In this document: in pieces, positions 1 to 64,000 of the stretch
How positions within the stretch are numbered: position 1 is the first letter of the stretch
Layout: each line of letters begins with the position of its first letter
Assembly: GCA_034664845.1 (NCBI GenBank)
Contig: JAXDGW010000027.1
Span: forward strand, 1,687 to 65,686
Source of the DNA: Thermoanaerobaculia bacterium
Lineage (GTDB): Bacteria > Acidobacteriota > Thermoanaerobaculia > Gp7-AA8
Direction: 5' to 3'
DNA length: 64,000 nt
The notes under the pieces: model-generated
What the model was told of the DNA's origin: nothing
Seen by the model: the letters and a program-made list of their open reading frames with translations, nothing else
Databases searched by the model: none
Program-made: the position numbers and the translations under genes

Positions 1-1380
1 TCACGCCATTTCAAAGTACCGGCGCCGCTCCCAATCGGTTACGACGGCGTCGAATTTTCGTTGTTCGGTGCGGAAGAAGTGGAGGTAGTGATCGACGACG
101 TTCTCGCCGAAGACTTCGCGCGCGAACGCACTCTCGGACAGCGCGGCGATCGACTCGTTCAGTGAATGCGGCATATGCGGCAGGTCGGATGCGGCCTTGT
201 ACACGTCGCCCTCGAACGCCGGCGGCGGCTCGATGTGATTGGCGACGCCGTCCAGTCCCGCGGCGATTGCGGCGGCGAAGGCGAGGTAGACATTCGCATC
301 CGCGCCGGGCGCGCGGCATTCGATGCGCAGCGACGGGCCATTGCCGACGATGCGAAAGCCGGCGGTGCGATTGTCGAAGCTCCAGGCGATGCCGGTCGGC
401 GCGAACGATCCTTCGACGTAGCGTTTGTACGACGCCGGATACGGCGCGAAGAAGGCGAACAACTCGCGGATGTGCTTCATCCATCCGCCGAGGAACCAGC
501 GGAACGTTGACGAGCACTTGATTGGGCCTAACTGGTCGTCGCCGGCGAACTGCGGCTTCTTCCCCTTCTCGTCCCACAACGACATGTGGATGTGGCACGA
601 CGAGCCCGCGTACCGCTCATCCCACTTGGCCATGAACGTGATGGCGTGCCCCTGCTGCCAGGCGATCTCCTTCGCCGCATGTTTGTAAATCGAGTGGCGA
701 TCGGCCATCTCCAGCGCCTCGGCATACCGCAGTCCGATCTCCTGCTGTCCCGGCCCCCACTCTCCTTTCGAAGACTCGACCGGCACGCCGGAGCGTTCGA
801 GATGCGACCGGATCGCGCCGATGAGGTGCTCTTCCTTTGTGCCTTGCAGGATGTGGTAATCCTCGATCACGCGGCCGATGGGTGTGGCGTTGATGAAGCC
901 TTTCTCGGCGACGGTTTCGTAGGAATCTTTGAAGACATAGAGCTCCAGCTCCGACGCCGCCATCGTCGAGAAGCCCATGTCCGCCGCTCGTTTGAGCTGA
1001 TGCCTGAGCATGCTGCGCGGTGCGACCGGAACTAGCTCGTGCGCCTTTTCCTGGTAGACGTCGCAGAGAACGAGCGCGGTCTTCGGCAGCCACGACGCGA
1101 GACGCAGCGTGTTGAAGTCGGGGATGGGACGGAAGTCACCGTAACCCTTCGCCCACGACGTGAACGCGTAGCCGGGCACCGGATCCATCTCCATGTCGCA
1201 AGCGAGGAGGTAGTCGCACGCGTGCATGCCATGCGGGAGGACTTCGTCGATGAAGAAACGTCCCGTGATGCGCTTGCCGACGAGTCGTCCGTACATGTCC
1301 GGAAACGCCGCGATGACGGTGTCGATCTCGTCGTCGGCGACGAGGCGTTTGAGAGTGTCGGTGTCGATTCTTCCTTGCAT
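1..1380 (-). CDS. glutamine synthetase family protein (GlnA3 / gamma-glutamyl-polyamine synthetase PuuA-like), 459 aa
   Basis: Complete minus-strand ORF. GS catalytic-domain-like motifs seen in translation (ELELYVFKDSY, HIHMSLWDEKGK). Length is typical of GS type I-like paralogs. Confidence 0.75.
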   Translation of the reverse strand: MQGRIDTDTLKRLVADDEIDTVIAAFPDMYGRLVGKRITGRFFIDEVLPHGMHACDYLLACDMEMDPVPGYAFTSWAKGYGDFRPIPDFNTLRLASWLPKTALVLCDVYQEKAHELVPVAPRSMLRHQLKRAADMGFSTMAASELELYVFKDSYETVAEKGFINATPIGRVIEDYHILQGTKEEHLIGAIRSHLERSGVPVESSKGEWGPGQQEIGLRYAEALEMADRHSIYKHAAKEIAWQQGHAITFMAKWDERYAGSSCHIHMSLWDEKGKKPQFAGDDQLGPIKCSSTFRWFLGGWMKHIRELFAFFAPYPASYKRYVEGSFAPTGIAWSFDNRTAGFRIVGNGPSLRIECRAPGADANVYLAFAAAIAAGLDGVANHIEPPPAFEGDVYKAASDLPHMPHSLNESIAALSESAFAREVFGENVVDHYLHFFRTEQRKFDAVVTDWERRRYFEMA

Positions 1381-1384
1381 TTTC

Positions 1385-1515
1385 TTTAGCTCTTAGTTCT
1401 TAGCTCTTAGCTCTTAGCTCTTAGCTCTTAGCTCTTAGGGGCTGTCGGCTGTCGGGGTATCGATGTCGGTTGTACGAAATAGTCATCCTAAGAGCTAAGA
1501 GCTAAGAGCTACGAC
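1385..1515. repeat. heptamer tandem repeats forming an inverted-repeat hairpin: (agctctt)x7 at 1388-1438, its complement (aagagct)x3-4 at 1489-1510
   Basis: Read directly in sequence. Lies in the intergenic gap between the GS start and the ALDH stop. Confidence 0.85.
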
Positions 1516-2928
1516 CTACGAGCCAATATCCACATAAACCGTCTTCCACTCCGTGTATGCATCGAGCGCGGCCAGTCCCAGCTCGCGGCCGATGCCGCTT
1601 TGTTTGACGCCGCCGAATGGAGCTTCGAGATGAACGCTGCTGCCTGAGTTGATGGAGATGTTGCCGGTCTCGAAGGCGCGGGCGACGCGCAGAGCGCGCG
1701 AGCCGTCGCGCGTCCAGATCGAGCCGGACAGACCGTAGATCGAATCGTTCGCCATGCGCACGGCATCATCGTCGGAATCGAACGGCATCACCGCCACGAC
1801 CGGACCGAAAATCTCCTCGCGCGCGATCTTCATCTCCGGTTTCACATCGACGAAGAGGGTCGGATCGAGGTACGTTCCGGCGCCTTCGCCGACCTTGCCG
1901 CCAGTGGCCAGTGTCGCGCCCTCCGAGCGGCCGGCGTCGATGTACGACATCACGCGCTCGCGGTGCGATCGCGTGACGAGCGGTCCCATTTCCGTCGCGT
2001 CGTCGAGCGGATCGCCGACCTTCACCTTCTCGAACGCATCGGTGAGCGCCTGCACGAAGCGATCGTGGATCGAGCGCTGCACGAGGATGCGGCTTCGCGC
2101 GCAGCAGTCCTGGCCGGCGTTGCCGAGCGATGATGAGACTGCGGAGGCGATGGCGCGATCGAAATCGCAATCGTCGAAGATGAGATTGGCCGACTTGCCG
2201 CCAAGCTCCAGGCTGACTCGTTTGATGTCGCGCGATCCGAGCTCCATCACGCGACGCCCGATCTCGGTCGAGCCGGTGAAAGCGAGTTTGCGGACGAGCG
2301 GATGCGTGATGATCGCCTCGCCAACGACCGAGCCGGGACCTGTCAGCACGGTGAAGACGCCCTCAGGCATCCCCGCTTCGAGCGCCAGCTCGGCGAGACG
2401 CAGCGCGGTCATCGGCGTCTGCTCGGCCGGTTTGAGAACGACGGTGTTGCCCATCGCCAGCGCGGGCGACGATTTCCAGGCGGTGATGGCGATTGGGAAG
2501 TTCCAGGGAACGATGATGCCGCAGACGCCGACCGGCTCGCGGAACGTCATGAGCACGCCGGGCGCAGCGCCCGGGATGGTCTGCCCGCCGATTTTGTTCG
2601 TCGTTCCGGCGTAGTACTCGAAGCAGTCCGCCGCGAGGGCCACTTCGTCGCGCGAATCGCGGATCGGTTTGCCGACGTTGCGCGATTCCAGCTTCGCCAG
2701 CTCCTCGGCGTTGTCGCGAATGAGTTGCGAGAGCCGCATCAGGATCCGGCCGCGGTCGCGCGTGTTGACGGCGCGCCATTTCGGAAACGCTGCGGCGGCG
2801 CGGCGAATCGCGGCATCCGCATCCTCGACGGTTGCCTTCGGAACGGACGCCAGCCGTTCGCCGGTTGCGGGCTCGATCAGGTCGAATGCGGACACGCGGA
2901 GGCCATTGTGCAAGAAGCGGGCGCGCAA
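1516..2928 (-). CDS. NAD(P)-dependent aldehyde dehydrogenase family, 470 aa
   Basis: ALDH hallmark motifs in translation: LELGGKSANLIF (Glu active-site region) and FTGSTEIGRRV (Cys region is FDDCDFD...GQDCCA). Confidence 0.9.
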   Translation of the reverse strand: MRARFLHNGLRVSAFDLIEPATGERLASVPKATVEDADAAIRRAAAAFPKWRAVNTRDRGRILMRLSQLIRDNAEELAKLESRNVGKPIRDSRDEVALAADCFEYYAGTTNKIGGQTIPGAAPGVLMTFREPVGVCGIIVPWNFPIAITAWKSSPALAMGNTVVLKPAEQTPMTALRLAELALEAGMPEGVFTVLTGPGSVVGEAIITHPLVRKLAFTGSTEIGRRVMELGSRDIKRVSLELGGKSANLIFDDCDFDRAIASAVSSSLGNAGQDCCARSRILVQRSIHDRFVQALTDAFEKVKVGDPLDDATEMGPLVTRSHRERVMSYIDAGRSEGATLATGGKVGEGAGTYLDPTLFVDVKPEMKIAREEIFGPVVAVMPFDSDDDAVRMANDSIYGLSGSIWTRDGSRALRVARAFETGNISINSGSSVHLEAPFGGVKQSGIGRELGLAALDAYTEWKTVYVDIGS

Positions 2929-2945
2929 CGCGCTGTCAAAAAAAC

Positions 2946-3110
2946 GCTGTCATCCTGAGGCGCCGTAGGACACGAAGTGCCGAAGGACGATCGAAGGACC
3001 CCCCCCGCTTGTGCAGGGTCGGGCGGCGGTAAGAAACCCTCGCACAAGATCAGGGGGTCCTTCGACGTCCTCCGGCACTTCGTGTCCTTCGGCGGTCTCA
3101 GGATGACAGC
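2946..3110. repeat. palindromic MITE-like intergenic element, diverged copy (GCTGTCATCCTGAG ... CTCAGGATGACAGC termini, nested inverted repeats)
   Basis: Terminal inverted repeats and internal palindromes read in sequence. Related to the copies at 10242-10421 and 17675-17822. Confidence 0.7.
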
Positions 3111-3130
3111 GCTCCCACGAACGTATCCGC

Positions 3131-3994
3131 TCAATCCAGCGCCGGCAGATCGCTTACCGGCTGCGGTGCGAGCAGCGTGTGCCAGGCGATTGCGGCGAGG
3201 ACGACGATCGCGCCGGCGATTGCGAATCCCGACGGTTTTTCGCCGAGGAAGAGGAAAACCCAGATCGGATTCGAGACTGGTTCCAGCATTCCTGTCAGCG
3301 ATGCCTGCGTGGCAGTAACGAACGCCAGGCCGCGGACGAAGAGCACGTAGGCGATGGCGATCTGGAAGATGCCGAGGAATGCGAGCACGAAGAAGGAACG
3401 CGGGGTGAGGGCGAGATCGTGCGAGACGAACGGCAGGACTGCCATCGCGCAGACGACGTTCCCCCACGTCACCGCTGCCTGGGCGGCTCGCTGCTCGCGG
3501 CGCAACACCAGGATCAGCGACGCGAAAAAAACGGACGACACGAGAGCCATGGCGTTGCCGGCCATGCCGCGCGCTTCGAAACGGCCGACGAAGAAAAGCG
3601 CCATCCCGCAAAACGCGACGGCGATGGCGATGACATCGCGGCTACGCATCGGCTCGCGGACGACCAGCGGCGAAAAGAGCAGGACCCAGACGACGCCGGC
3701 GTACTGCAGAAAAATCGCGTTCGCCGCCGTCGTCCATTTCGTGGCGATGACGAAGGAGGTGAGGCACGCGCCGTAGCTGATGATGGCGATGACGAACGCG
3801 GTGGTCGACTTCCATTGCCGCCGTCCCCAGACGCCGCGCCCGAGGAAAAGCATCAGCGCGACGGCGGCGAAGATCGACCGGTAGAAGGTGACTTTGAGGG
3901 CGGAGTCGGCGATCGCTTTGATGCCGATGCCGCCGGTCGACCAGAGCAGCGCCGCGGCGATGATCAGCAGAATGCCCTTGCGGCGCGGTTCCAT
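3131..3994 (-). CDS. EamA/DMT-family permease, 287 aa
   Basis: About 10 predicted TM segments; duplicated EamA-like halves. Confidence 0.7.
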   Translation of the reverse strand: MEPRRKGILLIIAAALLWSTGGIGIKAIADSALKVTFYRSIFAAVALMLFLGRGVWGRRQWKSTTAFVIAIISYGACLTSFVIATKWTTAANAIFLQYAGVVWVLLFSPLVVREPMRSRDVIAIAVAFCGMALFFVGRFEARGMAGNAMALVSSVFFASLILVLRREQRAAQAAVTWGNVVCAMAVLPFVSHDLALTPRSFFVLAFLGIFQIAIAYVLFVRGLAFVTATQASLTGMLEPVSNPIWVFLFLGEKPSGFAIAGAIVVLAAIAWHTLLAPQPVSDLPALD

Positions 3995-4018
3995 GAAGGG
4001 CGGGATTCTAAGGCAGGG

Positions 4019-4136
4019 GGAGATAAGAGATCAGAGACAAGAGACTCAGAGACAAGGGATCAGAGACAAGAGATCAGAGACAAGAGATCAGTTAGATCTC
4101 GGCAACGTCCTGATCTCTGATTTCTGATCTCTGTCT
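4019..4136. repeat. simple-sequence hairpin element: (agagatcagagacaag)x~4 on the left arm, complementary gatctctgat units on the right arm
   Basis: Read in sequence; intergenic between co-directional genes. Confidence 0.8.
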
Positions 4137-4147
4137 AACGGCTCTCC

Positions 4148-4408
4148 TCATCGCCCGCGCCGTTTCTGCCGGGCGGTGATCGCCCATCCCACCAATCCGC
4201 TCAGCAGCATCACGCCGTTGGTTACGGAGAAGACCCAGTTGTGGAGGAGGAGGCTGTAAATCGTGAAGCCGGTGGAGGCGGCAAGCTGACCGATGAACAG
4301 CCACCTGGACACGCCCTCGCTCGTCCCCGACTTCCACTGCTTGTGAATCTGTGCGGCGATCATCAGGACCAGGATGACCGAGCTCGCCCATCCGATCGCG
4401 TCGATCAC
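4148..4408 (-). CDS. SemiSWEET / PQ-loop-like small membrane protein (3 TM), 86 aa
   Basis: Architecture and motif spacing resemble bacterial SemiSWEETs. TM1 is followed by AAQIHKQWKSG (PQ-loop position with P replaced by A); a conserved Asn sits in TM3 (VTNGVMLL). Confidence 0.45.
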   Translation of the reverse strand: MIDAIGWASSVILVLMIAAQIHKQWKSGTSEGVSRWLFIGQLAASTGFTIYSLLLHNWVFSVTNGVMLLSGLVGWAITARQKRRGR

Positions 4409-4415
4409 GTCGCGC

Positions 4416-4871
4416 TCAATTGAAGAACGCGCCGCTGTCGTCGAATTGCGTACGGAAGTCGCTCTCGGCCGGCGGGCAGTTCAGAGGCTCTTCGGGCGGC
4501 GGGACGACGAGTGCACATTCGCGGACGGCATGGGCCAGCGTGTCGATCTCGAGAGGTTTGTTCACGATCGCGCTGACGTGCGTGGAATCGAGGGCAATCT
4601 CCCGATTGGGATCGCGCACGGCCAGGATGAACGACGTTCCCTCGGGCCGTTCTTCGCGGAAACTTTTCAGGAACGTGAAGCTCTCATCGTCGGGCAGGTT
4701 CATGTCGATGAGGATCAGCGCGTAATCGCAGACGCGTGTTTTCTCTAGCGCGTCTTCGGCACCGACGGCCGTGTCGACGCCGAGGGGCTGATGCCGGAGG
4801 ACGGTAAAGAGCATGACTCGCAATGCGTCGTTGTCTTCGATGATGAGAACTCTCGCCTCAGTGGCTGACAT
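4416..4871 (-). CDS. single-domain response regulator (REC), 151 aa
   Basis: REC motifs: VLIIEDND..., phospho-acceptor region LILIDMNLPD, conserved K region. Confidence 0.8.
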   Translation of the reverse strand: MSATEARVLIIEDNDALRVMLFTVLRHQPLGVDTAVGAEDALEKTRVCDYALILIDMNLPDDESFTFLKSFREERPEGTSFILAVRDPNREIALDSTHVSAIVNKPLEIDTLAHAVRECALVVPPPEEPLNCPPAESDFRTQFDDSGAFFN

Positions 4872-4921
4872 TGGCTGGCCCCCTTTTTAATTGTCCGTCG
4901 ATTCTCCAAAAGATGTGCCAG

Positions 4922-5392
4922 CTAGTTCGGTTTGGCGCGCGGGGCGGAACTCTGGGCCGGAGGGCAATCCAGGATTTGCGGCCGCTCAGTAAGCACGGTG
5001 ACGCATGCCGTGACCATATCCATCAGGATCTCGACGTCGAACGGTTTGCGGATGGAGCCTGCAACGATTTCGGGATCGAGGTCGCGAGTGGGAGCGCCGG
5101 CGGTAAGCACGAAGACGACCGGTCTCGAAGCGGCGTCCATCGCTTTCAACTCCTCGAGGACGTCGTATCCGCTCTTCATCGGCATCATCAGATCGAGGAG
5201 CATCGCGGAGTAGATACAGGAGCGCAATCGCGCCAGCGCCTCGATGCCGTTGCGCGCGGAGTCGACGAGGAACCCGCGCCGGTGGAGGATGGTGCACAGC
5301 AATCCGCGAATCGAGTCATCGTCGTCAACGATCAGGATTCGCTTCTCATTCGTAGGCATGGGGCTCCAGTGTTTCCGGGTTCGAAAGAGCAA
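4922..5392 (-). CDS. single-domain response regulator (REC), paralog of the previous gene, 156 aa
   Basis: ILIVDDDDSIR..., MLLDLMMPMKSG. Confidence 0.8.
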   Translation of the reverse strand: MLFRTRKHWSPMPTNEKRILIVDDDDSIRGLLCTILHRRGFLVDSARNGIEALARLRSCIYSAMLLDLMMPMKSGYDVLEELKAMDAASRPVVFVLTAGAPTRDLDPEIVAGSIRKPFDVEILMDMVTACVTVLTERPQILDCPPAQSSAPRAKPN

Positions 5393-5467
5393 GTTTGCTG
5401 CCTGCGACTAAAAACAAAATGCGCCAGGCAAAACGCCTGGCGCAGTGCTTCATCCGCGTTCGCACAA

Positions 5468-6061
5468 TCACGCACGAACACCGAGCTCGTCGCTCCTCCC
5501 GGCATGCTTGACGTTCGCAGGCTTCGTCCCAGCGATCGCGTTGAGCATCTCCTTGTTGAACGCCGGAAGGTCGTCAGGCTTGCGGCTGCTGACGAGATTC
5601 CGGTCGCGGACACACTCGGTGTCCTGCCATTCGGCGCCGGCATTGCGCATGTCGTCCTGCAATGTCGGCCAGCTGGTGATGCGGCGTCCCTTGACGACGC
5701 CTGCCGAGATCAGCAGCCACCCGCCGTGGCAGATGACGGCGATCGGTTTCCCGGCCCGATCCATTTCCTGCACGAATTGTTGTGCGCGCTTGTCGATCCG
5801 CAGGGCGTCACTGTTGATGACTCCGCCAGGAAGGACGACGGCATCAAAGTCGGATGCCCTGGCTCGGTCGAGCGTCAGGTCTATCTTGAATCGGCCGGCT
5901 TTGTCGTGATGCTTCCACCCCTGAACCTCGCCGTCTTTGGGCGACAACAGCAGAGTTTTCGCGCCAGCGCGATCGAGTGCTTCGCACGGGCTGGTCAGCT
6001 CGATCTGCTCGAAGCCGTCTGTAACGATGATTGCGACACGTTTGCCGTTAAGGTCGGTCAT
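5468..6061 (-). CDS. DJ-1/PfpI family protein (class I glutamine amidotransferase-like), ~198 aa
   Basis: KRVAIIVTDGFEQIEL ... KPIAVICHGGWLL (nucleophile-elbow Cys). Start chosen at MTDLNGKRVAII. Confidence 0.85.
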   Translation of the reverse strand: MTDLNGKRVAIIVTDGFEQIELTSPCEALDRAGAKTLLLSPKDGEVQGWKHHDKAGRFKIDLTLDRARASDFDAVVLPGGVINSDALRIDKRAQQFVQEMDRAGKPIAVICHGGWLLISAGVVKGRRITSWPTLQDDMRNAGAEWQDTECVRDRNLVSSRKPDDLPAFNKEMLNAIAGTKPANVKHAGRSDELGVRA

Positions 6062-6164
6062 GGTTGATTGCCTCCAGTAGTTATTTGACATGCAAAACGG
6101 AGACACTCAACAGTGGAGAGCGACGGCACGGGAGCTCGTCCGCAACCGAGGGGCCGGTGCATTG

Positions 6165-6500
6165 CGTTGTAGCGGCCGCCTTCGCGGCCGCAAATATCGG
6201 GCGCGCATTTCGTCCCCCGGGCCGAGCCCGGGGCTGAGTTTGGGCAGCGCGCCTTCGCGCGCACGCGTTGCGGTTTGCCCTTGAAGATCGCGGATGACCG
6301 CCGACGCGTCAATGCCACGGCAACCGTTGCGTGTTCTAGCGGCCGCCTTCGCGGCCGCAAATCTCGGGCGCATTTCGTCCCCCGGGCCGAGCCCGGGGCT
6401 GAGTTTGGGCAGCGCGCCTTCGCGCGCACGTGAGGCGCGAACCGCGACACTTCGTGAATGCTTCGCCCGACCGAATCGTGAATGCTTCGCCCGACCGAAA
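6165..6500. repeat. tandem duplicated structured element: a ~95-bp unit present twice (6170-6268 and 6339-6432), followed by a 22-bp direct repeat x2 (6455-6498)
   Basis: Near-identical copies read directly. Each contains the palindromes gcggccgccttcgcggccgc and cccgggccgagcccggg. No credible ORF. Confidence 0.8.
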
Positions 6501-6512
6501 CAGGCATGGCGC

Positions 6513-6610
6513 TGGCGGAGGCGCGTCGGAATCGAACCGACCCTTCGACGCTTCCGCGCCGAAACAACGGTTTTGAAGACCGCGGGAGCCACCAGACCCC
6601 ATTCGCCTCC
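6513..6610 (-). tRNA. selC: tRNA-Sec (anticodon UCA), 98 nt
   Basis: Reverse complement is GGAGGCGAAUGGGGUCUGGUGGCUCCCGCGGUCUUCAAAACCGUUGUUUCGGCGCGGAAGCGUCGAAGGGUCGGUUCGAUUCCGACGCGCCUCCGCCA. It has an encoded 3' CCA and a 7-8 bp acceptor stem. The D-stem is 6 bp with a 4-nt loop. The anticodon loop CUUCAAA gives U33 plus anticodon UCA. The variable arm is long (about 22 nt) and the T-arm is GTCGG/TTCGATT/CCGAC. Confidence 0.8.
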
Positions 6611-6641
6611 ACAATGGAAGGAACGGGACGATAACACGCTG

Positions 6642-7118
6642 TCACGCCGTCATGCGGCGCCAAAAAAACCGACGGATCAGCGCGTCGAGCGAGAACAAAC
6701 CCGGGCCGAAGGCGAGGATCAGCAGGGAGACGAGCAGATAAAGGAACGGCGCGGCGCTCGTGAACGCTTCCTGATCCTTGAAGAACCCCACCAGCGCTTC
6801 GTGATCGGCGGTCAGGTAGGCGACGAAGAAGTTGATCGTCAGCGGAATCGCGATCAGGCGCGCGGCCAGGCCGAGGAGGAGGAGAAGGCCCCCGACGCAC
6901 TCGAGCGTAGCGACGAAGTGGGCGTTCGCAGCCGGCATCGGGATGTGCAGATGCGTGAGGAAGTCGGTGAACCGGTCGATGTTCTCCAGCTTCCCTTTCC
7001 CGGTCTGAAAAAGCTGCCAGCCGAACATCACGCGGAGGATCAGCAGGAGTGGATCGCGCAGCTTGTCGAATCCGCGCGACATGACCGCGTCGTACCACCG
7101 GACCAGCTTGTCGATCAT
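6642..7118 (-). CDS. DoxX-family membrane protein (BufD-like position in the RiPP operon), 158 aa
   Basis: DoxX-like 4-TM topology; co-oriented with the operon, 9 bp downstream of the DUF2063 gene. Confidence 0.8.
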   Translation of the reverse strand: MIDKLVRWYDAVMSRGFDKLRDPLLLILRVMFGWQLFQTGKGKLENIDRFTDFLTHLHIPMPAANAHFVATLECVGGLLLLLGLAARLIAIPLTINFFVAYLTADHEALVGFFKDQEAFTSAAPFLYLLVSLLILAFGPGLFSLDALIRRFFWRRMTA

Positions 7119-7127
7119 CGCGTTCTC

Positions 7128-7979
7128 CTATTCGGTGATGGCGATTGCGGCGAAGAGCCCCTCGGCGCTCCAGTCGCGGAACCAGGTGAAAAGCTCCTGC
7201 TGCTCCGGCAGCCTTCGGAAGCGGCGCCGGAACGTCATGATGGCACTTCCGATGGTCTCTCCGGAAACGAGGCTGCCGAGAAACGTGAACGCTTCCTGCG
7301 AAAGCGGCGTGCGGTAGACCGAGTAGTCGCGGCGATGAACGGCCAGCCAGCTCTTTCCCCGGCGCGGCCTGATCTGGCCTCCCTCGCGGAACGATTGAAA
7401 CGCTTCGTTCGCATCGTATCGAAACGCCAGCAGGCGCAGCGCCGGGATGGGCGTGAAGCGAATCGCTTCGATCGACTCGGGCGGTACGGTCCCGATCGCA
7501 TCCGCGGGAAGCGGCTCCGCCTCGGCCTCATCGAAGACCTGCGTCATCGCCAGCTCCAGGCGCGCCAGGTCGTACAGAAACGTGCGCTGCTTGATCGTTG
7601 AATCCGCGACGTACCCGGGCAGCTTGTCGCCGAGCCGGTTGAAGGTGTAACTGCGGGACGGAAAGCGCTGCACGTAGCCTTCGACGAGATGCCCGAAGGC
7701 GTGCTCGCCGAGGAAATGTGCGACGGCCGCGTAATCGGCCTCCATCGCTTCCACCATCCGCAGCATGTACATCCCGTGATAGATGCCGAGGCGCTGGATC
7801 GGCTGCAAAGTCTTCGATGGGAGAACGATCGCGTCGACGTCGGAGGCCGCCGCTTCCGCTGCCTCGTACACGTCCCCCGGATGCGTCACCACCGCCTGCA
7901 TCCACTCCTGCAGAGGGGCGAGCGCGAGCTCAGACGGAGGCATACGCAACCTCGTCTGCCACTGCCGGGAGCACTCCAC
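7128..7979 (-). CDS. DUF2063-family protein (MbnC/BufC-like partner of the DUF692 enzyme), 283 aa
   Basis: General DUF2063 pattern (RLGIYHGMY..RMVEA...FLGE..F..LVEGYVQRFP...FLYDLARLELA). Overlaps or immediately follows the DUF692 gene. Confidence 0.7.
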   Translation of the reverse strand: MECSRQWQTRLRMPPSELALAPLQEWMQAVVTHPGDVYEAAEAAASDVDAIVLPSKTLQPIQRLGIYHGMYMLRMVEAMEADYAAVAHFLGEHAFGHLVEGYVQRFPSRSYTFNRLGDKLPGYVADSTIKQRTFLYDLARLELAMTQVFDEAEAEPLPADAIGTVPPESIEAIRFTPIPALRLLAFRYDANEAFQSFREGGQIRPRRGKSWLAVHRRDYSVYRTPLSQEAFTFLGSLVSGETIGSAIMTFRRRFRRLPEQQELFTWFRDWSAEGLFAAIAITE

Positions 7980-8802
7980 TGCTCACCGTTCGGAACGCCT
8001 CCGCCTTCCTCGCCTCGGCATGCACGGTCTCGAAGTCGGGGATGTCGGCATCCCACTCCATCAGCGTGGAGACATTGCCAGTGCGCGCGCAGGCGCGGGC
8101 GTAAAGCTGCCACACCTCGTCGATCACGAAGTCGTTGTGCGTGTCGATGATGTGCGTGCCGTGATTCGTGTGACCGGCCAGGTGAACCTGCACGACGCGA
8201 TCGGCCGGGATGGCATCGACGTACACATTCGGATCGAAGCTGTGATTGAACGAGCTGACGTAGATGTTGTTCACGTCGAGAAGCAGCCCGCAATCGCTCT
8301 CCTGCGCCAGCGCCGCCAGAAAGTCCCACTCGGTCATCGTCGAGCTGGCGAATTCGACGTACGACGAGGGGTTCTCGATCACGAGCGGACATTCCAGAAA
8401 ATCGGAGACGATCTTCACGCGCTCGGCGGTGTGGCGCAGCGACTCCTCGTTGTACGGCATCGGCAGAAGATCGTGGACGTTGCGGCCGCTCACGCCGGTC
8501 CAGCAGAGGTGGTCGGAGACCCAGCGCGCATTGACCGTCGCGGCCAGAGCTTTGAGCTTGCGGAGGTAGTCGAAGTCGATCGGATCGGTGCCGCCGATCG
8601 ACATCGACACGCCGTGGAGCACGATCGGATATTGCTCGGCGATCTTCTCGAGGACAAAACGCGGACGGCCGCCTGTGTCGAGATAGTTTTCGGAGAGCGC
8701 TTCGAACCAATCGACGGAGGGTTGCGTGCCGAGGATGTGCGAGTAGTGCACGGTCCGCAGTCCGACACCGACGCCGAGATCAGGGAGATGGAATCGATTC
8801 AT
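7930..8802 (-). CDS. DUF692 / MbnB-like (UPF0276) TIM-barrel RiPP-modifying enzyme (BufB-like), 290 aa
   Basis: Strong family-typical N-terminus (LGVGVGLRTVHYSHIL...DWFEALSENYL) and full DUF692 length. Confidence 0.85.
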   Translation of the reverse strand: MNRFHLPDLGVGVGLRTVHYSHILGTQPSVDWFEALSENYLDTGGRPRFVLEKIAEQYPIVLHGVSMSIGGTDPIDFDYLRKLKALAATVNARWVSDHLCWTGVSGRNVHDLLPMPYNEESLRHTAERVKIVSDFLECPLVIENPSSYVEFASSTMTEWDFLAALAQESDCGLLLDVNNIYVSSFNHSFDPNVYVDAIPADRVVQVHLAGHTNHGTHIIDTHNDFVIDEVWQLYARACARTGNVSTLMEWDADIPDFETVHAEARKAEAFRTVSSGVLPAVADEVAYASV

Positions 8803-8820
8803 GGGATATCGGGGGGTTGA

Positions 8821-8850
8821 TGAAGGGCAGGCGCCCGGGCCTGCCCTTCA
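8821..8850 (-). terminator. perfect stem-loop (GAAGGGCAGG-CGCCCGGG-CCTGCCCTTC) between the precursor gene and the DUF692 gene; candidate attenuator or partial terminator
   Basis: 11-bp perfect stem read in sequence; no clear U-tract. Confidence 0.45.
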
Positions 8851-8865
8851 TCGCGATGAGGCAGG

Positions 8866-9252
8866 TTACGAAGCCTTCGGCGGAACGGCGCAGCCGCTCT
8901 TGCCTTTGCAATCGTTCTTGCCGCCGGCGCCCTGACCCTTGCAGGCATTCTTGCCGGCGCAGTCGTGCTTGTACTCCTTCGAGGCGCAGCCGCCCTTGCC
9001 CTTGCACGAGTTCTTGCCCGCGCAGCCGGCATCGCCCGACTTGCAGTTGCCGTGGCTCTTACAGCTGTTGAGGCCTTTACAGGCGTGCTTGTCGGCCGCC
9101 TTCGCCGTATCAGCCATCTGCACGGCCTGCGACGACTGGTTGAGGGAAAGCGCGTTCGATTTCACCTGGTCGGCACGCAGACTGGTTCCGGCGCTGAGGC
9201 CGGCCATGACACCACCGAGAACGAGATAACGAGCCAGATCACGACTATTCAT
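8866..9252 (-). CDS. secreted Cys-rich RiPP precursor, bufferin (DUF2282 / BufA)-like, 10 Cys in repeated GKN[SAD]CKG and G[GS]GC[A] motifs, 128 aa
   Basis: N-terminal Sec-type signal peptide (…GLSAGTSLRA|DQ). Low-complexity core with 10 regularly spaced Cys. Strong AGGAGG RBS 5 nt upstream of the ATG. Sits immediately 5' of the DUF692/DUF2063/DoxX genes. Confidence 0.7.
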   Translation of the reverse strand: MNSRDLARYLVLGGVMAGLSAGTSLRADQVKSNALSLNQSSQAVQMADTAKAADKHACKGLNSCKSHGNCKSGDAGCAGKNSCKGKGGCASKEYKHDCAGKNACKGQGAGGKNDCKGKSGCAVPPKAS

Positions 9253-9362
9253 ACAATCCTCCTAAAGTTTGTTTTGAGAACCGACAGACCTACGGACGCG
9301 AGTGGACGATTGGATGCCATGGTGCCAGATCCGCCGGAAAATATCGCGGTCTGGTATCGCCG

Positions 9363-10220
9363 ATGCACCGATCCGGCGTGATGAAACAGCAACGAATGAT
9401 CGTTCCGCTCGTGATCGCAGCCGTGCTAATGGCAGCGATGAGCGGCAGCGCGCTGGCGGATTGGCGCGATGACCGCCGCCTTTCCGCGGACGTCGATCGC
9501 AATCCCGCGGTGCGCATCCGCGGCAACGTCGAGGTGCGCACCGCAGACGGCTCGCTGAGCGATTCCGCGCTCGACGAGTTCGCGGCGTTGGCGGAAAAAG
9601 GCGCCCGCGACGTGGCCCGGTTCACCAGCTTCTCCCCTCCCCCGCACATCGTGATCTACCTCTCGCCACGCGTCGACATCTCCCACACCTATCCCCACTT
9701 TCCGTCCGGCGACCATGCGCCGCGCCTGTTCATCGACAGCGCGCGCGTGGCCGATCATTCAGCGCCGTATCTCCACGAGCTCGTTCACGCGGTCGTGGGC
9801 GGCGGCGGCTCGATGTGGCTGGAGGAAGGGTTCGCCTCCTGGGTGGCATCGTCGGTGGCGAAACAGTACGGCGGCTATTACGCGCCGGTGCTGAGCAACA
9901 TGAACGATCAGGTCGATGCGCAGGCGCGTGAGGTGCTGGCGCGGACGAGCGCAGGAAGCGAGACCAGCGCCTGGTTCGCCTCCGCCAGCGCTCCCGATTT
10001 CGCCACGCAGCGCGAGCGCCGCGGCTTCTACATCGCCGCCCACTCGTTCACGAAGTTTCTCGCCGCATCCCTCGGCAAGCGGAAACTGCTGCGCATCTTC
10101 CGCGCGAATGACATCCATTCGCTGCCGGGGATCTCCGGCGTTTCGATCGACGAGTGGGAACGGCGCTGGCGGCGAAGTCTACGAGCCGAGGAGACGAGGA
10201 CGGGAGTCAACCGGCCCTGA
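9363..10220 (+). CDS. secreted hypothetical protein with an HExxH motif (LHELVHAV); putative Zn-metallopeptidase-like, 285 aa
   Basis: Signal peptide (MKQQRMIVPLVIAAVLMAAMSGSALA). Single HExxH. Divergently transcribed from the precursor gene. Confidence 0.45.
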   Translation: MHRSGVMKQQRMIVPLVIAAVLMAAMSGSALADWRDDRRLSADVDRNPAVRIRGNVEVRTADGSLSDSALDEFAALAEKGARDVARFTSFSPPPHIVIYLSPRVDISHTYPHFPSGDHAPRLFIDSARVADHSAPYLHELVHAVVGGGGSMWLEEGFASWVASSVAKQYGGYYAPVLSNMNDQVDAQAREVLARTSAGSETSAWFASASAPDFATQRERRGFYIAAHSFTKFLAASLGKRKLLRIFRANDIHSLPGISGVSIDEWERRWRRSLRAEETRTGVNRP

Positions 10221-10241
10221 CGACGCGACATGCGCCGCGAG

Positions 10242-10421
10242 GCGTCACTCTCGCTGTCATTCCGAGCGGGCGGGGCGGCGGGGGGCGAGGAATCCCCCGC
10301 CTACGGAGCGAGTCTCGTGCAGCCACAGCGCCGGTCCGTTCGTAGACTTTGAATTGCGCGATCACGCTGCGTAGTGAGGGGATCCCTCGCCCCCCTCGCC
10401 CCCGCCCGCTCGGAATGACAG
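10242..10421. repeat. palindromic MITE-like element with GCTGTCATTCCGAGCGGGCGGGGCGGCGGGGGGCGAGGAATCCCC termini in inverted orientation, 180 bp
   Basis: Near-perfect terminal inverted repeats of about 45 bp read in sequence. Confidence 0.8.
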
Positions 10422-10506
10422 ATTGCGATCGTCGCAAAACTCCTCCAAAGATCTTTAGCCCTCCTTTACGCTCACTCCGTTCCTCCTGTGTTTCACTACT
10501 CCGCAC

Positions 10507-11976
10507 ATGGACCGCCGAACGAGACCTGTAGCCATCTGGACCGGCGCAATCGGCTCCATCGCGCTCGTCACCGCGGCCGGCAATGCCATCGGGCTCAATC
10601 CCAGCACCATCGGATTCGCCTACCTCATCGTCGTCCTTCTGATCTCGCTTTGGGGCGGCCTGCTCGCCGGCACGATCTCCTCGGTCCTGGCGACGCTCTG
10701 CTACAACTTCTTTTTCTTTCCGCCGCTCTACACCTTCACGATCGAGAACCCCGCGAACTGGTTTGCTCTCGCTGCCTTTCTCGTCGCCTCGGTCACCGTG
10801 AACCGCCTCGTCGTCGCGGCGCGCGTGCAGGCGGAAAAGGCCGAGCAGCGGCGGACGGAATTGGAGACGCTCTACGGACTGAGCATCGATCTCTTCACCG
10901 CCACGAACCGCGTCGGTGCGCTCGGCGAGGCCGCGGGCCGCGCGCTGAAGCTCCTCGGCGCGCAAGCCGGCGGACTCGTTCTCTTTGACGGCTCGCCGTT
11001 CCGGCAGAACGTCGTTTCGTGGAACGGCGACAAGCCTGACGAGATCGAGGATTTGATCGCCGGTGTGGGACGCCACAAGGAGCCGCTGGAGTTTCCGTCG
11101 CCGCTTGGGCGCGACGTCTATCTCCCTCTGATCGTCGGCGGCAAGACAACAGGCACCCTTGTCGCGCGCGGAACGGAAGCATCGCGGCAGGCACTCGAAT
11201 CCGCCGCGCGGCTCGTCGCCATGGCCGTCGAGCGCGAGCGGTTCATCGAAGAGAATGCCCACGTGCAGGCATTGCGGGAAAGCGAAGCGCTCAAGACCTC
11301 GCTGCTTCGAGCGATCTCCCACGATCTCACCACGCCGATCACTGCCATCACGATCCGCACCGAGTCGATTCGCCGCCGCGCCGGAACCGACGACGAGTTG
11401 CGCGAGGACGCTGGCGCCATCGCCGAGGAGACTGCGCGGCTGCGGAGGCGAATCGACAACCTGCTCGCGATGGCGCGGCTCGAAGCAGGAAAAGCAAAGC
11501 CGCGGATCGAACCGACGCCGCCCGCGGATCTCTTCCGCGCCACACGCGAGAACCTTCCGATCGTCTTCAGCGCCCGCCCGATCACGGTTCACGTCGAGCC
11601 TGACTGTCCCGACGCGAACGTCGATCCATCGCTGGCGCTGGAGATTCTCGTGAACCTCGTCGAGAACGCGCATCGCGTTTCGCCCGCGTCTGCCACGATC
11701 GAGCTCGTCGCGCGCAAACATCCGCTTGATGCGGGCAAGGTTCGGATCGAGATCCTCGACCGCGGCCCCGGACTGCCGCCGGGCGTAGTCGATGCCGATG
11801 GCAACGTCGCCACCGAGACCACCGACGTCGCCCAGCGCGGCCTCGGGCTGGAGATCGCGCGCAGCCTGGCCGCCGCAAATGGCGGAAGCATCGGGCTGGC
11901 GCCACGGCCCGGCGGCGGTACGATCGCGCGCATCGACCTTCCCGCGGCGCTGCTCCCCGAGGAAGTGTCGTCATGA
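10507..11976 (+). CDS. sensor histidine kinase, KdpD C-terminal-like (DUF4118-GAF-HisKA-HATPase) lacking the N-terminal Kdp sensor/USP domains, 489 aa
   Basis: DUF4118 signature (TIGFAYLIVVLLISLWGGLLAGTISSVLATLCYNFFFFPPLYTF), H-box SHDLTTP, G-boxes (GLGLEIARSL). Confidence 0.8.
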   Translation: MDRRTRPVAIWTGAIGSIALVTAAGNAIGLNPSTIGFAYLIVVLLISLWGGLLAGTISSVLATLCYNFFFFPPLYTFTIENPANWFALAAFLVASVTVNRLVVAARVQAEKAEQRRTELETLYGLSIDLFTATNRVGALGEAAGRALKLLGAQAGGLVLFDGSPFRQNVVSWNGDKPDEIEDLIAGVGRHKEPLEFPSPLGRDVYLPLIVGGKTTGTLVARGTEASRQALESAARLVAMAVERERFIEENAHVQALRESEALKTSLLRAISHDLTTPITAITIRTESIRRRAGTDDELREDAGAIAEETARLRRRIDNLLAMARLEAGKAKPRIEPTPPADLFRATRENLPIVFSARPITVHVEPDCPDANVDPSLALEILVNLVENAHRVSPASATIELVARKHPLDAGKVRIEILDRGPGLPPGVVDADGNVATETTDVAQRGLGLEIARSLAAANGGSIGLAPRPGGGTIARIDLPAALLPEEVSS

Positions 11977-12662
11977 CCATCGCGAGCGTGATTCTCATCG
12001 TCGACGACGATCCCGCTATCCGCGATTCGCTATCAAAAGAGCTGCGTGCCGCCGGCTACGCAACCACGACTGCCGCTGATGGCGGAGAAGGCCTCAGCGC
12101 GTTTCAGTCACATGCGCCCGATCTCGTCCTGACCGATCTGGCGATGCCACGCTCGGACGGATTCGAGTTAATCGCCGGCATCCGGGCCACGTCGCGAATC
12201 CCCATCCTCGTGCTCTCGGTCCGCGGCGCCGATGCCGACAAAGTCCGCGCCCTCGACCTCGGCGCCGACGATTTCGTGACCAAGCCGTTCTCGATGGCCG
12301 AGCTGTCCGCCCGCGTCCGCGCACATCTACGCAGAACCACCACGGCATCAACGACAACCCTCGCCTTCCCCGACCTGACGATCGACCTCGACCGCCGCCG
12401 CGTGGTCCAGGGCGGCCGCGAAGTGCGCCTCACGCCGACCGAGTTTTCACTGCTCGAGCTGCTGGCCTCCAACGCTGGCAAACCGCTCTTCATCGAACAG
12501 ATCATCGCCCGCGTCTGGCGCTCCGCACCCAGCACCAGCGCCGATACGGTGCGCGTGCACATGAGCTCCCTGCGAAAAAAGATCGAGCCGAATCCATCAG
12601 AGCCGCAATACATCATCACCGAGCCGTGGGTCGGCTACCGCTTCATCGCGGAACCGGTTTGA
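11973..12662 (+). CDS. OmpR-family response regulator (KdpE-like), 229 aa
   Basis: REC (ILIVDDDPAIRD...LVLTDLAMPRSDG) plus winged helix (…TVRVHMSSLRKKIE…GVGYRF). ATGA overlap with the kinase gene. Confidence 0.85.
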   Translation: MTIASVILIVDDDPAIRDSLSKELRAAGYATTTAADGGEGLSAFQSHAPDLVLTDLAMPRSDGFELIAGIRATSRIPILVLSVRGADADKVRALDLGADDFVTKPFSMAELSARVRAHLRRTTTASTTTLAFPDLTIDLDRRRVVQGGREVRLTPTEFSLLELLASNAGKPLFIEQIIARVWRSAPSTSADTVRVHMSSLRKKIEPNPSEPQYIITEPWVGYRFIAEPV

Positions 12663-13881
12663 CCGGCGGCAGAATCTGGAGAGTACGCAGGCAGACGTCG
12701 CCGGGCGAGCCGATTTCAAAGCGCAATATCCTGCCGCCGAGGTTGTCGGCATCGATTTGAAGAAAGCGGCGTCCGTGCTCTTGCGAGAGCTTCGACTCCT
12801 CGAGCATCCCCAGCGAATTGTCGAGGTCCAGGCCCGCGTCACGTTTGATCTCCTGAACGATCGGTGCAAGCGCGGCGTTCACCGCGGGTGTGGCGAGACC
12901 TTCCGCCGGCCGGCCATGGATCAGGCGATCCCACAGTTCATCGACACACCGAACTTCGGGCTCTGCGTCGATCCGTCCGAGATCGTGAACGCCATCGGCG
13001 GAGACGCGAAGACGACGGAGAACGTGTGGTTCGGGACAGGAACCGCAGGTCATCCAGCTCTTGTAAGTTCCTTTCGTCGGAATCGAGATGATGCCGTCCT
13101 TGATCGTCACCGGCGCCGTATCGAACGAGACCTGATACGACTCGATGAAGAGCGGCCGGGCCTCGGAACCGCTCCACTCCCAGACACTGAACTGACTCAT
13201 GTAGGTACCGCCGGCCGCAGCCGCGGCAACAGCATCGACATAGAAGCGTGCGTGACCCGATGCGGCGCGTGGAAGGGCGCCGATCGTGCCTCGGAGTGGT
13301 CCGTCTCCCCATCCGCGTTCAGTCCATGCCCAGTAGCCGATTTCATCGCGTGACTGGTAGTGCCGCCGCGCGAGATCCTTGATGTTCCAGGCCACTTGAA
13401 AATGGCCGTCGTCCGCGTGCGCAACAATGAAAAACGTTCCGCCCCTCGGATAGTTCGCCGCGACGGCAAACGTCGTTGCCGGCAAACCATTCAGCCGAAC
13501 GGCGGTCGACGTCAGGTGGTAATCGTCCGCACATCGATCATCGGTCTTTGCGCATGGGCGCTCAGGGTCGAGGCGTTCGACGGCCTTCGCCACCTGCGCA
13601 GCGCTGGCATTGGGATGCTCATCGAGAAAGCTCGCGGTCCAATTCGCGACGGCGGACAAGACGCGATCGAGAGCGGCGCCGAGCACTGGAGTGCCGTTCG
13701 TTGCGTCGTCGAGCGCGACCAGCGCGGAACGAGCCCGGTAGTAGTTCGCGCGAATCGTCTCGCGCTCCGCATCAGTGATGGAACGCGCAGGCCGCGCCGC
13801 CAGCAGCACCGAAATCACAACGAGCCCCGCGCCCCACATGTCAGGCAGATTAACACCGGGTTCGCGGGCGACGACCCTCAT
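12643..13881 (-). CDS. hypothetical secreted protein, 412 aa
   Basis: Long ORF with an N-terminal hydrophobic segment; no recognisable domain. Confidence 0.45.
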   Translation of the reverse strand: MRVVAREPGVNLPDMWGAGLVVISVLLAARPARSITDAERETIRANYYRARSALVALDDATNGTPVLGAALDRVLSAVANWTASFLDEHPNASAAQVAKAVERLDPERPCAKTDDRCADDYHLTSTAVRLNGLPATTFAVAANYPRGGTFFIVAHADDGHFQVAWNIKDLARRHYQSRDEIGYWAWTERGWGDGPLRGTIGALPRAASGHARFYVDAVAAAAAGGTYMSQFSVWEWSGSEARPLFIESYQVSFDTAPVTIKDGIISIPTKGTYKSWMTCGSCPEPHVLRRLRVSADGVHDLGRIDAEPEVRCVDELWDRLIHGRPAEGLATPAVNAALAPIVQEIKRDAGLDLDNSLGMLEESKLSQEHGRRFLQIDADNLGGRILRFEIGSPGDVCLRTLQILPPVKPVPR

Positions 13882-13985
13882 CTTTCGACACTCTTAACCC
13901 ACTCTTAAGCCATTGCTCCGACTACGTTTCGTAGTTCCTTACGAGGCGCAACCGCGCCGCGCGTTAGACACGTCAGGAGGCCGCA

Positions 13986-14399
13986 ATGACCACCATGACT
14001 AGTCCAGTCACATCAGGTTCCGCGCAGCAGAAGCATCGCGCGGTGCCGAGGATCGCGTTGGTAGTCGTCTTCTGGGGCATCGCCGCTCTGCTTGTCGCCG
14101 TCATCCATCGTGTGCTTGCTTCATCGCCGGTGGCCAGTGTTGCCATCGAGGTGATTGCGATCGCAGCGATCGCTGGTATTTACGTCCGAGTCATTACACC
14201 CGACACTTCGCTCGATCATGCGCTCTTTGTCGGCACGACCTGGACACTCCTCGGCATCGCCACAGAAATCTTCATGACGGCTGGATCAGGACACCAGTGG
14301 TTTGCGCTTCTCGGCTCACCCGCCAATGGCGGCCTTCGGTGTGTGCTGCTGATCGCCTGGATCATGGCGCCTGCGCTGTTCGTAAGAAGCCGCGAGTAA
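13986..14399 (+). CDS. hypothetical small membrane protein, 137 aa
   Basis: 3-4 predicted TM helices; plausible start context. Confidence 0.4.
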   Translation: MTTMTSPVTSGSAQQKHRAVPRIALVVVFWGIAALLVAVIHRVLASSPVASVAIEVIAIAAIAGIYVRVITPDTSLDHALFVGTTWTLLGIATEIFMTAGSGHQWFALLGSPANGGLRCVLLIAWIMAPALFVRSRE

Positions 14400-14417
14400 G
14401 AGCGCGCTCATTTTTCA

Positions 14418-15503
14418 ATGAGGAGTCCGTTCATGGGAAGCAGTAAGCGAAACAGCATCGTCGCCTTTATTTCGGCGATCGCTGTTTTCTGCGTCGCGCT
14501 CGTAGCGCGTGCCGGCGAAGCGGAGAAGCCAGTCACGATTCACGGCTTCGCCGACGGGTACTACGCCTGGAACGGTAACGATCCTGCGTCACACGACTCC
14601 TTTTTTTCCGGTGCCGGGAGCACCGCAAAGAGGGCGAATGAATTCAACCTCAATCTTGCGGCGGTTGACATCGTGCGCGACGCCGCGCCGCTCGGCTTTC
14701 ATCTGTCGCTGGTGGCCGGCAACGGCGCGGATGTCATCCACGCCGCCGAGAGCGAGGGCTTCCGTCATATATACCAGGCCTCTGTGATCTATAAGGTAAA
14801 CGAGAAACTGACGATCGAAGGAGGGATCTTCCCGTCGCACATCGGATTCGAATCCTTTTACTCGAAAGACAACTGGAACTATATGCGTTCGTGGCCCGGG
14901 GAACTATCTCCTTTCTATCAGACGGGCGCACATGCCATATACCAGTTCGACCCACACTGGTCCGGTGAGGTTCACGTTCTCAATGGATGGCAGATCATCA
15001 ACGACAACAATGACGCCAAAGCGATCGGCGGCAAGGCTGCCTATACGAGCGATCGCCTCACCACATCGTTCAATACGTTCGACGGGCCCGAACTGCCGCG
15101 CGACAGCTCGCATTGGCGTCACTTCGGCAACCTGATCGGATCCTACAAGGTTACGTCGAAGCTGACTCTGGCAGCGTCGCTCGATCGCGGCCATCAGGAG
15201 CTTCCAGGCGATGCAGCGGCAAACTGGCTGGGCGTTGCAGGCTACGGCCGCTACGCGTTCGACGACCGCCATGCCGTGGCCATACGCGGCTCTTTCTTCC
15301 GCGATCCGGACAATGCCATCAGCGGAGCGGCGCAAAAGCTCAGCGAAGAAACGCTCACATACGAGCTTTACCCGATTCCGAACCTGATCGTCAAGATCGA
15401 GGGGCGGCACGACCATTCCACTGCATCGGCCTTCGCCCGCAAGACCGGCGGATCAGCCAGCAACCAGACCATCGTCGTCATCGGCGCGGTGGCGACTTTC
15501 TAA
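14418..15503 (+). CDS. outer-membrane beta-barrel (porin-like) protein, 361 aa
   Basis: Signal peptide, alternating amphipathic strands, aromatic-rich, C-terminal Phe (…GAVATF). Confidence 0.55.
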   Translation: MRSPFMGSSKRNSIVAFISAIAVFCVALVARAGEAEKPVTIHGFADGYYAWNGNDPASHDSFFSGAGSTAKRANEFNLNLAAVDIVRDAAPLGFHLSLVAGNGADVIHAAESEGFRHIYQASVIYKVNEKLTIEGGIFPSHIGFESFYSKDNWNYMRSWPGELSPFYQTGAHAIYQFDPHWSGEVHVLNGWQIINDNNDAKAIGGKAAYTSDRLTTSFNTFDGPELPRDSSHWRHFGNLIGSYKVTSKLTLAASLDRGHQELPGDAAANWLGVAGYGRYAFDDRHAVAIRGSFFRDPDNAISGAAQKLSEETLTYELYPIPNLIVKIEGRHDHSTASAFARKTGGSASNQTIVVIGAVATF

Positions 15504-15583
15504 GAGGAAATCATGTGGAATTTGCCGGCAACGGGAATGAGTGATCACGCCCCCAGCGAAGCACATCCGATCACCGCTCAGCT

Positions 15584-17584
15584 ATGACCCCATTACAGAC
15601 AGAGCAATCGACGATGGAGCGCGTACGGCGGATGATCGTCGGTCCGCCGCGCGATGTTAGTGATCCGAAGATCTTTCATCACGTCTCTCTTGTGGCGTTT
15701 CTGGCGTGGGTGGGACTCGGTGCGGACGGCTTGTCGTCGTCGGCATACGGTCCGGAGGAGGCGTACAAGGCTCTCGGACCGCATTCGCATCTCTCGATTC
15801 TTCTCGTTGCGATGACGGCGGTGACGATCGCGGTGATTTCGATCGCCTATTCGAATCTGATCCAGCACTTTCCCGGCGGAGGAGGCGGATACCTCGTCGC
15901 CACCAAACTCCTCGGCAGCCGTGTGGGCGTCGTGTCGGGTTGCGCGTTACTCGTCGATTACGTCCTGACGATCACCGTTTCCATTGCCAGCGGCTGCGAC
16001 CAACTCTGGTCGTTCCTGCCGCCCTCAGCGTCACAATTCAAACTCCCCGCAGAGTTTCTAATCCTCTTTCTTCTGATCGTCCTCAATCTCCGCGGCGTTA
16101 AAGAGTCGGTGAACATCCTCGCGCCAATCTTCGTGCTTTTCATCGTCACGCATGTGTTTGCGATCGTGTATGCAATCGGCTCGCACCTCGGTGGGCTGCC
16201 ACAAGTGTTTCGCGATGCACACGCCGATTACTCGACTTCGGTGAGCACGATCGGTTTCCTTCCGCTCATGCTCATTCTCCTGCGTGCCTATTCGCTCGGC
16301 GGTGGCACATACACGGGAATCGAAGCCGTCTCCAATGGCGTGTCGATGTTGCGGGAGCCACGCGTCCGCACAGGAAAGCGGACGATGGCGCTCATGGCGG
16401 TCTCGCTGGCGTTTACGGCGGGAGGGATCATGTTCGCCTATCTTCTTACGAACTCGACGCCATCCGAGGGGAAGACGATGAACGCCGTGCTGCTGACCAA
16501 TCTCTTCGGACATTGGCGCCTCGGCGGCTTTTCGGCGGGAACGGCCTTTGTGATCGTCAGCCTCGTGGCGGAGGCCGCGCTGCTCTTTGTGGCGGCGCAA
16601 GCTGGATTCCTCGATGGCCCGCGCGTCCTGGGCAACATGGCCCTCGATTCCTGGATGCCGCATCGTTTCAGCCAGCTCTCCGACCGGCTCGTCACAAGAA
16701 ACGGCGTCTACATGATGGGACTTGCCGCCGCGGCCGCGCTCTTGTATACCCGAGGGGATATCGGAACGCTCGTCGTCATGTACTCCATCAATGTGTTCAT
16801 CACGTTTTCGCTGACCGAGCTGGGCATGGCGCGGCACTGGATCAAAGACCGCGTCAAAGAACCGAAGTGGCGAAGTCAGCTTGCAATCCACGGAACGGGT
16901 TTGGTGATGTGCCTGAGCATCCTTGTAATCACAACATTCGAGAAGTTTTCACAGCGCGGCTGGGTCACGGTGCTCATCACCAGCGTCGTGATCGCGCTCT
17001 GTTTTGCGATCCGGCGTCACTATGACGCGATCCGCACAGGACTCCGCCGCCTCGACGACATTCTGATGACGCTTCCCACCCGTGCGGCAGAGATTGCACC
17101 TGCCCCGTCTCTACTCGACGCCGAGGCACCGACGGCCGTCATCAGCATCTCGTCGTTCTCAGGATTCGGACTTCATCAGATCCTGTCGATTCACAAGGCC
17201 TTCCCGAACTATTTCAAGCAATTCCTTTTCGTGTCCGCCGCCGTTGTCGACTCCGGCAACTTCAAAGGAGCCGAGGAGCTCGAGCGGCTGCAAACGAACA
17301 CGAAAAAGAACCTCCTTCAATACGTTGGCTGGGCGCAGGCCCATGGGTTCGCCGCCCACTATCGCATGGCCCTCGGCACCGAGGCAGTGGAGACAGTCGA
17401 GTCGATCTGCCTTGAGGTTGCAAACGAATTTCCGCGCGCGATCTTCTTTACGGGCCGCCTCATTTTCAAGGAAGAGAAGTGGTACCACCGGCTACTCCAC
17501 AATGAGACGCCGCACGCCATCCAACGCCGCCTGCAATTCGCAGGCATTCAGGCGATGGTGCTGCCGATTCGGGTGTTGGAGTAG
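15584..17584 (+). CDS. kimA: KimA-like APC-superfamily K+ transporter with C-terminal cytosolic domain, 666 aa
   Basis: N-terminal motif GADGLSSSAYGPEE matches the KimA/YdaO SSxAYG motif; 12 TM; long C-terminal extension. Confidence 0.65.
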   Translation: MTPLQTEQSTMERVRRMIVGPPRDVSDPKIFHHVSLVAFLAWVGLGADGLSSSAYGPEEAYKALGPHSHLSILLVAMTAVTIAVISIAYSNLIQHFPGGGGGYLVATKLLGSRVGVVSGCALLVDYVLTITVSIASGCDQLWSFLPPSASQFKLPAEFLILFLLIVLNLRGVKESVNILAPIFVLFIVTHVFAIVYAIGSHLGGLPQVFRDAHADYSTSVSTIGFLPLMLILLRAYSLGGGTYTGIEAVSNGVSMLREPRVRTGKRTMALMAVSLAFTAGGIMFAYLLTNSTPSEGKTMNAVLLTNLFGHWRLGGFSAGTAFVIVSLVAEAALLFVAAQAGFLDGPRVLGNMALDSWMPHRFSQLSDRLVTRNGVYMMGLAAAAALLYTRGDIGTLVVMYSINVFITFSLTELGMARHWIKDRVKEPKWRSQLAIHGTGLVMCLSILVITTFEKFSQRGWVTVLITSVVIALCFAIRRHYDAIRTGLRRLDDILMTLPTRAAEIAPAPSLLDAEAPTAVISISSFSGFGLHQILSIHKAFPNYFKQFLFVSAAVVDSGNFKGAEELERLQTNTKKNLLQYVGWAQAHGFAAHYRMALGTEAVETVESICLEVANEFPRAIFFTGRLIFKEEKWYHRLLHNETPHAIQRRLQFAGIQAMVLPIRVLE

Positions 17585-17674
17585 TCAGGGAGACTCAGCG
17601 CGACCCTCTATCCGGCAGCGGAATGGAAATCCTCCGAAGTATCGGTGTCAGTCGCGAGAATGAGCGCGCCGCAC

Positions 17675-17822
17675 GCTGTCATTCCGAGCTGGCGGGGCGG
17701 CGGGGGCGAGGAATCCCCTGCCGATGTGGAGATGCCCGCTCCGAGGCAGGGGATTTCTCATCGTGCTCCACCGCTCCACCCACACTGCCCGCCCCCGCGG
17801 TTTCGCCCATTAGAAATGACAG
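17675..17822. repeat. palindromic MITE-like element, third copy (right terminus partly degenerate)
   Basis: Left end GCTGTCATTCCGAGCTGGCGGGGCGGCGGGGGCGAGGAATCCCC; right end …GAAATGACAG. Confidence 0.7.
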
Positions 17823-17834
17823 TCGCACTTACGC

Positions 17835-17972
17835 TTACTCCTCGGTCGGCGGCGCGGTCGGTCTTAGTCGCGGGAACGCATGCTCCTTCGCCTTCGACCA
17901 ATCGATGTACTCGGTGGAATCCGCGTTCGACCAGAACTCGCGCTCTTCGTCTTCGGTATTGAACGTCGGCAT
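17835..17972 (-). CDS. orphan BrnA/CopG-like antitoxin fragment (MPTFNTEDEEREFWSNADSTEYIDWSKAKE…)
   Basis: Conserved 'EFW..DST.YIDWSKA' antitoxin motif. No cognate toxin ORF is adjacent on the same strand. Confidence 0.35.
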   Translation of the reverse strand: MPTFNTEDEEREFWSNADSTEYIDWSKAKEHAFPRLRPTAPPTEE

Positions 17973-18093
17973 TTCTTTCAGCGCGGATGACATGGCTGCG
18001 GCCCGAAGTTTACCCCGTCCGCTATCGCTGAAGCCGGATCGTCGACGAACGGAATTTGACATCGTGATCGTCGATGTGTGATCAAGAGCCGTC

Positions 18094-18351
18094 ATGAAGC
18101 GCCGCAGACTGCTTCACCGCCTCCTGGACGGACATATCCAGAACGTCGCGTTTCGTGATCTGCGCGATCTGGTGGAGGGTTTCGGTTTCCGGCTCGATCG
18201 AGTACACGGCAGCCACCACATTTTCGAGCATGCTGCTATCGTGGAAAACTTGAACCTGCAGGACGTCAGCGGTAAAGCGAAGCCCTACCAGATCCGGCAG
18301 TTTCTTCGACTGATCGAACGTTATGCTCTTCGACTGGAGGACGAGCGATGA
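18094..18351 (+). CDS. hicA: HicA-family toxin (mRNA interferase), 85 aa
   Basis: GSHHIF motif (RVHGSHHIFEH) and YcfA-like size. Confidence 0.7.
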   Translation: MKRRRLLHRLLDGHIQNVAFRDLRDLVEGFGFRLDRVHGSHHIFEHAAIVENLNLQDVSGKAKPYQIRQFLRLIERYALRLEDER

Positions 18352-18566
18352 GCGACTACCACATCAACATCTTCTACAGTGACGAAGATGGCGGCTATAT
18401 CGCCGACATTCCTGACCTCGACGCTTGTTCTGCGTTCGGGACATCTCCCGAGGCTGCCTTGGCTGAAGTTGAAATCGCAAAGACGGCATGGATCGACTCC
18501 GCCCGTTCGCTCGGGAAAGAGATCCCCGAGCCGCGCTATCGTCCAGCCATCTACCAAACGCGTTGA
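18348..18566 (+). CDS. hicB: HicB-family antitoxin (short form), 72 aa
   Basis: N-terminus YHINIFYSDEDGGYIADIPDLDACSAFGTSPEAALAEV is typical of the HicB N-terminal domain. ATGA overlap with hicA. Confidence 0.7.
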   Translation: MSDYHINIFYSDEDGGYIADIPDLDACSAFGTSPEAALAEVEIAKTAWIDSARSLGKEIPEPRYRPAIYQTR

Positions 18567-18570
18567 GATT

Positions 18571-20487
18571 CTAAAACTCGATCTGCGCGCCCAACTCCAC
18601 CACCCGGTTCGGCGGCAGGCTAAAAAATCGCGCGGCGCTCTCCGCGTTGCGGGTCATCGAGGCGAAGAGCTTCTCGCGCCAGGTGGCCATGCCACTCTTG
18701 CGCGAGGTCACGATCAGCGTCTCGCGGCCAAGGAAGTAGGTCGTATCCATTGGCGGAATCGACATTCCGTGTTCGCGGCTGACTCGCTCCAGCAAGGCGG
18801 GGATGTCCGGCTCTTCCATGTATCCGTAGCGGCAGGTGATCCGGTAAATCCCTTCGCCGAGGTCTTCGAGTTGGAGGCGCTCGTCATCGCGAAGATGGGA
18901 GACCTCCTCGCTGACCACCGTCAGAAGGATGACCTGTTTGTGGAGGGCTTTGTAGTGCTTCAGGCTGTGGAGCAGCGCGGAGGGAATCACGTCGCGCGAA
19001 CGGTGCATGAAGACGGCGGTGCCCGGCACGCGCACGGGTGCGTGGCCACGCAGCGACGTCACGAAAACCTCGGGAGTCAGCGCTCCTTCGCGAAGGCGCG
19101 CGTTGAGAATCTTCCGCCCACGGCGCCACGTCGTCATGATCGTGAAGACGACCGCGGCGATGAGCAGCGGGAACCAGCCGCCATCGGCGATTTTGAAGAG
19201 ATTCGCGCCGAGGAAGGCCAGATCGCCGAAGAGGAATCCGGCAGTGATCGCGCCCGCCAGCAAGACGCTCCAGTGCAGTTGGTCGCGCGCCACGACATAG
19301 GCCAGGATCGTCGTGATGATCATCGTCGTGCTGACCGCGACGCCGTACGCGCCCGCCAGATTCGTGGAGCTGCGGAAGCCGATCACGAGCGCGATCGTGC
19401 AGAACATCAGCGTCCAGTTCACGGTCGGCATGTAGACCTGTCCGATCTCCGCTTGCGACGTGTGGACGATCTGCATTCGCGGCAGGTAGCCGAGCTGGAT
19501 GGCCTGCCGCGTCAGCGAAAACACGCCGGAGATGATGGCCTGCGACGCGATGACCGTAGCCATCGTGGCCATGATCACGAGCGGATAGAGCGCCCATTTC
19601 GGAGCGAGCAGGTAGAACGGATTGTGCGCCGCCGACGGCTGCCGGATCAGCAGCGCGCCCTGTCCGAAATAGTGAAGCACCAGCGACGGGCCGACGATGT
19701 TGAACCAATCGACTTGGATCGGCTTTTCTCCGAAGTGCCCGAGGTCGGCGTACAGCGCCTCGCCGCCGGTGGTCACAAGAAAGACCGCGCCGAGAACGAG
19801 AAACCCGTGCATCCCGTTGGCCATGAAAAAGCGAACGGCATGCATCGGATTGACCGCCAATAGAACCGACGGCTGCCAGAGGATGCCGCGGATTCCCATC
19901 ACCGCCAGCGTCGAGAACCACACGAGCATCACCGGCCCGAAAACCGAGCCGACACCGGCCGTTCCCCGGCGCTGGAAGAAGAAGAGAACGACGAGAACGA
20001 GAATCGTCAGCGGGATGACATACGGCTTGAAAAACGGTGTCGCAATTTCGAGCCCTTCCACCGCGCTGAGCACCGAGATCGCCGGCGTGATCATGCCGTC
20101 GCCGTACAGCAGCGCGGCTCCGAAAACGCCGAGGACGATCAAGGTCGCGCGGACGGCGGCCGTCCGGCTCTTGTCCATTCCGACGAGACCCATCAGCGCC
20201 AGAATCCCACCCTCCCCTCGGTTGTCGAATCGCAGCACGTAGATGTGGTACTTGACCATCACCACGAGGACGAGCGACCAGAAGATGAGCGAGAGAATGC
20301 CGAACACGTTCGCCTGTGTCAGCGGCACGGGATGCGATCCGTAGAAGCACTCGCGCATCGCGTAGAGCGGGCTGGTGCCGATGTCGCCGTAGACGATACC
20401 GAGGGCCAGCAGCGATAAGGATAGGAGACGGCGACCCTTCGGCTCTTCGCGTTCGTGATGCGCCGGAAGCACTGCAACTTCAGTCAA
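18571..20487 (-). CDS. kup: Kup/HAK/KT potassium uptake transporter, 638 aa
   Basis: Canonical N-terminus (LALGIVYGDIGTSPLYA) and full-length topology. Confidence 0.9.
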   Translation of the reverse strand: MTEVAVLPAHHEREEPKGRRLLSLSLLALGIVYGDIGTSPLYAMRECFYGSHPVPLTQANVFGILSLIFWSLVLVVMVKYHIYVLRFDNRGEGGILALMGLVGMDKSRTAAVRATLIVLGVFGAALLYGDGMITPAISVLSAVEGLEIATPFFKPYVIPLTILVLVVLFFFQRRGTAGVGSVFGPVMLVWFSTLAVMGIRGILWQPSVLLAVNPMHAVRFFMANGMHGFLVLGAVFLVTTGGEALYADLGHFGEKPIQVDWFNIVGPSLVLHYFGQGALLIRQPSAAHNPFYLLAPKWALYPLVIMATMATVIASQAIISGVFSLTRQAIQLGYLPRMQIVHTSQAEIGQVYMPTVNWTLMFCTIALVIGFRSSTNLAGAYGVAVSTTMIITTILAYVVARDQLHWSVLLAGAITAGFLFGDLAFLGANLFKIADGGWFPLLIAAVVFTIMTTWRRGRKILNARLREGALTPEVFVTSLRGHAPVRVPGTAVFMHRSRDVIPSALLHSLKHYKALHKQVILLTVVSEEVSHLRDDERLQLEDLGEGIYRITCRYGYMEEPDIPALLERVSREHGMSIPPMDTTYFLGRETLIVTSRKSGMATWREKLFASMTRNAESAARFFSLPPNRVVELGAQIEF

Positions 20488-20503
20488 CCGTGGTCTCCCC
20501 TGT

Positions 20504-20590
20504 GGATCAGAGACGAGAGACTAGAGATCAGAGATCAGGAGTAGTGAAGCGCTGTCCTGATCTCTGATCTTTAGTCTCTTGTCTCTGATT
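20504..20590. repeat. simple-sequence hairpin element (gatcagagacgagagactagagatcagagatcagg / loop / near-perfect reverse complement)
   Basis: Stem of about 35 bp read in sequence. Confidence 0.85.
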
Positions 20591-20653
20591 CTCGCGACGG
20601 CGGAGTGTACGGTGCGCAGATCGCGCCCGCTCATTAAGAGTCTCTAAAGGTAA

Positions 20654-21556
20654 TCAGGCGCGGCACGGCGGCGCGGCAAGCCACGTCGTCTGATCGAATC
20701 GTGTTGCGCCGGCGCTGCCGCTCCAGCGCCATGCTTTGCCGTCGGAGGTTTCGATCTTGAGGTCGATCGGCGTGCCGGCCTCAATCGCCTGCGGCGTCTC
20801 CAACGGTAGAAACGCGTGGCTCCAACTGGTGTCCGGCTTCTCGTTCGAGAGGACAACATCCTCGGCCAGCGTGGCGCGGAACCATCCGGCAAATCCGTGC
20901 AGGAGTCCCGATCGCGCCGCCTCGAAATGCACCGCGCCGTTGACATCAACGCTCTCCACGCTCGCCATCTCACACGAAATGATGCGCTCCGGTGCCGCCA
21001 GAAACGCGCTCGTTTCGACGTTGGCCACGTAGATCGCGTTCGACGCAAACGTCGCCAGCGGCGAGAGATCGAATCCGTATGGCTTTCGCTGCCACCACGA
21101 CACGTGACGGTCGAATAGCACCGGCAGATCGACCGGAACGACGAAGAGCTCGACGCGCTGCGGAATGATTGTCGCGCCGGGCCGCAGCAGACGCGTGCGG
21201 GCATCGATGACGCTGCTGAGGATTCGCTCTTCGAATCCGAACGCGCCCATCGTCTCGGTCACGAGCAGATCGGCCGGCTCCGGAAGCTCGATGTTCGTGG
21301 AGCGGTCGTGGATGACGGTCATACGATCGCCAAATCCGAGGTGCTTCGTCAGGAACATGGCCAGATCGGCGCTGTGCTGATCCTCGACCGCGAACACGCG
21401 CCGCGCGCCGGCCTCGCACGCGAGAAATCCGAGAATGCCCGAGCCAGTGCCGAGGTCGAGGACGACGCTGTCCGGGGTGACGACACGGCGGAGCGCATCC
21501 CGATAGGCGTTGACCCGGACTTTGTCGAGCAGCAGCGTCCGATGAACTTCGAGCAT
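20654..21556 (-). CDS. class I SAM-dependent methyltransferase, protein arginine N-methyltransferase (PRMT)-like, 300 aa
   Basis: PRMT-like motif I region (AYRDAL…VLDLGTGSGILGFLACEAGARRVFAVE) and post-I acidic residue. Confidence 0.65.
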   Translation of the reverse strand: MLEVHRTLLLDKVRVNAYRDALRRVVTPDSVVLDLGTGSGILGFLACEAGARRVFAVEDQHSADLAMFLTKHLGFGDRMTVIHDRSTNIELPEPADLLVTETMGAFGFEERILSSVIDARTRLLRPGATIIPQRVELFVVPVDLPVLFDRHVSWWQRKPYGFDLSPLATFASNAIYVANVETSAFLAAPERIISCEMASVESVDVNGAVHFEAARSGLLHGFAGWFRATLAEDVVLSNEKPDTSWSHAFLPLETPQAIEAGTPIDLKIETSDGKAWRWSGSAGATRFDQTTWLAAPPCRA

Positions 21557-21895
21557 CTACTTCGCCTCAGCGTCGTTGTGCCGCAAAAGGAGAAACAGCG
21601 GCAACGCCAGCGACACGCCGACCGCGAGGTTCGCGACGATGCACAACCACCACAACCGCACCGGCCGTTTGCGCTGCTCGTACGCGATGAATACCCACAA
21701 CGCGACCGACGACACGATCACGTCCGCTGCGAAGAATGACGACCCGGGCGTGGCAAACACCTGCTGCACGAGCAGCGGCAAATTCAATCCGTGCTCGGGA
21801 ACGAATGGCGCGAAGAAGTAGTAAGGAAGCGCCGTGCCGAGGATGCAGAGGACGACGTAGACGTACTTCATGACGGCATGGTAGCGCGGAGGCAT
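21557..21895 (-). CDS. small membrane protein (3-4 TM), hypothetical, 112 aa
   Basis: ORF with TM helices. Its first ~22 codons are duplicated at 32262-32328. Confidence 0.5.
   Translation of the reverse strand: MPPRYHAVMKYVYVVLCILGTALPYYFFAPFVPEHGLNLPLLVQQVFATPGSSFFAADVIVSSVALWVFIAYEQRKRPVRLWWLCIVANLAVGVSLALPLFLLLRHNDAEAK
21822..21895. repeat. left copy of a ~66-bp imperfect direct repeat (gaagcgccgtgccgaggatgcagaggacgacgtagacgtacttcat…atggtagcgcggaggc)
   Basis: Matches 32262-32328 with only a 6-nt divergent patch. Confidence 0.85.
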
Positions 21896-21927
21896 CTGCA
21901 GGTCAGAACTTCCCGAGCAAGAAACGT

Positions 21928-22911
21928 CTATTGCGCGACGACCATCAACCAGATTCCTGCGCCGGGTTTGCCGGACAGTTCGACCTGGAGACGATTCTCA
22001 GACTCGACCTGGACCGGAATGTTGATGACACGAACCTTTGCATTGAAGTCAGACGGGCGCGCTACTTCCACGCCATTGAGAGTCACATGCGCGCTGCTGA
22101 CCGAACCGCCCGGCGACGTCCCGTTGATGATGCGCAAGGTCTTCCGCCCCGGTGCTGAAGCGAAGCTGCTAACTGTCTTTGCCGGGCCGGAAGTACGGCG
22201 GTAGAAAGCCTGCGCATACGCAAACGCGCTTGTGGTGCGAGCGAGCTGTCCGCCTGTAAGCGCATAGACGAGAATGTCGCCATTCGGCGTGATTCTGCCG
22301 CTGTCGTCGCGGTGTACACCCGGAAACGCCAGCAGCGCCAGACGTCCGCTGCCATCCAGGTCCACCGCCGCGACCTGGCTCAACAACGACACTCGCAGCT
22401 TGCGGGCGGCTGCTGTTGGCGAAATGAGTGACAACTGCCCATTACGCCATGCGAAAACCCAGGAGTCAGGGATCAGATATCCATGGCCGCTGGTGAGCCG
22501 CGCGATGATCTCCGGCGCTCCATCGCCGTCGAGATCGATCAGTTCGAGCTCCCCCCTGAACCCTTTGAGAAACGGCATATCCGGATGAGAAAGAACTCTC
22601 CCGCTGCGATCAAGTACGCTGATACCTGCTCGGGTTCCGTTCGTGTACAACGCAACGATAAGTGGCTGACCATTGCGATTCAGATCACCCGCCACGAATG
22701 TTGAGAATCGCGACGGCGCCTCGGGGTCGCGCGACGCAAACAGGTCCGCAGGATAGGCGTTGTCGACGAGTTGCTCGTCGGACACCTGCGCCCACGCCGA
22801 AACGCTGGACAGCGCAAGAACAACCAGGAACGTAAAAGTGCGTATGCGGAAGGCTCGGTCTCCTAGGGAACACCGCGAATGCACGCGGCGCGCTCCACAA
22901 AAACGCTGCAA
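21928..22911 (-). CDS. secreted FG-GAP/VCBS-like repeat protein, 327 aa
   Basis: Signal peptide; DLDGDGAPEI / DLDGSGRLAL Ca-binding-loop-like repeats. Confidence 0.5.
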   Translation of the reverse strand: MQRFCGARRVHSRCSLGDRAFRIRTFTFLVVLALSSVSAWAQVSDEQLVDNAYPADLFASRDPEAPSRFSTFVAGDLNRNGQPLIVALYTNGTRAGISVLDRSGRVLSHPDMPFLKGFRGELELIDLDGDGAPEIIARLTSGHGYLIPDSWVFAWRNGQLSLISPTAAARKLRVSLLSQVAAVDLDGSGRLALLAFPGVHRDDSGRITPNGDILVYALTGGQLARTTSAFAYAQAFYRRTSGPAKTVSSFASAPGRKTLRIINGTSPGGSVSSAHVTLNGVEVARPSDFNAKVRVINIPVQVESENRLQVELSGKPGAGIWLMVVAQ

Positions 22912-23036
22912 GCGCGATCAAAGCAACTAATCATTGCACACCATCCCGGAAATCATTGATGTGGGCGGCCTTTACAGATGCCAGTGTCTGTATACGTGCG
23001 ATTGCTCCGCGTGTCATTGAGCATCCGCTTGCGCCA

Positions 23037-23964
23037 TCACGTGCGCAGGCGCAGGAGCGCCGCTATCGCCGCGGCGAGCGCGAGCAACGCCAGAACCAGC
23101 GGCGAGAGCGCCGGAATCGCCTGGACATCGGCACCGACCACGGCGATGCCGGATATTGTCCCGGTTCCAACGTCGAACGGGCCCGCGGCAATCACGTCGT
23201 TCTGAAGGTCGAACTTGGCAGCCCCACCGAGGAAGGAGACCCAGACGAAGTTGGGGGAGACGTCGCGTCCAAACGGGACGGCATGTGTTGCATAGTGCCG
23301 AAGGATCGTGCCGTCCGTTCCGACGCGGTACATGTCGGCGAAGAACGTACTCGCCAGGAGCGTCCCATCGGAAAGAACGAGAAGGGTACGCCCAGTGTCG
23401 CCGAGTGGAGCCGATAACGGTGTCAGCATCGTATTGTGGCAAACATCGAATCTGCCAATCTGATTCATGGAGAGCGTGAAGTGGTAAAGGGTGCATTGGT
23501 CCAGACCCAGATCGGCCCGTTGAGAAGAGCTGCCAAGGGAGCTCACGCCCTGTTGAGTCCCCTGACTGTTGAACTTCAGAACGTGTCCGCCGCCGGTGGT
23601 AGCAAACAGATTGCCGGAACGATCGAAGGCGAGGGTTTTCGGGCTGTATGGAGATGTAGGATCGGGGTAAGCATGCTACCGTCGCTCGCAAAGCGAAAGA
23701 CGCTCGCTCCAGCTGCCCGTAGAGAATGCCACTCGGACCGAATTTCAGGTCCGTCGTATAGTCGTCTCCGGAATAGAACTCGTAAATCAGCGACCCGTTC
23801 GGCGCAAACTGGCGGATGGTGCCGATGAAGACAGGGAAATTGCCTACAAGAGTATACGACACGCCGCCAACGATCACGTCACCGGGATGAAACACCGCAA
23901 ATGCGGACCCCTCGCTACACAAAGACACCGTCAGGGCGAGCAAAATGATTGCTCTGACTTTCAT
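23037..23964 (-). pseudogene. frameshifted paralog of the 313-aa beta-propeller partner protein (second copy of the tandem duplication)
   Basis: The N-terminus (MKVRAIILLALTVSLCSEGSAFAVFHPGDVIV…GILYGQ) and the C-terminus (…GIAVVGADVQAIPALSPLVLALLALAAAIAALLRLRT) align to gene 24389-25330, but the reading frame changes around 23690-23720. Confidence 0.55.
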
Positions 23965-24392
23965 TGCACACCATCCCGGAGATCGTTGATATGAGCGGCC
24001 TTTACAATAGGGCCGGCATCGATATACGTGGCGGCACGCAGCCCCAGAGCGGTACGCGCGGAATTGAGCGCCGAGCGAAGCTCCGAAATGTGTACCGAGC
24101 GAATGAGGAACCCACTGGCCAGTCCTGGGTCTGTGAACGAAAATGGCGTGGTGAAGCCCGCTGCCATTCGTACTGAATTCACCACGGTCCGGAGTTCGGT
24201 GATATCGACCGCTGCGATGGTGTCTCCCACCGTTACATGATTCCCTGCGCCCGAGTGTGTGTAGTGGTTCGTCGTGGCAAGATCGGGCGCCGACCACGCC
24301 GATGCGAACGGCGGCCGGACCGCGCGCACCTGGTAGACATAGGCAGTATTTCGTGTCAGCGAAAACCCACTGTTCAGCCCACGCTTTTTCAC
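23961..24392 (-). pseudogene. duplicated fragment of the S8 peptidase C-terminal domain (143 aa; GTG start overlapping the upstream stop)
   Basis: …NTAYVYQVRAVRPPFASAWSAPDLATT…VKAAHINDLRDGVQ is colinear with the last ~135 aa of the 1080-aa subtilase. Confidence 0.55.
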
Positions 24393-25330
24393 GTGCGCAG
24401 CCGCAAGACTGCCGATATCGCCAAGGCGACCGAAAGGATAAGCTGGAGGAGCGGGGCGAAAGCCGGAATTGATTGCACATCGGCACCGACGATGGCGATA
24501 CCGGTGATTGAGCCGGTCCCTACGTCGAAAGGCCCTGCGGTGATCACATCGCCCGTTAGGTCGAACTTCGCAAATTTCCCAAGGACCATGACCCAGACAA
24601 AATTGGGGTTAGTGTCGCGAGCATACGCTGAGGCGTGGGTTGAATAATGGCGAAGCACGGCGCCGTCTAAGCCGATGCGATACATATCCGACTGGTTTGT
24701 GCTCGCGAGAAGAGTTCCGTCGGCGAGGACGAGAAGCGTCCGGTCAAGGTTCACGGTGGTTTGCAGCGGCGACGATAACGTACCACTGCAGGTATCAAAT
24801 CTTCCGATCCTTGACGCGGGCGATGTCAAGAAAAAGAGTGTGCACTGATCCAGGCCCAGATCGGCCCATGAGGACACGCCAGTTCCCAATGATGAAACTC
24901 CCGCTGGATTGCCAGCACTGTCAAACTTGAGCACGGCTCCGTCCGGTGAAGTGGCAAAAAGACGACCGGATCGCGCGAATGCCAGCGAGTGCATGAAGTA
25001 GCCGGTCGAGGCAGGCTGAAGCGGCGGGAGCGTGCTACCGTTATCCGCGAACCGAAGAACGATCGTTCCGGCGGCGCCGTGAAGAATACCTTGGGGGCTG
25101 AACTTGAGGTCGTCGGCGCCAATATTGTCGCCCGAGAATAGTTCCTCTATCAGTGTGCCGTCCGGGCCAAACCGCCGAATCTTGCCGACAAACGCTAACG
25201 GGTTTGGCTCATTCACTGGTCCCTCCACGGTGCTAACGATGATCTCTCCGGGATGGAACGTTGCGAACGCCGCCGGCGTGCCCCATAACGATGCGCTAAG
25301 AATGACCGCCGCAATCACCCGGCCCCTCAT
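24389..25330 (-). CDS. secreted beta-propeller (NHL/SMP-30-like) protein with a C-terminal hydrophobic anchor ending LRLRT, 313 aa
   Basis: Signal peptide; repeated GxxLxFxxxG blade-like motifs. C-terminus IPAFAPLLQLILSVALAISAVLRLRT. ATGA overlap with the subtilase stop. Confidence 0.6.
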   Translation of the reverse strand: MRGRVIAAVILSASLWGTPAAFATFHPGEIIVSTVEGPVNEPNPLAFVGKIRRFGPDGTLIEELFSGDNIGADDLKFSPQGILHGAAGTIVLRFADNGSTLPPLQPASTGYFMHSLAFARSGRLFATSPDGAVLKFDSAGNPAGVSSLGTGVSSWADLGLDQCTLFFLTSPASRIGRFDTCSGTLSSPLQTTVNLDRTLLVLADGTLLASTNQSDMYRIGLDGAVLRHYSTHASAYARDTNPNFVWVMVLGKFAKFDLTGDVITAGPFDVGTGSITGIAIVGADVQSIPAFAPLLQLILSVALAISAVLRLRT

Positions 25331-28300
25331 TGAACACCATCCCGAAGATCGTTGATGTGTACCGCCTTTACGGTCGTGGAGGAATGAATCAATTGGGAGT
25401 CGGTATACACGGCCGCTGCCAGACCAAGCGAGTTCCGAGCCGCGTCAAGGGCGGCGCGGAGTTGAGAAATATCCTCAGCGTGAATGACCGCTCCAGCGAG
25501 TGATCCGTTCGGATTGCTTGGCAGAATAGGTACGTACTGGGGCAGGCTGGCTGCCGCACGCACAGAATTAACGACGGCTCGTAACTCGACTATGTCTGTC
25601 GCCGCCATAACGCTACCAGCGACGATATGATGATTCGCATCAGCATGCGTGTAGGCGCTTGTCGTGGCAAGATCGGGCTCCGACCACGCGGATGCGAACG
25701 GCGGGCGGGTCGCGCGCACCTGATAGACGTATGCGGTATTGGGTGTCAGCAGAGCCCCGCCATCCGTCAAGCTGTCGAAGGAAGTGGCCGTCACATGCAC
25801 CGGCGTACCGTACGTGCTTTCCCCGTTCAGGCCACTCTTCCGGCGGATGTCGTAGCCCAGCGGCGCCCCGCTGACCGGTGACCACGAAAACGTGATTCTG
25901 GTCGATGAGGTGCTATCAAGAGGGCTTATCACGGGAGTACCGAGCGGAAGAGAGGTAGAAGCTGCATCATAGGCATTGTACGCCACGAGAGCAAAAGTCT
26001 GGGCGGAATTGGCCATACCGCTCGCGTTGGTGACGTACACGGTGAATGTCGTCCCGGCAGGAGCAAAGAATCGAGCAATTTCGGCGTTGTTGAGCACGTC
26101 GGCTGGAAGGTTTGCATTGTTGCATCCGTAGTCGAAGGATACCTCTCCTTGTGTCGTGTTCTCGATGACCAACTTGTTACCCACGAAACGTTTGCCACAG
26201 GGAGTGCCGAGATCTACACGCAGATCAAGATCATTCACCAACGGCGTGGTGGTGGTCTGTCCGGGACTAAGCACAGCGGGTGGATCGGACCAAACGAGGG
26301 CAATCTTCACCGGGAGGGTGGCATCATGAACGGTTAGCGTCCTGGTCCACTGGGCTGTGGGCGTGAGAAGCGAAGACGGCGGTTCATTCACAAAATAGCG
26401 GAAGGGATATGGCGACAACACATCCTCAAGACTGATTCTGCCGAAGCCCTGCTGATTGTTTGGGAATACTCCTATCGGTTGTGATTCCACGGTGTATTCA
26501 GGTTCCGCGAATGGTGCATAAAGAAGATTCTTTTCGGCGCCGCCGGCCATGCTGCGCGCCCCAGCGATTAGCATCGCTTTGGTCAGCGATGGGCGAGAAG
26601 AGTACGGGATGCAAGGCGACACTGAGGAGCCGTGACATCCGGGATTTACGGCCTCTTCGTAGAAACGGCGGGCGAGCAGGGCAGCACCCGCAGCGACCGG
26701 GGCGGCAAAGCTGGTGCCTCCGCCTGCGACGTAGTCAGAGCCGGCCACCAGAGGTGAAGAATTGGATGGTGTTGGCCTGCATTGAGCGCCGTCGTCATGA
26801 GGGTATGACTCAGCCTGGGATCGAGTGGAGACGATGTTCTCGGCAGGCGCAAAGAGGTCGGGTTTGTACCAGCCCGTGGTCAGTGTTCCCCTCATGGAGT
26901 TTGCCGCGATGTTCTCGAAGCTGTTCTGGCCGCAAAAGTGACACTGCCATTGCTCGAGGGAACTTCTAGGTATTTCCGCTGAGCCTACGGATATGACGTT
27001 CTTTGCAGTCCCTGGCGGGAGTGTGAACTTACGGGTGCTTGCACACGGGTCGGTGTGGTGTAAACGATCTATCTGGCCGATCTGATTGCCGGCTGACACC
27101 GTAAGTACGATAGGATCGATGCTGCTATTGAATAGTCCGTTATCCGCATCAATGACCGATTGGTCAAATTGCTGAGAAAGAACAGAATAGGTGCCTCCGT
27201 AGCAAGGCGAGGAGCCGTACTGGTTGTAAGAGTGATTCTGCACTCTCACATCATCTTGACCAGCGGGTTGGCTGGCGGCATCGTGCGCATATGCAAACGT
27301 ACCTGTTGGCGACGAGCTTCTCGAGATCTTGGTGACGTAGACGCCTGCACTCGGTGCGACACCGGTGGCGTAAAAATAGCCTCCTGGGTAGTCGGTCGCC
27401 GTTGCATTCGTAGTGTCGCCCGTGGCGATCCCGGCGATCATGGTGCCGTGCGAACTCGTATCGACAAGGTCGGCACCCGGGCTGTCGAAGTTGGTACCGA
27501 AGCGAACCTTTGGCCCTGGCAGCGCCGGATTATGACGGCCATTGGTCGCTCCGTCGTCCAAGCCGCTCGCGTCGGCTACACCCACCCAGAAATGATCATC
27601 CTGCAAATGCGTGCAGAAGGGACAGATGCCGTCCAGCCAGGCCTTGTAGGAGCCGGGATTCGCCGGCGCCCGCGCCTCAGGTCCACCGCTGACATTCCTC
27701 GTTAGCGAGAGGGCAACTCGTTCGTCGGACGGCTGCAGGATCGGCGCTTCCACCACGCAGAACACCAGCGGGCTTGCCACGATATCGGGGAGATCGCGCG
27801 CAGCGAATGACGCCTGCAGGTCGAGCTGGCCCGCCGAGGCGCGCCGCGTGGTGACCTTGCTGCTGGCCCGGGCGCCCAGGGAGTCCATGAATGCGTCCAC
27901 GCCGGGGGCGTCGATGAGTTGCACGATGAAATCGCGGATGTCGCCCTCCTTGCCCGGCTGCGGATGAACCTTCAGTCCCACATGCAGCATGTCTACCAGT
28001 TGGACGAACGGGAGCTTTTCGGCGGTCCGCATCACCTCCGGCGTGCCAGCGACGATGTAGGCGTTATAGGGGATGTATTGCACGAGCTTCACGCCGAGGG
28101 ACTCGACCTGTTTTTCCCACTCGGGCTTGATCGGTCCGGCGAATTGCAGGATGTAGGCGCCCCACTCCCCCTTTTTGTACGGTGCGCTTCGCTGCAGTCC
28201 GGGAAGCGATCCTTCCACTCCTCGCCGGGCATCGATCGTTCCCTCGGGGAGGAAGATTTTGTCGAAGTCGTCGCGGGGACGGATTTCTACGCGCAGTTCT

Positions 28301-28569
28301 GCGGCCCGATCGGAAAGACCCTTCAACGTGTCGGTCAGAAAGTAGGCGACCGTCTGCGTCTCGTACTCCTGCACGATCTCGCCCCCGCCCTTCTGAACGA
28401 CCTCCGCCGCAGCGCTGGCATTCGGCAGCATCATCAGGTTCTTGCTGATGACCACTTTTGTATGACCCTCGCGTGCGCTGAAGGCAGCGACCGGGCTGGC
28501 CGCGCCGGCAACGATTGCCACGGCGAGCAGTAAAAAGAGATGGCGATTGAAGCATCGTCTAAGAGTCAT
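25327..28569 (-). CDS. secreted subtilisin-like serine peptidase (S8) with propeptide and C-terminal Fn3-like domains, 1080 aa
   Basis: His motif DTSSHGTMIAGIATG, Ser motif GGTSFAAPVAAGAALL, signal peptide, Fn3-like ITFSWSPVSGAPLGYDIRR. Confidence 0.85.
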   Translation of the reverse strand: MTLRRCFNRHLFLLLAVAIVAGAASPVAAFSAREGHTKVVISKNLMMLPNASAAAEVVQKGGGEIVQEYETQTVAYFLTDTLKGLSDRAAELRVEIRPRDDFDKIFLPEGTIDARRGVEGSLPGLQRSAPYKKGEWGAYILQFAGPIKPEWEKQVESLGVKLVQYIPYNAYIVAGTPEVMRTAEKLPFVQLVDMLHVGLKVHPQPGKEGDIRDFIVQLIDAPGVDAFMDSLGARASSKVTTRRASAGQLDLQASFAARDLPDIVASPLVFCVVEAPILQPSDERVALSLTRNVSGGPEARAPANPGSYKAWLDGICPFCTHLQDDHFWVGVADASGLDDGATNGRHNPALPGPKVRFGTNFDSPGADLVDTSSHGTMIAGIATGDTTNATATDYPGGYFYATGVAPSAGVYVTKISRSSSPTGTFAYAHDAASQPAGQDDVRVQNHSYNQYGSSPCYGGTYSVLSQQFDQSVIDADNGLFNSSIDPIVLTVSAGNQIGQIDRLHHTDPCASTRKFTLPPGTAKNVISVGSAEIPRSSLEQWQCHFCGQNSFENIAANSMRGTLTTGWYKPDLFAPAENIVSTRSQAESYPHDDGAQCRPTPSNSSPLVAGSDYVAGGGTSFAAPVAAGAALLARRFYEEAVNPGCHGSSVSPCIPYSSRPSLTKAMLIAGARSMAGGAEKNLLYAPFAEPEYTVESQPIGVFPNNQQGFGRISLEDVLSPYPFRYFVNEPPSSLLTPTAQWTRTLTVHDATLPVKIALVWSDPPAVLSPGQTTTTPLVNDLDLRVDLGTPCGKRFVGNKLVIENTTQGEVSFDYGCNNANLPADVLNNAEIARFFAPAGTTFTVYVTNASGMANSAQTFALVAYNAYDAASTSLPLGTPVISPLDSTSSTRITFSWSPVSGAPLGYDIRRKSGLNGESTYGTPVHVTATSFDSLTDGGALLTPNTAYVYQVRATRPPFASAWSEPDLATTSAYTHADANHHIVAGSVMAATDIVELRAVVNSVRAAASLPQYVPILPSNPNGSLAGAVIHAEDISQLRAALDAARNSLGLAAAVYTDSQLIHSSTTVKAVHINDLRDGVQ

Positions 28570-28651
28570 TCGCAGCTTCCGGAAAGAGATGGATCTGAAT
28601 ATAGGAGTGTCATCAGGAGCTCAAATACCTACCCACTCGCTTCAAAAGAGA

Positions 28652-28900
28652 CTAAAGGGTGACGCTGGGATCGTCGTCATCGCCTAGGTTGAAAAGTTGA
28701 TTTGCTTTGATTGGCTCGCTGGTTAGGCTGCGCACGGCCCGGACAATTCTGGCGATGACGCGTTCACTGGGTACCGCGAGGCCGAAGCGATAGCGGGCGA
28801 ACTGCGAGCGATGCATGGGAATGGCGGTCCAGATTTCAGTGAGGGAGATGCCGCGCTCCTGGATGAACCTTTCGAGGCGGGTGCCGCGGTGCACGATCAT
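28652..28900 (-). CDS. small hypothetical protein, possible HTH (MIVHRGTRLERFIQERGISLTEI…)
   Basis: ORF only; weak HTH-like pattern. Confidence 0.25.
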   Translation of the reverse strand: MIVHRGTRLERFIQERGISLTEIWTAIPMHRSQFARYRFGLAVPSERVIARIVRAVRSLTSEPIKANQLFNLGDDDDPSVTL

Positions 28901-29540
28901 TGCGTCACCTCGCAGTTCGGTATTGAGAGTCCGTTCATATGACGGGTTGTAAGTGAACTGGTGGCAACTGGCGGCGGCACGCAGGGAGAGAGAATTGACT
29001 GGTCCATCACTTCGCGTCGCTCGGCACGGCACAACCAGAGGAGGTCGCGCGCCTCAGGCGTGGGGTCCCGCCGCCAGTTGCCATAAACAAAATGCGTAGT
29101 TACTTTGGCGATTTCGAACATGGAAGCCCGGCTCAGTCCGAAATCTTTTTCATGATGCAGTTCACCTGTTCGAAGGCAGCGAGGATCTGAGGCCCGAGCC
29201 ATGATTTGTCGTATGCAGCGCCGCCCTCTTCCTCACAGATTTGCATCGCCTCATCGATTGCGACCATGGCATCCGCCAGACGATCGTTCACGCGTTCGAG
29301 CAACGGAAGGTTCGCGAATTCCCCAAACGCGCCGGCGGCTAGCTGCGGCCAGCGTTTCGAAACGAGCGATCTGGAGTAAGGAAGCGGCATCGGGATTTCT
29401 CTCCGTCTTTTTAGCGGAACCTGTGACGCGCGTCTACGCACATTTCGTAACCCACTGGGTAGAACGCACAGAGCGGCCAAGTTGTTTTTGCCGGCGGGGG
29501 GTAGGGAAGTTTCGACTTCCATCACTCCTCAGACAAAGAG

Positions 29541-30110
29541 ATGACTTCCCTTGCCTCAGATCGTTTGGCGGACGCCGGCAGCGTGGCCGTCGAAGCGCTG
29601 GCCAATAGCGTTGACTGCGACGCCGCAGCGCTTCGCTTTGACGCCTTGTACGCCGCGTATAGGCCCCTGCTCCGAAAGATTGCGATCCGAAAGTTTGGCG
29701 TCGCGGTTTCCGATGCCGAGGACCTGGTGCAAGACGTCTTCGCTACGTACCTTGCAAATCCCTCGAACGTCCGGGAGCTGCATCCTTATCTCATCGGGGC
29801 CATCTGCAACGCCTCCCGGCAATTCCGGCGGCGAAACGAATCCTCCCCGTTTTGTCCCAGCAGTGCGTGCGGCGCCACACCGGATGACGAGCTGGTCGAC
29901 GGCGTCGTACGGAATGTGGTGATTGCAGCCACGCTCTCTCGCCTCGGCGCGCGCTGCCGTGAGACGCTGGAGCGTTTCTATCTGAACGGGGAAACGGCCG
30001 TCTCCATCGCCGAAAGCCGCGACACCTCGGCGGGATATATGTGGCGTCTTCTCAACTACTGCCGCAATCGCGCGCAAGCGATTTACCGGCAGATGAGCGC
30101 AGGCTCATGA
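29541..30110 (+). CDS. ECF-type RNA polymerase sigma-70 family factor, 189 aa
   Basis: Region 2 (…DAEDLVQDVFATYL…) and region 4 HTH (…ETAVSIAESRDTSAGYMWRLLNYCRNRAQ). Confidence 0.8.
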   Translation: MTSLASDRLADAGSVAVEALANSVDCDAAALRFDALYAAYRPLLRKIAIRKFGVAVSDAEDLVQDVFATYLANPSNVRELHPYLIGAICNASRQFRRRNESSPFCPSSACGATPDDELVDGVVRNVVIAATLSRLGARCRETLERFYLNGETAVSIAESRDTSAGYMWRLLNYCRNRAQAIYRQMSAGS

Positions 30111-31471
30111 CCGTGAAGCACGTCGCCGAAACGGTCTTGGGGTTATATGCACTGGAGCCGGCACTGGTGCCGAGCCGTGCCGATATTGAAGCCCACCTCG
30201 CAGCCTGTGACGACTGTCGCTCGGCGCTTGCCACCATCAGGACGTTCGACGCCGCGCTCGCTGAGGTGGACGCATGGCCTGCGAATTCGACCGACGCGGA
30301 TCATTCGGCATCGGTCGAGCAATTGCGCGCGTTCGCAGCTCGTTCCGCCGAGGAAGATCGTGAGGCGCTGCGACTTCTGGCTGAATATGAGGAGACGGAT
30401 GCCGCGCCCCGGTTTGTGTGGGCCGACATCCCGAGCAAGGCGGAGTACCGGACCGGCGGCGTGGCACGTCTGCTCTGCAAGCGGGCGAACGGAATGTGTA
30501 CGCGCAAACCGCTTTATGCGCTCGCTCTCGCCGAGGCTGCTGTGCGGATCAGTGCGAACCTCCCCGATGCGAGTTATCCGCGGGCGACCATCCACGAGCT
30601 CCGAGGCGAGGCGTGGAAGGAGCAGGCGAATGCGCTGGTCAGTCTGGGGCGATTTGATGAAGCGCTCGACGCCCTTGCGCACGCGGAAGCCGAATACCGC
30701 CAGCTTCCGCATGAGGGCCTCGGCTTGGTCGCCGTCACGTTTGTCCGCGCGACCATCCTGTACGAACAGGAGCATTTGGAGTCCGCGGATCAGCTTGCGC
30801 GCGACTCCGCAGACGCAGCGCTGCATCTGGGGTCAACTGACCGCTGCATGCGAGCTCTGCACCTCCAAGGGCAGATCCGGCATCGACGCGGCGACCTACT
30901 GGGCGCAGTCCACCTCTTCGAAAGAGTCTTGCACTACGGAGAGGGGATCGATGACCACCGATGGATTGCGCTTGAAACGCGTGCCCTCGGCGTTTGTAAC
31001 ATCGAATTGATGAATGCTGCGGAGGCGAGCAGCTATCTCTCCACATCCCTCCGACTGTGTACCGGATTGGATTCTGCTGTGGAAGTGACGCTCACACAGT
31101 GGGCGATCGCTCGTCTCACGTTCTTGCAAGGCAATCCGGAGGACGCAATTCGCCGACTCCGCAGCGTCGTCGGAGAGCTGACTCGCCAAGGCATGCTGAC
31201 TGATGGGGCCATCGCGTCGGTCCATCTCGCCGAAATCCTGCACGCAGTCGATCGGACACGTGAGATCCCCAAACTACTTGCTGGAGTGGTGCAGACCTTC
31301 GTTGCTGCAGGGATGCTGAACGGCGCCCTCTCCGCCCTCGCCTACCTGAAAGAGGCGGCGACGGCAGGCCCGATTACACCGGCGATGTTCTCGTACGTTC
31401 GGCAGTTCATTGCGCGCGCCGAGCGCCAGCCTGCTCTTCTTTTCGCGCCACCACCGAAATCGCCAGTGTAA
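30107..31471 (+). CDS. anti-sigma factor candidate: N-terminal zinc-finger (HLAACDDC) plus TPR-like repeat domain, ~454 aa
   Basis: ATGA overlap with the sigma gene. HxxxCxxC ZAS-like motif; helical-repeat-rich remainder. Confidence 0.55.
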   Translation: MTVKHVAETVLGLYALEPALVPSRADIEAHLAACDDCRSALATIRTFDAALAEVDAWPANSTDADHSASVEQLRAFAARSAEEDREALRLLAEYEETDAAPRFVWADIPSKAEYRTGGVARLLCKRANGMCTRKPLYALALAEAAVRISANLPDASYPRATIHELRGEAWKEQANALVSLGRFDEALDALAHAEAEYRQLPHEGLGLVAVTFVRATILYEQEHLESADQLARDSADAALHLGSTDRCMRALHLQGQIRHRRGDLLGAVHLFERVLHYGEGIDDHRWIALETRALGVCNIELMNAAEASSYLSTSLRLCTGLDSAVEVTLTQWAIARLTFLQGNPEDAIRRLRSVVGELTRQGMLTDGAIASVHLAEILHAVDRTREIPKLLAGVVQTFVAAGMLNGALSALAYLKEAATAGPITPAMFSYVRQFIARAERQPALLFAPPPKSPV

Positions 31472-31898
31472 GGATTCACTCCTCCCCGACACTCCACCGA
31501 ATTCGAGGGTGCCCTCCCATGACTCGCCGGCAATGCCGGTCAGAAGGAGGGCTGTATGCAGAGCGTTTCTCGAAGGTTCGGCCGCATGGCGGCAGTACTC
31601 GTAGTGTCTTCGCTCCTCGTTACGCAGGGCGCGTTCGCCTCCGCGCGGCAGGAGGATCGCGGCGGCTGGTTCGCGCGGGCGAAGCAGATTGTCGTCAGGA
31701 TCCTCTCGGAAATCGGTACACCCAAAGGTTAGGAACGATTCGGATACCGCTGGAGGCGGGAGGCATTTGCGCCACGCCTCCAGCAAGGTTACGAAATGAG
31801 GGTGGGACTCTTCCCGGCCCGCGACACTCCTTAATGAGACGCGGCGTTGCCTGGAGGAACGACACTGATCGCATGTTGGCCGCCACGTCTGCTGCCGG

Positions 31899-32303
31899 AT
31901 GCGGAAGCCCACTTCAAGGAAGCGAGTCGCAAGTTCACGTGACGCCGACCGGCGGCGTTTCGAGCGAGCGGCGGAACTGTACCTTCATGCCTGCTACGGC
32001 ACGAAGACGGCAGCGCGGGCCGATGAGTTTGCAACCTATCTCCGCCTGACACGGCCGTACTTAAGCCGCCTCGTTCCGGATCTGATCGGGATGCCGCTCC
32101 GCGATTATCTTCGCGGACAACAGCTCGCGTACGCACAGCACCTGCTCCGAACGATGCCGCTCACAGTCACAGTCGATCAGATCGCGCTCGCCAGCGCCTT
32201 CGGAACGCCGTGGACGTTTTACCGTTGTTTCAAAGACGCGTTCGGAACGACGCCCGCGAAGTTCCGACGAAGCGCCGTGCCGAGGATGCAGAGGACGACG
32301 TAG
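31899..32303 (+). CDS. AraC-family HTH domain protein (HTH-only, N-terminal ligand domain absent), 134 aa
   Basis: AraC HTH_18-like C-terminal pattern (…LRTMPLTVTVDQIALASAFGTPWTFYRCFKDAFGTTPAKFRR). Its 3' end runs into the right direct repeat. Confidence 0.5.
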   Translation: MRKPTSRKRVASSRDADRRRFERAAELYLHACYGTKTAARADEFATYLRLTRPYLSRLVPDLIGMPLRDYLRGQQLAYAQHLLRTMPLTVTVDQIALASAFGTPWTFYRCFKDAFGTTPAKFRRSAVPRMQRTT

Positions 32304-32328
32304 ACGTACTTCATTAGGGCATGGTAGC
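32262..32328. repeat. right copy of the ~66-bp direct repeat; encodes a truncated duplicate of the first 22 codons of gene 21557-21895 on the minus strand
   Basis: Direct sequence match; no ATG precedes the copied codons. Confidence 0.85.
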
Positions 32329-32367
32329 GCGGAGGCCCGGCGAGGCGGCAGGTACAATCCTCCCCGG

Positions 32368-33168
32368 ATGACGCTCCTCCTCGGCTTCTACGCTTTCGCG
32401 ATCGGTGCCATCGTCGGCAGTTTTCTCAACGTCGTCATTCACCGCTATCCACGCGAGGAGTCGATCGTTTTTCCGGGCAGCCATTGCCCGCAGTGCAACG
32501 CTGCCATTCGCTGGTACGACAACATCCCCGTCCTCAGCTTCCTGATCCTGCGCGGACGCTGCCGCGCGTGCGGTGCTCGCATCGCCTGGCGCTATCCGCT
32601 CGTCGAGCTGGCCAACGCTCTTTTCTATCTCGCGACATTCCTTCGCACCGGGCCTACCGTCGCCTTCGTCATCATCGCAGCGATCATCTCGATGACCATC
32701 ACGCTGATCTACATCGATGCCGACATCCAACTGCTTCCTGACGTGATCGACATTCCCGGCATCGCCCTCGGACTCGCCGCCGGCGCTCTTGGCCTCGGCA
32801 TCCTCCACCCCAACCTCGTCCTCGCGGATTCGTTGCTCGACTCACTCTTCGGCGCGCTCCTCGGCGCCGCGATTCCGCTCGTCATCATCGGCACCTACTG
32901 GCTCGTTCGCCGCGCCGAGGGGATGGGGATGGGAGACGTGAAAATGCTGGCGATGATCGGCGCCGTCACCGGATGGCGCGCTGTGCCTGGCGTGCTGCTG
33001 GGCGCGTCGGTCACCGGCGCGCTGATCGTGCTTCCCGCCGCGTTGCGCAGCAGTCACGGCATGCGCCTGATGCTGCCGTTTGGCGTCTTCCTCGGCATCG
33101 CGTTTTTGGGCGTTCTCTTTTTCGGCCCTACACTTGCGGGATGGTACGTTTCGCTCGCGTTCCGCTGA
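32368..33168 (+). CDS. pilD: prepilin peptidase / N-methyltransferase (A24 family), 266 aa
   Basis: N-terminal CxxC…CxxC zinc motif (CPQCNAAI…CRACGARI) and polytopic membrane C-domain with a catalytic Asp region. Confidence 0.9.
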   Translation: MTLLLGFYAFAIGAIVGSFLNVVIHRYPREESIVFPGSHCPQCNAAIRWYDNIPVLSFLILRGRCRACGARIAWRYPLVELANALFYLATFLRTGPTVAFVIIAAIISMTITLIYIDADIQLLPDVIDIPGIALGLAAGALGLGILHPNLVLADSLLDSLFGALLGAAIPLVIIGTYWLVRRAEGMGMGDVKMLAMIGAVTGWRAVPGVLLGASVTGALIVLPAALRSSHGMRLMLPFGVFLGIAFLGVLFFGPTLAGWYVSLAFR

Positions 33169-34859
33169 CCCGCGTCGGGTTTCGCCGGGACGTGAACCTT
33201 TTTCTCACCGGCCTGGTTGGCTTCCTGGTCGTCCTGATCTTCACCCTGCTCCTCCTGCTCAACACCAACCTGGCACACACGGCGGAGGCGATCGACCGCT
33301 CGCATCAGATGATCGCGGATGTCTCTGCCGAGGCGGTGAACCGAAGTCCACCGTCAGCGCTCGGCACGGAGATGCTGGTGCTTCGCGGACGCTTCAACAT
33401 CGCCGGGATCGGCATCAAGGCTCGGGACGGACGCACGTTCGAGTCGGGACTGCGCGCCGGTGAGATACACGATGGGGATTTCGATGTCGTCACCAGACTC
33501 GCCGGCCCGGGTACGCTCACCCTTCGTTTCGACGCCTCGGCGCGCCGAGCCGCGCACCGCGACTTCGTCATCACTGCCGCGATCTGCATCGCTGCGGCGA
33601 GTCTCGGCATCGCGCTGCTGCTTTTCTATCTTCCGCGCCTCACAGGCCCGATCGAACAGATGCTCGACGACGCACGGCAACTCGGCGCTCCGGGCGACCA
33701 GGAGGAGACCGCCTATCTCATCGATACGTTCCGAAGCTCGATCGCGACGCTGAAGAGCCAGGAGGACGAGCTCAAACGGATGCACGACCGCGAGAAGAGC
33801 CGCGCGGACGAGTTGGAGGTCGTGACAGGAGCCCTCACGCGCAGTCTCACTTCGGGGCTGATCGTCATCGACTCCACCGGCGCAGTCGCCGACATCAACG
33901 CCTCGGGCCGCGAGATTCTCGGCCTCGACGCCGCGGCATCCGTGGCCGGCCTCGATCTGCGGCAGGGGATTCCACTGCCCGCCTTCGCAAACAAACTGCA
34001 CGACGCATTCGCGAAGCGCGCGGCCATGAGCCGGATGGAGATCAACGATGCGCAGCCGCTCACCGGCGAGCCGGTCGTCATCGGCCTCACCACGGTTCCG
34101 CTCCGCAACAAGGCCGATGCCTTCCTCGGATTTCTGGCGCTCTTCACCGACCTCTCGCCGATCCGCAGCCTCGAGTCACGCGTCCAGGAGATGACGACTC
34201 TGGCGCAGCTCGGCGAGATCTCGGCCGGCATCGCTCACGAGTTTCGCAGCTCGCTCTCGACGATCCTCGGCTACATGAAACTGGCGCGCAAGGGAGGCGT
34301 GGACGACATCGCAGAGTTGCGCTTGAAGAGTGCGGAGAAAGAAGCCTCGCTCCTCCTGCAGGCCATCGAGCGCCTTCTCGCCTTTGCCGGGCCGGTGCAG
34401 CTCAACGCGGAGACGGTCGATCTTCGTGCGCTGCTTTCCGAGCAGATCGCACAAATGACCGACATCGACTCCGAGATCGCAGTGACGCTCGACGGCCCCG
34501 CGATCACCATCGAGGGTGACCGCATCCTCCTCGGACGCGCGCTCGAAAACCTCCTGCACAACGCCGCGGACGCCGTTCGCCAGAATGGTGGCGGCTCGAT
34601 CGCCGTCACGCTGCGCGACCGGCCGCACATGTCGGTCACGATCGCGGACGACGGCGTCGGTTTCGATCCCGCCGACGGGCCTCGCTTTCTGCTCCCCTTC
34701 CAGTCGAACAAGCCCAACGGCTTCGGAATGGGTCTTCCGCTGGCAAAAAAAATTGTACTTGTGCACGGGGGAACGATCCGCCTGGACAGCCGGGAGGGGC
34801 AGGGCGCGGTCGTCACCGTGGAGTTTGGCGCGTCAGGCTTCCCACTTCCAACCGGCTGA
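33141..34859 (+). CDS. sensor histidine kinase (PilS-like position): TM / PAS-like / HisKA / HATPase, ~572 aa
   Basis: H-box IAHEFRSSLSTILGY, G2 box GFGMGLPLAKKIV. Start chosen at MVRFARV. Confidence 0.75.
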   Translation: MVRFARVPLTRVGFRRDVNLFLTGLVGFLVVLIFTLLLLLNTNLAHTAEAIDRSHQMIADVSAEAVNRSPPSALGTEMLVLRGRFNIAGIGIKARDGRTFESGLRAGEIHDGDFDVVTRLAGPGTLTLRFDASARRAAHRDFVITAAICIAAASLGIALLLFYLPRLTGPIEQMLDDARQLGAPGDQEETAYLIDTFRSSIATLKSQEDELKRMHDREKSRADELEVVTGALTRSLTSGLIVIDSTGAVADINASGREILGLDAAASVAGLDLRQGIPLPAFANKLHDAFAKRAAMSRMEINDAQPLTGEPVVIGLTTVPLRNKADAFLGFLALFTDLSPIRSLESRVQEMTTLAQLGEISAGIAHEFRSSLSTILGYMKLARKGGVDDIAELRLKSAEKEASLLLQAIERLLAFAGPVQLNAETVDLRALLSEQIAQMTDIDSEIAVTLDGPAITIEGDRILLGRALENLLHNAADAVRQNGGGSIAVTLRDRPHMSVTIADDGVGFDPADGPRFLLPFQSNKPNGFGMGLPLAKKIVLVHGGTIRLDSREGQGAVVTVEFGASGFPLPTG

Positions 34860-35004
34860 GCGTTCACACTGCTACCTTTTGTGGCAGTCAGCCCCCGACT
34901 CGGACTTCGTCGGATCGGCAGGCGTTGGCGTAAACTATTCCTGTTCAACCATTTGACCGCGACGCCGGTGTGTGGCACCCGCGTCGCACAAGGGAGCGTT
35001 CCTC

Positions 35005-35580
35005 ATGAGAAAGCAAGCGCGTCGATTGGAGGCCGGGTACAGCCTCACGGAACTGCTGACCGTGGTCGCCATCATCGCAGTCATGTCCCTGATCACCGTC
35101 CCGTCGTTCATCAGCTACAACAATTCCAACAAGATCAAAGTGGCCATGCGAGCATTCAGCGCGGACCTTCGAACCGCGCGCGCGACGGCGATCTCTCAGG
35201 GGCGTGAAGTGAAGTTGACCTTCAAGACCGGCGCGAACCTTCGAAACTACAGTTTGTACCTTGGCGACCGCGCCTTTGGAACGGTACCGACGGCAAACTG
35301 GACGCCCCTCACAGGCGCCGGCTCGAGCTCTGCGCGGGCCTTCAAGACTCTCGATCCGGTTATCTATTTTCCTGATGATGGGACGTCGACACCGCAGACG
35401 TTTACCGATCTCGACCCCACGCCCGATGGCTGGCTCGACGTCATATTTTTCCCCGACGGGCACGCGCAGCTACCAACCGGCGCGACTTCGGGAACCATCA
35501 CCATCAAGACCGACATGAGAGTACCGAAGGTGTCGTACGCGATCACCATCAGCCCCAGCGGCCGGGTGCTGGCGCAGTAA
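35005..35580 (+). CDS. type IV minor pilin / pseudopilin, FimT/GspH-like, ~191 aa
   Basis: Class III signal: …EAG|YSLTELLTVVAIIAVMS with Glu+5. Confidence 0.7.
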   Translation: MRKQARRLEAGYSLTELLTVVAIIAVMSLITVPSFISYNNSNKIKVAMRAFSADLRTARATAISQGREVKLTFKTGANLRNYSLYLGDRAFGTVPTANWTPLTGAGSSSARAFKTLDPVIYFPDDGTSTPQTFTDLDPTPDGWLDVIFFPDGHAQLPTGATSGTITIKTDMRVPKVSYAITISPSGRVLAQ

Positions 35581-35596
35581 CCCGAGGACGAGACCA

Positions 35597-36196
35597 ATGA
35601 AGAGACGAGAACGAAACGGCTACAGCTTGATCGAAGTACTGGTCGCAATCGCCATCACCAGCATCGTTCTATTGACCGTCATCACACTGTTTTATATGGG
35701 CCGGCGCAACATTTACAGCGGCAAACAGCAGACGGCAGCAGTGGCAGTGGGTACGCAGATCCTCGAGGACTTCTCGACAATGACCGCTCAGGATCTTGGA
35801 ACCAATTTCAGTATGACGGACGCCACCACACCTGGCACAGTCACACTACAGAATGTCGCCGAGGCTGGGGGCGGGTCATTGTCATTTGACAACAGCATCG
35901 GACGTGATTCGAGCGGTTGCACGATTGCCGCGACAACTCCGTACGCGATCTCCTGCTCAAACGATCCCAATGGATACATGGCCAAGTGGCTGCGGGCGGT
36001 GGCTCCGCAAGCGAATCAGGACAGCGTCCTTACCAACCCGCTGATCGGGGTCGTATTCACGCCCCGCAGCCCAACCGACGCCGCCAAGAAATTTACAACT
36101 GCCCAGTTCATCAGGGCCCGCATTTATGTCTCGTGGCTGGAAGGCGCTAAAAGGCGCCGTTATGCATTCTTCGACACTACCAAAGTGAACCGATAG
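35597..36196 (+). CDS. type IV minor pilin PilV-like, 199 aa
   Basis: RNG|YSLIEVLVAIAITSIV prepilin N-terminus. Confidence 0.65.
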   Translation: MKRRERNGYSLIEVLVAIAITSIVLLTVITLFYMGRRNIYSGKQQTAAVAVGTQILEDFSTMTAQDLGTNFSMTDATTPGTVTLQNVAEAGGGSLSFDNSIGRDSSGCTIAATTPYAISCSNDPNGYMAKWLRAVAPQANQDSVLTNPLIGVVFTPRSPTDAAKKFTTAQFIRARIYVSWLEGAKRRRYAFFDTTKVNR

Positions 36197-36210
36197 CTCA
36201 GGAGCAGGTC

Positions 36211-46959: not shown

Positions 46960-47531
46960 AACCGATCCATCTCAATCTCGCCGCGCGGCCGTTCCGCGAC
47001 TACCGTCCGGTCTACGCCGCCGTCATCGTCATGGCACTGCTGACCGCGTTTCTTGCGCTCAACAACGTCGATACGTTGCTCAAATACCAAACGGAGACGA
47101 AGACAACGCGCGCCGACATCGCCAGGCTCGAAGAACAGACGGCGGACGAGCAGCGCAACGCGGACACGCTGGCGCAACGTCTTCGCGGAGTCGACCTCAA
47201 GCTTCTCGCCTCGCAGACCGAATTCGCGAACGCGCAACTCGCTGAGCGCGCCTTCTCCTGGAGCGAGCTCCTCGACCGCCTCGAGCGCGTCCTGCCCGCC
47301 AACGTCCGGCTGCAATCGATCAGTCCGACCTTCGACAAAGACGGTCTCGTTCACCTCGGCATGACCTGCATTGGCAAAACCGGTGACGGCCTTTCCGCAA
47401 CCCTCAACAACTTCAACGGCGATCCGCACTTCGCCAACGCCTTTCCCCAGAGTGACGCGCAGCAACAGGGCGAATACCGCTTTACGCTCGGTGTCGATTA
47501 CCGGCCGTCGATCGCCAGGAGAGTCGAATGA
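46956..47531 (+). CDS. pilN: PilN, 191 aa
   Basis: Typical N-terminus HLNLAARPFRDYR plus TM plus coiled coil; ATGA-type overlaps with neighbours. Confidence 0.75.
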   Translation: MKPIHLNLAARPFRDYRPVYAAVIVMALLTAFLALNNVDTLLKYQTETKTTRADIARLEEQTADEQRNADTLAQRLRGVDLKLLASQTEFANAQLAERAFSWSELLDRLERVLPANVRLQSISPTFDKDGLVHLGMTCIGKTGDGLSATLNNFNGDPHFANAFPQSDAQQQGEYRFTLGVDYRPSIARRVE

Positions 47532-48124
47532 TCTGGCGCGAGAAGCGAATTCTGTTGATCGTTCTCGGCGTCCTTCTTCTCGCCAACACGATCTTTTTCT
47601 TCACCTACCGCGTGCAGTACGTGAACCGGCTGCAGGACCTCGATCTGAAGCAGGAACAGACCAAAGCCCGCCTGGAGCAGGCACACCGCGCGCGAATCAC
47701 TGCCGAACAGCAGCTTGCCGCGTACAAGAAAGTGCAGAGCGATCTGCAGGTCCTCTACACGAAAAACTGGGCGACACCGATGGAGCGTCTGACGGCGCTG
47801 ATCGACGAGGTCAAGAAGCTCGCCGCCGCCAGTCACCTCGAGCCGCCCAGCTATGCGTTTTCGAGCTCGGAAACGAAAAACCCAACCCGAGGATCGGTGG
47901 GGGCGACAGCGGTGGGCATTGCGTTTACGGTTCAGGGAACATACGAAGAGGCACGGCGGCTCATCAACCTGCTGGAGCTCTCCGAACAGTTCGTGATCAT
48001 TGACGGGATCAGTCTGGCCGGCAGTGGCGCCGCTACCGATAAGACTCTGACACTCAATATTCGACTCAAGACGTTGTTCCGCGACACGCGCACCGCTGCG
48101 CCCACCGCGAACAAGCAGCTGTGA
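47528..48124 (+). CDS. pilO: PilO, 198 aa
   Basis: N-terminal TM, coiled-coil, C-terminal ferredoxin-like pattern; position. Confidence 0.7.
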   Translation: MIWREKRILLIVLGVLLLANTIFFFTYRVQYVNRLQDLDLKQEQTKARLEQAHRARITAEQQLAAYKKVQSDLQVLYTKNWATPMERLTALIDEVKKLAAASHLEPPSYAFSSSETKNPTRGSVGATAVGIAFTVQGTYEEARRLINLLELSEQFVIIDGISLAGSGAATDKTLTLNIRLKTLFRDTRTAAPTANKQL

Positions 48125-48810
48125 TGGACTGGATGAACTGGAAAACCTGGACAGTAATCGGCGCGATTCTCATCGCGATCTTTGCGATCTACGGCTACGC
48201 CTCGAATTCGAGCAGTGGCGATGTACCTCTGCCCGCCGCGACGGGACCGCGTACAGCGTCAAAGGCCGCGTCTCGCATTCCGGTATCTGCAAATACGCCC
48301 GGCGTTCCAACGCTTCATACGGAGTGGCTCGAGGCGCCGAGCGGCAGCTACAAGAGCGCGCGCAACCTCTTCGCATACAAAGAGCCACCGCCGCCACCAC
48401 CACCCCCGCCACCTCCTCCTGTAGTCGCTCCCCCGGATCAGGATCATGACGGCATCCCTGATTTTCGCGATAACTGTCCTGCGGCATACAACCCCGATCA
48501 AAAGGACACGGATCACAATGGCAAGGGCGACACATGCGACGCCGAATGGCAGGCCTACAATGCGGCGCACCCGCCTCCGCCGCCGGCTCCGGTTCCGCCG
48601 CCATTCACATACAAATACATCGGCACGTTCGGCCCCGCTTCGAATCCGATCGCAACATTCACAGGCAACGGCGAGATCATCAACGTGCGCGTCAATGAAG
48701 CGTTCGGCGGGGGGAAGTTCATCCTCCGCAGCATCGGGATCGAATCAGTCGAGATCGGCTACACCGGTTTCCCGCCGGACAAGAAAGACCGCGTGCCGCT
48801 CGGTCAGTGA
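48121..48810 (+). CDS. pilP: PilP-like lipoprotein with an inserted thrombospondin type-3 Ca-binding repeat and poly-Pro tracts, 229 aa
   Basis: TSP3 consensus DQDHDGIPDFRDNCPAAYNPDQKDTDHNGKGDTCD flanked by P12 and PPPPPAPVPPP. C-terminal beta domain …NGEIINVRVNEAFGGGKFILRSIGIESVEI. Confidence 0.6.
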   Translation: MMDWMNWKTWTVIGAILIAIFAIYGYASNSSSGDVPLPAATGPRTASKAASRIPVSANTPGVPTLHTEWLEAPSGSYKSARNLFAYKEPPPPPPPPPPPPVVAPPDQDHDGIPDFRDNCPAAYNPDQKDTDHNGKGDTCDAEWQAYNAAHPPPPPAPVPPPFTYKYIGTFGPASNPIATFTGNGEIINVRVNEAFGGGKFILRSIGIESVEIGYTGFPPDKKDRVPLGQ

Positions 48811-48849
48811 CCTTTGAATAGCGTTACCGTCAGAACATCAGAATAAGGA

Positions 48850-49008
48850 GGGAGTTGGAAGAGACAAGAGATTAGAGACTAGAGATCAGAGATCAGAAAG
48901 ACAATCGAAGTTTCTGACCACCGATCAGGAATCACAGATCTTTCAAAGAAGATCGAGCTTCCCCTGATCTCTAATCACTGATCTCTGATCTCTGAGCATC
49001 CAACTCCC
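48850..49008. repeat. simple-sequence hairpin element between pilP and pilQ (gagacaagagattagagactagagatcagagatcag … ctgatctctaatcactgatctctgatctctgag)
   Basis: Read in sequence. Outer arms ggagttgga / tccaactcc also pair. Confidence 0.8.
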
Positions 49009-49017
49009 GGAAATCAA

Positions 49018-51438
49018 ATGAATAAGACCAGACTCGGAATTACAGCATTGGCGTTGTCGCTGACCGTGCTTTCCTGCACGAGCTACAATGCCTTCCAGAA
49101 GGCGAAGCACGCCGAGACGACGAAGAATTGGGACTCGGCCGTGGTCGAGTACCAGAAAGCGCTCGACGTCGATCCGGGAAACACGCTCTACCAGATCAAC
49201 CTGTCGCGCGCCAAGCTCGAAGCCTCGCGCGTCCATTTCGAGAAAGGCAAAGCGTTGCGCGTCTCCGCGCTCAACACGCGTGGCGCGGAGCTCGTCCGCC
49301 TCATGAAGCTTGCCGCCACGGAGCTCGAGCTGACCATCAGGCTCGATCCGACCAACCAGTTTGCCGCCAGCGAATACGCCAAGACCACGGCCACTCTCCA
49401 GGAAATCGCGCAGGCCGGCCTGCCCCCATCCATCGACGACATCAAGCGCCGCGCCAAAGCGAACATTACAAAGTCGGCGCCGCCACAGCTCAGCCCCACA
49501 TCCGATCAGCCCATCTCCCTCTCCTTCCCACAGGAACGTCCGATCAAGGAAATCTACAAAGCCCTCGGAAACGCGTTCGGAATCAACATTCTTTTCGATC
49601 AGGCAGTCAAAGACGACCGCATCGCCATCGAGCTCAAGGACGTCACCGCGCAGCAGGCGCTCGAGCGCGTCATGCAGGCCGCCAATCATTTCTACAAAGC
49701 GCTCGACGAGCACACCATCATCGTCGTTCCTGACAACCCCCAGGCCCGCCGCGATTACGAAGATCTCGTCATCCGCACGTTCTACCTGTCGAACGGCGAC
49801 GCCGAGCAGGTCACCAACGTCGTCCGGACGATGATCGAAGCGCGCAACGTCTTCCCGCTCAAAGCGCTCAACGCCATCACCATCCGCGATACCGCCGATA
49901 AGGTGCGCATCGCCGAGAAGATCATCGAGGCCAATGACAAGGCGAAAGCCGAAGTCGTCGTCGACGTCGAGCTGCTCCAGATCGATCTCGATAAGCAGCA
50001 CGACATCGGCGCCGTCGTCGCCGGTCTCGGCGGCACTCTTTCCGCCACACTGCCGACTGACAAGGACGGCAAAGCTCTACCCGCCAATCTCGACGCGCTA
50101 CGCGGCATCCGCAGCCCCGACCTCACCTTCACGATTCCCTCCGTGAACTACAACTTCATCAAAACCGTCGGAAACACCCAGACGCTCGCCAATCCGGAGC
50201 TGCGCATTTCCGAAGGGGAAAAGGCGACGCTGCATATCGGACAGCGCGTTCCGGTTCCTGTGACGACGTTCACGACCGGCGTGCAGAACGGAACGCTGGG
50301 AAGTCTGCCGGCGACGTCCTTCCAATATCAGGACATCGGCATCAAGGTCTCCATCGAGCCGCGGGTGCATCACAACAACGAAGTCACGCTCAAGCTGACG
50401 GTCGAGGTTTCCGACATCGCGGCCGCCGCCACGACTTCCGATCTGCCGTCGTTCAACACGCGCACCATCGAAGCGACGATCCGGCTGAAAGATGGTGAGA
50501 CGAACTTCCTCGCCGGCCTCATTCAGGAGACGGAAGGCACCACCAGCCAGCGCACGCCGTTCCTCGGCGACATCCCCATCCTCGGCCGGCTCTTCACGAA
50601 AGACAAATCGTCGCGGCATCGCACCGATCTGATGCTCACGATGACGCCGCACATCATCCGTAAACCGGATATCACCGAGGATGATCTGGCGCCGATGTGG
50701 GTCGGAACGCAGAGCAACTTGAGCTTCCGCGGACTTTCGCCGCGTCTCGAATCGCAGTCCACGGTCGATCCCTTCTCGCCGCCGCCGGGCGCACAGCAGT
50801 TCCGCACCGGCACCGTCGATCCGGACGGCAATCCCATCCCGGCCACCAACATGGTCGTACCGCAGGGCACCGCTCCCACCGATCCGTTCCGCGCCACGCC
50901 GAACGCGCCGCCGCCGAATCCGCCTGCGAATCCGCAGCCGGAGAGCAAGCTTTCCCTTCCTTCCAACGGCACCGCGGTCGCACTTTCCAACGCGAACAGC
51001 GGCGCGCTCAACGACAACAGCGGGCTCTCGCCGCGCATCCAGCCGCAGCCGATGCGTCTCGCGTTCAAGCCGGGCGAAGAGAAGATCTGGAACGTCGTCG
51101 GGATGGATCTCGACGGCCTGACGACGACGCAGCTCCTTCTTCACTACAACCCGCAGACGCTCGATGTCAGCGAGATCTCTTTCGGGCCTGCCCTGAATAT
51201 CGATCTGAAGACGCCGCCCGTCGCGACGATCGACCGCGAGCACGGAACCATCCGCATCACATCGTCGAACGGAAAACCGTTGCAGTTCAACGCGGGAGGC
51301 GGCGAGATCGCAGCGCTCCGCGTTCGCGGCGGTGCACCCGGCGAGACCTACCTCGTGCTCGATAATCCCAACCTGACCAACGGCAGCGGCACAGTCGTCG
51401 CCGCATCCGTCTCAGGAGGCCACGCAAAGGTCGACTGA
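49018..51438 (+). CDS. pilQ: PilQ secretin with N-terminal TPR-like region and Pro-rich C-terminal extension, 806 aa
   Basis: Secretin domain motifs (…VPVPVTT…, GETNFLAGLIQETEG, TPFLGDIPILGRLF…TDLMLTMTPHII). Confidence 0.85.
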   Translation: MNKTRLGITALALSLTVLSCTSYNAFQKAKHAETTKNWDSAVVEYQKALDVDPGNTLYQINLSRAKLEASRVHFEKGKALRVSALNTRGAELVRLMKLAATELELTIRLDPTNQFAASEYAKTTATLQEIAQAGLPPSIDDIKRRAKANITKSAPPQLSPTSDQPISLSFPQERPIKEIYKALGNAFGINILFDQAVKDDRIAIELKDVTAQQALERVMQAANHFYKALDEHTIIVVPDNPQARRDYEDLVIRTFYLSNGDAEQVTNVVRTMIEARNVFPLKALNAITIRDTADKVRIAEKIIEANDKAKAEVVVDVELLQIDLDKQHDIGAVVAGLGGTLSATLPTDKDGKALPANLDALRGIRSPDLTFTIPSVNYNFIKTVGNTQTLANPELRISEGEKATLHIGQRVPVPVTTFTTGVQNGTLGSLPATSFQYQDIGIKVSIEPRVHHNNEVTLKLTVEVSDIAAAATTSDLPSFNTRTIEATIRLKDGETNFLAGLIQETEGTTSQRTPFLGDIPILGRLFTKDKSSRHRTDLMLTMTPHIIRKPDITEDDLAPMWVGTQSNLSFRGLSPRLESQSTVDPFSPPPGAQQFRTGTVDPDGNPIPATNMVVPQGTAPTDPFRATPNAPPPNPPANPQPESKLSLPSNGTAVALSNANSGALNDNSGLSPRIQPQPMRLAFKPGEEKIWNVVGMDLDGLTTTQLLLHYNPQTLDVSEISFGPALNIDLKTPPVATIDREHGTIRITSSNGKPLQFNAGGGEIAALRVRGGAPGETYLVLDNPNLTNGSGTVVAASVSGGHAKVD

Positions 51439-51926
51439 TGAACGGCCGCAATGCAATTTCGAATGGATTCTCGGTCGCGGAACTGATCACCGTCGTCGCG
51501 ATCGTGGCCATTCTCGCGTCCGTGGCGATGCCGCTCGCCAACTTCGGCATCCGGCGGCAGAAAGAGATCGAGTTGCACGAGCGGTTGCGGCGGATTACCG
51601 AAGCCATCGACCGCTTCCACGAGCTGGCCCTGCAGCAACCCGGCGGGCCGGCATCGATGAAAGATCCGGTGAGCATCGATCAGGGACCGTGGCCGAAGGA
51701 TCTGGAGTCGCTGACCAAACCGATCGCACTCAACAGCGGCCAGTCCGTGCGCATGCTCCGCGAGCGCGATCTTATTGATCCAATGACCGGCCGCGCGGAA
51801 TGGAACACGCTGTCTGCCGACGATGACGCCGATTCGCAGTCGACCAACGGCAAGAACGTTTATGAGGTTCACTCGAAGTCAACCGCGCTCGCCCTCGACG
51901 GGAAAACGCACTACAACGAATGGTGA
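51438..51926 (+). CDS. type IV pilin / GspG-like pseudopilin, 162 aa
   Basis: SNG|FSVAELITVVAIVAILASVA with Glu+5. Confidence 0.7.
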   Translation: MNGRNAISNGFSVAELITVVAIVAILASVAMPLANFGIRRQKEIELHERLRRITEAIDRFHELALQQPGGPASMKDPVSIDQGPWPKDLESLTKPIALNSGQSVRMLRERDLIDPMTGRAEWNTLSADDDADSQSTNGKNVYEVHSKSTALALDGKTHYNEW

Positions 51927-51932
51927 GAGGCA

Positions 51933-52100
51933 GTGGATTAGCTGTTAGTAGATTAGTGGATGCAGACCAGAGATTAGAGGAGCAGAGACTAGAGATAAGA
52001 GATGGATTGGAAAGCACCCAGCGTCCCATCGTCTCCTAATCCACTAATCCACTCAGCTACTAATCCACTGATCTCTGGTCCGCTGATCTCTGATCTCTCG
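51933..52100. repeat. large simple-sequence hairpin element (gattagtgga / agagat units versus ctaatccact / gatctct units), arms of about 70 bp
   Basis: Read in sequence; lies between two pilin genes. Confidence 0.8.
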
Positions 52101-52109
52101 GGACAACAC

Positions 52110-52541
52110 ATGCAACGACGCAAATCGCAATCCGGCTTCACCCTCATCGAGCTGATCGTCGTCGTCACGATCATCGGCATCCTCGCGGCCGTAGCCGTAT
52201 CGAACGTCAAGTGGGCGCAGACGAAAGCACGCGAGGCCGCGCTCCGGCACGACCTGTTCGAGATGCGCAAATCGATCGACGACTACTACGCGGACAAACA
52301 AAAATATCCCGAGAGCCTGCAGACGCTCATGCGGGAGCACTACCTCCGCAACATCCCGGCCGATCCGATCACCGGCAAGCCGGATTGGGAGGAAGTGCAG
52401 AACACGCCTGATCCCTCGGATCCGAACGCGATGCCGACCGATCCTTCGGCGGGGAACGAAGGCGCGGCCCCAGGCATCTACGACGTACACAGTCAGGCTC
52501 CCGGCGTTGGACAGGATGGCAAACCCTACAAAACCTGGTGA
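52110..52541 (+). CDS. type IV pilin / GspG-like pseudopilin, 143 aa
   Basis: MQRRKSQSG|FTLIELIVVVTIIGILAAVAVS with Glu+5; GspG-like C-terminal region. Confidence 0.7.
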   Translation: MQRRKSQSGFTLIELIVVVTIIGILAAVAVSNVKWAQTKAREAALRHDLFEMRKSIDDYYADKQKYPESLQTLMREHYLRNIPADPITGKPDWEEVQNTPDPSDPNAMPTDPSAGNEGAAPGIYDVHSQAPGVGQDGKPYKTW

Positions 52542-53256
52542 GGCGCGGTTTCGCGGTCTCGCGGTTGCGCGGTCTCGCGGCCCTCGCGCGGCAGAGCGAC
52601 GCGCGCGACCACGCAACCACGCGACCGCACAGTCCGGCTTCACGCTCGCCGGCGTCATCGTCCTCGTATCGATCGTGATGATCTTCGCTGCCTACACCAT
52701 TCCGCGGCAGTGGTCGGCAATCATGCAGCGCGAGCGCGAACGGCAAACGATTTACGCGATGCAGCAGTACGCGAAGGCGATCACGGAGTTCCGTCTCAAG
52801 AACGGAAACGTCTACCCGACGACGCCGCAGCAGCTCAAGGACGCCAAACAGCCGCGCCTGATCCGCGGCTTGAAGGGCGAGCTCGTCGACGCGCTCACCG
52901 GCGAAGTCGACTGGCTCGTCATCCCGCAAGCCGCCGCCGCCAGTCTTCCCCAACGCAACATTGCCGGGAACCCAAACGCGCCTCCGAACGCGCCGCCACC
53001 CCCACCGCCACCCACGCAATCGTCGTCGACGACCGACACCAGCAGCACGAACCCCCAGGCGCCGCCAGGACTACCCGGCATCCCCATCAAGGACTACGCC
53101 GGCGGCCCGTTCATCGGCGTGCGTCCTGCCAAACACGGCAAGTCGCTCACGACGTTGTACGGCGCCGACACCTACGAAACGTGGGTCTACACGTCCATCG
53201 ACTACGAGCAGGAAAAACTGCTGCGCATCACGCAGGCATCCACCGTCTTTCATTAG
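52507..53256 (+). CDS. atypical pilin-like protein lacking Glu+5 (QSG|FTLAGVIVLV), with an unusually long, repeat-encoded leader and Pro-rich C-terminal region; start uncertain
   Basis: Prepilin-like hydrophobic N-terminus but Gly at +5, as in GspK/PilX-type pseudopilins. The only in-frame ATGs give a 41-44 aa leader. Confidence 0.5.
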   Translation: MDRMANPTKPGEARFRGLAVARSRGPRAAERRARPRNHATAQSGFTLAGVIVLVSIVMIFAAYTIPRQWSAIMQRERERQTIYAMQQYAKAITEFRLKNGNVYPTTPQQLKDAKQPRLIRGLKGELVDALTGEVDWLVIPQAAAASLPQRNIAGNPNAPPNAPPPPPPPTQSSSTTDTSSTNPQAPPGLPGIPIKDYAGGPFIGVRPAKHGKSLTTLYGADTYETWVYTSIDYEQEKLLRITQASTVFH

Positions 53257-53322
53257 CATCGGGGCCGGCGGCCGCAGGCGATGCGAGCGGTTTCCTGGTT
53301 CGGCCACTACAATCCCGCTCGC

Positions 53323-54609
53323 ATGTCATCCAACCTTCAAAACGTTACCCGCATCGTCCTCCCCTCGGGGCTGACGATCCTGATCGAAACGCTTCCCTAC
53401 GTCCGTTCCGTCGCCCTCGGCTACTACCTTCGCAGCGGCTCCGCCGTCGAGTCGGAGGAGCACAGCGGTTCCTCCCACTTTCTCGAACATCTCGTCTTCA
53501 AAGGAACCGCGACACGATCCACGAGCGACATCGCCAAAGTCATCGACATCCTCGGCGGCGACGTCGACGCGTTCACCGGCAAGGAGTACACATCCTTCTA
53601 CTGCCACGTCCTCGACGAGCAGATGATGACCGGCCTCTCGCTGCTCACCGACATCGTCATCTCACCGCGTTTCACCGATGACGACCTCGAAGTCGAGCGC
53701 GGCGTGATCCTCGAAGAGATCAAGATGGTCGAGGACACGCCCGACGATCTCGTGCACGAGATCTTCGTCACCGCCTTCTGGCCTGATCACCCGCTCGGCC
53801 GGCCGATTCTCGGCACCGAGGAGACGGTGAACCGGCTGGGAAGAAAGCAGATCATGGCGCACTACGACGAGACCTTCCACCCGTCGAACATGATCTTCTG
53901 CGCCTCCGGCAACGTCCGCCCCGAGCAGATCATCCCGTTCCTGCAGACGACGTTCGCGAGCGACACCAAGGCGCCTGTGGCGCGCACATGGGGCGCGCCG
54001 ACGCCGGCGCAGCACGTGATCCTGCGCGAAAAGCGCGAGCTCGAACAGGTTCACCTCTGCCTCGGATCGCGCGGCTATCCGCAACAGCAGGACGAGCGAT
54101 ATGCGGCCGCCCTTTTCAACGCCGTCCTCGGCGGCGGGATGTCCTCGCGCCTCTTCCAGAAAATCCGCGAGAAAGCGGGCCTCGTCTACACCGTCATGTC
54201 GTACCACAATGGCTACGTCAACGGCGGCTACGAAGCGATCTACGCCGCCTGCGCGCCGAAAAATCTCAAGCGCGTGCTCGACATGACCCTCGCCGAAATG
54301 AAGACGATCAAGACCGGCGGCGCCACCGCGGACGAGCTCAACTCCGCCAAACTGCATCTCAAAGGATCGATCCTGCTTTCACTCGAATCGACGGTGAGCC
54401 GCATGTCCGGCCTGGCCCGCCAGGAGTACTACTTCGGCCGCCAGTTCTCCCCCGACGAGATCATCGCCGCCATCGACGCCGTAACTCTCGACGACATCGC
54501 CGCCGTCGCCCACACCATCGTCGACCCCGAGTCGCTCTCGCTCACGTTAATCGGCAACCTGAAGTCGCCCGGAATCACCGCCGACATGCTGCGCCAGGCA
54601 GTGGCGTAG
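53323..54609 (+). CDS. M16 family zinc peptidase (insulinase/pitrilysin-like), ~428 aa
   Basis: Inverted zinc motif HFLEHLVFKG and downstream Glu region. Confidence 0.85.
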   Translation: MSSNLQNVTRIVLPSGLTILIETLPYVRSVALGYYLRSGSAVESEEHSGSSHFLEHLVFKGTATRSTSDIAKVIDILGGDVDAFTGKEYTSFYCHVLDEQMMTGLSLLTDIVISPRFTDDDLEVERGVILEEIKMVEDTPDDLVHEIFVTAFWPDHPLGRPILGTEETVNRLGRKQIMAHYDETFHPSNMIFCASGNVRPEQIIPFLQTTFASDTKAPVARTWGAPTPAQHVILREKRELEQVHLCLGSRGYPQQQDERYAAALFNAVLGGGMSSRLFQKIREKAGLVYTVMSYHNGYVNGGYEAIYAACAPKNLKRVLDMTLAEMKTIKTGGATADELNSAKLHLKGSILLSLESTVSRMSGLARQEYYFGRQFSPDEIIAAIDAVTLDDIAAVAHTIVDPESLSLTLIGNLKSPGITADMLRQAVA

Positions 54610-54760
54610 GAGTGCGCGCGTCTCGCGCGCGGGCACGCGGGCGTCTCGCCCGCGTGCTTGTTTTCGTGGGCAGAAGTCGAAGCTCCAATTCGTATTCGGC
54701 CGTGTTCCCACCACCGGGGCGAGGACGCCCCGGTGGCCGCAGGCGAGACGCCTGCACTCC

Positions 54761-56113
54761 TTATTTCTTCGCGATGGCTGGCAAGTTCTTCGACGTCGTG
54801 TCGACGAACGCTACTGAGACGCCTTCCTTGATGCGATGCGAGACTTCCTGCGCGTCCCAGTTCGTCAGGCGCACGCAGCCGTGCGACGAGGCGTAGCCGA
54901 TCGAGTCGGGGTCGGGAGTGCCGTGCATGCCGTAGTGCGGCTTGCTCAGCGCCATCCAGACGACGCCGACGGGCGAGTTCGGGCCGGGGTTCATGTGCGC
55001 GTCCGGCTCGCTGTCCGGCACTTCGTGGTAGAGCTTGGGATCGTAGTGAAAGTGCGGCATCGGCACGATCTTGACGACGTGTACGGTCTCGTCGGGTGAC
55101 GGGTCGTATCCCGATCCGAGGGTGGTAGGAGCGTGGAAAACCTGATTGCCGGCCGCGTCGAATCCGTTGTACGAATTGCCTCCGATGGAGATCGCGATGT
55201 TGGCGATATCCGGCTGATCCCGCGTGATCGGGGCGCGAACGTTCGGGACATTGATCGCCGCTCCCGCCTGCAGATCATTGATCTTCACGTCAGGGTTCAG
55301 TTGCTCCAGGAAATCCTCCGAGCAATGGAAGCGCTCCGCCAGCGCCTCGCGAAGTGACTCGTAGCAGAGGCAGTCGAGCTTGGCCTTTTCGTACGGACCT
55401 TCCGGAATGCCCACGAATGGCCCTTTGGTGTCGTCCGCTGTGAGCGTGTAGGGAACGACCACCGCACCACCGCCCGCCGCCTGCGCGATCGAGGTGAAGG
55501 TGGCATCGTCGACGTCGCCCGTCGGCGCCATCCCGTGCGCCTTCTGCCACCACCAGACCGTGATCGCTGAATTGCGGCCCCAGCGTCCATCGATCACGCC
55601 GACGGAGAAATGGTTTCGATCGAGATAGACCTGCGTCTTGAGTACCGAGGGGCCGCGCAGGTCGCCGGAGATCGGCAGATTCACGGGAGTGCTGTTGATC
55701 GCATTCGCGTCGAGGCCTTTGAACGATTCTTTCCGCCCGTGAACGATCGTGATGTCCGGCGGCAGTTGCGGCGCGGCCTGCTGCGCGGCCTGCGCGGCTT
55801 GTTGCTGGGCCGCTGCCTGCTGTTGCGCAGCCGCCTGTTGTTGTTGCTGCGCCGCTGCCTGCGCGGCTTGCTGCGCGCGGAACGATTGGAGTTGACGCCA
55901 TTGCTGATCGAAACGCTGTTTCTCGCGCTCCTGCGGCGTCATCGCCGGCTCGTTGCCACCGAGCGGCGTCGACACATCGAGCGTGTCGGAGAGCTTCTGT
56001 TCAACCTTCTGCGCCGCGCTCTTCGCACGCGAGGTCGTCTCCTGAACCTGTTCCCGATCGCACGCGATACACAATACCGTCAAGAAAAAAACGAATTCTG
56101 TCCGTCGTCTCAT
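54761..56113 (-). CDS. L,D-transpeptidase (YkuD/ErfK family) with N-terminal Gln/Ala-rich low-complexity linker, 450 aa
   Basis: Catalytic SHGCVRL motif near the C-terminus; signal peptide; (QQAAQ)n tract. Confidence 0.8.
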   Translation of the reverse strand: MRRRTEFVFFLTVLCIACDREQVQETTSRAKSAAQKVEQKLSDTLDVSTPLGGNEPAMTPQEREKQRFDQQWRQLQSFRAQQAAQAAAQQQQQAAAQQQAAAQQQAAQAAQQAAPQLPPDITIVHGRKESFKGLDANAINSTPVNLPISGDLRGPSVLKTQVYLDRNHFSVGVIDGRWGRNSAITVWWWQKAHGMAPTGDVDDATFTSIAQAAGGGAVVVPYTLTADDTKGPFVGIPEGPYEKAKLDCLCYESLREALAERFHCSEDFLEQLNPDVKINDLQAGAAINVPNVRAPITRDQPDIANIAISIGGNSYNGFDAAGNQVFHAPTTLGSGYDPSPDETVHVVKIVPMPHFHYDPKLYHEVPDSEPDAHMNPGPNSPVGVVWMALSKPHYGMHGTPDPDSIGYASSHGCVRLTNWDAQEVSHRIKEGVSVAFVDTTSKNLPAIAKK

Positions 56114-56168
56114 GCTGAAACATCAAAGCAAAGTTGGGGCCGCCTAGGCCGATAGAGAAGGAGGGCAC

Positions 56169-57437
56169 ATGAGTCTGTCGTACGTGTTCAGGGCCAGTTT
56201 CATTTCACTCTGTCTGATCGCGCTGCCAACCTACGGCGCAGACTGTCCAAAGGCATTGGACTATCCAGCCAACGGAGTTGAGGTGACGGATACGAACCCG
56301 CGGTTCAACCTCAAGAATCCTGCCAAGGGTGGAACCACTGCTGCTATCTGTCTTCTCACCGAAGAGGACCTTCGGAACGGCCATCAGTGTTCGAATCGCG
56401 ACGCAGTTACAGAGGCGCCATTGCTCACCGTTGGTCTGTGCAACGCCGGAACAGATGACTTTGGCGCCTTGCCGGCCAGTGCGATAACCGGCGCTGACGC
56501 GATTATCGTGTTGTTTCGTCCTTTGGGGCCGATTGTCACGACTCAATACCTACGGATCGAAGCAACGGACGCACAGGGAACGGCACTCGATCCAGTTCCA
56601 GTGTACAAGATCGTAGCCAGGGCTGGAGTCCAGGACTTCGCAGAGGATCCTCGATACAAGCTCTGGATCTACACTGGCTACACTTACTTACGCACGAAAG
56701 CAGATTTCAGGGATGGGTTCCCGGAGCTTCTCGCTCGTTATGAAACCCGACTGTACGACGAAGGTATCGGGATCAAGACTGCCGACCCGGCTCGCTACAG
56801 ACTCATGACCGAGCCGGCTTTGCACTGCTCGGACTGCGGCCGGTTCCCTCATTTTCGCATCCTTCGCCTCTACGGCGAGACGGGCCTCACAGGGACGGCT
56901 GTTGTAAATACCAACGGCCAGCAACCTGCGACGACACCGGTACGTCAAGCTTTTACTGGCAGCGTGGGCGCCGGTTGGGGTTGGACACTGCCAATTGCCA
57001 CTGACAAGCGCGGCGCGACAAACGCCTTCTCCATTCTGGCGATAGCGCGGCTCGGCATTCTGACGATTCCAGGCCTGGATGCGGATTCCACGGCGACTCC
57101 GCCCATCGTCGCCACATCCGGCAAAACTGCATACAACTGGATGCTCGGATATCGCATTGAAAACGAGTCAGGAGGCAATTTCGAAGGAAAGTACTTCGAA
57201 CTGGGATTGGGCGAGAGCGAGCAATTCTCGCGAAAGAAGGTCCCCCGCCTCCGCGCAGATCTATTCGTCCCGTTTCCTGGGGACAACAAACTGTTCCGGT
57301 TCGCTACGCGAATGCAATTTGATACTCCCACTCCCTTCAACAAGAAGGAGAACGCAGATCCGGGTGGAGAGATCCGAATCTCGCTTGTGTTTAACATCGA
57401 CGCCCGAGAGCTGACGAAGCGTCTGGGCGGGAAGTAG
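56169..57437 (+). CDS. hypothetical secreted protein, 422 aa
   Basis: Signal peptide (…LIALPTYGADC); no recognised domain. Confidence 0.45.
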   Translation: MSLSYVFRASFISLCLIALPTYGADCPKALDYPANGVEVTDTNPRFNLKNPAKGGTTAAICLLTEEDLRNGHQCSNRDAVTEAPLLTVGLCNAGTDDFGALPASAITGADAIIVLFRPLGPIVTTQYLRIEATDAQGTALDPVPVYKIVARAGVQDFAEDPRYKLWIYTGYTYLRTKADFRDGFPELLARYETRLYDEGIGIKTADPARYRLMTEPALHCSDCGRFPHFRILRLYGETGLTGTAVVNTNGQQPATTPVRQAFTGSVGAGWGWTLPIATDKRGATNAFSILAIARLGILTIPGLDADSTATPPIVATSGKTAYNWMLGYRIENESGGNFEGKYFELGLGESEQFSRKKVPRLRADLFVPFPGDNKLFRFATRMQFDTPTPFNKKENADPGGEIRISLVFNIDARELTKRLGGK

Positions 57438-57491
57438 GCGGTCCAGCAGGCGCCGACCCGGCAGGTCGGCGCCTGCTAAACTCGCGTTTGT

Positions 57492-59213
57492 TTGATCACG
57501 TACCTCAAAGTCCGCAACCTCGCCATCGTCGAGGAGTTCGCCGTCGAGCCGGGGCCGGGACTGAACGTTCTGACCGGCGAGACCGGCGCGGGCAAGTCGC
57601 TGCTCATCGACTCGATCGAGTTCCTGCGCGGCGCCCGCAGCTCGACGGAGATGATCCGCGCCGGGGCTGAGAAGATGACAGCCGAGGCGGTGTTTCATCT
57701 GCCGGAGGGGGCGGGCCAGGCGCTGGAGGCCATCGGGATCGACGTCGACCGCGCGGACGGCGGCGCCATCGAGTTGATCGTCAAACGCGAGATCGCCGGC
57801 AACGGCCGGGGACGCGTTCTCATCAACGGCTCGCCGCTCTCCGTTCGCGAGCTTGGCGAAGCGATGGATGCGATCGTAGAGATCCATGGCCAGCACGAAT
57901 CGCACAATCGTGTCGCTGGGCAAGGCTACCGGGAGTTGCTCGACGAATACGGTGATCATGCTGCGCCGCTCGCCGCCACCCGCGAGGCTCACAGCGAGTG
58001 GCGAAGTGCCGCCGAACAGTTGCGCGAGCTTGCCGATGCGCAGCGCGACAGGACCCTGCGGCTCGACCTCCTTCGCTATCAGATCGACGAGATCGGCAGC
58101 GCCAAACTCGCTCCGGCCGAAGAGGACGGACTGCGCGCCGAGCGGAGCATGCTCGCGAACGCGCGGCAGCTCGCCGAGGCGACGAGCGGCGCGTTCGCGC
58201 TGGTCGACGACGAGGAGAACTCCGCCCTCGCCCAGCTTGCGCGGGCCCTCCATCTCGTCCAGCCGCTGGCGAACGAGATCGCGGAGATCGGCGTCATCGC
58301 TTCCGAGATCGAAGACGCCATCTATCGCCTGCAGGAAACCTCGCGCGGCCTTTCGCGTCTCTCCGATTCGGTTCGCCACGATCCCGAGCGCCTCGAAGAG
58401 ATCGAAGACCGCATCGTCGTCATCGAGCGCCTCAAGAAAAAGTACGGCGGCTCCGCCGATGCCGTCCTCGCCTACCTCGGCAACATCCAGCAGGAGTTCG
58501 ACCGGCTCACTGACTACGAAGCCAACATCGACAAGCTCCAGCGGATCGAAGAGCAGCGCTTCGGCGCCTGGCGCAAAACGGCCGAGTCGCTGTCGGTAGC
58601 GCGCAGGAAAACCGCGAAGAAGTTCGAAGCGGCCATCCAGTCGGAGCTGAATGACCTGGCCATGGAGAGGACGACGGTGAAAGTCGTGGTCGATCCGGCG
58701 GACGCCGCACGCGAGCACGCCGCGCCGCACGGCATCGACCGCATCGAGATCCTCATCGCGCCGAATCGCGGCGAGGAGCCGAAGGCGATGCAGCGGATCG
58801 CGTCGGGCGGCGAGCTGTCGCGCATCCAGCTCGCCATCGCCGCGGCCCTGTTCAAGGCTTCCAGTCATGCCGCCGCGGCCACGCTGGTCTTCGACGAGAT
58901 CGACGCCGGCATCGGCGGTCGCGTGGCGGAAGTCGTCGGCCGGAAACTGCAGGAGCTCGCCGCAGGAAACCAGGTCATCTGCGTGACGCACCTCCCGCAG
59001 ATCGCCAGTTTCGGAGCGACACATTTTTACGTCTGGAAAGAGGATGCGGCGGGCCACACACGCGCACGCATCCGCCGGCTCGACTCGGATGAGGAGCGCG
59101 TGAACGAGATCGCCCGCATGCTCGGCGGCGAGTCCATCCCCGCGTCGGCGCTCCTGCACGCGCGCGAGCTGCTCGACGGCGCGCGCAGCCGTGTGGCCAG
59201 GGCGCGGCGATGA
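57492..59213 (+). CDS. recN: DNA repair protein RecN (TTG start), 573 aa
   Basis: Walker A GETGAGKS and coiled-coil body. C-terminal signature LSGGELSRIQLA…DEID. Confidence 0.9.
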   Translation: MITYLKVRNLAIVEEFAVEPGPGLNVLTGETGAGKSLLIDSIEFLRGARSSTEMIRAGAEKMTAEAVFHLPEGAGQALEAIGIDVDRADGGAIELIVKREIAGNGRGRVLINGSPLSVRELGEAMDAIVEIHGQHESHNRVAGQGYRELLDEYGDHAAPLAATREAHSEWRSAAEQLRELADAQRDRTLRLDLLRYQIDEIGSAKLAPAEEDGLRAERSMLANARQLAEATSGAFALVDDEENSALAQLARALHLVQPLANEIAEIGVIASEIEDAIYRLQETSRGLSRLSDSVRHDPERLEEIEDRIVVIERLKKKYGGSADAVLAYLGNIQQEFDRLTDYEANIDKLQRIEEQRFGAWRKTAESLSVARRKTAKKFEAAIQSELNDLAMERTTVKVVVDPADAAREHAAPHGIDRIEILIAPNRGEEPKAMQRIASGGELSRIQLAIAAALFKASSHAAAATLVFDEIDAGIGGRVAEVVGRKLQELAAGNQVICVTHLPQIASFGATHFYVWKEDAAGHTRARIRRLDSDEERVNEIARMLGGESIPASALLHARELLDGARSRVARARR

Positions 59214-59809
59214 AGGAGTGGCGCGTTGACGGGGCTCCGTCCGACGAAATCCTCGATGAGCTGGCAGCGGTGCTGAACGCCGGCGGCGTAGCGCTCCTCC
59301 CGACCGACACGATCTACGGTCTTCATGCCTCGGCGACGAACGAGCAGGCGGTGACCCGGATCGCGGAGATGAAGGAACGGCCTGCCGAGAAGTCGTTCGT
59401 CGTCATCGCGGCATCGATCGATCAACTGGAGGCGTTGGGCGCCTCGGTGCCCGAGATCCTGCGCACGATCTGGCCAGCTCCGCTGACTGCGATCCTGGTC
59501 TCCGGGCAGTCGACGATCGCCGCACGTGTGCCCGATCTGGCCTGGTTGCGGGCGCTTCTGGCGCGCACCGGACCGCTCGTCTCCACTAGCGCAAATCGCA
59601 GCGGCGAACCGCCGGTTACGTCGCCCGAAATGCTGGAGCGCACGATGCAGTACGGACTCGACGCGATCCTCAATCAGGGCTCCTGCGAAGGGAAACCCTC
59701 AACGATCGTGGACTTTACGAACTCTACCGGGGCTGCGCCGCGCCTCGTTCGGGAGGGCGACGCAGGCTTTACACAGTTTCTGCGGAAAAGCCTGTGGAAA
59801 GACCTGTGA
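59210..59809 (+). CDS. tsaC: L-threonylcarbamoyladenylate synthase, TsaC/YrdC family, 199 aa
   Basis: YrdC fold motifs (LLPTDTIYGL…, …TSANRSGEP…). Confidence 0.85.
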   Translation: MKEWRVDGAPSDEILDELAAVLNAGGVALLPTDTIYGLHASATNEQAVTRIAEMKERPAEKSFVVIAASIDQLEALGASVPEILRTIWPAPLTAILVSGQSTIAARVPDLAWLRALLARTGPLVSTSANRSGEPPVTSPEMLERTMQYGLDAILNQGSCEGKPSTIVDFTNSTGAAPRLVREGDAGFTQFLRKSLWKDL

Positions 59810-60090
59810 AGAACGTCAATCGCCGGGCAAACTACGCGCTTTCGAGCGCTTTGCACAAGCCCGTGGGCGAAATCACGCAAGTTACTGTCTTGATTGATTT
59901 TAACCAAAATCAGACACATCGGTAGCAGCACTATTTGTGCAGCTGCCCAACTCGGATTGCACTTTCCACATCCTCACGGTGACAAAAACGACCTTGTTGG
60001 CGTGCTTCGTGCCCCCCTTAACCTTTTTGTTACAAGGTTTTGACGCTGGGAAGGAGAAGCTAGCCGGATGTAGTATGCTGTAACCCCATA

Positions 60091-60312
60091 ATGAACTCCC
60101 CCAAGAACCACCACGCCCCAACAGCGGGCAAGCCTACCCTCCTCGCCATCATCGCGATCCTGTTTCTGGCTGCCTTTGGCTCGGCCGCAGTCGTCGGAGA
60201 GCGGCCGGTGTCGTCGCCTGTCTACGCACCGGTTACCGGTCTTAGCTCCAGCCCGATCGCGATCGCGTCGAACGGAGACCGAGGACGTGCAGCGGGAGCG
60301 GGAGCGTCATGA
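60091..60312 (+). pseudogene. truncated N-terminal fragment (73 aa) of the downstream secreted repeat-protein family
   Basis: …ERPVSSPVYAPVTGLSSSPIAIASNGD aligns to the first repeat of the next two paralogs (ERPVSTPVYASRTAFSAAAIASNGD). ATGA junction with the next gene. Confidence 0.4.
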
Positions 60313-62462
60313 AACGCAGCCTCGTCGTCCTGACCTTCCTCATGAGCGTTGCGGCTGCCGCCAGCGCGCAGATCACGTCGGAGCGGCCGGTGTCAACGCC
60401 CGTTTACGCGTCACGAACCGCATTCTCCGCAGCGGCAATCGCATCGAACGGCGATCAGTTCCTGGCCGCTTGGATCGACGAGGGCTATCCCTATGCCGTC
60501 CACGTGTCGCGGATCGACCGCGACGGTTCCGTGCTCGATCCGCTCGGCATCGTCATCGCTCCGCAATCCAACCACCCGGGTCCCGTGGGCGTGGCCTGGG
60601 ATGGCGAGGCATATGTCGTCGCATGGCCGGGGCCGAACGGCAACATGGCCGCGCGCATCGGATCCGATGGACGGATCGTCGAGCCGCCGAGCCGCCTCGC
60701 GTTAAGCGGAAACCTCCACGGCCAGAATGCGATCGCCGCGAACGGAAACGTAACCGTGATTGCGGCCGGCTTGAGCTACTTCGTTCTCGATCACGAGTTG
60801 CGCTCCGTCATCTCCGGCTCGCTGTCCAACGCATCCGTGTTCAAGACCGGCGCAGACGAATTCACGCTCATGGCACCGACTCGGATTCAGCGTCTCGATG
60901 CCGCAGGCCATTCTGTATCGATTGCTGTGCGGGACGGATTGGACGGAGACGCGATCAGTTGTCATGGCCAGAATTGCATCCGCGTCTCCTCAAATGCGGG
61001 CACGACGCATCTCACCGTGGCGCTGTACGACCCGATCTCACTCAAGAGCGGCACACCACTCGACCTGGCGATGACGCAGCGGCCGTTCGCGCTCGTCGCC
61101 ATCGACAGCGGCTATCTCCTCGCGACGAACGACGGCTCGATCCAGCGGTTCGACATCAGCGGCCATCCGAGCGGAGAGCCCACCTCACCATGCTGCCCGC
61201 CGGGCAGCGCCGTGGCTTCGGCATCCAATGGCCGGGAAGTCGTGGTTCTCCGTCAATCGTATGCGGCGCTCACCTACTCGATGGTCACATCGTCTTCGGA
61301 TGGCGCGCCGCAAACCCTGGCTCTCACCGCAAACGCGCAGCGATCCCCGGCGATCGCCCGCAGCGGATCGAATTACCTGGTTGCGTGGACCGAAGACGAC
61401 GGCGTTTACGCCGGCCTCTTGTCGATCGATGGAACGATCCTCGACGGCCGGGGAAGGCAACTTTGGCGCGGCGCGCCGGCCTCCCCCTTCGACAACCCGG
61501 CACCCTTGGCGTCCGTGGTTTTTGACGGCGCCTCATACCTCGTGGCCGTGTCGACGAACCCGTTCGATCCTCCTTACCCTTCTTTCGGGAAACGGCACAA
61601 CAGTACGATCACGATCGTACGCATCGATCCGGCCACCGGCGCGAACCTGGACTCGTGGACGATCTGCGGCAGCGACATGCACCTCGCCCGAAGCGGAACC
61701 TCCACCGTAGCGGTATGGGTCGATTGCGACGGCAGACTCGAGGCCGCCTTCCTGGCAGCAACCGGAGCTGTGTCGATCCCCATCACGCTGTCCGCCTTTC
61801 ACCCTCCCGGCTCCTCCTGGTTCCCCGCCAATCCGAATCTGGCCTGGAATGGAACGGAGTGGCTGCTCACCTGGGAAGAGCAAGCCTTTCTCTGTACTTA
61901 TTGTCCTGGCGAGGTGCAGCAGTTGACGGGCGCCATTTCGGCAATGCGTCTATCCGCCGCGCTGACGCCAATCGACACCAAGCCGATTGCCATCCAAACC
62001 GGCGACTACTACTACGCACCAACGTTGGTCTCATCGTCGCGTCTCGCCTCCGACGGCAATGACTTCCTCGTCGTATGGTCCGATCGGTTTACGGCCCTCG
62101 TCAGCTCGCAACGGATATCGGCCGCGGGAACACTGCTCGACGGGCGTCCCGTCGCCACCGGGAGGACAGACAGCCTCGTTTGGGACGGAGCCGCGTATTC
62201 AATGGCGCTGACCGTCCGCCCCTACGAGAGCGATCTCGCGCTTCTGCGGCTGACCGCCGCCGATCACGCTCTCGATTCGCTTGTCATCAGTACCACTTCC
62301 GATGAGGAGCACCGCGCCGCGCTCGTTCCGCTCGGTGGTGGAAAAGTCCTGGCAGCCTACTCACGCGTCGCACACGAGCCGCTCTATGCCGGCCTCGAGC
62401 GCGTATTCATCGCCGCGCCGCACCCTGCTCGCGTACGATCATCACGAACGGAGACTCCATGA
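60309..62462 (+). CDS. secreted repeat protein (about 50-aa [AS]xNGxxFLVAWxD…VYAxRIxxDGTxLD repeats, beta-propeller-like), 717 aa
   Basis: Signal peptide; at least 8 copies of the repeat are visible in translation. Confidence 0.6.
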   Translation: MKRSLVVLTFLMSVAAAASAQITSERPVSTPVYASRTAFSAAAIASNGDQFLAAWIDEGYPYAVHVSRIDRDGSVLDPLGIVIAPQSNHPGPVGVAWDGEAYVVAWPGPNGNMAARIGSDGRIVEPPSRLALSGNLHGQNAIAANGNVTVIAAGLSYFVLDHELRSVISGSLSNASVFKTGADEFTLMAPTRIQRLDAAGHSVSIAVRDGLDGDAISCHGQNCIRVSSNAGTTHLTVALYDPISLKSGTPLDLAMTQRPFALVAIDSGYLLATNDGSIQRFDISGHPSGEPTSPCCPPGSAVASASNGREVVVLRQSYAALTYSMVTSSSDGAPQTLALTANAQRSPAIARSGSNYLVAWTEDDGVYAGLLSIDGTILDGRGRQLWRGAPASPFDNPAPLASVVFDGASYLVAVSTNPFDPPYPSFGKRHNSTITIVRIDPATGANLDSWTICGSDMHLARSGTSTVAVWVDCDGRLEAAFLAATGAVSIPITLSAFHPPGSSWFPANPNLAWNGTEWLLTWEEQAFLCTYCPGEVQQLTGAISAMRLSAALTPIDTKPIAIQTGDYYYAPTLVSSSRLASDGNDFLVVWSDRFTALVSSQRISAAGTLLDGRPVATGRTDSLVWDGAAYSMALTVRPYESDLALLRLTAADHALDSLVISTTSDEEHRAALVPLGGGKVLAAYSRVAHEPLYAGLERVFIAAPHPARVRSSRTETP

Positions 62463-64000
62463 AACGTACGAACCTCGCCGCTGTCTCGTTGCTTGCCTCC
62501 TTTTTTGCGACTGCGGCCCTCGCTGAGATCACCGCGGAACGGCCGATCTCGGCGCCCGTCAAGACGGCGGTAACCTCTGTCACGACCGCTGCCGTCGCCT
62601 CGGATGGCGACCACTTCCTGGCGGCCTGGATCGACCGGCGCGACGATCATCCGACCGTCTACGCCTCACGCATCGACCGCGACGGCACCGTGCTCGATCC
62701 GCTCGGCATCCTCATCGCCCCTGTCTCTTCCATAGGCGTCGTTGGCGTTGCCTGGAACCTCGACTCCTGGGTCGTGGTCTGGCCCGCGCCAAACGGCTTC
62801 TTCGCCGCGCGGATTTCCCCGGACGGACAGATCAGCGTGCCGGCACTCCTCATCGAAGGCTCTTCGCTCGCGAACCACGACCCGATCGCCGCGAACGGAA
62901 ACGCAATCGTCGTCGGGACGAGTAGCGGCTACACGGTTCTCGATCACGAGCTGCGACGGATCGACTCCGCCCTTTTCGGCAACAACCCCTCGGTCTATCT
63001 CACCGGCGCGAACGAATTCACGCTGCTGGCGAGCAGTGCCTCCAATCCCGCCAGTGTTCGTCTCGATTCCACCGGCCACTTCATCTCGTCGCGAACGCTG
63101 CCCGGGCCGGCCGGAACACCAGGAGGATCGATCAGCTGCCACGGTCAGAGTTGCATCCGGCTCTTCGCAAATCCGGCCAGTCAGTTCCTCAACGTGGCGC
63201 CATACGATCCCATCACGCAGACGAGCGGCACCCCGCGCGACCTTCCCATCGCCAGGAGCGACTTCGCCGAGGTCGTGGCGATCGATGCGGGATACCTGCT
63301 GGTGACTAGCGACAACAAAGTGCAGCGTCTCGATCTGCAAGGCATCCCCAGCGGACCGATGGTTACGCAGTGCTGCGGGCAGATCATCGCGCCCGGTGCC
63401 GCCTCCAACGGCCGTGATGCCGTGGTTCTCCGGCTCGCCGGCACCCTGACCCTGACCATGATGACGGCATCATCGGAGGGCCTTGAGCACACGCTGGCCT
63501 CCAGCGCGAACGCGCAACGCAACCCCGCCATCGCCACCAACAAGAACAACTTCCTGGCCGTGTGGCTGGAAGATGGCGGCGTCTACGCCAGCCGTTTTTC
63601 TCTCGATGGAACGCCGCTGGACATACGCAACAACTCGCTCCGCAAACTGAGAACGCCATCCGAGCCGCTCCCCTCGGTGTCGATAGCAGTCGATGGAACG
63701 TCGTACCTCTTCGCGCTTTCGACGAGCTACGACCACAGCTTCCTCACGCAGAGCAGTCGTGCGATCACGACCATGCGCATCGATTCGAACACCGGCGGCA
63801 CTCTCGCTTCGACCACGATCTGCGGCAACGACATGCGCATCGCCAACAACGGAAGCGCCACCCTCGCCGTCTGGGTTGACTGCGACGGCAGCCTTGCCAC
63901 CACCTTCCTCGATGTCAACGGTGCGCCGGCCTCGACACCCATCATCCTGGCGACCTCGGATCTTTCCCGAGTGGCCGGCCCGTTTGTCGCCAAACCGTCC
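62459..64000 (+). CDS. paralogous secreted repeat protein, 3' partial at window edge
   Basis: Same signal peptide and repeat architecture. ATGA junction with the previous gene. No stop before the window end. Confidence 0.6.
   Translation, partial: MKRTNLAAVSLLASFFATAALAEITAERPISAPVKTAVTSVTTAAVASDGDHFLAAWIDRRDDHPTVYASRIDRDGTVLDPLGILIAPVSSIGVVGVAWNLDSWVVVWPAPNGFFAARISPDGQISVPALLIEGSSLANHDPIAANGNAIVVGTSSGYTVLDHELRRIDSALFGNNPSVYLTGANEFTLLASSASNPASVRLDSTGHFISSRTLPGPAGTPGGSISCHGQSCIRLFANPASQFLNVAPYDPITQTSGTPRDLPIARSDFAEVVAIDAGYLLVTSDNKVQRLDLQGIPSGPMVTQCCGQIIAPGAASNGRDAVVLRLAGTLTLTMMTASSEGLEHTLASSANAQRNPAIATNKNNFLAVWLEDGGVYASRFSLDGTPLDIRNNSLRKLRTPSEPLPSVSIAVDGTSYLFALSTSYDHSFLTQSSRAITTMRIDSNTGGTLASTTICGNDMRIANNGSATLAVWVDCDGSLATTFLDVNGAPASTPIILATSDLSRVAGPFVAKPS

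Follow-up and report, generated by a model that had tools for sequence, protein, structure and literature searches.

In the bacterial selenocysteine pathway, serine is loaded onto tRNA-Sec by SerRS, which relies on the long variable arm and G73; the serine is then converted to selenocysteine by SelA, which relies on a D arm with a 6-bp stem and a 4-nt loop and uses selenophosphate from SelD; finally, SelB brings the Sec-tRNA to a UGA codon with its SECIS hairpin by way of the 13-layer acceptor/T helix. The 6-bp/4-nt D arm, the long variable arm, the 5-bp T stem, G73, and CCA are described as determinants for SelA, SerRS, and SelB (PMC7609411). Two kinds of tRNA come close to this type, i.e. 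the allo-tRNAs known from Acidobacteria and the selC* tRNAs, which imitate tRNA-Sec (PMC5389517). The gene for tRNA-Sec, selC, is also a documented genomic-island site in E. coli (PMC6174562). Bufferin gene clusters, the second system of relevance here, have a bufABCD architecture and encode copper-binding bufferins (PMC11626156).

Here, we analyzed a 64-kb stretch of DNA (in the following, the window) from an uncultured Thermoanaerobaculia-type acidobacterium in which a candidate selC gene lies directly beside a bufferin operon. Taking all the evidence together, we consider it very likely that the gene is a genuine selC, that it probably has its own promoter, that it holds an inherited place beside the bufferin operon without being coupled to it, and that its 3' flank is a rearrangement breakpoint. 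The window is near-identical to a 128-kb JGI metagenome contig (3300044722 Ga0467039_0000060). Compared with this contig, it carries 116 substitutions at 13–847, all of them in the 3' half of a gene for a GlnA-like ligase, and two further isolated SNPs at 3005 and 10384; the patch of 116 substitutions could reflect strain-level recombination or a chimeric assembly.

Identity of the tRNA gene

The initial annotation had described the gene as a bacterial tRNA-Sec with the anticodon UCA, a D arm consisting of a 6-bp stem and a 4-nt loop, a very long variable arm, and an encoded CCA. Gene finding, covariance-model search, and folding converged on the same gene:

6513–6610, minus strand: selC, tRNA-Sec with anticodon UCA, 98 nt including the encoded CCA (ARAGORN, Rfam RF01852, cloverleaf fold)

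ARAGORN called a single tRNA in the whole window, a tRNA-SeC with the anticodon tca at position 35. The tRNA-Sec model of Rfam (RF01852) gave a full-model match at 6517–6610 on the minus strand (71.1 bits, E 1.5e-12; the gathering score is 47). In the RNA fold, the minimum free energy structure and the centroid are identical and correspond to the cloverleaf (−48.6 kcal/mol; z −2.65 vs shuffles). Specifically, the acceptor stem has seven Watson–Crick pairs and an A8·G87 mismatch at the eighth position and is followed by a 2-nt linker; the D arm has a 6-bp stem (GGGGUC/GGCUCC) and a 4-nt loop (UGGU) in both the minimum free energy structure and the centroid; the anticodon arm has a 5-bp stem and a 7-nt loop (CUUCAAA); the variable arm of 22 nt forms a 9-bp stem capped by GGAA; the T stem comprises 5 bp (GUCGG/CCGAC); and the 3' end consists of a discriminator G (G73) and the encoded CCA. 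All of the features originally listed are, therefore, present in the fold, including the 6/4 D arm on which the assignment had been made to depend, and the earlier description was right as far as it went; what it lacked was the strand, which is minus, and the mismatched eighth pair of the acceptor stem.

We then compared the gene with its relatives using the exact 36-nt core of the tRNA, comprising the D arm and the anticodon arm, as a query against species-representative genomes. The core occurs in 67 species genomes, of which 54 belong to Acidobacteriota (mostly labelled Thermoanaerobaculia) and 13 to Spirochaetota; from this distribution, the source of the window is most likely an uncultured Thermoanaerobaculia species. 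Across the ~54 species-level acidobacterial genomes, the tRNA-Sec sequence is near-invariant. Among 14 distinct acidobacterial tRNA-Sec sequences, 96.8% of the cells are paired, the discriminator is G in all 14, and changes that preserve pairing occur in the variable and T stems, namely at 48:67 (UA to GU, a compensatory change), at 47:68 (UG, UA or CG), and at 72:84 in the T stem (CG to UG). Because the search pattern fixed the columns of the D arm and the anticodon arm, which could not vary among the 14 relatives, the invariance of the D arm in this comparison is uninformative.

Spirochaete loci have this core between selD and selA-selB, which ties this type of tRNA sequence to the selenocysteine pathway. 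The 13 Spirochaetota with an identical 36-nt core (L005, L008, L009, L023, L024, L026, L033, L043, L046, L051, L052, L062, and L067) differ from the acidobacterial tRNA-Sec in the acceptor, variable, and T arms, and in four GC-rich spirochaete loci (L009, L023, L026, and L043) a cluster of selC, selD, selA, and selB is present. The shared core points either to a very strong constraint or to transfer between the phyla.

A different identity has to be considered, namely that the gene encodes a suppressor resembling tRNA-Sec, which could be an acidobacterial allo-tRNA (8/4 or 9/3, anticodon UCA) or a selC* tRNA-Cys. Such allo-tRNAs do occur in Acidobacteria, selC* mimics exist (PMC5389517), and with its eighth acceptor pair open the helix of the window tRNA has strictly only 12 Watson–Crick pairs. 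However, the T stem has 5 bp as opposed to 4 or 3 in allo-tRNAs, and this stem is kept in relatives that have the C-G to U-G change, which does not fit the 8/4 and 9/3 forms. Similarly, the G discriminator in the window and in the 14 distinct relatives, where selC* has U73, does not fit a selC* tRNA-Cys. The D arm has the 6-bp/4-nt form recognized by SelA, the Rfam tRNA-Sec score is 24 bits over the threshold, and the same 36-nt core is found in spirochaete genomes between selD and selA-selB. Based on these findings, we regard a Sec-like suppressor as extremely improbable; the gene is, judged by its sequence, a genuine selC encoding tRNA-Sec(UCA), and it is an ordinary one of an already-known kind that routine annotation tools detect.

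As had been stated initially, the window itself contains no selA, selB or selD: these genes were not found among the called genes of the 64 kb in Pfam scans, and tblastn searches against the six frames of the window with SelA, SelB, and SelD returned nothing below E = 1. The queries in these searches were the proteins of the spirochaete loci, confirmed by Pfam (SelA; GTP_EFTU and SelB-wing; AIRS). About 12 kb more of the contig (10 kb on the right and 3.4 kb on the left) likewise had no selA, selB or selD, and selenoprotein genes were seen neither in the window nor in these flanks. These results bear on the possibility that the gene is a relic, i.e. an orphan selC kept by a genome no longer able to decode selenocysteine. 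The absence of sel genes from ~76 kb of contig would fit a relic, as would the outcome of a literature search, which found no paper that joins Thermoanaerobaculia to selenocysteine. By contrast, the cloverleaf is intact and the CCA is encoded, the sequence is near-invariant in the ~54 species-level genomes with changes that keep pairing, and the motif upstream of the gene is conserved (see below). Moreover, selC lies apart from selAB and selD in many bacteria, E. coli included. We consider a relic very unlikely. We infer the function of this selC from its conservation, the rest of the genome lying beyond the window and the ~12 kb that were read in addition. As a functional gene, the window tRNA would act in the textbook route from SerRS through SelA and SelD to SelB, and the selenoprotein genes of the organism would lie elsewhere in its genome. 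The presence of selC makes selenocysteine decoding probable in this uncultured acidobacterial lineage.

The acceptor/T helix of the window tRNA has 13 layers, of which 12 are standard pairs. Because the eighth pair (8:87) is an A·G mismatch, the acceptor stem is not a strict 8-bp stem. This is not peculiar to the window: 8:87 is non-standard in 14 of 14 distinct Thermoanaerobaculia sequences (A·G, A·A, A·C or C·A), and both columns vary (tRNA positions 87 and 8 correspond to 6523 and 6603 of the window; the relatives compared range from L003 to L071). In the closely related metagenome contig L003, the tRNA is identical to that of the window except at position 87. In eukaryotic tRNA-Sec, a non-Watson–Crick acceptor pair, 5a:67b, is functionally required (PMC7609411). 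Because non-Watson–Crick acceptor pairs are required there, the 8:87 mismatch may be meaningful as well, and it may be a putative determinant for SelB or against EF-Tu. More speculatively, and with the odds in our estimate clearly against it, the tRNA-Sec of Thermoanaerobaculia could be a distinct 8/5 variant in which an obligatory non-Watson–Crick eighth layer tunes acceptance by SelB or rejection by EF-Tu, much as 5a:67b is required in eukaryotes; an even weaker addition to this idea is that selC could be a small mobile unit that has its own promoter. The conserved acceptor mismatch is of possible interest for studies of how SelB and EF-Tu discriminate between tRNAs and for the engineering of tRNA-Sec.

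The bufferin operon and the placement of selC

Upstream of selC and on the same strand lies an operon of four genes, listed here from the tRNA outward:

6642–7118, minus strand: DoxX (BufD/HvfX-like), last gene of the operon (Pfam DoxX, E 1.7e-18)
7128–7979, minus strand: DUF2063/HvfC-type partner, BufC-like (Pfam DUF2063, E 5.2e-15; the public call is 271 aa with HvfC_N)
7930–8802, minus strand: MNIO (DUF692) maturase BufB (Pfam MbnB_TglH_ChrH, E 3.6e-109; NCBIfam MNIO_BufB, 364 bits, above the cutoff of 310)
8866–9252, minus strand: BufA2-like precursor of 128 aa with 10 Cys and a TAA stop (translation; NCBIfam Cu_RiPP_BufA2, 45.7 bits, below the cutoff of 60)

A Cys-rich precursor, the MNIO enzyme BufB, a DUF2063 partner, and DoxX are, thus, united in one operon, as is characteristic of a bufferin biosynthetic gene cluster, in which DoxX is an optional part (PMC11626156). 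The DoxX protein scored 57.9 bits against the NCBIfam HvfX family, which is under the cutoff of 80, and the signal-like segment at the N-terminus of the precursor was read from the sequence by eye and not with a predictor. Between the stop codon of the precursor gene and the start of bufB, at 8805–8860 on the minus strand, lies a GC-rich hairpin (GATGAAGGGCAGGC...GCCTGCCCTTCATC) that could set the ratio of precursor to enzyme expression. Divergent to the operon, at 10507–12662, is a pair of genes for a DUF4118 histidine kinase and an OmpR-type response regulator, which is kept in L003, L007, and L049 and is a candidate regulator of the buf operon.

The doxX stop codon is a TGA at 6642–6644, from which 31 nt lead to the 5' end of the co-oriented tRNA; the ORF coordinates, thus, agree with the 31 bp and the shared strand given in the initial annotation. 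This annotation had also raised the question of whether UGA is recoded in the locus. We found no in-frame TGA in bufA, bufB, bufC or doxX; all four genes are uninterrupted and of full length relative to the family models, and the precursor gene ends in TAA. When all 64 kb were scanned for TGA codons that have coding-like GC3 to either side, two sites were returned, and both lie antisense to well-annotated genes, those of a T2SS ATPase and a secretin. With uninterrupted buf genes and antisense sites only in the TGA scan, nothing in the locus points to UGA recoding, and we rejected this suggestion.

To describe where selC is placed in relatives, ORFs were called at every locus and clustered, and representatives were searched with Pfam. 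The 54 acidobacterial genomes fall into the following contexts:

~38 genomes: selC flanked by a prepilin peptidase (A24) gene on one side and by exbD-exbD-exbB-tonB on the other
8 genomes: a second context with a PagL-like gene or a histidine kinase gene upstream and a histidine kinase gene downstream of selC
4 genomes (L007, L021, L037, and L049): buf operon upstream of selC
2 genomes (L015 and L064): giant-protein gene downstream of selC, upstream side out of view
2 genomes: other, or too short for classification

A metagenome scan with a clade-specific pattern of the tRNA returned only three contigs. A buf operon lies upstream of selC also in the metagenome contigs L003 and L074. DoxX was found upstream of selC only in the window, L003, L007, L021, L037, L049, and L074. 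Within this sub-clade, the proteins of the buf operon are 69–90% identical to those of the window, and the distance from DoxX to selC is 31 nt in the window, ~51 nt in L049, ~101 nt in L003, ~111 nt in L074, and ~119 nt in L037, and it amounts to ~1060 nt in L007 and ~2577 nt in L021, both of which have unrelated intervening ORFs. In L004, which has the next closest buf operon (BufB 83% identical), a radical SAM gene, and no tRNA, comes after the operon. Because the relatives mostly place selC elsewhere, the combination of buf operon and selC is a lineage-specific arrangement and does not represent a functional unit under conservation. It seems to reflect gene order inherited in one small sub-clade rather than a functional link. 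The adjacency itself is real, but the initial view of this placement as unusual loses weight, as only one small sub-clade has it and its spacing varies.

The site that is typical of the class is also represented in the window:

32368–33168, plus strand: prepilin peptidase (A24) gene (tblastn, 63% identity to the selC neighbour of the relatives; Pfam A24 on the protein of a relative)

At this site in the window, the upstream gene, which encodes an AraC-type HTH regulator (Pfam), takes the place of selC and exbD. We also observed that the cluster of A24, histidine kinase, GspH, and large pilin genes, which forms the class-typical flank of selC, is present at 32.4–39.3 kb, within the interval 31899–39297. 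In the A24/exbD group, the orientation of selC relative to the same neighbours is one way in 27 loci and the other way in 10, with 1 ambiguous locus; among the loci of this group from L006 to L071 (e.g. L013 vs L031, L048, and L061), it is as if selC and its promoter had undergone inversion at the site. If the idea of selC as a small mobile unit were true, selC would relocate among four neighbourhoods and invert at one of them, together with its promoter.

In the spacer between doxX and selC, we identified one candidate promoter element:

6628–6636, minus strand: extended −10-like motif TGTTATCGT, which starts 5 nt after the doxX stop and ends 17 nt before the 5' end of the tRNA

Of 55 acidobacterial loci, 27 have a strict version of this motif, TG[CT]TATC[GT]T (TGYTATCKT), in the 60 nt upstream of selC; the background expectation is 0.00015 per 60 nt. 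Across loci, it ends 14–29 nt before the mature 5' end of the tRNA, and it is found in all four types of selC neighbourhood, whatever gene is upstream. Between the window and L003, a block upstream of selC (GCGTGTTATCGTCC) is conserved while the remaining spacer is unrelated. The motif resembles an extended −10 element (TGnTATnnT), and in some loci a TTGTAn box is present 16 nt upstream of it; a generic sigma-70 scan found no promoter. Because the motif recurs upstream of selC regardless of the upstream gene, it suggests that selC has its own promoter, a function that we infer from the motif; in the window, selC would use TGTTATCGT in the 31-nt spacer as an extended −10-type promoter. A terminator scan returned two terminator-like sites, both of which are inside doxX, and their count is not above that in shuffles. 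One observation of this kind is a terminator-like hairpin followed by T7 in the last doxX codons (6659–6688, minus strand), directly before the selC motif.

The co-orientation of selC and the buf operon in all members of the sub-clade and the 31-nt gap make co-transcription possible, and with its own promoter selC would not require possible read-through from the operon. We weighed whether the two are coupled, either by co-transcription, such that copper stress would raise tRNA-Sec, or by UGA recoding in the locus. Besides the gap of only 31 nt in the window, coupling is favoured by the fact that selC is on the same strand as the operon in seven of seven sub-clade loci and that the interval between doxX and selC has no convincing terminator. 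Yet the buf genes have no in-frame TGA and the precursor gene ends in TAA, the gap between DoxX and selC varies widely (31 nt to 2.6 kb) and in L007 and L021 contains unrelated ORFs, selC is missing beside the next closest buf operon (L004), most of the class places selC elsewhere, and the promoter-like motif moves along with selC. The chance that selC and the bufferin operon are coupled is, in our view, slight, and we favour an independently transcribed selC in an inherited position. The gene is a standard selC whose proximity to a bufferin operon carries no evident functional message and matters little in itself.

The 3' flank of selC

On the other side of the tRNA, the initial annotation had noted a repeat-rich region and asked whether selC marks an integration hotspot. 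The features between selC and the first downstream gene are:

6452–6499, no strand assigned: 24-nt unit in two perfect tandem copies (repeat family D4), beginning 13 nt past the tRNA 3' end
6166–6437, no strand assigned: local duplication of two ~100-nt copies that are 92–97% identical and ~165 nt apart (repeat families D1–D3)
5468–6106, minus strand: DJ-1/PfpI, first gene after selC (Pfam DJ-1_PfpI, E 2.9e-51)

The ~100-nt copies are located at about 6166–6272 and 6333–6437 (blastn: 6170–6265 and 6337–6430), and each of them has three GC-rich hairpins whose loops are of the GAAG or UCG type; the fold of the duplication is not better than that of shuffles (z −0.64). Using blastn, we found no other copies of the downstream repeats in the window or in at least 70 related loci, and against Rfam they gave sub-threshold matches only (e.g. 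PinT with 28 bits vs 60). We, therefore, rejected the repeats as a dispersed element or a known RNA, as they exist in local copies only and match no Rfam family at threshold. The repeat-rich region is, accordingly, real but purely local.

The DJ-1/PfpI gene is followed by genes for two response regulators, a SemiSWEET-like protein, EamA, an aldehyde dehydrogenase, and the GlnA-like ligase (Pfam). This block stands where relatives carry a gene for a giant secreted protein (c11), which follows selC in the buf-selC relatives L003, L007, L021, and L037 and also in L015, L064, and L076, in which the upstream side is out of view; no homologue of c11 was found in the window. The homology between the window and L003 ends exactly at the CCA end of the tRNA. 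From this break in gene order, the 3' flank of selC is a rearrangement breakpoint in this lineage. At other loci, additional genes were observed beside selC: in L035, a PIN-domain toxin gene (Pfam PIN, E 3.6e-9) directly follows selC and precedes exbD, and in L016 and L058 a DUF2127 gene and a membrane-protein gene lie at the same place between selC and exbD.

One explanation for the breakpoint is that selC marks an integration site of an island and that site-specific recombination at the tRNA brought in the repeats and the block from DJ-1 to the GlnA-like gene, by insertion or exchange. That the L003 homology stops exactly at the CCA end, that relatives share c11 after selC while the window has another block without it, that small insertions are found beside selC elsewhere (the PIN toxin in L035, DUF2127 in L016 and L058), and that islands are known to occupy selC in E. 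coli (PMC6174562) are all in line with such an event. However, the genes in the 9.9 kb after the tRNA include neither an integrase nor a transposase. A search of the window with the 26-nt 3' end of the tRNA, allowing up to three mismatches, matched the tRNA itself only. The best blastn-short match to the tRNA is 14 nt of the T arm at 1770–1783, which lies inside the intact aldehyde dehydrogenase ORF and which we judged to be a chance match and not an att-type repeat. The GC content of the flank is 60–65%, as in the remaining window, and the genes of the block are ordinary housekeeping and regulatory genes. The hallmarks of an island, an integrase beside the tRNA and a distal repeat of its 3' end, were, thus, absent from the sequence that was read, and the far end of any island would fall beyond this sequence. 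For the hotspot question, this leaves the synteny break at the tRNA 3' end on one side and the lack of an integrase, a transposase, a 3'-end repeat, and a compositional anomaly on the other; support for a hotspot is weak and circumstantial, and we consider island integration by site-specific recombination unlikely. The comparison shows that the flank of selC is a recurrent point of rearrangement even without recognizable mobile-element genes.

Comparison with known systems

With tRNA-Sec of the E. coli bacterial type (RF01852, 8/5), the window tRNA shares the UCA anticodon, the 6/4 D arm, the 9-bp variable stem, the 5-bp T stem, G73, and CCA, and it likewise has 13 stacked acceptor/T layers, 12 of them standard pairs; it differs in that 8:87 is never a standard pair in its class. 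The allo-tRNAs and selC* tRNA-Cys (PMC5389517) are likewise Sec-like and have long variable arms and extended acceptor stems, but they have 8/4 or 9/3 domains or U73, whereas in the window tRNA the T stem is 5 bp long, the discriminator is G73, and the D arm is that found in tRNA-Sec. In contrast to the spirochaete selC loci, which are linked to selA, selB, and selD, selC in the window is not linked to these genes.

As at the selC islands of E. coli (LEE and others), the upstream gene order is lost exactly at the 3' end of the tRNA; unlike these islands, the window has no integrase, no att-like repeat, and no compositional shift, and the genes are ordinary ones. Finally, the operon beside selC has all four parts of the bufABCD architecture of bufferin clusters of the BufA2 or BUF_6/12Cys type (PMC11626156), although its precursor, with 10 Cys, scores below the cutoff of the BufA2 model. 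A tRNA-Sec is not among these four parts, and in the window it is a lineage-specific neighbour of the bufferin operon.

Follow-up and report, generated by a model that had tools for sequence, protein, structure and literature searches.

A probable Buf2-type bufferin operon with a double-domain, ten-cysteine precursor in an uncultured Thermoanaerobaculia bacterium

The window, by which we mean the whole stretch of 64,000 nucleotides that was analyzed, comes from an uncultured Thermoanaerobaculia bacterium (Acidobacteriota) and has at 6642-9252 on the minus strand four closely packed genes in the order bufA-bufB-bufC-bufD. The original prediction had seen here four co-oriented, packed genes; all four ORFs are present, and its reading of them as a bufABCD bufferin operon (precursor with a putative signal peptide, MNIO, DUF2063 protein, DoxX protein) is supported by family HMM scores and by the gene order. 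None of the results it had named as refuting it turned up. A JGI gene call, made independently on the identical contig, has the same four genes. The features, in the direction of transcription, are as follows.

9258-9263, minus strand: AGGAGG Shine-Dalgarno site, 5 nt upstream of the bufA ATG, read from the sequence
8866-9252, minus strand: bufA, 128-residue Buf2-type bufferin precursor with 10 Cys, from the ORF
9172-9252, minus strand: putative signal peptide, BufA residues 1-27, MNSRDLARY then LVLGGVMAGLSAG then TSLRA, by manual reading of the n-, h- and c-regions
8980-9093, minus strand: Buf2 domain 1, BufA residues 54-91, six Cys as C-x5-C-x5-C-x6-C-x5-C-x5-C, by alignment
8881-8970, minus strand: Buf2 domain 2, BufA residues 95-124, four Cys as C-x5-C-x10-C-x5-C, by alignment
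8819-8852, minus strand: hairpin with a perfect 14-bp stem and 6-nt loop in the 63-nt bufA-bufB spacer, by folding
7930-8802, minus strand: bufB, 290-residue MNIO (DUF692) bufferin maturase, by NCBIfam and Pfam
7128-7943, minus strand: bufC, 271-residue DUF2063 partner protein, by Pfam
6642-7118, minus strand: bufD, 158-residue DoxX-family membrane protein, by Pfam

The length of BufC is counted from the ATG and agrees with the 271 residues of the JGI call; the mechanical ORF list opens the gene at GTG 7979. The bufB and bufC genes overlap by 14 nt (ATGCCTCCGTCTGA), with the bufC start overlapping the bufB stop, and 9 nt separate bufC from bufD, with an AGGAG spanning the bufC stop. The window has no second copy of any buf gene, and because GC content is even across the region (0.59-0.69), there is no sign of recent transfer.

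BufB scores 364.2 bits against the NCBIfam model MNIO_BufB (cutoff 310) and 364.5 bits against Pfam PF05114 MbnB_TglH_ChrH, which is the match to DUF692/MbnB-family models that had been forecast for the enzyme. In the PDB the closest entry by sequence is 3BWW (E = 1e-53). The candidate iron ligands and catalytic base (H63, D97, H98, E143, D176, N179, H207, H211, D220, H222, E249 and D251) are invariant in 75-77 homologues. Directly after the catalytic Asp there is Ala252, where Cys-Lys MNIOs usually have Asp (PMC13097082), so the site selectivity of BufB may differ from that of Caulobacter Buf2.

BufC matches Pfam DUF2063 with 55.9 bits (cutoff 27.2) over residues 11-111 of the 271-residue form. 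A PDB search by sequence gave nothing significant, and a 45-sequence BufC profile yielded an RNase H match at E = 0.4, which is chance, so the protein was examined by fold instead. The AlphaFold2 model has a pLDDT of 91.5, and Foldseek against the PDB places 8hci_A, chain A of the TglHI holoenzyme, at the top (E = 6.9e-8, TM 0.59), followed by weaker matches to MbnC and to the leader-binding RRE protein TbiB1. We take 8hci chain A to be TglI, the MNIO partner. The Pfam score and these model-based matches point to BufC as a DUF2063 partner with an RRE-like domain. BufD is a DoxX protein at 67.4 bits (Pfam, cutoff 23.6).

The ten Cys of BufA are at residues 58, 64, 70, 77, 83, 89, 98, 104, 115 and 121, giving the spacing class 6-6-7-6-6-9-6-11-6. 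The original prediction was right that six of them precede K-[GS] and four precede A, but the "about five tandem core-like repeats" it described are really two Buf2 domains, with 6+4 Cys. The spacing of domain 1 is canonical for Buf2; this domain aligns column for column with 6-Cys and 12-Cys homologues, and its 6-6-7-6-6 pattern is also found in most single-domain precursors of the genome loci. Domain 2, aligned with homologues of the 6+6 form, has an 8-column gap, and the missing 8 residues carried Cys III and IV; its first cysteine, Cys I', precedes Ala and not Lys. An 11-residue unit, G-x-N-x-C-K-G-x-G-x-C, occurs four times across the two domains, in one case without its last Cys. The NCBIfam model Cu_RiPP_BufA2 matches BufA in two stretches, the better-scoring one being residues 34-90, at E = 5.4e-12 and 45.7 bits, which is below the 60-bit cutoff. 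BufA has no Pfam DUF2282 hit, so the claim that the precursor is not of the DUF2282 type was correct, and no EGKCG motif. A PDB sequence search with BufA found no match, and its AlphaFold2 model, built on a 30-sequence alignment, is uninformative (pLDDT 45, pTM 0.16), for which reason the two-domain fold and the disulfide pairing are without structural support.

BufA is a Buf2 bufferin (BUF_6/12Cys, "Cys-Lys captophorin") and not a new repeat type. The strict Buf2 count is 6 or 2x6 Cys at canonical spacing, and since the 8-residue deletion leaves only four Cys in domain 2, BufA counts as a derived 6+4 variant and falls outside the strict 6- or 12-Cys membership. The description "unusually repetitive" is not supported, on two grounds: this is the already described duplicated Buf2 domain minus Cys III and IV of the second copy, and 6+4 is the commonest pattern among the nearest relatives, recurring in distant ones. 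BufA has 4424 homologues at E <= 1e-3. Architecture classes were counted over 121 sequences, namely the query and its 120 nearest cluster representatives. The 6+4 architecture accounts for 63 of the 121, beside 4+4 and 6+6 forms, and it turns up again in relatives at <50% identity. The forms seen beyond 6 and 12 Cys are 6+4, 4+4, 2+6+6 and 6+6+6. The short 4-Cys domain, present twice in the 8-Cys relatives, occurs as 6+4, 4+4 and 4+6 in several phyla.

The whole acidobacterial clade lies at the edge of the curated BufA2 model. Scores of close relatives with 6 or 12 Cys range from 36 to 60.5 bits, and the only one to pass the cutoff, at 60.5 bits, is the near relative P0022, a 12-Cys (6+6) precursor that shares the putative signal peptide and domain 1 with the window BufA. 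Precursors of the 6+4 and 4+4 types miss the curated cutoff and so carry the annotation hypothetical protein. Of 80 species-representative genomes, 71 have BufB and 63 keep the order bufA, bufB, bufC; DoxX is directly 3' of bufC in 20.

The putative signal peptide of BufA was read manually. Its n-region is basic (R4, R8), its hydrophobic core spans 13 residues, with hydropathy highest (about 2.06) at residues 14-15, and an L-R-A motif marks the predicted cleavage site, after Ala27. The same reading shows neither a lipobox nor a twin arginine. Mean column conservation is 0.84 over the signal peptide versus 0.45 over the linker that follows. Export of BufA is supported by relatives in which this N-terminal stretch is unmistakably a lipoprotein or RRxF signal. 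As a separate observation on the genome loci, the RRxF motif is in 25 of 52 multi-domain loci versus 2 of 27 single-domain ones; about half of the multi-domain relatives have twin-arginine (Tat-like) signals, and the clade of the window seems to have lost the RR.

Both expression signals of the original prediction, the strong AGGAGG site before the precursor gene and the perfect hairpin before the enzyme gene, hold up. A GGAGG-type site before bufA is retained in the close relatives L006 and L008. The 81-nt hairpin region folds at -33.5 kcal/mol (z = -4.1), and none of 200 shuffles folds as well. A strong hairpin in this spacer is conserved, with z < -2 in 71% of 65 Buf2 loci (median -3.1), and the hairpin sequences are unrelated to one another. 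No U tract follows the hairpin in the window, and bufB has no recognizable Shine-Dalgarno site. A sigma-70 promoter scan upstream of bufA found nothing. A conserved TGGCA-N-TGCA-like element there is common to L008; as a sigma-54 promoter it was rejected, the GG-to-GC spacing being 7 nt and not 10. Terminator-like sites at 6669-6688 and 6744-6759 were likewise set aside, as both fall within bufD and such sites are no more numerous than expected by chance.

The closest characterized system is that of Caulobacter vibrioides Buf2 (BufA2B2C2), whose BufA2 we compared by way of the NCBIfam model and what has been published on it. Shared are a precursor with a signal peptide, putative in the window, the C-K-G-x-N-x-C-K-G motif and the 6-Cys spacing (PMC11626156, PMC13097082), and an MNIO gene then a DUF2063 gene after the precursor gene. 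The differences are that the window precursor has two domains, the second without Cys III and IV, where Caulobacter has one; that it scores below the curated BufA2 cutoff; that BufB has Ala and not Asp after the catalytic Asp; that a DoxX gene is present, which the Caulobacter buf2 cluster does not have; and that the host belongs to Acidobacteriota, with no SigF-type sigma or anti-sigma gene among the neighbors examined. Duplicated 6-Cys domains make up the 12-Cys Buf2, about 10% of Buf2, such as WP_077285100 of Cognaticolwellia aestuarii (PMC12452194). With these the window precursor shares the tandem two-domain architecture and aligns end to end except for the one 8-column gap, but its second domain is C-x5-C-x10-C-x5-C, and because of the 8-residue deletion two of the eight modification sites predicted for the 12-Cys form are missing.

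The order precursor-MNIO-DUF2063-DoxX is that of the Buf1 bufABCD clusters (the Caulobacter and Cupriavidus "gig" operons). Unlike Buf1, the window locus has no DUF2282 hit, has other Cys spacing and motifs, and has no SigF/NrsF genes among the neighbors examined. The EGKCG captophorins (oxazolin, fontiphorin, bulbicupramide), which are modified at many sites and bind copper, also have a repetitive multi-Cys precursor, an MNIO and DUF2063 pair and, often, a DoxX protein. Their motif is Lys-Cys (EGKCG) versus Cys-Lys here, and FonBC does not process NACKG substrates (PMC13097082). Scores against the Hvf/oxazolin families are low, at 258 bits for HvfB (cutoff 360), 30.9 for HvfC (142) and, for BufD against the NCBIfam HvfX family, 57.9 (80).

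We hold with good confidence that these genes form an operon for making a Buf2-type bufferin (Cys-Lys captophorin). It is an ordinary operon of its kind, and its precursor has the known double-domain form, less two Cys deleted from the second domain. By analogy with characterized bufferins, the system may work as follows. The bufA message would be translated efficiently from the AGGAGG site, and the hairpin after bufA, together with a bufB lacking a ribosome-binding site, probably keeps precursor output well above that of the enzyme. In the cytoplasm, the iron enzyme BufB would oxidize selected Cys, withdrawing four electrons from each, to 5-thiooxazoles, while the DUF2063/RRE-like BufC would hold it on its substrate. 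The signal peptide would then carry the modified protein across the membrane and be cut near Ala27, leaving a Lys/Gly-rich product of about 100 residues that would remain in the periplasm and sequester excess copper, its presumed ligand. The DoxX protein would be an accessory redox or membrane component that modification does not need, as DoxX is dispensable for bufferin modification (PMC11626156).

Bufferins are copper-binding, copper-induced and Sec-exported (PMC11626156). A product that instead buffers or detoxifies a soft metal other than copper (Au, Ag, Hg, Cd), or counters redox or sulfur stress, with DoxX helping and the neighboring two-component system, not a copper sensor, in control of expression, we consider unlikely, though likelier than the other alternatives. 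Counting against the main reading, no copper-resistance gene or copper-type regulator is found within about 6 kb of the operon. For the alternative, a two-component system adjoins bufA here (response regulator at 11973-12662) and in L006 and L008, and a different one lies directly upstream in L003, L004 and L009; neither reaches the cutoffs of heavy-metal sensor or regulator models, so that a regulatory link to the neighboring system is speculation. DoxX is fused to the methionine sulfoxide reductase MsrA in L003 and L004, which points to oxidative-stress repair, and MerC-Buf2 fusions and "gold-induced genes" have been reported (PMC12452194, PMC11626156). Against it, all thiooxazole peptides tested so far bind copper, and copper induced the bufferins that were tested, whereas Fe, Zn and Mn did not (PMC11626156, PMC12538549, PMC13097082). 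An upstream 285-residue HELVH protein was considered as a component of the system and rejected, as it matches no family and is absent from L008, L003 and L009.

Staying with a copper-binding bufferin, there is the matter of which Cys are modified. In Buf2 of Caulobacter, each of the four central Cys loses 4.03 Da, and Cys I and VI stay unmodified and are likely joined in a disulfide (PMC11626156). On that analogy the outer Cys of each domain would form a disulfide and the inner Cys would be modified, the 4-Cys logic of Buf1 (outer pair disulfide, inner pair thiooxazoles) being the prediction for domain 2. The predicted product would have 4 + 2 = 6 thiooxazoles (Cys64, 70, 77, 83, 104 and 115) and 2 disulfides (Cys58/89 and Cys98/121), that is, -28.2 Da on a 9998.6-Da core (residues 28-128, monoisotopic mass). 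The original prediction had expected a multi-site, multi-heterocycle product; products with 6 or 7 heterocycles are already known (bulbicupramide, PMC12538549; fontiphorin, PMC13097082). In these two every Cys is modified (7 thiooxazoles in fontiphorin, PMC13097082, and 6 in bulbicupramide, PMC12538549), and the C-K-G context of the predicted modification sites in BufA also surrounds Cys58, whose counterpart in Buf2 escapes modification. It could accordingly be argued that all ten Cys become thiooxazoles, with no structural disulfides, a loss of 40.3 Da and room for more metal, on the pattern of the EGKCG-type captophorins. We rate this a little lower still than a ligand other than copper: the only characterized Buf2 leaves Cys I and VI unmodified (PMC11626156), and every one of the 6, 6+6, 6+4 and 4+4 forms retains the outer Cys, the inner pair alone being dispensable, which fits a structural role for the outer pair.

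A methanobactin-type secreted chalkophore for copper acquisition, with oxazolone-thioamide groups, to which the "methanobactin-type" of the original title alluded, is highly improbable, for although BufB is in the same Pfam family as MbnB, and MbnABC likewise has an MNIO superfamily enzyme and oxidizes Cys to a copper-binding heterocycle, the score against the MbnB equivalog TIGR04159 is 43.9 bits against a cutoff of 325, which effectively refutes the idea, the partner is of DUF2063 type and not MbnC, the precursor would have about 100 residues after signal cleavage and is not a short leader-core peptide, and no MbnA- or MbnC-type gene, exporter or TonB receptor is nearby.

The Buf2-type assignment extends the recently described bufferin (captophorin) copper-defense system to Thermoanaerobaculia, a class that the published survey of taxa (supplement of PMC13097082) does not list. 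Nothing here alters the understanding of the system's mode of action, and for specialists the locus is a useful data point and not a surprise. It does indicate that the "6 or 12 Cys" rule for Buf2 is too simple, and natural variants with and without the inner Cys pair, but otherwise alike, lend themselves to the question of how many thiooxazoles a metal site requires.

One further proposal is offered tentatively, and we would sooner bet against it than for it: that the short 4-Cys Buf2 domain is a selected recurrent module and not decay, and that multi-domain bufferins are often exported by Tat and not Sec. The short domain may have arisen by precise loss of the Cys III-IV segment, and the unusually conserved signal peptide of the window (MNSRDLARY...) looks like a Tat-type signal minus the twin arginine. 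The key bufferin and captophorin papers make no mention of Tat export. If Tat export were true, modification, folding and possibly metal loading would come before export in many bufferins, contradicting the published model in which the protein "folds around copper as it leaves Sec", and a selected short module would tune the number of thiooxazoles, hence of metal ions, per bufferin.

The four minus-strand genes read as a bufferin operon are real: our ORFs agree with independent JGI calls, which give the same four genes on an identical metagenome contig (3300044722, Ga0467039_0000060, 128 kb), and the bufferin reading made in the original prediction is right.

Genes of the operon, in transcription order
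8866-9252, minus strand: bufA, precursor, 128 aa
7930-8802, minus strand: bufB, MNIO (DUF692) enzyme, 290 aa
7128-7943, minus strand: bufC, DUF2063 partner, 271 aa
6642-7118, minus strand: bufD, DoxX protein, 158 aa

JGI also has bufC at 271 aa, with an ATG start that overlaps the bufB stop by 14 nt; the gaps are 63 nt between bufA and bufB and 9 nt between bufC and bufD. GC content is even over the region, and long plus-strand ORFs opposite the buf genes were rejected as high-GC shadows. The 64-kb window has no second buf copy.

BufA has no match in Pfam. Against NCBIfam Cu_RiPP_BufA2 it aligns in two stretches (E = 5.4e-12) with 45.7 bits, under the curated cutoff of 60. A database search finds 4424 relatives at E <= 1e-3, the named ones being hypothetical proteins from Thermoanaerobaculia or Acidobacteriota MAGs. 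The 10 Cys had been counted correctly, with K-[GS] after six of them and A after the other four. The BufA query and its 120 best cluster representatives (n = 121) were sorted by Cys spacing, with classes named by the Cys in each tandem domain.

Cys-spacing classes
6+4 (BufA of the window): 6-6-7-6-6-9-6-11-6, 63/121
4+4: 6-11-6-9-6-11-6, 32/121
6+6: 6-6-7-6-6-9-6-6-7-6-6, 12/121
Single 6-Cys domain: 6-6-7-6-6, 2/121
Extra N-terminal C-x5-C pair before 6+4: 3/121

The other nine have truncated or irregular Cys patterns, each seen in one or two sequences. BufA consists of two tandem domains of the Buf2 (BUF_6/12Cys) class, with 6 and 4 Cys: in alignment with the 6+6 proteins domain 2 is without 8 consecutive residues, ...CKGQGGCKTGDASCAGKNSC... 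becoming ...CKGQGAGGKNDC..., and these residues had held Cys III and Cys IV. The 4+4 proteins align with the identical deletion in both domains. The periodicity that had been described as about five tandem core-like repeats is an 11-residue unit, G-x-N-x-C-K-G-x-G-x-C, present in four copies; instead of an unusual repeat, BufA is a deletion variant of a known duplicated Buf2 domain.

The architecture is not very unusual. Across 80 species-representative genomes, the family takes 6, 12 (6+6), 14, 16 and 18-19 Cys forms, along with 6+4 (locus L009) and 4+4 (L008, L081). When 1.84 billion representatives at 50% identity were searched exhaustively with HMMER, 982 clusters reached E <= 1e-3 and 223 reached E <= 1e-10. 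Among the best 150 of the 982, single 6-Cys domains make up about half and 6+6 forms ~30, and the short 4-Cys domain occurs in several unrelated-looking clusters (6+4, 4+4, 4+6), some with quite different signal peptides, lipoprotein signals among them. Buf2 has been described as having 6 Cys in 90% and 12 in the remainder, the 12-Cys forms being duplicated domains, with hundreds more MNIO-associated ORFs having 1-18 Cys (PMC12452194). Larger Buf2 arrays (L049 4896-5471, L057, and representative precursor P0342) include a 6+6+6 precursor with 19 Cys from a Planctomycetota genome and a 190-aa representative with 25 Cys, C-C pairs included; none is covered by the 6/12 label. Characterised products already include some bearing six or seven thiooxazoles (PMC12538549, PMC13097082). 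The closest genomes are Thermoanaerobaculia MAGs (77% identity), then an Acidobacteria MAG (70%). The published taxonomy table for captophorins has 69 acidobacterial clusters and 0 from Thermoanaerobaculia (PMC13097082 supplement); the operon is a bufferin case from a class unsampled until now.

The product can be predicted by analogy with Caulobacter, where BufB and BufC are both required for modification and together suffice, DoxX is dispensable for it, modified Cys lose 4 Da to become 5-thiooxazoles, and in Buf2 the four central Cys are modified, leaving the first and last unmodified and probably in a disulfide (PMC11626156). The 6+4 BufA would then have thiooxazoles at Cys64, 70, 77, 83, 104 and 115 and disulfides Cys58-Cys89 and Cys98-Cys121, with a predicted shift of -28.2 Da on the core 28-128 (computed monoisotopic mass 9998.64 Da). 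Modification of all ten Cys was considered as an alternative. Site selectivity calls for caution because the residue after Cys I' in domain 2 is Ala, not Lys, and because Ala252 comes next to the catalytic Asp251 in BufB. The 6-Cys loci examined mostly have Asp at the position of Ala252 (EWDD), and multi-domain loci have D, E or A; Cys-Lys MNIOs have Asp at the equivalent position (PMC13097082). In Caulobacter the signal peptide is cleaved from the exported product, which can bind copper as either Cu(I) or Cu(II) and gives protection against it (PMC11626156); a metal other than copper, or redox stress, was also considered for the present system.

A methanobactin-type system is excluded by the family scores, bufB reaching 364.2 bits against the NCBIfam equivalog MNIO_BufB (cutoff 310) and 364.5 bits against Pfam MbnB_TglH_ChrH, and falling far under the respective cutoffs of the HvfB, ApyH, ChrH and MbnB equivalogs. 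Across 75-77 homologues there is no variation at BufB residues H63, D97, H98, E143, D176, N179, H207, H211, D220, H222, E249 and D251. The motif pattern in 3BWW/TglH alignments, together with the MbnB ligand set, marks them as candidates for the iron ligands and the catalytic base. BufC has a DUF2063 domain (55.9 bits), and its confident AlphaFold2 model (51-sequence alignment, pLDDT 91.5, pTM 0.85) has its top PDB fold match to TglHI holoenzyme chain A (8hci_A, E = 6.9e-8, TM 0.59), which we take to be TglI, partner of the MNIO TglH; MbnC and TbiB1, an RRE protein that binds leaders, match weakly. BufD belongs to the DoxX family (67.4 bits). A 6+4 relative with 71% identity (L003 and L004, 8086-9147) has DoxX and a methionine-S-sulfoxide reductase domain in one fusion protein (MsrA, 181.6 bits, cutoff 108), followed by a DUF5996-like gene; the fusion hints at a DoxX component serving oxidative-damage repair.

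BufA residues 1-27, the putative signal peptide, combine a basic n-region with a hydrophobic core of 13 residues and a cleavage motif, L-R-A. Conservation within the 6+4 class is 0.84 here, 0.45 in the next linker, and 0.92 and 0.89 in the Cys domains, compatible with a second role as recognition sequence for BufC, a possibility left open in PMC11626156. Many Buf2-type precursors have a Tat-like start, a twin arginine (e.g. M-x-RR-[DEKQ]-F-[TNS]-K) with hydrophobic residues after it.

Loci with twin-arginine precursor N-termini
L013, L014, L019, L021, L024, L026-L028, L030, L032-L036, L040, L041, L046-L048, L050-L052, L064, L080-L082; also representatives P0243-P0380

Scored by pattern match only, the motif is concentrated in multi-domain precursors (>=8 Cys), at 25/52 genome loci versus 2/27 single-domain, and among representatives in 23/72 multi-domain versus 0/76 with 6-7 Cys. 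BufA itself starts MNSRDLARY..., like the Tat-type starts but with SR in place of RR, and RR is found in 0/120 of its nearest relatives. The three main bufferin and captophorin papers make no mention of Tat.

AGGAGG lies 5 nt ahead of the bufA ATG, and the sequence upstream of bufB has no purine-rich site. Between them, 8819-8852 pairs perfectly over 14 bp around a 6-nt loop (z = -4.1, 0/200 shuffles); without a following U tract, this hairpin departs from the textbook intrinsic terminator. A structured bufA-bufB spacer is a conserved family property, since most of 65 Buf2 loci fold unusually well despite unrelated sequences (71% with z < -2, median z -3.1, median uninterrupted stem 9 bp). By analogy with expression-ratio control in other RiPP operons, the hairpin, the strong ribosome-binding site of bufA and the lack of one at bufB fit a raised precursor-to-enzyme ratio, which may come about through partial termination or 3'-end stabilisation. 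Very long near-perfect hairpins occur in the bufA-bufB spacers of L003, L004, L008 and L022, much larger than a terminator needs: L004 has a 22-bp continuous run within a ~38-pair extended stem (-69.9 kcal/mol, z = -8.5), and L008 reaches -126.6 kcal/mol (z = -11.9).

Across the 80 genome loci, a BufB homologue is present in 71, bufA, bufB and bufC are colinear in that order on one strand in 63, and DoxX is encoded within 5 kb in 30 and directly after bufC in 20. A two-component system adjoins bufA in several relatives (L003/L004 3784-5924; L009) and in the window (9363-12662, plus strand). The window, L006 and L008 have a DUF4118 histidine kinase and OmpR-type regulator divergent from bufA; L003, L004 and L009 have another regulator-kinase pair, on the same strand and ending ~76 nt upstream of bufA. 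Both pairs score under cutoffs against heavy-metal sensor and regulator models; in published surveys, about 8.5% of such clusters are listed with regulators of the PhoB type and kinases resembling CopS. Before the kinase gene, also divergent from bufA, 9363-10220 (plus strand) encodes a protein of 285 aa that has a hydrophobic, signal-like segment at its N-terminus, contains an HELVH (HExxH) motif and matches no family in Pfam or NCBIfam; it is 57% conserved in L006 and missing from L008, L003 and L009. On the other side, a same-strand tRNA gene lies 31 nt past the stop codon of bufD.

Features beyond bufD
6513-6610, minus strand: tRNA-Sec, anticodon TCA (ARAGORN; Rfam RF01852, 71.1 bits, gathering score 47)
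6452-6499: perfect 24-nt tandem duplication
6166-6272 and 6333-6437: direct repeats of ~105 nt, 92-95% identical, about 166 nt apart

The repeats (6166-6499) sit between tRNA-Sec and a DJ-1/PfpI gene (5468-6106), and they may represent a REP-like element or a scar left by integration beside the tRNA.

Follow-up and report, generated by a model that had tools for sequence, protein, structure and literature searches.

The stretch of Thermoanaerobaculia DNA analysed here (64,000 nucleotides, termed the window) harbours an inserted segment that separates the genes for the prepilin peptidase PilD and a small DUF2834 membrane protein, and that is flanked by a direct duplication of its target. Judged by comparison with relatives, the segment 21894-32268 is a lineage-specific insertion, because five relatives possess adjacent pilD and DUF2834 genes without it. 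The event is real but fairly ordinary among strain-specific insertions, and its target duplication is unusually long. We favour, with a probability of about one half, a one-off illegitimate insertion accompanied by a 60-68-bp target duplication, which would have left both divergent genes expressible.

The pilD-DUF2834 site and its duplicated target

In five independent relatives (L004, L005/6/7/16, L008, L009 and L017) pilD and the DUF2834 gene are divergent, insert-free neighbours separated by 52-145 bp (by 52-54 bp in four of the five), and the surrounding DNA is collinear with both window flanks. Chromosomal homology to these relatives stops at 21891/21892 and restarts at 32269-32271. A previous reading of the DNA by itself (the sequence-only reading) had proposed that an insertion split the 5' end of a gene, and this is borne out by the direct, repeat-free adjoining of DUF2834 and pilD in every relative examined. 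The GC and codon skew for which that reading had advised a check is also found: GC3 is 0.68 in the island versus 0.82 in the flanking core genes (p = 0.0003). Together with the lowest tetranucleotide correlation in the window and a cargo that varies beside the same regulatory module, this skew suggests that the segment originated as a foreign or flexible island.

The target gene product matches the DUF2834 profile (PF11196) with E = 7.3e-30 over positions 1-95 of 96, and 832 homologues were found. Its start is the ATG at 21871, as the long ORF enters the Pfam domain only at residue 12 and the closest homologues mostly comprise 104 aa; the annotated ORF of 112 aa has as its start an ATG (21895-21893) spanning the left junction. 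Since 21871 is the true start, the repeat covers 15 codons and 22 nt of upstream DNA, rather than the approximately 22 codons assumed earlier. For many DUF2834 homologues the alignment covers just 84% of the query, and island-supplied N-termini were considered as a cause and discarded: the N-termini are homologous throughout, and it is the C-terminal tails that diverge.

The two repeat copies of 68 nt each lie in direct orientation and are identical at 66 of 68 positions in an in-register comparison. Their perfect 45-nt core (21827-21871, identical to 32270-32314) has exactly two occurrences in the window, whereas 100 shuffles give an expectation of zero, and the repeat is thus genuine and not a chance match. 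The sequence-only reading had correctly recognized direct repeats but gave them as 66 bp with 60 identities, and its right copy (32262-32328) has to be moved by about 7 nt to the right. That reading had also asked whether the sequence recurs elsewhere: only two copies are present in the window, and the sequence is not a generic repeat, as judged from the window, the related modules L021-L024 and L026 and viral and proviral contigs.

Both copies match the ancestral target over the full 68 nt, the sole differences being two derived changes in the right copy, 2 nt apart, at positions corresponding to 21872 (G/T) and 21874 (C/G). All relatives and the left copy read GTCATG, and the right copy reads CTAATG, a variant found as native sequence in no relative examined. 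Read antisense, the right copy supplies the AraC-type ORF with its final 10 codons and its stop, and together with 31 nt further on it keeps 99 nt of ancestral DNA upstream of pilD. A consensus scan revealed no sigma-70-type promoter or terminator at either copy, and the reconstructed empty site contains no perfect dyad. A conserved TACCAT located 7 nt upstream of the DUF2834 ATG might, speculatively, serve as the -10 box of a leaderless mRNA.

Table 1. Features of the insertion and its flanks (window coordinates)
Feature	Position	Strand	Remarks
Kup	18571-20487		Next after the PRMT-like methyltransferase
PRMT-like methyltransferase	20654-21556	-	Conserved neighbour downstream of DUF2834
DUF2834 membrane-protein gene	21557-21871	-	104 aa; insertion target, still intact
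Left repeat copy	21826-21893	-	Working DUF2834 5' end: codons 1-15 plus 22 nt conserved upstream
Inserted segment	21894-32268		10,375 bp; absent from all relatives examined
Secreted FG-GAP-repeat protein	21928-22785	-	Leftmost island gene; stop 34 nt from island end
Decayed "orphan" duplicate	22931-24392	-	S8 C-terminal fragment, disrupted 313-aa paralogue, S8 3'-end copy
313-aa secreted protein	24389-25330	-	Without family match; partner gene of S8 protease
Secreted S8 subtilase	25327-28569	-	1080 aa; fn3-like region
Small ORFs between cargo and sigma gene	28652-29525	-	82-aa (weak HTH_31), 74-aa and 85/130-aa ORFs
ECF-type sigma factor	29541-30110	+	Sigma70_r2 E = 8.5e-7, above Pfam cut-off
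Anti-sigma-like protein	30107-31471	+	454 aa; weak zf-HC2 and TPR
58-aa small ORF	31556-31732	+	Between anti-sigma and AraC genes
Stand-alone AraC/MarA-size regulator	31899-32303	+	Native sequence to about 32267-32276, remaining tail from repeat
Right repeat copy	32269-32336	-	Dead duplicate of DUF2834 5' end, 31 nt from pilD ATG
pilD (prepilin peptidase)	32368-33168	+	Conserved right-hand neighbour; ancestrally divergent from DUF2834

Regulatory module, cargo and mobility functions

The gene content of the segment (Table 1) is as the sequence-only reading described it. Its right 3.2 kb constitute a conserved module of a putative ECF sigma/anti-sigma pair and a small AraC-type regulator, which in relatives is found beside different secreted cargo: an S8 protease here, Rhs/YD proteins in L022 and L023. 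The sigma factor reaches 36.8 bits against TIGR02937 (below the cut-off of 42.9), and the anti-sigma-like protein 18.7 bits against zf-HC2 (below 22.2). The sigma/anti-sigma gene pair is conserved in L021-L023, where the 85/130-aa ORF is kept with the module as well; a 58-aa ORF is called at the corresponding position, between the anti-sigma and AraC genes, in L021 and L023, within a stretch of about 80-87% DNA homology to those loci.

The AraC-type ORF had been regarded as a truncated fragment. This view is abandoned, since the HTH_18 domain is complete (residues 45-124 match profile positions 2-79 of 80) and the closest homologues are stand-alone proteins of mostly 124-130 aa; most of the 93 close homologues measure about 120-130 aa, and the protein here has no sensor domain, which places it in the stand-alone MarA/SoxS-size subgroup of the AraC/XylS family. 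The repeat replaces only the last 3-6 native codons. Homology to the closest module (L021, 87% nucleotide identity) ends at 32267, inside the AraC-type coding sequence, and all 14 AraC homologues compared end 3-6 residues past (F/Y)R, commonly with SA(L/P) and the stop, where the protein encoded in the window reads FRR-SA-VPRMQRTT and stop. Because "SA" (AGCGCC) is shared between this frequent tail and the window, the homologues imply a donor/target microhomology of up to 8 nt (GAAGCGCC) exactly at the right junction.

In every case (the window, L021, L022 and L023/L024) module homology extends to the AraC 3' end or stops just short of it, and no DUF2834-like sequence follows AraC in the homologous modules L021-L024 and L026. 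In L023/L024 the AraC gene is followed, about 135 nt on, by a tRNA-like 3' fragment, and in L022 some 5 kb separate the module from a tyrosine integrase that adjoins tRNA-Asn. Given these neighbours, the sigma/anti-sigma/AraC modules may ride on integrative islands; an att repeat of the tRNA-Asn was not found within the 20-kb L022 locus.

The FG-GAP protein has homologues of 63-75% in unrelated contexts. Three pieces make up the decayed duplicate: at 23961-24392 a C-terminal fragment of S8 (57% to its residues 936-1080), at 23037-23546 a disrupted 313-aa gene paralogue (63%), and at 22931-22976 a stretch of 46 nt that is a third copy of the S8 3' end. NCBIfam provides no names for the 313-aa, FG-GAP or 58-aa proteins. 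In L025 an S8 gene is followed by a 312-aa ORF without Pfam match, which corresponds to the 313-aa gene in size and position.

Searches for Phage_integrase, Resolvase and DDE domains detected none among the island ORFs or the candidate ORFs of the entire window, confirming that the segment is devoid of an integrase, and the small ORFs at 28652-29525 bear no mobility-gene signature. No decayed integrase was recovered with the L022 integrase as tblastn query (best E = 0.49), and terminal inverted repeats pairing the island ends are absent. A 12/15 imperfect inverted match, judged by eye, is ascribed to chance, as its offsets are unequal and one of its arms belongs to the conserved coding sequence of AraC. 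The viral collection yielded no viral or proviral contig carrying the site, and neither there nor in the five relatives, a small survey, does another occupant of the DUF2834/pilD site occur. The only Rfam match in the window is a tRNA-Sec at 6513-6610. A link between the insertion and tRNA-Sec was considered, as an FG-GAP homologue, tRNA-Sec and pilD are consecutive in L011, and rejected: the window shares nothing else with L011 and lacks TonB/ExbBD, and an inversion cannot produce direct repeats.

Origin of the insertion

We infer that a fragment of about 10.4 kb from a related Thermoanaerobaculia genome, carrying the ECF sigma/anti-sigma/AraC-type module and divergently transcribed secreted cargo (S8 subtilase, 313-aa partner and FG-GAP protein), was inserted once, in this lineage alone. 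The target would have been the short divergent control region and 5' end common to pilD and the DUF2834 gene. Joining would be illegitimate, that is, recombinase-independent and of the microhomology type, and might have proceeded by end-joining into a break with staggered ends of about 60-68 nt and subsequent fill-in, or by a template switch during replication, with synthesis resuming about 68 nt upstream of the point at which it had left; both routes would duplicate the target. Through the duplication DUF2834 keeps its start codon and the conserved 22-nt upstream element in the left copy, pilD keeps its 99 nt, and the insertion was probably tolerated because the duplication preserved the upstream DNA of both genes. 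The dead right copy would then have gained its two substitutions after the insertion. Against this reading, a target duplication of about 68 bp far exceeds any in known prokaryotic transposition or end-joining events, and a literature search for bacterial precedents of illegitimate insertion with a long target duplication gave nothing directly relevant. A general long-duplication mechanism was also considered and set aside, since a different 7-kb insert between DUF2834 and the methyltransferase gene (L004/L008) is without a long flanking repeat.

Repeats in direct orientation that contain the end of a gene are the classical hallmark of attL/attR, which counts against illegitimate insertion and makes a decayed, CIME-like site-specific island the main rival, if a less probable one. 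A tyrosine or serine integrase would have recombined the DUF2834 5' end, serving as attB, with a 68-bp attP look-alike situated on the element between the convergent AraC and FG-GAP genes. The crossover would have fallen in 21875-21893, and the integrase would later have been deleted or would act in trans from elsewhere in the genome. The confinement of both mismatches to one copy also fits attP/attB heterology beside such a crossover and to this extent speaks against the illegitimate route; the distinct composition of the segment and the occurrence of related modules near an integrase with tRNA-Asn (L022) or a tRNA-like 3' fragment (L023/L024) suit a decayed island as well. Moreover, SXT/R391 ICEs integrate in the 5' end of prfC (PMC5812530), and the name CIME is applied to att-flanked elements that lack integration genes (PMC5704250). 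The sequence-only reading had proposed either att-like integration with later loss of the integrase or duplication-mediated capture. We lean against classical att-site integration, because neither island nor window contains a recombinase (integrase or excisionase) or a remnant thereof, the right junction falls within the coding part of the AraC-type gene, homologous modules exist elsewhere without DUF2834-like sequence and hence without such an attP, and each copy agrees with the ancestral target along its whole length. The supposed attP would furthermore overlap the AraC-type coding sequence and truncate it relative to all homologues, both island ends are 3' ends of cargo genes instead of an int-att arrangement, a crossover upstream of the ATG would leave the 45-nt match in the coding part without a gene-restoring role, and the site has no other occupant in the five relatives or the viral collection.

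A RecA-dependent, Campbell-type single crossover between the chromosome and a circular DNA that already bore a short DUF2834-5'-like stretch, for example a circle excised imprecisely from the same locus of a sister strain, predicts the observed geometry, and the perfect 45-nt block exceeds the usual minimum length for RecA recombination. The CTAATG of the right copy could be donor-derived, yet it is native to no relative examined, no replicon or circular form was seen, and the prior event needed for the AraC-DUF2834 fusion only pushes the problem back; we therefore consider this course unlikely. An intrachromosomal relocation appears more doubtful still: a large tandem duplication, newly joining the AraC 3' end to DUF2834 codon 15, and a subsequent internal deletion would leave the segment flanked on both sides by the 68 bp. 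This sequence of steps is a common bacterial rearrangement route, and both junctions look illegitimate; against it stand the need for two events, the lack of a second copy of the island sequence in the 64-kb window, the assembly of the contig straight through the island, which suggests a single copy, and a composition unlike that of the neighbouring core genes. Very improbable, finally, is that the segment is ancestral and was lost in the relatives, or that it is an assembly chimera. Recombination between the 68-bp repeats would indeed restore the exact empty site of the relatives, but the lineage nests among empty-site relatives (76-88% DUF2834 identity), which would demand at least five independent losses, and an old, unconstrained pseudo-copy should differ at more than 2 of 68 positions. 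A chimera is disfavoured because the same structure appears to be present in an NCBI metagenome-assembled genome, where an identical junction-spanning 112-aa ORF (MEA2236265.1) and an identical S8 protease (MEA2236270.1), five accession numbers apart, imply the same left junction and gene order (longest contigs 162,877 versus 127,972 bp). In addition, a short Logan contig from another run (L003) has the right-copy variant adjoining pilD.

Significance and comparison with known systems

The insertion provides a base-pair-resolved case of flexible gene content, a putatively self-regulated secreted-protease locus, entering the genome of an uncultured soil member of the Acidobacteriota, and its unusual element is a 60-68-bp target duplication without a recombinase. 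Its value, that of one case from a metagenome-assembled genome, is chiefly descriptive; were the mechanism recurrent and not a one-off repair accident, it would represent a new way of acquiring DNA that spares two divergent promoters. It would take such recurrence further, and we hold it improbable, to regard the module with its interchangeable secreted cargo as a new mobile "regulon cassette" of Thermoanaerobaculia, which lacks an integrase of its own and either makes target duplications of about 68 bp or uses a trans-acting recombinase aimed at gene ends (the DUF2834 5' end here, the tRNA-like 3' fragment in L023/L024).

Like attL/attR-flanked islands such as SXT/R391, the segment is a compositionally distinct, multi-kb insertion bounded by direct repeats and absent from relatives. 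As with SXT/R391 in prfC, the target is a 5' end that the repeats reconstitute: one copy is the working gene end, here the intact DUF2834 5' end on the left, and the target gene remains intact. Unlike these islands, the segment has no integrase, excisionase or transfer genes, its 68-bp repeat fits the ancestral target along its whole length, a cargo gene is cut short at one junction, and the survey of five relatives and the viral collection produced no other occupant of the site. With CIMEs it shares flanking repeats and the lack of a recombination or transfer module; CIMEs, however, have att sites in common with a cognate functional ICE or IME at the same target, and for the repeats present here no such integrase or element was found in the window or the relatives. 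Transposons and insertion sequences likewise are flanked by direct target duplications, but known prokaryotic target duplications measure about 2-15 bp, in contrast to the 60-68 bp found here without a transposase or terminal inverted repeats. The displaced S8 C-terminal fragment with a partner-gene paralogue downstream is reminiscent of Rhs/CDI-type orphan cassettes, from which the S8/313-aa pair differs in having no evident toxin or immunity function. Finally, the conserved module beside interchangeable cargo resembles secreted-protein loci regulated by ECF sigma/anti-sigma pairs, and from gene adjacency only we infer that the sigma factor controls the secreted cargo in the island as well.

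Boundaries of the island

The island is bounded by direct repeats of 68 nt, which are spaced 10,443 bp apart and identical at 66 positions. Their perfect 45-nt core occurs exactly twice in the 64 kb, compared with zero occurrences expected from shuffled sequence. The sequence-only reading had proposed a ~10.4-kb segment between 66-bp direct repeats; the repeat is confirmed, and its coordinates are corrected in the table below. The left copy represents the genuine 5' end of the minus-strand DUF2834 membrane-protein gene (codons 1-15 plus 22 nt upstream). Since the long ORF matches the Pfam family only from residue 12 onwards and the closest homologues are mostly 104 aa in length, the true start is the ATG at 21871. 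In the JGI and NCBI annotations, an ORF of 112 aa instead starts at an ATG that straddles the junction, which makes this ORF an insertion artefact. The right copy is a dead duplicate, which ends 31 nt ahead of the pilD start codon and carries a pseudo-ATG separated by 53 bp from pilD. The start-codon context is GTCATG in the left copy and all relatives, whereas the CTAATG of the right copy is derived and unique.

Relatives were compared by DUF2834 identity (L008, 88%; L004, 83%; L009, 82%; L005, L006, L007 and L016, 79%; L017, 76%). The genes pilD and DUF2834 are divergent neighbours in all five relatives, with a gap of 52-54 bp in four and of 145 bp in L005, and the site lacks the repeat in each of them, which supports the earlier claim of an insertion that split a gene's 5' end. 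The gene order in the relatives is HK, pilD, DUF2834, PRMT-like methyltransferase and Kup. Because DNA homology to their chromosomes ends at 21891/21892 and restarts at 32269-32271, the island is a lineage-specific insertion that came with a duplication of its target. Its composition is also distinct from the flanks, as GC3 amounts to 0.63-0.73 (mean 0.68) in island genes versus 0.73-0.87 (mean 0.82) in surrounding core genes (Mann-Whitney p = 0.0003), and its tetranucleotide correlation of 0.945 is the lowest of all 10.4-kb window stretches (others 0.959-0.991). GC3 is low in the minor-pilin genes of the pilus cluster, too (0.67-0.76).

An assembly chimera at the island junctions is unlikely, because the NCBI MAG encodes proteins identical to the junction-spanning 112-aa ORF (MEA2236265.1) and the S8 protease (MEA2236270.1), with accession numbers five apart in agreement with the window gene order and with 162,877 bp as the longest contig for both, and a short Logan contig from a different run (L003) contains the right-copy variant adjoining pilD. 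L003 breaks within the perfect core, as would be expected where a repeat exceeds the assembler k-mer. The window is part of the 128-kb JGI metagenome contig Ga0467039_0000060 (3300044722; Thermoanaerobaculia, phylum Acidobacteriota).

Coordinates of the island, its boundaries and other features
Feature	Sequence	Position (strand)	Remarks
Left repeat copy	window	21826-21893	mismatches at 21872 and 21874
Right repeat copy	window	32269-32336	pseudo-ATG at 32314
Island (insertion)	window	21894-32268	10,375 bp
Start of 112-aa ORF	window	21895-21893 (-)	ATG
pilD start codon	window	32368 (+)
Decayed duplicate	window	22931-24392	counterpart 24389-25760
Module	window	about 28959-32267	right 3.2 kb
Stretch with TACCAT before DUF2834	window	21872-21885	-10-like
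Stretch with TACAAT before pilD	window	32354-32367	-10-like
tRNA-Sec	window	6513-6610 (-)	ARAGORN; Rfam 71 bits
RiPP-modification enzyme, DUF2063, DoxX	window	7128-8802 (-)
HicA/HicB-like pair, CopG-like ORF	window	17835-18566
Inverted repeat	window	20506-20589	35-nt arms, 94% complementary
Type IV pilus/T2SS-like cluster	window	32368-51438	pilD first
~7-kb insert	L004; L008	10312-17316; 1670-2554
AGA(A/C)ATCAGAGACAAGAGA tandem	L004	18364-18398
tRNA-Sec	L011	5172-5269
Integrase locus	L022	15384-17257	tRNA-Asn 3' end
tRNA-like 3' fragment	L023	10519-10546	ACGGGTTCGAATCCCGTATGCGCTACCA

Gene content and the right junction

The island begins on its left side with the gene for a secreted FG-GAP protein. 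A decayed duplicate follows (a fragment of the S8 C-terminus and a disrupted 313-aa paralogue), and next come the genes for the 313-aa protein and an S8 subtilase of 1080 aa. Beyond three small ORFs, the opposite strand codes for an ECF-type sigma factor, a 454-aa TPR/zf-HC2 anti-sigma-like protein, a 58-aa ORF and a 134-aa AraC-type protein. The decayed S8 fragment (last ~145 aa) shares 57% identity with S8 residues 936-1080, and the disrupted paralogue 63% with the 313-aa protein. In its layout, this displaced second copy downstream of the S8 protease/313-aa pair resembles “orphan” C-terminal cassettes as known from polymorphic loci of the Rhs/CDI type. The S8 3' end is present a third time, as a 46-nt copy directly upstream of the FG-GAP gene. 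A second S8 paralogue appears to be encoded in the same genome, namely the 627-aa protein P0221 (NCBI QOC81_693) on another, 85-kb contig of the MAG, which is 73% identical across 56% of the island protease.

The sigma/anti-sigma/AraC module is conserved in the loci L021, L022, L023 and L024 (79-87% DNA identity). In L022 and L023, its divergently transcribed cargo consists of Rhs/YD-repeat and other secreted proteins instead. S8 orthologues in L025 and L026 also adjoin ECF sigma/anti-sigma genes; L026 harbours an AraC-type gene as well, and a 312-aa ORF follows S8 in L025. FG-GAP homologues (63-75%) occur in further contexts, where homology stops about 10 nt past the stop codon. Since the module is combined with differing cargo, and S8 and FG-GAP homologues are found in other contexts, the island is a mosaic of the kind of self-regulated locus for secreted proteins that typifies the clade's flexible genome, and it is not recognisable as a mobile element.

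The AraC-type ORF had been regarded as a truncated fragment, which is wrong: it has a complete HTH_18 domain, and the 93 close homologues are mostly stand-alone proteins of about 120-130 aa. These terminate 3-6 residues past a conserved (F/Y)R (..RSAL*, ..SSAL*, ..ISAP*, ..TNAPS*), while the window protein ends in ..FRR-SA-VPRMQRTT*. Because the C-termini differ and the closest module, L021, is homologous in DNA only as far as 32267, the right junction lies inside the AraC-type coding sequence, where it replaces the native stop together with the few codons before it. The residues “SA” (AGCGCC) are probably native. If so, GAAGCGCC (32269-32276) would be a donor/target microhomology of up to 8 nt and, going by the homologues, the true target duplication would be 60-68 nt.

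Surroundings of the island

Another insert of ~7 kb, encoding a TPR protein, a GT2 glycosyltransferase, GH26, a CarboxypepD_reg protein and others, lies between the DUF2834 and methyltransferase genes of L004 and L008 and is flanked by no long repeat; in the window, L005, L009 and L017, these genes are directly adjacent. The DUF2834 neighbourhood appears to be a hot spot of gene gain. The inverted repeat in the methyltransferase-Kup spacer is AGAGA/GATCAG-rich and has no Rfam match, and L004 carries a similar tandem at the same place. Between an amino-acid permease and Kup resides a HicA toxin/HicB-like antitoxin pair, in place of which other genes (DUF218, CusF) are found beyond Kup in L005 and L006. 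Beside tRNA-Sec, the gene for an MbnB/TglH/ChrH-family RiPP-modification enzyme (E = 3.6e-109) and those for DUF2063 and DoxX proteins after it may form a small cluster related to RiPPs or copper. L011, a more distant relative, has its tRNA-Sec gene immediately between those of an FG-GAP homologue and pilD; these three neighbours are 15-26 kb apart in the window.

The large pilus cluster comprises a PAS histidine kinase, GspH-like and other N-methyl pilins (including 1028- and 848-aa proteins), a T2SSF platform protein, a T2SSE ATPase and a secretin with a cohesin-like C-terminus. Since -10-like hexamers are located 6-9 nt upstream of the pilD and DUF2834 ATGs and no Shine-Dalgarno sequence precedes either gene, leaderless mRNAs are suggested for both. 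The DUF2834 hexamer is conserved in all Thermoanaerobaculia relatives. A consensus promoter scan called neither hexamer and detected no promoter at the repeat copies.

Possible routes of insertion

Integrase, resolvase, transposase and excisionase domains are absent from the island and from candidate ORFs of the 64-kb window, as the sequence-only reading had noted of an integrase in the segment, and tblastn of the L022 tyrosine integrase against the window yields a best E of 0.49. Neither an inverted repeat pairing the island ends nor a perfect dyad in the reconstructed empty site was found, and the DUF2834 5' sequence is absent from IMG/VR contigs. L022 itself harbours a 405-aa tyrosine integrase and a 73-aa ORF at tRNA-Asn, with a divergent tRNA-Cys beside and ~5 kb from the module; a second att copy was not found within the 20-kb locus. 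The tRNA-like fragment of L023 (T-arm, acceptor strand, CCA) lies ~135 nt downstream of the AraC-type gene, and Logan contig L024 terminates exactly at its CCA. ARAGORN and Rfam call no full tRNA at the L023/L024 fragment, which could be an att remnant of a tRNA-targeting island carrying the module.

Two mechanisms had initially been considered, att integration with integrase loss and duplication-mediated capture; the evidence leans away from classical att integration without settling the matter. A one-time illegitimate insertion that duplicated a long stretch of the target is favoured (probability about 0.5), because four observations oppose att integration. The island would otherwise be a decayed one similar to CIMEs, att-flanked elements that lost their integration genes (PMC5704250), with the repeats as attL/attR. 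Direct repeats including a gene end are indeed the classical signature of such sites, the clustered mismatches are compatible with attP heterology, and related modules occur near an integrase and tRNA-Asn (L022) or beside the tRNA-like fragment (L023/L024). Yet neither a recombinase nor a remnant of one is present, and a cargo gene has its 3' end at either side of the island. A putative attP would extend into the AraC-type gene and shorten it compared with all homologues, and the attP-AraC fusion itself would need an illegitimate joint. The left copy retains the ancestral GTCATG, and therefore, any crossover would fall within the 19 nt upstream, while the 45 nt that match perfectly in the coding part would be left without a gene-restoring role. 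Finally, homologous modules elsewhere lack such a sequence, and 5/5 relatives have an empty site. A decayed, CIME-like island is the less probable of the two main explanations. RecA-mediated Campbell integration of a pre-existing circle is unlikely. Tandem duplication followed by deletion is less probable still, and the window contains no second copy of island DNA. Ancestral presence or a chimera deserves the least credence.

The favoured illegitimate insertion would probably have proceeded through end-joining into a break with staggered ends of about 60-68 nt and subsequent fill-in, or through a replication template switch returning about 68 nt upstream. A selective filter could explain why so rare an event is the one observed. 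The pilD-DUF2834 spacer comprises only 53 bp, and all Thermoanaerobaculia relatives examined show conservation of the 20 nt that precede the DUF2834 ATG. A plain insertion would cut one of the two genes off from its control region, whereas the duplication would provide each with its own copy.

The island adds a further example to a known feature, the strain-specific genomic islet between duplicated target copies, and is unusual in the length of its duplication without any recombinase. Similar to SXT/R391 elements, which integrate into the 5' end of prfC (PMC5812530), it is located at the 5' end of a gene, DUF2834.

Follow-up and report, generated by a model that had tools for sequence, protein, structure and literature searches.

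A polymorphic tail-and-propeller module, probably displaced by recombination, at the 3' end of a secreted S8 peptidase gene in Thermoanaerobaculia

Cell-envelope S8 proteinases are represented by the lactococcal PrtP, which is accompanied by the lipoprotein PrtM, and by the streptococcal C5a peptidase with its fn3 domains. PrtM is needed in a fixed relation to its protease, and we know of no polymorphic tails or orphan fragments at loci of the PrtP or C5a type. The SLH domain, in which three repeats form a pseudo-threefold helical bundle, tethers a variety of secreted enzymes to a polymer of the cell wall. Orphan cdiA-CT/cdiI and rhs-CT/rhsI fragments are devoid of initiation and secretion signals and are followed by the downstream gene (Poole et al. 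2011, PMC3150448). Cassettes of an orphan C-terminus and its partner are usually taken as a hallmark of toxin/immunity warfare; here they are associated with a Sec-exported subtilase. We have not found a displaced tail and partner borne by a protease described in the literature, though the layout is known from bacterial toxin/immunity loci.

The locus lies in a 64,000-nucleotide stretch (the window) of a metagenome-assembled genome of a Thermoanaerobaculia bacterium, and all loci compared with it are metagenomic sequences. Open reading frames and tblastn matches agree with the gene order given by the initial annotation, which on the minus strand runs from an S8 (subtilisin-family) peptidase (25327-28569, 1080 aa) through partner A (24389-25330, 313 aa) and an orphan fragment with a GTG start (23961-24392, 143 aa) to a second, broken partner, the pseudogene A' (23037-23964). 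The overlaps of stop and start codons described for these genes are present at all three junctions: ATGA at 25327-25330, where the ATG of partner A overlaps the peptidase stop, GTGA at 24389-24392, where the GTG of the fragment overlaps the stop of partner A, and ATGA at 23961-23964. The units are arranged head to tail with a period of ~1370 nt, and a 46-nt junction repeat (family D2) occurs in three copies. A third, heavily deleted unit (22869-22998, minus strand) holds the last ~70 nt of the tail (VKAAHINDFRDGVQ, then the stop), an ATGA junction and ~65 nt of a partner-type signal peptide, with indels, and its junction is 91% identical to that of unit 2 versus 83% to that of unit 1. Adjoining this remnant on the same strand is a gene for an FG-GAP/VCBS-repeat secreted protein (21928-22911; 327 aa as the longest ORF, 285-318 aa from other gene callers), which lies outside the partner family and is mentioned as context only. 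A sigma-70 region-2 (ECF-like) factor (29541-30110) is encoded divergently from the peptidase on the plus strand, and its gene is overlapped by that of a TPR protein (30041-31471). This pair, spanning 29541-31471, is also found beside the peptidase at locus L003 and at L001, a paralogous peptidase locus on a different contig of the same genome, and is a candidate regulator of the operon.

The peptidase is comprised of a signal peptide, a long N-terminal region, the S8 domain, an fn3 domain (about residues 851-970) and a three-helix tail (residues 971-1080; 25330-25659, minus strand). It qualifies as a subtilase by its match to Pfam Peptidase_S8 over residues 361-638 (E 3.9e-25), and carries the catalytic His motif (HGT) at 374 and the Ser motif (GTSFAAP) at 618. 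The tail is made of three 'KAxHIxELR' repeats and has no match in Pfam, NCBIfam or PDB. At a threshold of E<=1e-30 it closes the members of at least 1361 clusters (50% identity) of secreted proteins of many kinds (S8 and M12 peptidases, Laminin_G_3, DUF1565 and Ig-like proteins among them); it invariably follows an fn3 domain and occupies the extreme C-terminus. A very common and unannotated extreme-C-terminal domain, fn3 followed by three KAxHIxELR repeats, is thereby brought to light, for which anchoring, sorting or secretion are candidate roles. The tail types have all conserved motifs in common and differ mainly in loops, and the middle part of the window peptidase tail is nearer to 'type I' (the L003 peptidase and the L005 fragment). 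The tail probably serves in surface attachment or recognition rather than catalysis and would not appear to be a toxin.

Partner A consists of a signal peptide, a beta-propeller (AF2 mean pLDDT 88.8), a C-terminal 'IPAFAPL' motif, a TM helix (residues 292-312) and RLRT. Each of the six distinct loci for which upstream sequence is available has such a partner immediately behind a peptidase of this type. The four-nucleotide overlap between the two genes is found in four of the five loci with gene calls (the window, L001, L003 and L005); at L004 the called partner start leaves an 11-nt gap, and at L016 the matches to tail and partner end at 2549 and begin at 2555, respectively. This context supports the earlier suggestion of coupled expression, in that the partner is likely to be co-expressed with the peptidase, and through the overlapping stop and start codons the propeller would be made in a fixed ratio to it. 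We infer that the propeller is a membrane- or surface-anchored companion of the tail; docking, maturation and self-protection are possible roles. All partners are ~45-65% identical to each other in a star-like pattern. Identity matrices for the N-half, the C-half and the whole protein revealed no grouping by tail type, and a specific cognate interaction of tail and partner is therefore unsupported by co-variation.

The orphan fragment aligns with peptidase residues 936-1080, its last 145, at 57% identity (tblastn E 4e-43), far beyond chance and in keeping with the homology first proposed. It contains only the last two fn3 strands and a complete 'type II' tail, with no signal peptide and no obvious Shine-Dalgarno sequence at its GTG. 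These two strands, which we call the handle, correspond in the peptidase to NTAYVYQVRATRPPFASAWSEPDLATT (residues 944-970; 25660-25740, minus strand) and are copied in the fragment at 24270-24350. Partner A aligns with 23040-23964 across three reading frames, again far beyond chance (combined E 1e-81). Residues 1-82 are encoded by 23964-23719, the next ~20 by 23716-23657 and the remaining ones by 23666-23040. The second partner copy is broken, as had been reported, by two frameshifts (near 23716 and near 23657-23666) rather than the single one recorded. A second, independent assembly of run SRR24887407 (Logan) has 100% identity across 4012 nt and carries both frameshifts, which on this comparison of assemblies are therefore unlikely to be artefacts of the assembler. 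The homologous segments of A' contain no in-frame stops, and the fragment compared with the L001 tail gives an omega of 0.135, as in intact genes, so that the decay of A' looks recent. The fragment is most likely a silent leftover that could recombine back into the main gene, not a working protein.

Comparison with L001 separates the two ends of the window peptidase. Over the 163 codons upstream of the handle the two peptidases are 80% identical in nucleotides (dS 0.66), and at the fn3/tail border this drops to 57%, with saturated synonymous sites (pS 0.79) and dN 0.40 in the tail. The fragment shows no such drop, being 81% identical to the L001 tail in nucleotides (dS 0.72, dN 0.10) and 82-84% in amino acids, versus 57%, with saturated synonymous sites, and 56-57% to the tail of the adjacent peptidase. 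For the partners, dS is 0.74 between A' and the L001 partner, 1.48 between partner A and the L001 partner, and at least 1.39 between A' and partner A; A' is 62% identical to the L001 partner, 65% to P0003 and 56% to partner A. The handle, at the mosaic breakpoint, is the best-conserved DNA between peptidase and fragment (D1: 105 nt, 85%), with 84-93% identity across it followed by 40-55%. It is well conserved in all comparisons (74-88% in nucleotides), and its higher identity between peptidase and fragment (88%, dS 0.42) is a figure from 27 codons only. The fn3 end 'NTAYVYQVRA...PDLATT' lies at the breakpoint in both the window and L001, and for L003/L005 the divergent block takes in the fn3 domain.

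Related arrangements are found at the other loci. The fragment at L005, 281 aa long, shares 77% identity with the L003 peptidase tail and only ~50% with the peptidase beside it, and tail remnants of differing length precede extra partner genes in the metagenomic loci L005/L006, L007 (two remnants) and L015. The 5' ends of the orphans vary among loci, falling at about peptidase residues 817, 936, 1029 and 1061; one fixed motif for recombination does not emerge. A frameshift is also present in the L001 peptidase.

On these comparisons the window peptidase is a mosaic, with a body co-linear with L001 and with its last ~110 residues and partner A of a different and much older lineage. The tail and partner that match the L001-like body in age are the fragment and A', immediately downstream. 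The sharp loss of similarity at the unit boundary, together with the closeness of the fragment and A' to L001, fits the replacement or displacement of a module by recombination. We consider it probable that the conserved secreted S8 peptidase gene carries at its 3' end a polymorphic two-gene module, a tail with its coupled membrane-anchored propeller, and that the original module has been displaced in this way. A foreign tail and partner would have recombined in at the conserved fn3 end and pushed the original pair, fragment and A', downstream; the displaced module would have lost the promoter-proximal body and the secretion signal, and A' would recently have started to decay through its two frameshifts. 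In an equivalent reading, L001 would have arisen by recombination between two handle copies that fused the downstream module to the body, and insertion in the window and deletion-fusion in L001 both fit. The third, mostly deleted unit suggests that more than one such event may have taken place. The same picture could also be yielded by duplication or insertion of a whole unit followed by 5' deletion.

The initial annotation regarded the array as an ancient tandem duplication, and its repeated unit, kept overlaps and decayed partner copy stand. Neither unit is the closest relative of the other, and unit 2 is therefore not simply a copy of unit 1 that drifted in place. A plain duplication of the peptidase 3' end and partner by unequal crossing-over, with divergence in place and decay of the second copy, is accordingly an unlikely account. 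It is consistent with the head-to-tail period, with the triplicate junction and with the tandem partner duplicates seen elsewhere (79% identical copies at L008, at least five copies at L007), but unit 2 is nearer to the module of another locus in both tail (81% vs 57% of nucleotides) and partner (dS 0.74 vs 1.39), and peptidase similarity to L001 falls exactly where the unit begins while that of the fragment does not. A duplication might still have taken place if it is older than the split of the two loci, but the paralogue would then need a later recombination between the repeats.

It is doubtful that the locus is a polymorphic effector/immunity system, in which an antibacterial peptidase would bear a tail setting target or immunity specificity, the propellers would be envelope immunity proteins, and the extra copies would form an immunity repertoire with silent tail cassettes. 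Its layout matches the arrays of orphan cdiA-CT/cdiI and rhs-CT/rhsI (PMC3150448), the tail switches abruptly between close relatives, the partners are fast-evolving, star-like and arrayed, and the L003 and L005 arrays lie directly upstream of an Rhs locus with its own orphan. However, a small repeat domain of three helices, found at the end of more than 1000 diverse secreted protein clusters, does not look toxin-like, the tail types differ mainly in loops around shared motifs, partner similarity is independent of tail type, a broken orphan partner is odd for a protective gene, and no dedicated delivery system adjoins. The broader proposal is likewise speculative and improbable: peptidase, exchangeable tail and propeller arrays might constitute an unrecognised class of polymorphic secreted proteases in Acidobacteriota that discriminate self from non-self, as pairs of effector and envelope immunity or of dock and anchor, with silent tails swapped in at the fn3 end. 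A diversity-generating retroelement was rejected, the units being ~65% identical overall and 40-55% in the tail, with no reverse transcriptase among the neighbours scanned. An assembly or sequencing artefact (collapsed or chimeric strains, false frameshifts) is very improbable, since, although the source is a metagenome-assembled genome with a frameshifted gene at another of its loci, two assemblies produced by different programs show no difference over 4 kb, units ~65% identical in DNA cannot be mis-joined strain variants, as the initial annotation also argued, comparable arrays are found in unrelated samples, and the frameshift sites contain no homopolymer run of five or more.

A peptidase gene whose 3' module has probably been displaced by recombination resembles several known systems in part. 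The partner recalls PEP-CTERM/IPTL-CTERM proteins in ending with a Pro-containing motif (IPALSP), a TM helix and an RLR cluster, and three members of the family give weak hits to the ScyF NHL PEP-CTERM model (best E 1.5e-7). Membership of IPTL-CTERM was rejected (TIGR04174), A' scoring 14.3 bits against a cut-off of 20.5 and partner A giving no match, and no exosortase was present among a selection of window ORFs scanned. The tail is comparable to the SLH domain by analogy only, having three short tandem repeats, each with a helix that bears a conserved Arg-containing motif, and occurring at the end of many unrelated secreted enzymes; it has no sequence match to Pfam SLH, the structural comparison is dominated by the fn3 part, and its position is invariably C-terminal to fn3. 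The locus shares with PrtP and PrtM the pairing of a large, multi-domain S8 peptidase that contains fn3-type domains with an adjacent gene whose product is an extracytoplasmic protein anchored in the membrane, but PrtM is a PPIase-type lipoprotein and not a propeller.

The likeness to CDI and Rhs loci is the most extensive. There, too, a large secreted protein combines a conserved body with a C-terminal region that changes abruptly from one relative to the next (here the window peptidase and L001), and a tightly linked gene follows. Downstream lie arrays of C-terminal fragments that are truncated at the 5' end and devoid of secretion and initiation signals, each with its linked gene (here the 143-aa fragment and the stub in the window, L005/L006, L007 and L015), and the fragments are similar to full-length C-termini from other strains or loci. 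The present locus appears to differ in the absence of a fixed demarcating motif such as VENN or PxxxxDPxGL, and it shows no co-variation of partner with tail type. Where CDI and Rhs loci have a TPS, T6SS or YD-repeat protein as the body, that of this locus is an S8 peptidase with a Sec signal peptide; its C-terminal region is a common three-helix domain that does not look enzymatic, and the downstream gene encodes a 310-aa exported, membrane-anchored beta-propeller instead of a small specific immunity protein. With a tail that looks like an attachment domain and a partner that is an anchored propeller, either modular C-terminal exchange may be a more general route to diversify surface-exposed enzymes, or these loci may represent a new protease-based competition system in soil Acidobacteriota.

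The S8 peptidase of the window (1080 aa; 25327-28569, minus strand) carries a Pfam S8 domain (E 3.9e-25), intact His and Ser motifs, and a weak Pfam fn3 match close to its C-terminal end. On the same strand it is followed by partner A (313 aa; 24389-25330), a 143-aa GTG ORF termed the fragment (23961-24392), and a partner-like coding sequence, A', that extends to 23037. Over peptidase residues 936-1080 the fragment shares 57% identity with the peptidase (tblastn E 4e-43), and partner A matches 23040-23964 over three successive reading frames (combined E 1e-81). This gene order, with a fragment colinear with the peptidase C-terminus, is the one described in the initial annotation, and the stop/start overlaps it described at each junction can all be read in the sequence (ATGA at 25327-25330, GTGA at 24389-24392 and ATGA at 23961-23964). 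A junction sequence of 46 nt occurs in three copies in the array. A third unit, heavily deleted, lies at 22869-22998. What is left of it, interrupted by indels, is ~70 nt from the end of a tail ('VKAAHINDFRDGVQ', then the stop), the ATGA junction, and ~65 nt of signal peptide sequence like that of the partners. The segment 'MTRGAIARIQTLA' (~22980-23017) was considered as a remnant of the fn3 end of this unit and dropped because its DNA alignment score of 20 was no better than shuffles (maximum 22). An FG-GAP/VCBS-repeat secreted protein (21928-22911, minus strand) begins within the third-unit remnant; its true start is uncertain because gene callers disagree on its length (285, 318 or 327 aa). 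At 20654-21556 (minus strand) we observed a homologue of the PRMT5/PRMT-like arginine methyltransferases (PRMT_C and PRMT5_C domains), a family uncommon in bacteria. A promoter and terminator scan was uninformative since it gave fewer sites than were found in shuffles.

A' is interrupted by two frameshifts rather than the single one first reported, near 23716 and near 23657-23666 (~60 nt apart at most), and neither site contains a homopolymer run of at least five. Because the Logan assembly of run SRR24887407 is identical to the window across 4012 nt, both frameshifts included, an assembler artefact is an unlikely source of these breaks.

To place the two units, we used L001, a paralogous peptidase/partner locus on another contig of the same metagenome-assembled genome (MAG). 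The window and L001 peptidases share 80% nucleotide identity over the 163 codons upstream of the fn3 end (dS 0.66, dN 0.14) and 57% over the last ~102 codons, the tail (dS saturated with pS 0.79, dN 0.40). The fragment and the L001 tail are 81% identical (dS 0.72, dN 0.10). Among the partners, dS is 0.74 for A' against the L001 partner, 1.48 for partner A against the L001 partner, and at least 1.39 for A' against partner A. It follows from this pattern of dS across tails and partners that the L001 tail and partner have their "same-age" counterpart in the fragment and A'; the present tail of the window peptidase, with partner A, comes from a much more distant lineage. DNA of the peptidase and fragment is 84-93% identical over ~80 nt, which encode the last two fn3 strands (NTAYVYQVRA.RPPFASAWS.PDLATT), and 40-55% identical beyond. 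Other loci have comparable arrangements: a 281-aa fragment at L005 shares 77% identity with the tail region of the L003 peptidase but only ~50% with the neighbouring L005 peptidase, and tail remnants of varied lengths stand ahead of extra partner genes at L007 (two) and L015. At least two tail types can be distinguished, the first represented by the fragment, L001, L015 and, more loosely, L004, L005 and L016, and the second by L003 and the L005 fragment. The resident tail of the window has a central loop like that of the second type, yet is mixed. These sequence comparisons show that the window locus is a recombinational mosaic.

Most likely, a tail and partner module recombined in at the conserved fn3 end of the window peptidase, and the original module was thereby displaced downstream; equivalently, the L001-type locus may have been made through recombination between the two copies of the fn3 end. 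The displaced module was probably under protein-level constraint until recently, because omega between the fragment and the L001 tail is 0.135 (0.13-0.19 in comparisons of intact peptidases) and the homologous segments of A' contain no in-frame stops. The initial annotation had read the array as an ancient tandem duplication. The repeated unit with a decayed copy stands, and tandem duplication of the partner gene itself does occur elsewhere (the L008 copies are 79% identical), but a plain tandem duplication of tail and partner conflicts with the distances, which place unit 2 (fragment and A') nearer to the L001 module than to unit 1 (peptidase tail and partner A). The observation itself is confirmed and extended and its evolutionary reading is partly right; a displaced, or orphan, tail and partner cassette at a polymorphic subtilase/propeller locus is the better description.

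The sequence of partner A is found unchanged in a Thermoanaerobaculia (Acidobacteriota) MAG, where it is a hypothetical protein. Its family is tiny, with 15 clear homologues in a search of 5.8 billion clustered proteins, only two further relatives in JGI metagenome contigs and none in 185,579 GTDB species representatives. The partner co-occurs with S8 peptidases: in each of the six distinct loci that extend upstream of it (the window, L001, L003, L004, L005/L006 and L016), it lies directly 3' of the same S8-fn3-tail peptidase type. The two genes overlap by 4 nt in the window, L001, L003 and L005; L004 has an 11-nt gap by the called start, and in L016 ~6 nt separate the tail and partner matches. 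Next to the peptidase gene, the window, L001 and L003 also share genes for a sigma-70 region-2 factor and a TPR protein. The L001 peptidase is frameshifted at 6600-6800, just past the catalytic Ser motif (GGGTSFAAPVAAGAAV, then the frame change), which would reflect either the decay of a second copy or an error in sequencing; the L001 partner gene is intact. At L007 (1-5800), at least six partner-family genes stand in a row, and frameshifts split two of them; tail remnants of 52 and 15 aa lie ahead of the first two full copies. Within the window, 60176-62462 (plus strand) has weak similarity to partner A (tblastn 24-28% identity, E 0.014-0.16) and may encode a distant propeller relative; Pfam gave no match for the two overlapping ORFs in this region (449 and 717 aa).

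The AlphaFold2 model of the partner is a beta-propeller (mean pLDDT 88.8) with an N-terminal signal peptide and a C-terminal transmembrane helix (292-312). Structural comparison placed it near generic propellers only (WD40, designer and BtuG). Two cysteines (DQCTLY...C) are kept across the family, whose C-terminus consists of 'IPALSP', then a hydrophobic helix, then RLR; this end resembles PEP-CTERM/IPTL-CTERM signals, with a score under the curated cut-off. Peptidase residues 880-1080 are modelled as fn3 followed by three helices with long loops between them (mean pLDDT 86.2); the helices correspond to three 'KAxHIxELRxA' repeats. Of this region the fragment keeps just the two final fn3 strands and the complete three-helix part; it lacks a signal peptide and probably does not work as a protein by itself. 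The last ~135 peptidase residues (25330-25740, minus strand; proteins P0081-P0217), comprising the fn3 end and three 'KAxHIxELR' repeats, constitute an unannotated domain. For the three-helix part, profile searches gave no match in Pfam or NCBIfam, no credible one among PDB sequences and nothing useful in PHROGs, and Foldseek of the tail region against PDB and BFVD returned fn3 matches only. In an exhaustive search, the tail profile matched 11,544 representative proteins at E<=1e-3, a set whose lower-scoring part includes matches to the fn3 strands only, and 1361 at E<=1e-30, counted as clusters at 50% identity. Among those listed, proteins with whole-tail matches range from ~135 to >4,100 aa, and the match ends within one residue of the C-terminus except in P0213, where it is N-terminal. 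In a sample of ten, upstream domains were S8, M12 reprolysin-like, Laminin_G_3, DUF1565 and Ig-like. Because of this terminal placement and the varied upstream domains, the tail is read as a common terminal module of diverse secreted proteins. A type II secretion/type IV pilus-like cluster is present at 36211-51438 (plus strand). Among its products are T2SS protein F, a secretin, a T2SS E ATPase that has an MshEN domain, a 1028-aa protein whose N-terminus bears a prepilin methylation motif, and an 848-aa protein for which Pfam gave no match. A homologue search yielded many 120-240-aa ORFs starting near 'TAYxYxVRA', which suggested standalone tails in other phyla; those for which the context was available, L009, L010 and L017, proved to be pieces of frameshift-broken genes in long-read assemblies and L011 is isolated, giving no evidence for orphans elsewhere.

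An attachment or sorting domain seems a better reading of the tail than a toxin, and the tail and propeller, which would be co-expressed via overlapping stop/start codons, may function together in docking, maturation or self-protection. A strict toxin/immunity reading of the pair could draw on the L003 and L005 arrays, each of which stands immediately 5' of an Rhs locus that has an orphan as well. Against it, the partners are ~45-65% identical in a star-like pattern without grouping by tail type, every conserved motif is common to the tail types, whose differences lie mostly in the loops, the starts of the orphan fragments vary from locus to locus, and the orphan partner of the window is broken. 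A diversity-generating retroelement or invertible cassette was rejected, the repeats being direct and highly diverged, with no recombinase nearby and no reverse transcriptase among the neighbours scanned. In the two related metagenomic loci with Rhs (L005 5873-11954 and L003 9983-11727), the gene directly after the array is an Rhs/YD-repeat gene (DUF6531, RHS_repeat), split or truncated in L003, and a 292-aa orphan Rhs fragment downstream of the main gene is 80% identical to part of it. Orphan cdiA-CT/cdiI and rhs-CT/rhsI fragments have no signals for initiation or secretion and are similar to the C-termini of full-length proteins in other strains (PMC3150448). The window cassette shares its layout and proposed origin with these orphan modules, and the displaced tail and partner represent a variation on the architecture of polymorphic toxin loci.

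Follow-up and report, generated by a model that had tools for sequence, protein, structure and literature searches.

Palindromic heptanucleotide arrays in operon spacers of Thermoanaerobaculia: a new lineage of a known class of bacterial repeats

Within the 64,000-nt stretch of DNA analysed here (hereafter the window), intergenic spacers are occupied by long hairpins built from tandem arrays of short units, mostly heptamers, and their complements, at a density of about one hairpin per 11 kb in this soil Thermoanaerobaculia lineage. These hairpins add a lineage to a class of bacterial repeats that is already known but poorly understood. On balance, we lean towards regarding them as palindromic heptanucleotide microsatellites, similar to the cyanobacterial STRR elements, which are made and renewed at the DNA level and tolerated in the spacers of operons. 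Heptanucleotide repeats have been on record since 1990, as STRR. The Thermoanaerobaculia provide a dense natural series, in which the same operon junction can be compared in dozens of relatives, with and without an element and with different units per site. Such a series lets maintenance at the DNA level be told from selection at the RNA level, and it offers two testable regularities, namely purine-first polarity and strand-symmetric decay.

Hairpins of the window

The repeat arms were located with Tandem Repeats Finder combined with an inverted-repeat scan. The initial annotation of this DNA had proposed five long hairpins with complementary arrays, all between co-directional genes. Direct reading, enrichment counts and the repeat and inverted-repeat scans confirmed the five structures as real and far beyond chance, the flanking genes proved co-directional in every case, and a sixth, additional hairpin was identified at 52544–52626. 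All six elements are intergenic and follow a common plan in the window sequence, where 7-nt units (8-nt ones in two arms), repeated in tandem, lead through a loop into a complementary array, with the hairpin spanning the stop-to-start spacer between co-directional genes in each case:

E1, 1386–1526: hairpin of a (TTAGCTC)x7.6 arm (1386–1438) and a (CTAAGAG)x5 arm (1488–1523/1526), with inverted repeats up to 90% complementary; between an aldehyde dehydrogenase gene (stop 1516) and a GlnA-like gene (start 1380), both on the minus strand.
E2, 4019–4136: (GAGACAAGAGATCA)x5.1, equal to ten 7-nt units (4020–4091), and (CTGATCT)x3.4 (4110–4133); between an 86-aa PQ-loop gene (stop 4148) and an EamA gene (start 3994), both on the minus strand.
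E3, 20504–20590: near-perfect palindrome with 35-nt arms (20506–20540 and 20555–20589), 94% complementary, and a 14-nt loop; between a PRMT-like gene (stop 20654) and a Kup gene (start 20487), both on the minus strand.
E4, 48846–49008: nested hairpin with an outer stem of GGGAGTTGGA (48850–48859) paired to TCCAACTCCC (48999–49008) and inner AGAGAYN arrays (48860–48897 and 48964–48995); between a PilP-position gene and the secretin gene pilQ, on the plus strand.
E5, 51932–52099: a pair of palindromes interleaved as A B A' B', A being of the TAGTGGAT type (51932–51961 with 52036–52069; duplex −35.0 kcal/mol) and B of the AGAGAYN type (51966–52004 with 52068–52099; duplex −35.4 kcal/mol); between a 162-aa prepilin-like gene (stop 51926) and a pilin gene (ATG 52110; N-terminus GFSVAELITVVAIV), on the plus strand.
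E6, 52544–52626: hairpin with an 8-nt unit, (CGCGGTCT)x4.6 (52544–52580) and (CGCGACCA)x2.9 (52604–52626); begins just past the pilin stop (52541) and lies ahead of the following pseudopilin gene, or overlaps it, the GFTLAG motif of that gene being at 52636.

In the proposed pilP|pilQ and pilin|pilin contexts, the upstream neighbours are a gene in the PilP position and the 162-aa prepilin-like gene, respectively.

Minimum free energies of the RNA folds of E1 to E5, on either strand, lie between −44 and −73 kcal/mol. E1 (−68.1 on the plus and −63.7 on the minus strand) is a rare exception to the purine-first order of arms, as its pyrimidine-rich arm comes first, and its right arm extends into the 3' end of the aldehyde dehydrogenase gene. 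The arms of E2 are very unequal, with 10 units against 3.4, and the variant units of E3 (−72.2 on the plus and −54.6 on the minus strand) are mirrored in order between the two arms. Folding of E4 yielded −70.6 kcal/mol (z −5.3 against shuffles). At its 5' foot stands AAGGAGG (48846–48852), which is the sole Shine-Dalgarno-like sequence upstream of pilQ, and the pilQ ATG (49018) lies 9 nt past its 3' foot. The fold of E5, whose 3' tandem-repeat array extends over 52036–52098, has a z of −2.8 against shuffles, and that of E6 (−66.6 kcal/mol) one of −3.0. Hairpins with 8-nt units also occur 3' of the pilin gene in four relatives (L123, L127, L134 and L183), apparently in the spacer that corresponds to that of E6.

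Counting of the unit motifs supported the notion of a recurrent, non-random intergenic class. The core GATCAGAGA occurs nine times in the window against 0.83 expected, and the two-unit pattern AGAGAYHAGAGAYHAG, with at most one mismatch, 24 times against 0.02 expected, always within four of the five regions. This core is shared by E2 to E5 as had been proposed, but it is missing from the fifth region, 1385–1515 (E1). The basic period is 7 (AGAGAYN, CTCTTAG), the only one in the window to pass a strict autocorrelation filter, with essentially none else at 5–12. Among the units originally put forward, CTCTTAG stands; the 16-mer resolves into two 7-mers plus overlap, and 'gattagtgga' into the 8-nt unit TAGTGGAT. 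At least four unit types are found on the contig of the window, with a fifth (GTTGTCG) in its right flank.

A comparative series around pilQ

We assembled a comparative set of 843 kb consisting of the window and 80 PilQ-containing loci of uncultured Thermoanaerobaculia relatives, recovered by a metagenome scan (PilQ identity 54–86%) and all sampled around one operon. Arrays were scored from 2.8 copies upwards, and were taken as paired when a complementary array lay within 250 nt. Period 7 accounted for 181 arrays, 143 of them paired (79%), and period 8 for 35 arrays, 20 of them paired. At periods 5, 10 and 11 we recorded 4, 2 and 1 arrays (0, 0 and 1 paired), and at periods 3, 6, 9 and 12 as many as 45, 75, 59 and 9, of which 0, 0, 1 and 0 were paired. 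The window and its 80 relatives together display 68 distinct 7-nt units, many of whose purine arms fit (GAG-N4)n.

Element length ranges overall from 85 to 180 nt. Medians over the 69 distinct paired elements are 109 nt for length (10th–90th percentile 92–137), 41 for base pairs and −59.6 kcal/mol for minimum free energy. A positional relation to gene ends, which had been suggested as a check, was evident: by median, the feet of the hairpins fall 0.5 nt past the stop of the upstream gene and reach 4 nt into the start region of the downstream one (−4 nt). These gene-relative statistics were restricted to junctions with clear gene calls because the codon-usage gene caller missed genes at 22–32 kb.

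Turnover at orthologous junctions

Orthologous junctions revealed how these spacers vary. After the gene of the T2SSE ATPase (PilB-like), the spacer measures 1–12 nt in 32 loci, the window among them, and 87–120 nt in 14 others; its length is bimodal, without intermediates, and 13 of the 14 long spacers are heptamer hairpins. Their units (GAATGCA, GAACGAG, GAAGGCA, GAATTGA, AAATTTC and ACCAGAA) in several cases differ by a single substitution. Such bimodality would suit insertion, or selection for a stem of full size, better than growth by degrees. The junction before the pilin gene forms a graded series, from overlapping genes through 20–36-nt spacers with a single AGTGG seed and one-arm AACGATG arrays to full hairpins.

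Upstream of pilQ, relatives carry hairpins of the GGGAGTC, GAGTCCT/GAGTGCT, GAGTGAT, GAGTGCC or AGAGAYN type, a MITE (L166, where a copy fills the spacer), short seed stems, for example GTCCTG..CAGGAC, or nothing. Two loci (L122 and L143) have an AGAGAYN hairpin inside a GGGAGTC hairpin, as E4 does, and two others (L121 and L147) have the outer type alone. The outer stem of E4 is what is left of the GGGAGTC-type hairpin known from relatives. In all relatives with the GGGAGTC type, the sole Shine-Dalgarno-like sequence (AGGAGG) is located at the 5' foot and the ATG 8–10 nt past the 3' foot. That relatives with 55–65% PilQ identity retain a hairpin at one and the same junction may point to a function.

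Near-identical strains captured single steps of this variation. L158 and L159 (99.83% identical) differ by one 7-nt AAATTTC indel, and L136 and L137 (98.6% identical) by one 8-nt ATTAGTGG indel. Such single-unit differences would be slippage seen directly.

Distribution across phyla and polarity

The exact three-unit AGAGAYN pattern was retrieved from more than 118 species-representative genomes, where roughly four chance matches would be expected as estimated from the information content of the pattern and the size of the database. The matches listed belong to Acidobacteriota (several Thermoanaerobaculia), Bacteroidota, Chloroflexota, Patescibacteria, Planctomycetota, Verrucomicrobiota, Proteobacteria and Bacillota, and include one cyanobacterium. 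Among the 95 matches listed with both flanks, 17 (~18%) have a complementary array within 300 nt, and folding confirmed long hairpins in very different phyla. Contrary to what the initial annotation had supposed, neither the AGAGAYN unit nor the hairpin architecture is therefore lineage-specific.

The arms have a preferred order. It is the purine-rich one that leads, both in 54 of 67 elements (p 4.5e-7, the elements not being phylogenetically independent) and in 15 of the 17 cross-phylum hairpins among the matches listed (p 0.002). This polarity reads identically on either DNA strand. An origin in Shine-Dalgarno sequences was considered for it and is doubtful, as the bias also appears in the Bacteroidota matches. 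Cross-phylum arrays among the matches listed lie in convergent spacers in 19 cases against 9 in divergent ones, and the sense strand carries the purines in 50 cases against 29, figures that derive from crude ORF calls and are indicative only.

Stem pairing at the DNA and RNA levels

Roles as transcript-stabilising or attenuating structures had been proposed for these hairpins. In its stronger form, this alternative holds that they are selected RNA elements of polycistronic mRNAs, acting either as RNase III or stabilising punctuation or by coupling stop, Shine-Dalgarno sequence and AUG through a bridged or 'shunted' ribosome-binding site. Stems of ~40 bp would be RNase III substrates, and stem-bridged units are known from the intercistronic RNase III sites of phage T7, the split ribosome-binding site of T4 gene 38 and the ribosome shunt of the CaMV 35S RNA. 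The likeness to these cases lies in a stop or Shine-Dalgarno sequence followed by a long stable stem and an AUG a few nt past it, but it is an analogy of layout only, and the signals that selection on an RNA stem would leave in evolution are absent from the heptamer hairpins.

The first of these signals was sought in G-U pairs. If the sense fold were selected, sense G-U pairs should outnumber A-C oppositions, which are G-U pairs on the antisense strand. Over 62 elements there was no sense-strand G-U excess, with 173 sense against 177 antisense (Wilcoxon p 0.64, in a test run without a positive control). Nor does either strand fold consistently better, the sense strand doing so in 33 of these elements and the antisense strand in 29. 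A function of the antisense strand was considered because the first five elements of the window all fold better in that orientation; the trend is gone in the 62 elements, and we ascribe it to chance or lineage bias. Covariation, the second signal, was not detected in 11 orthologous GGGAGTC-type hairpins (term +0.64; compensatory change in 2 of 24 pairs), in which broken pairs are numerous and departures to G-U are about as frequent as those to A-C (10 and 8). Together, the lack of covariation and the strand-symmetric departures indicate that arm complementarity is not maintained base by base. Rather, it decays symmetrically and is renewed via turnover of whole units.

Further observations weigh against the RNA alternative. 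Close relatives lack an element at the same junction and have 1-nt spacers, and one element on the contig of the window sits in a divergent spacer. A promoter and terminator scan of 48–53 kb returned no site coinciding with E4 to E6, no T-runs that could serve as U-tracts of intrinsic terminators follow the stems of the first five elements, and the sole match to Rfam in the window at gathering score was a tRNA-Sec (6517–6610). The same alternative draws support from the flush fit of the hairpin feet to stop and start, from the co-directional neighbours of all window elements, from the arrangement of Shine-Dalgarno sequence and ATG around E4 and the GGGAGTC-type hairpins of relatives, from the narrow range of sizes, from the bimodal T2SSE spacer and from the excess of convergent spacers and sense purine strands noted above. 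Similar roles have been suggested for the STRR hairpins of hupS-hupL (PMC2670836). With evolutionary support absent from both the G-U and the covariation analyses, we regard selection of the hairpins as RNA elements as a tentative possibility, well short of probable.

Relation to known repeat classes

Contrary to the initial view that no annotated family matches these elements, the STRR hairpins and the heptanucleotide repeats described in other bacteria do. Cyanobacterial STRR are 7-bp repeats, with several units per genome, that form hairpins between co-transcribed genes, for example hupS-hupL of Nostoc/Anabaena, and for which roles in transcript stability or translational coupling have been suggested (PMC2670836). 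The Thermoanaerobaculia elements resemble them in their 7-bp tandem units, several types of which coexist in one genome, in their intergenic or intercistronic location and in the pairing of array and complement into hairpins. They likewise show an excess of period 7 over other non-coding periods (co-transcription of the neighbouring genes is presumed). They differ in belonging to the Acidobacteriota, class Thermoanaerobaculia, as the RecN of the window shows with 82–86% identity to proteins from MAGs of that name, in their unit sequences, in the pairing of 79% of the period-7 arrays and in a hairpin that takes up all the space from stop to start. The published STRR units CCCCAGT, TTGGTCA and CAACAGT are absent from the 60 commonest units of the comparative set; membership in STRR is therefore one of architecture, not of sequence, and implies no homology.

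In many bacteria no long simple sequence repeats are commoner than heptanucleotides, and a proposal exists that slippage of the polymerase underlies this preference for period 7 (Mrazek 2007, cited by PMC4679880 and PMC4692102). Two of them, Xanthomonas GGGAATC and Nostoc GGGGAYT, share with our elements a dominant period of 7, an intergenic location, some inverted pairs, and length and sequence that vary at a given gene pair even among close relatives (PMC4692102). However, they are mostly one-arm direct arrays, and each study dealt with one G-rich unit with quadruplex potential, whereas the Thermoanaerobaculia have many units and the paired hairpin is the rule. The TAACTGA repeats of marine Beggiatoaceae, some Cyanobacteria and Bacteroidetes are also heptamer arrays placed a few nt upstream of starts and without a tie to the function of the downstream gene, but they consist of a single conserved unit genome-wide, in 169 direct sets against one inverted, for which a trans-acting binder has been proposed (PMC4679880). 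The literature searched yielded no account of such hairpins from Acidobacteria.

The elements had been likened to REP sequences and, with them, to substrates of a transposase or nuclease encoded elsewhere. Heptamer hairpins and REP/REPIN are both multicopy, extragenic, imperfect palindromes, often between co-directional or convergent genes. REP measure 20–40 nt, keep one sequence throughout a genome, are headed by GTAG/CGTC (PMC3733652) and are linked to a Y1 transposase. Neither their size nor their constant sequence nor their head is seen in the heptamer hairpins, which use 68 units without a conserved sequence, are far longer and have feet that read GGATCAGAG, GGGAGTTGGA, GGAGATAAG, TTAGCTC and CAGTGGATT, without a GTAG/CGTC head. 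MITEs are likewise intergenic, hairpin-forming DNA of 100–170 nt, but their copies share termini and internal sequence, while heptamer hairpins share period and architecture only; neither shared termini nor target-site duplications were seen at the boundaries of the first five elements. A true MITE family of the same window (GCTGTCATYCYGAG...CTCRGRATGACAGC; copies at 2944–3113, 10254–10421 and 17676–17822), with conserved inverted termini, looks quite different from them. Transposase, Y1/RAYT and reverse-transcriptase domains were absent from the scanned ORFs of the window and from precomputed Pfam calls over ~79 kb of the contig, a 128-kb JGI contig from a soil metagenome.

Mobility as non-autonomous elements of the REP/REPIN or MITE kind would account for the reuse of units within genomes. 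AGAGAYN recurs at four junctions of the window genome, nested in an older hairpin in E4 and interleaved with one in E5, and unit sharing is enriched, with 12 of 47 within-genome pairs against 149 of 1990 between genomes (Fisher p 1.8e-4). Such reuse, together with the nested and interleaved arrays, could reflect transposition or a trans-acting factor, and the presence or absence of T2SSE hairpins would suit insertion. On the other hand, sites with hairpins in some loci have seeds or one-arm intermediates in others, which speaks for growth in place, and neither the diversity of unit types nor the lack of conserved termini, of duplications and, among the genes annotated on ~79 kb, of a transposase fits a mobile family. 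E3 and E4 share a 23-nt identical run, which we rejected as proof of transposition, since arrays drawing on only about five unit variants make such an identity not improbable. We thus consider mobility an improbable explanation.

Weaker still is the proposal that the arrays are periodic sites for a protein reading ~7 nt per subunit (cold-shock, S1, CsrA or a HutP/TRAP-like ring), with the complementary arm as a competitor hiding them: it has in its favour the constant period, the (GAG-N4)n arms, the vicinity of start codons and similar suggestions for TAACTGA (PMC4679880) and for the Nostoc heptamer repeats near start codons (bioRxiv 10.1101/2022.06.06.494920), but 68 unrelated units in one lineage, several per genome and including AACGATG, AAATTTC and CGTTGGC without a common motif, and the 79% of period-7 arrays locked in duplex make it very unlikely.

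Origin and maintenance of the hairpins

The DNA-level reading that we favour would start from a short seed stem, present locally in the spacer between two cistrons and lengthened in 7-nt, less often 8-nt, steps via replication slippage. The arms would be held complementary by hairpin-templated copying, through intrastrand template switching or quasi-palindrome correction, instead of base-by-base selection. Units would be homogenised and swapped fast, occasionally placing one unit type at several junctions of a genome, and such rapid homogenisation and replacement would let a junction keep its architecture while its sequence drifts. Long DNA palindromes are limited by SbcCD. Tolerance in operon spacers might come from the fold itself: a folded ~40-bp stem would leave stop and start a few unpaired nt apart, and in E4 it would also bring the Shine-Dalgarno sequence near the AUG, so that translation of the downstream gene need not be lost. 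The purine-first bias is not predicted by a neutral slippage model. This polarity, the reuse of units and the T2SSE bimodality keep the RNA, mobility and binding-protein alternatives alive.

A broader proposal, which we offer as rather doubtful speculation, regards the hairpins as both products and substrates of a sequence-independent, structure-directed process common to bacterial phyla. It is favoured by the cross-phylum purine-first bias, by within-genome unit reuse and by the succession of Shine-Dalgarno sequence, stem and AUG at pilQ. In one version, polar fold-back DNA synthesis or repair could build palindromes with the purine arm first in 7-nt steps. In the other, the hairpins could be selected operon punctuation, with terminating ribosomes handed across the ~40-bp stem to the next start; if true, this would be a bacterial counterpart of ribosome shunting or of a hairpin-bridged ribosome-binding site.

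Assembly and annotation

Two reservations had accompanied the initial annotation, that the elements might be assembly errors in low-complexity sequence or local artefacts absent from relatives. The Logan assembly of SRR24887407 is 100% identical over 6514 nt including E4 to E6, and relatives display the same architecture. On these two grounds, the identity of an independent assembly and the architecture of the relatives, we reject assembly error.

Short-read contigs break within E2 and within the neighbouring MITE, and the JGI annotation places a 44-aa ORF within E2. As the arrays break short-read assemblies and draw spurious ORF calls, they should be masked when annotating acidobacterial MAGs.

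Strand asymmetry of the window's five heptamer-repeat hairpins, and further arrays

In all five heptamer-repeat hairpins located between co-directional genes of the window (E1-E5), folding is better and G-U pairs are more numerous on the strand antisense to the flanking genes, as exemplified by E3 (20504-20590, between the PRMT-like and Kup genes), which yielded -72.2 kcal/mol in antisense vs -54.6 kcal/mol in sense orientation. This antisense advantage in folding and G-U pairing was absent from the 62-element sample of hairpins from the window and its relatives, and its occurrence in E1-E5 may be due to chance (p about 0.06) or to mutational bias in the window's genome.

The same contig carries a further heptamer hairpin ~7.4 kb to the right of the window, with a 79-aa (-) ORF on one side and a (+) GAF/SpoIIE gene on the other; should the short ORF be genuine, the spacer is a divergent one. 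The repeat array of E2, the hairpin between the PQ-loop and EamA genes, contains a 44-aa ORF in the JGI annotation, probably a spurious one.

L201 21442-21559: heptamer hairpin, (GTTGTCG)x2.6 ... (AACCGAC)x2.4
L203 9868-10002 (window ~3993-4127): 44-aa JGI ORF

Some relatives have AACGATG arrays devoid of the complementary arm immediately before the pilin start codon, and in others the AACGATG hairpin is complete. The loci listed for these arrays are L148, L175, L199 and L200, in the spacer before the pilin gene, together with L157, L159 and L185. The one-arm arrays may represent intermediates of gain or loss.

The pilQ region and the downstream pseudopilin gene

Upstream of pilQ lies the gene in the PilP position, whose 229-aa product has a thrombospondin type-3 repeat as its sole match; the stop codon of this gene is overlapped by a palindrome.

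48807-48833: palindrome TGAC-N12-22-CGTC[AT]
49018-51438: PilQ secretin, with a weak cohesin-like match at its C-terminus (residues 697-795, E 9e-4)

Of 77 relatives, 59 have this palindrome upstream of pilQ, whichever hairpin comes after; it is thus a candidate for either a regulator-binding site or a small conserved stem.

Further downstream, the processing motif of the next pseudopilin (GFTLAGVIVL) begins at 52636, and neither ATG, GTG nor TTG occurs between this motif and the preceding hairpin of 8-nt units (E6, 52544-52626). The JGI call is a 246-aa ORF that starts at 52516 and runs through E6, and the Logan call sets the start at ~52678, with the motif thereby lost.

Other structured elements

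A genuine MITE-like family was also observed, in which the inverted termini (GCTGTCATYCYGAG...CTCRGRATGACAGC) are conserved; its copies are GC-rich hairpins of 150-170 nt (MFE -136 kcal/mol for the folded window segment 2929-3130).

2944-3113, 10254-10421 and 17676-17822: three copies in the window
L203 ~18999-19480: further copies, left flank of the contig
L166 2080-2093: copy in a relative, filling the spacer upstream of pilQ

Another long GC-rich hairpin, assignable to neither the heptamer nor the MITE type, occupies the spacer between the convergent M16 peptidase and 54761-56113(-) genes. Finally, a perfect 24-nt tandem duplication adjoins the selenocysteine tRNA gene.

54608-54761: hairpin with an 11-nt repeat (MFE -104.8 kcal/mol, 54600-54770 folded)
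6452-6499: tandem duplication
6517-6610, minus strand: selenocysteine tRNA gene (Rfam RF01852, 71 bits)
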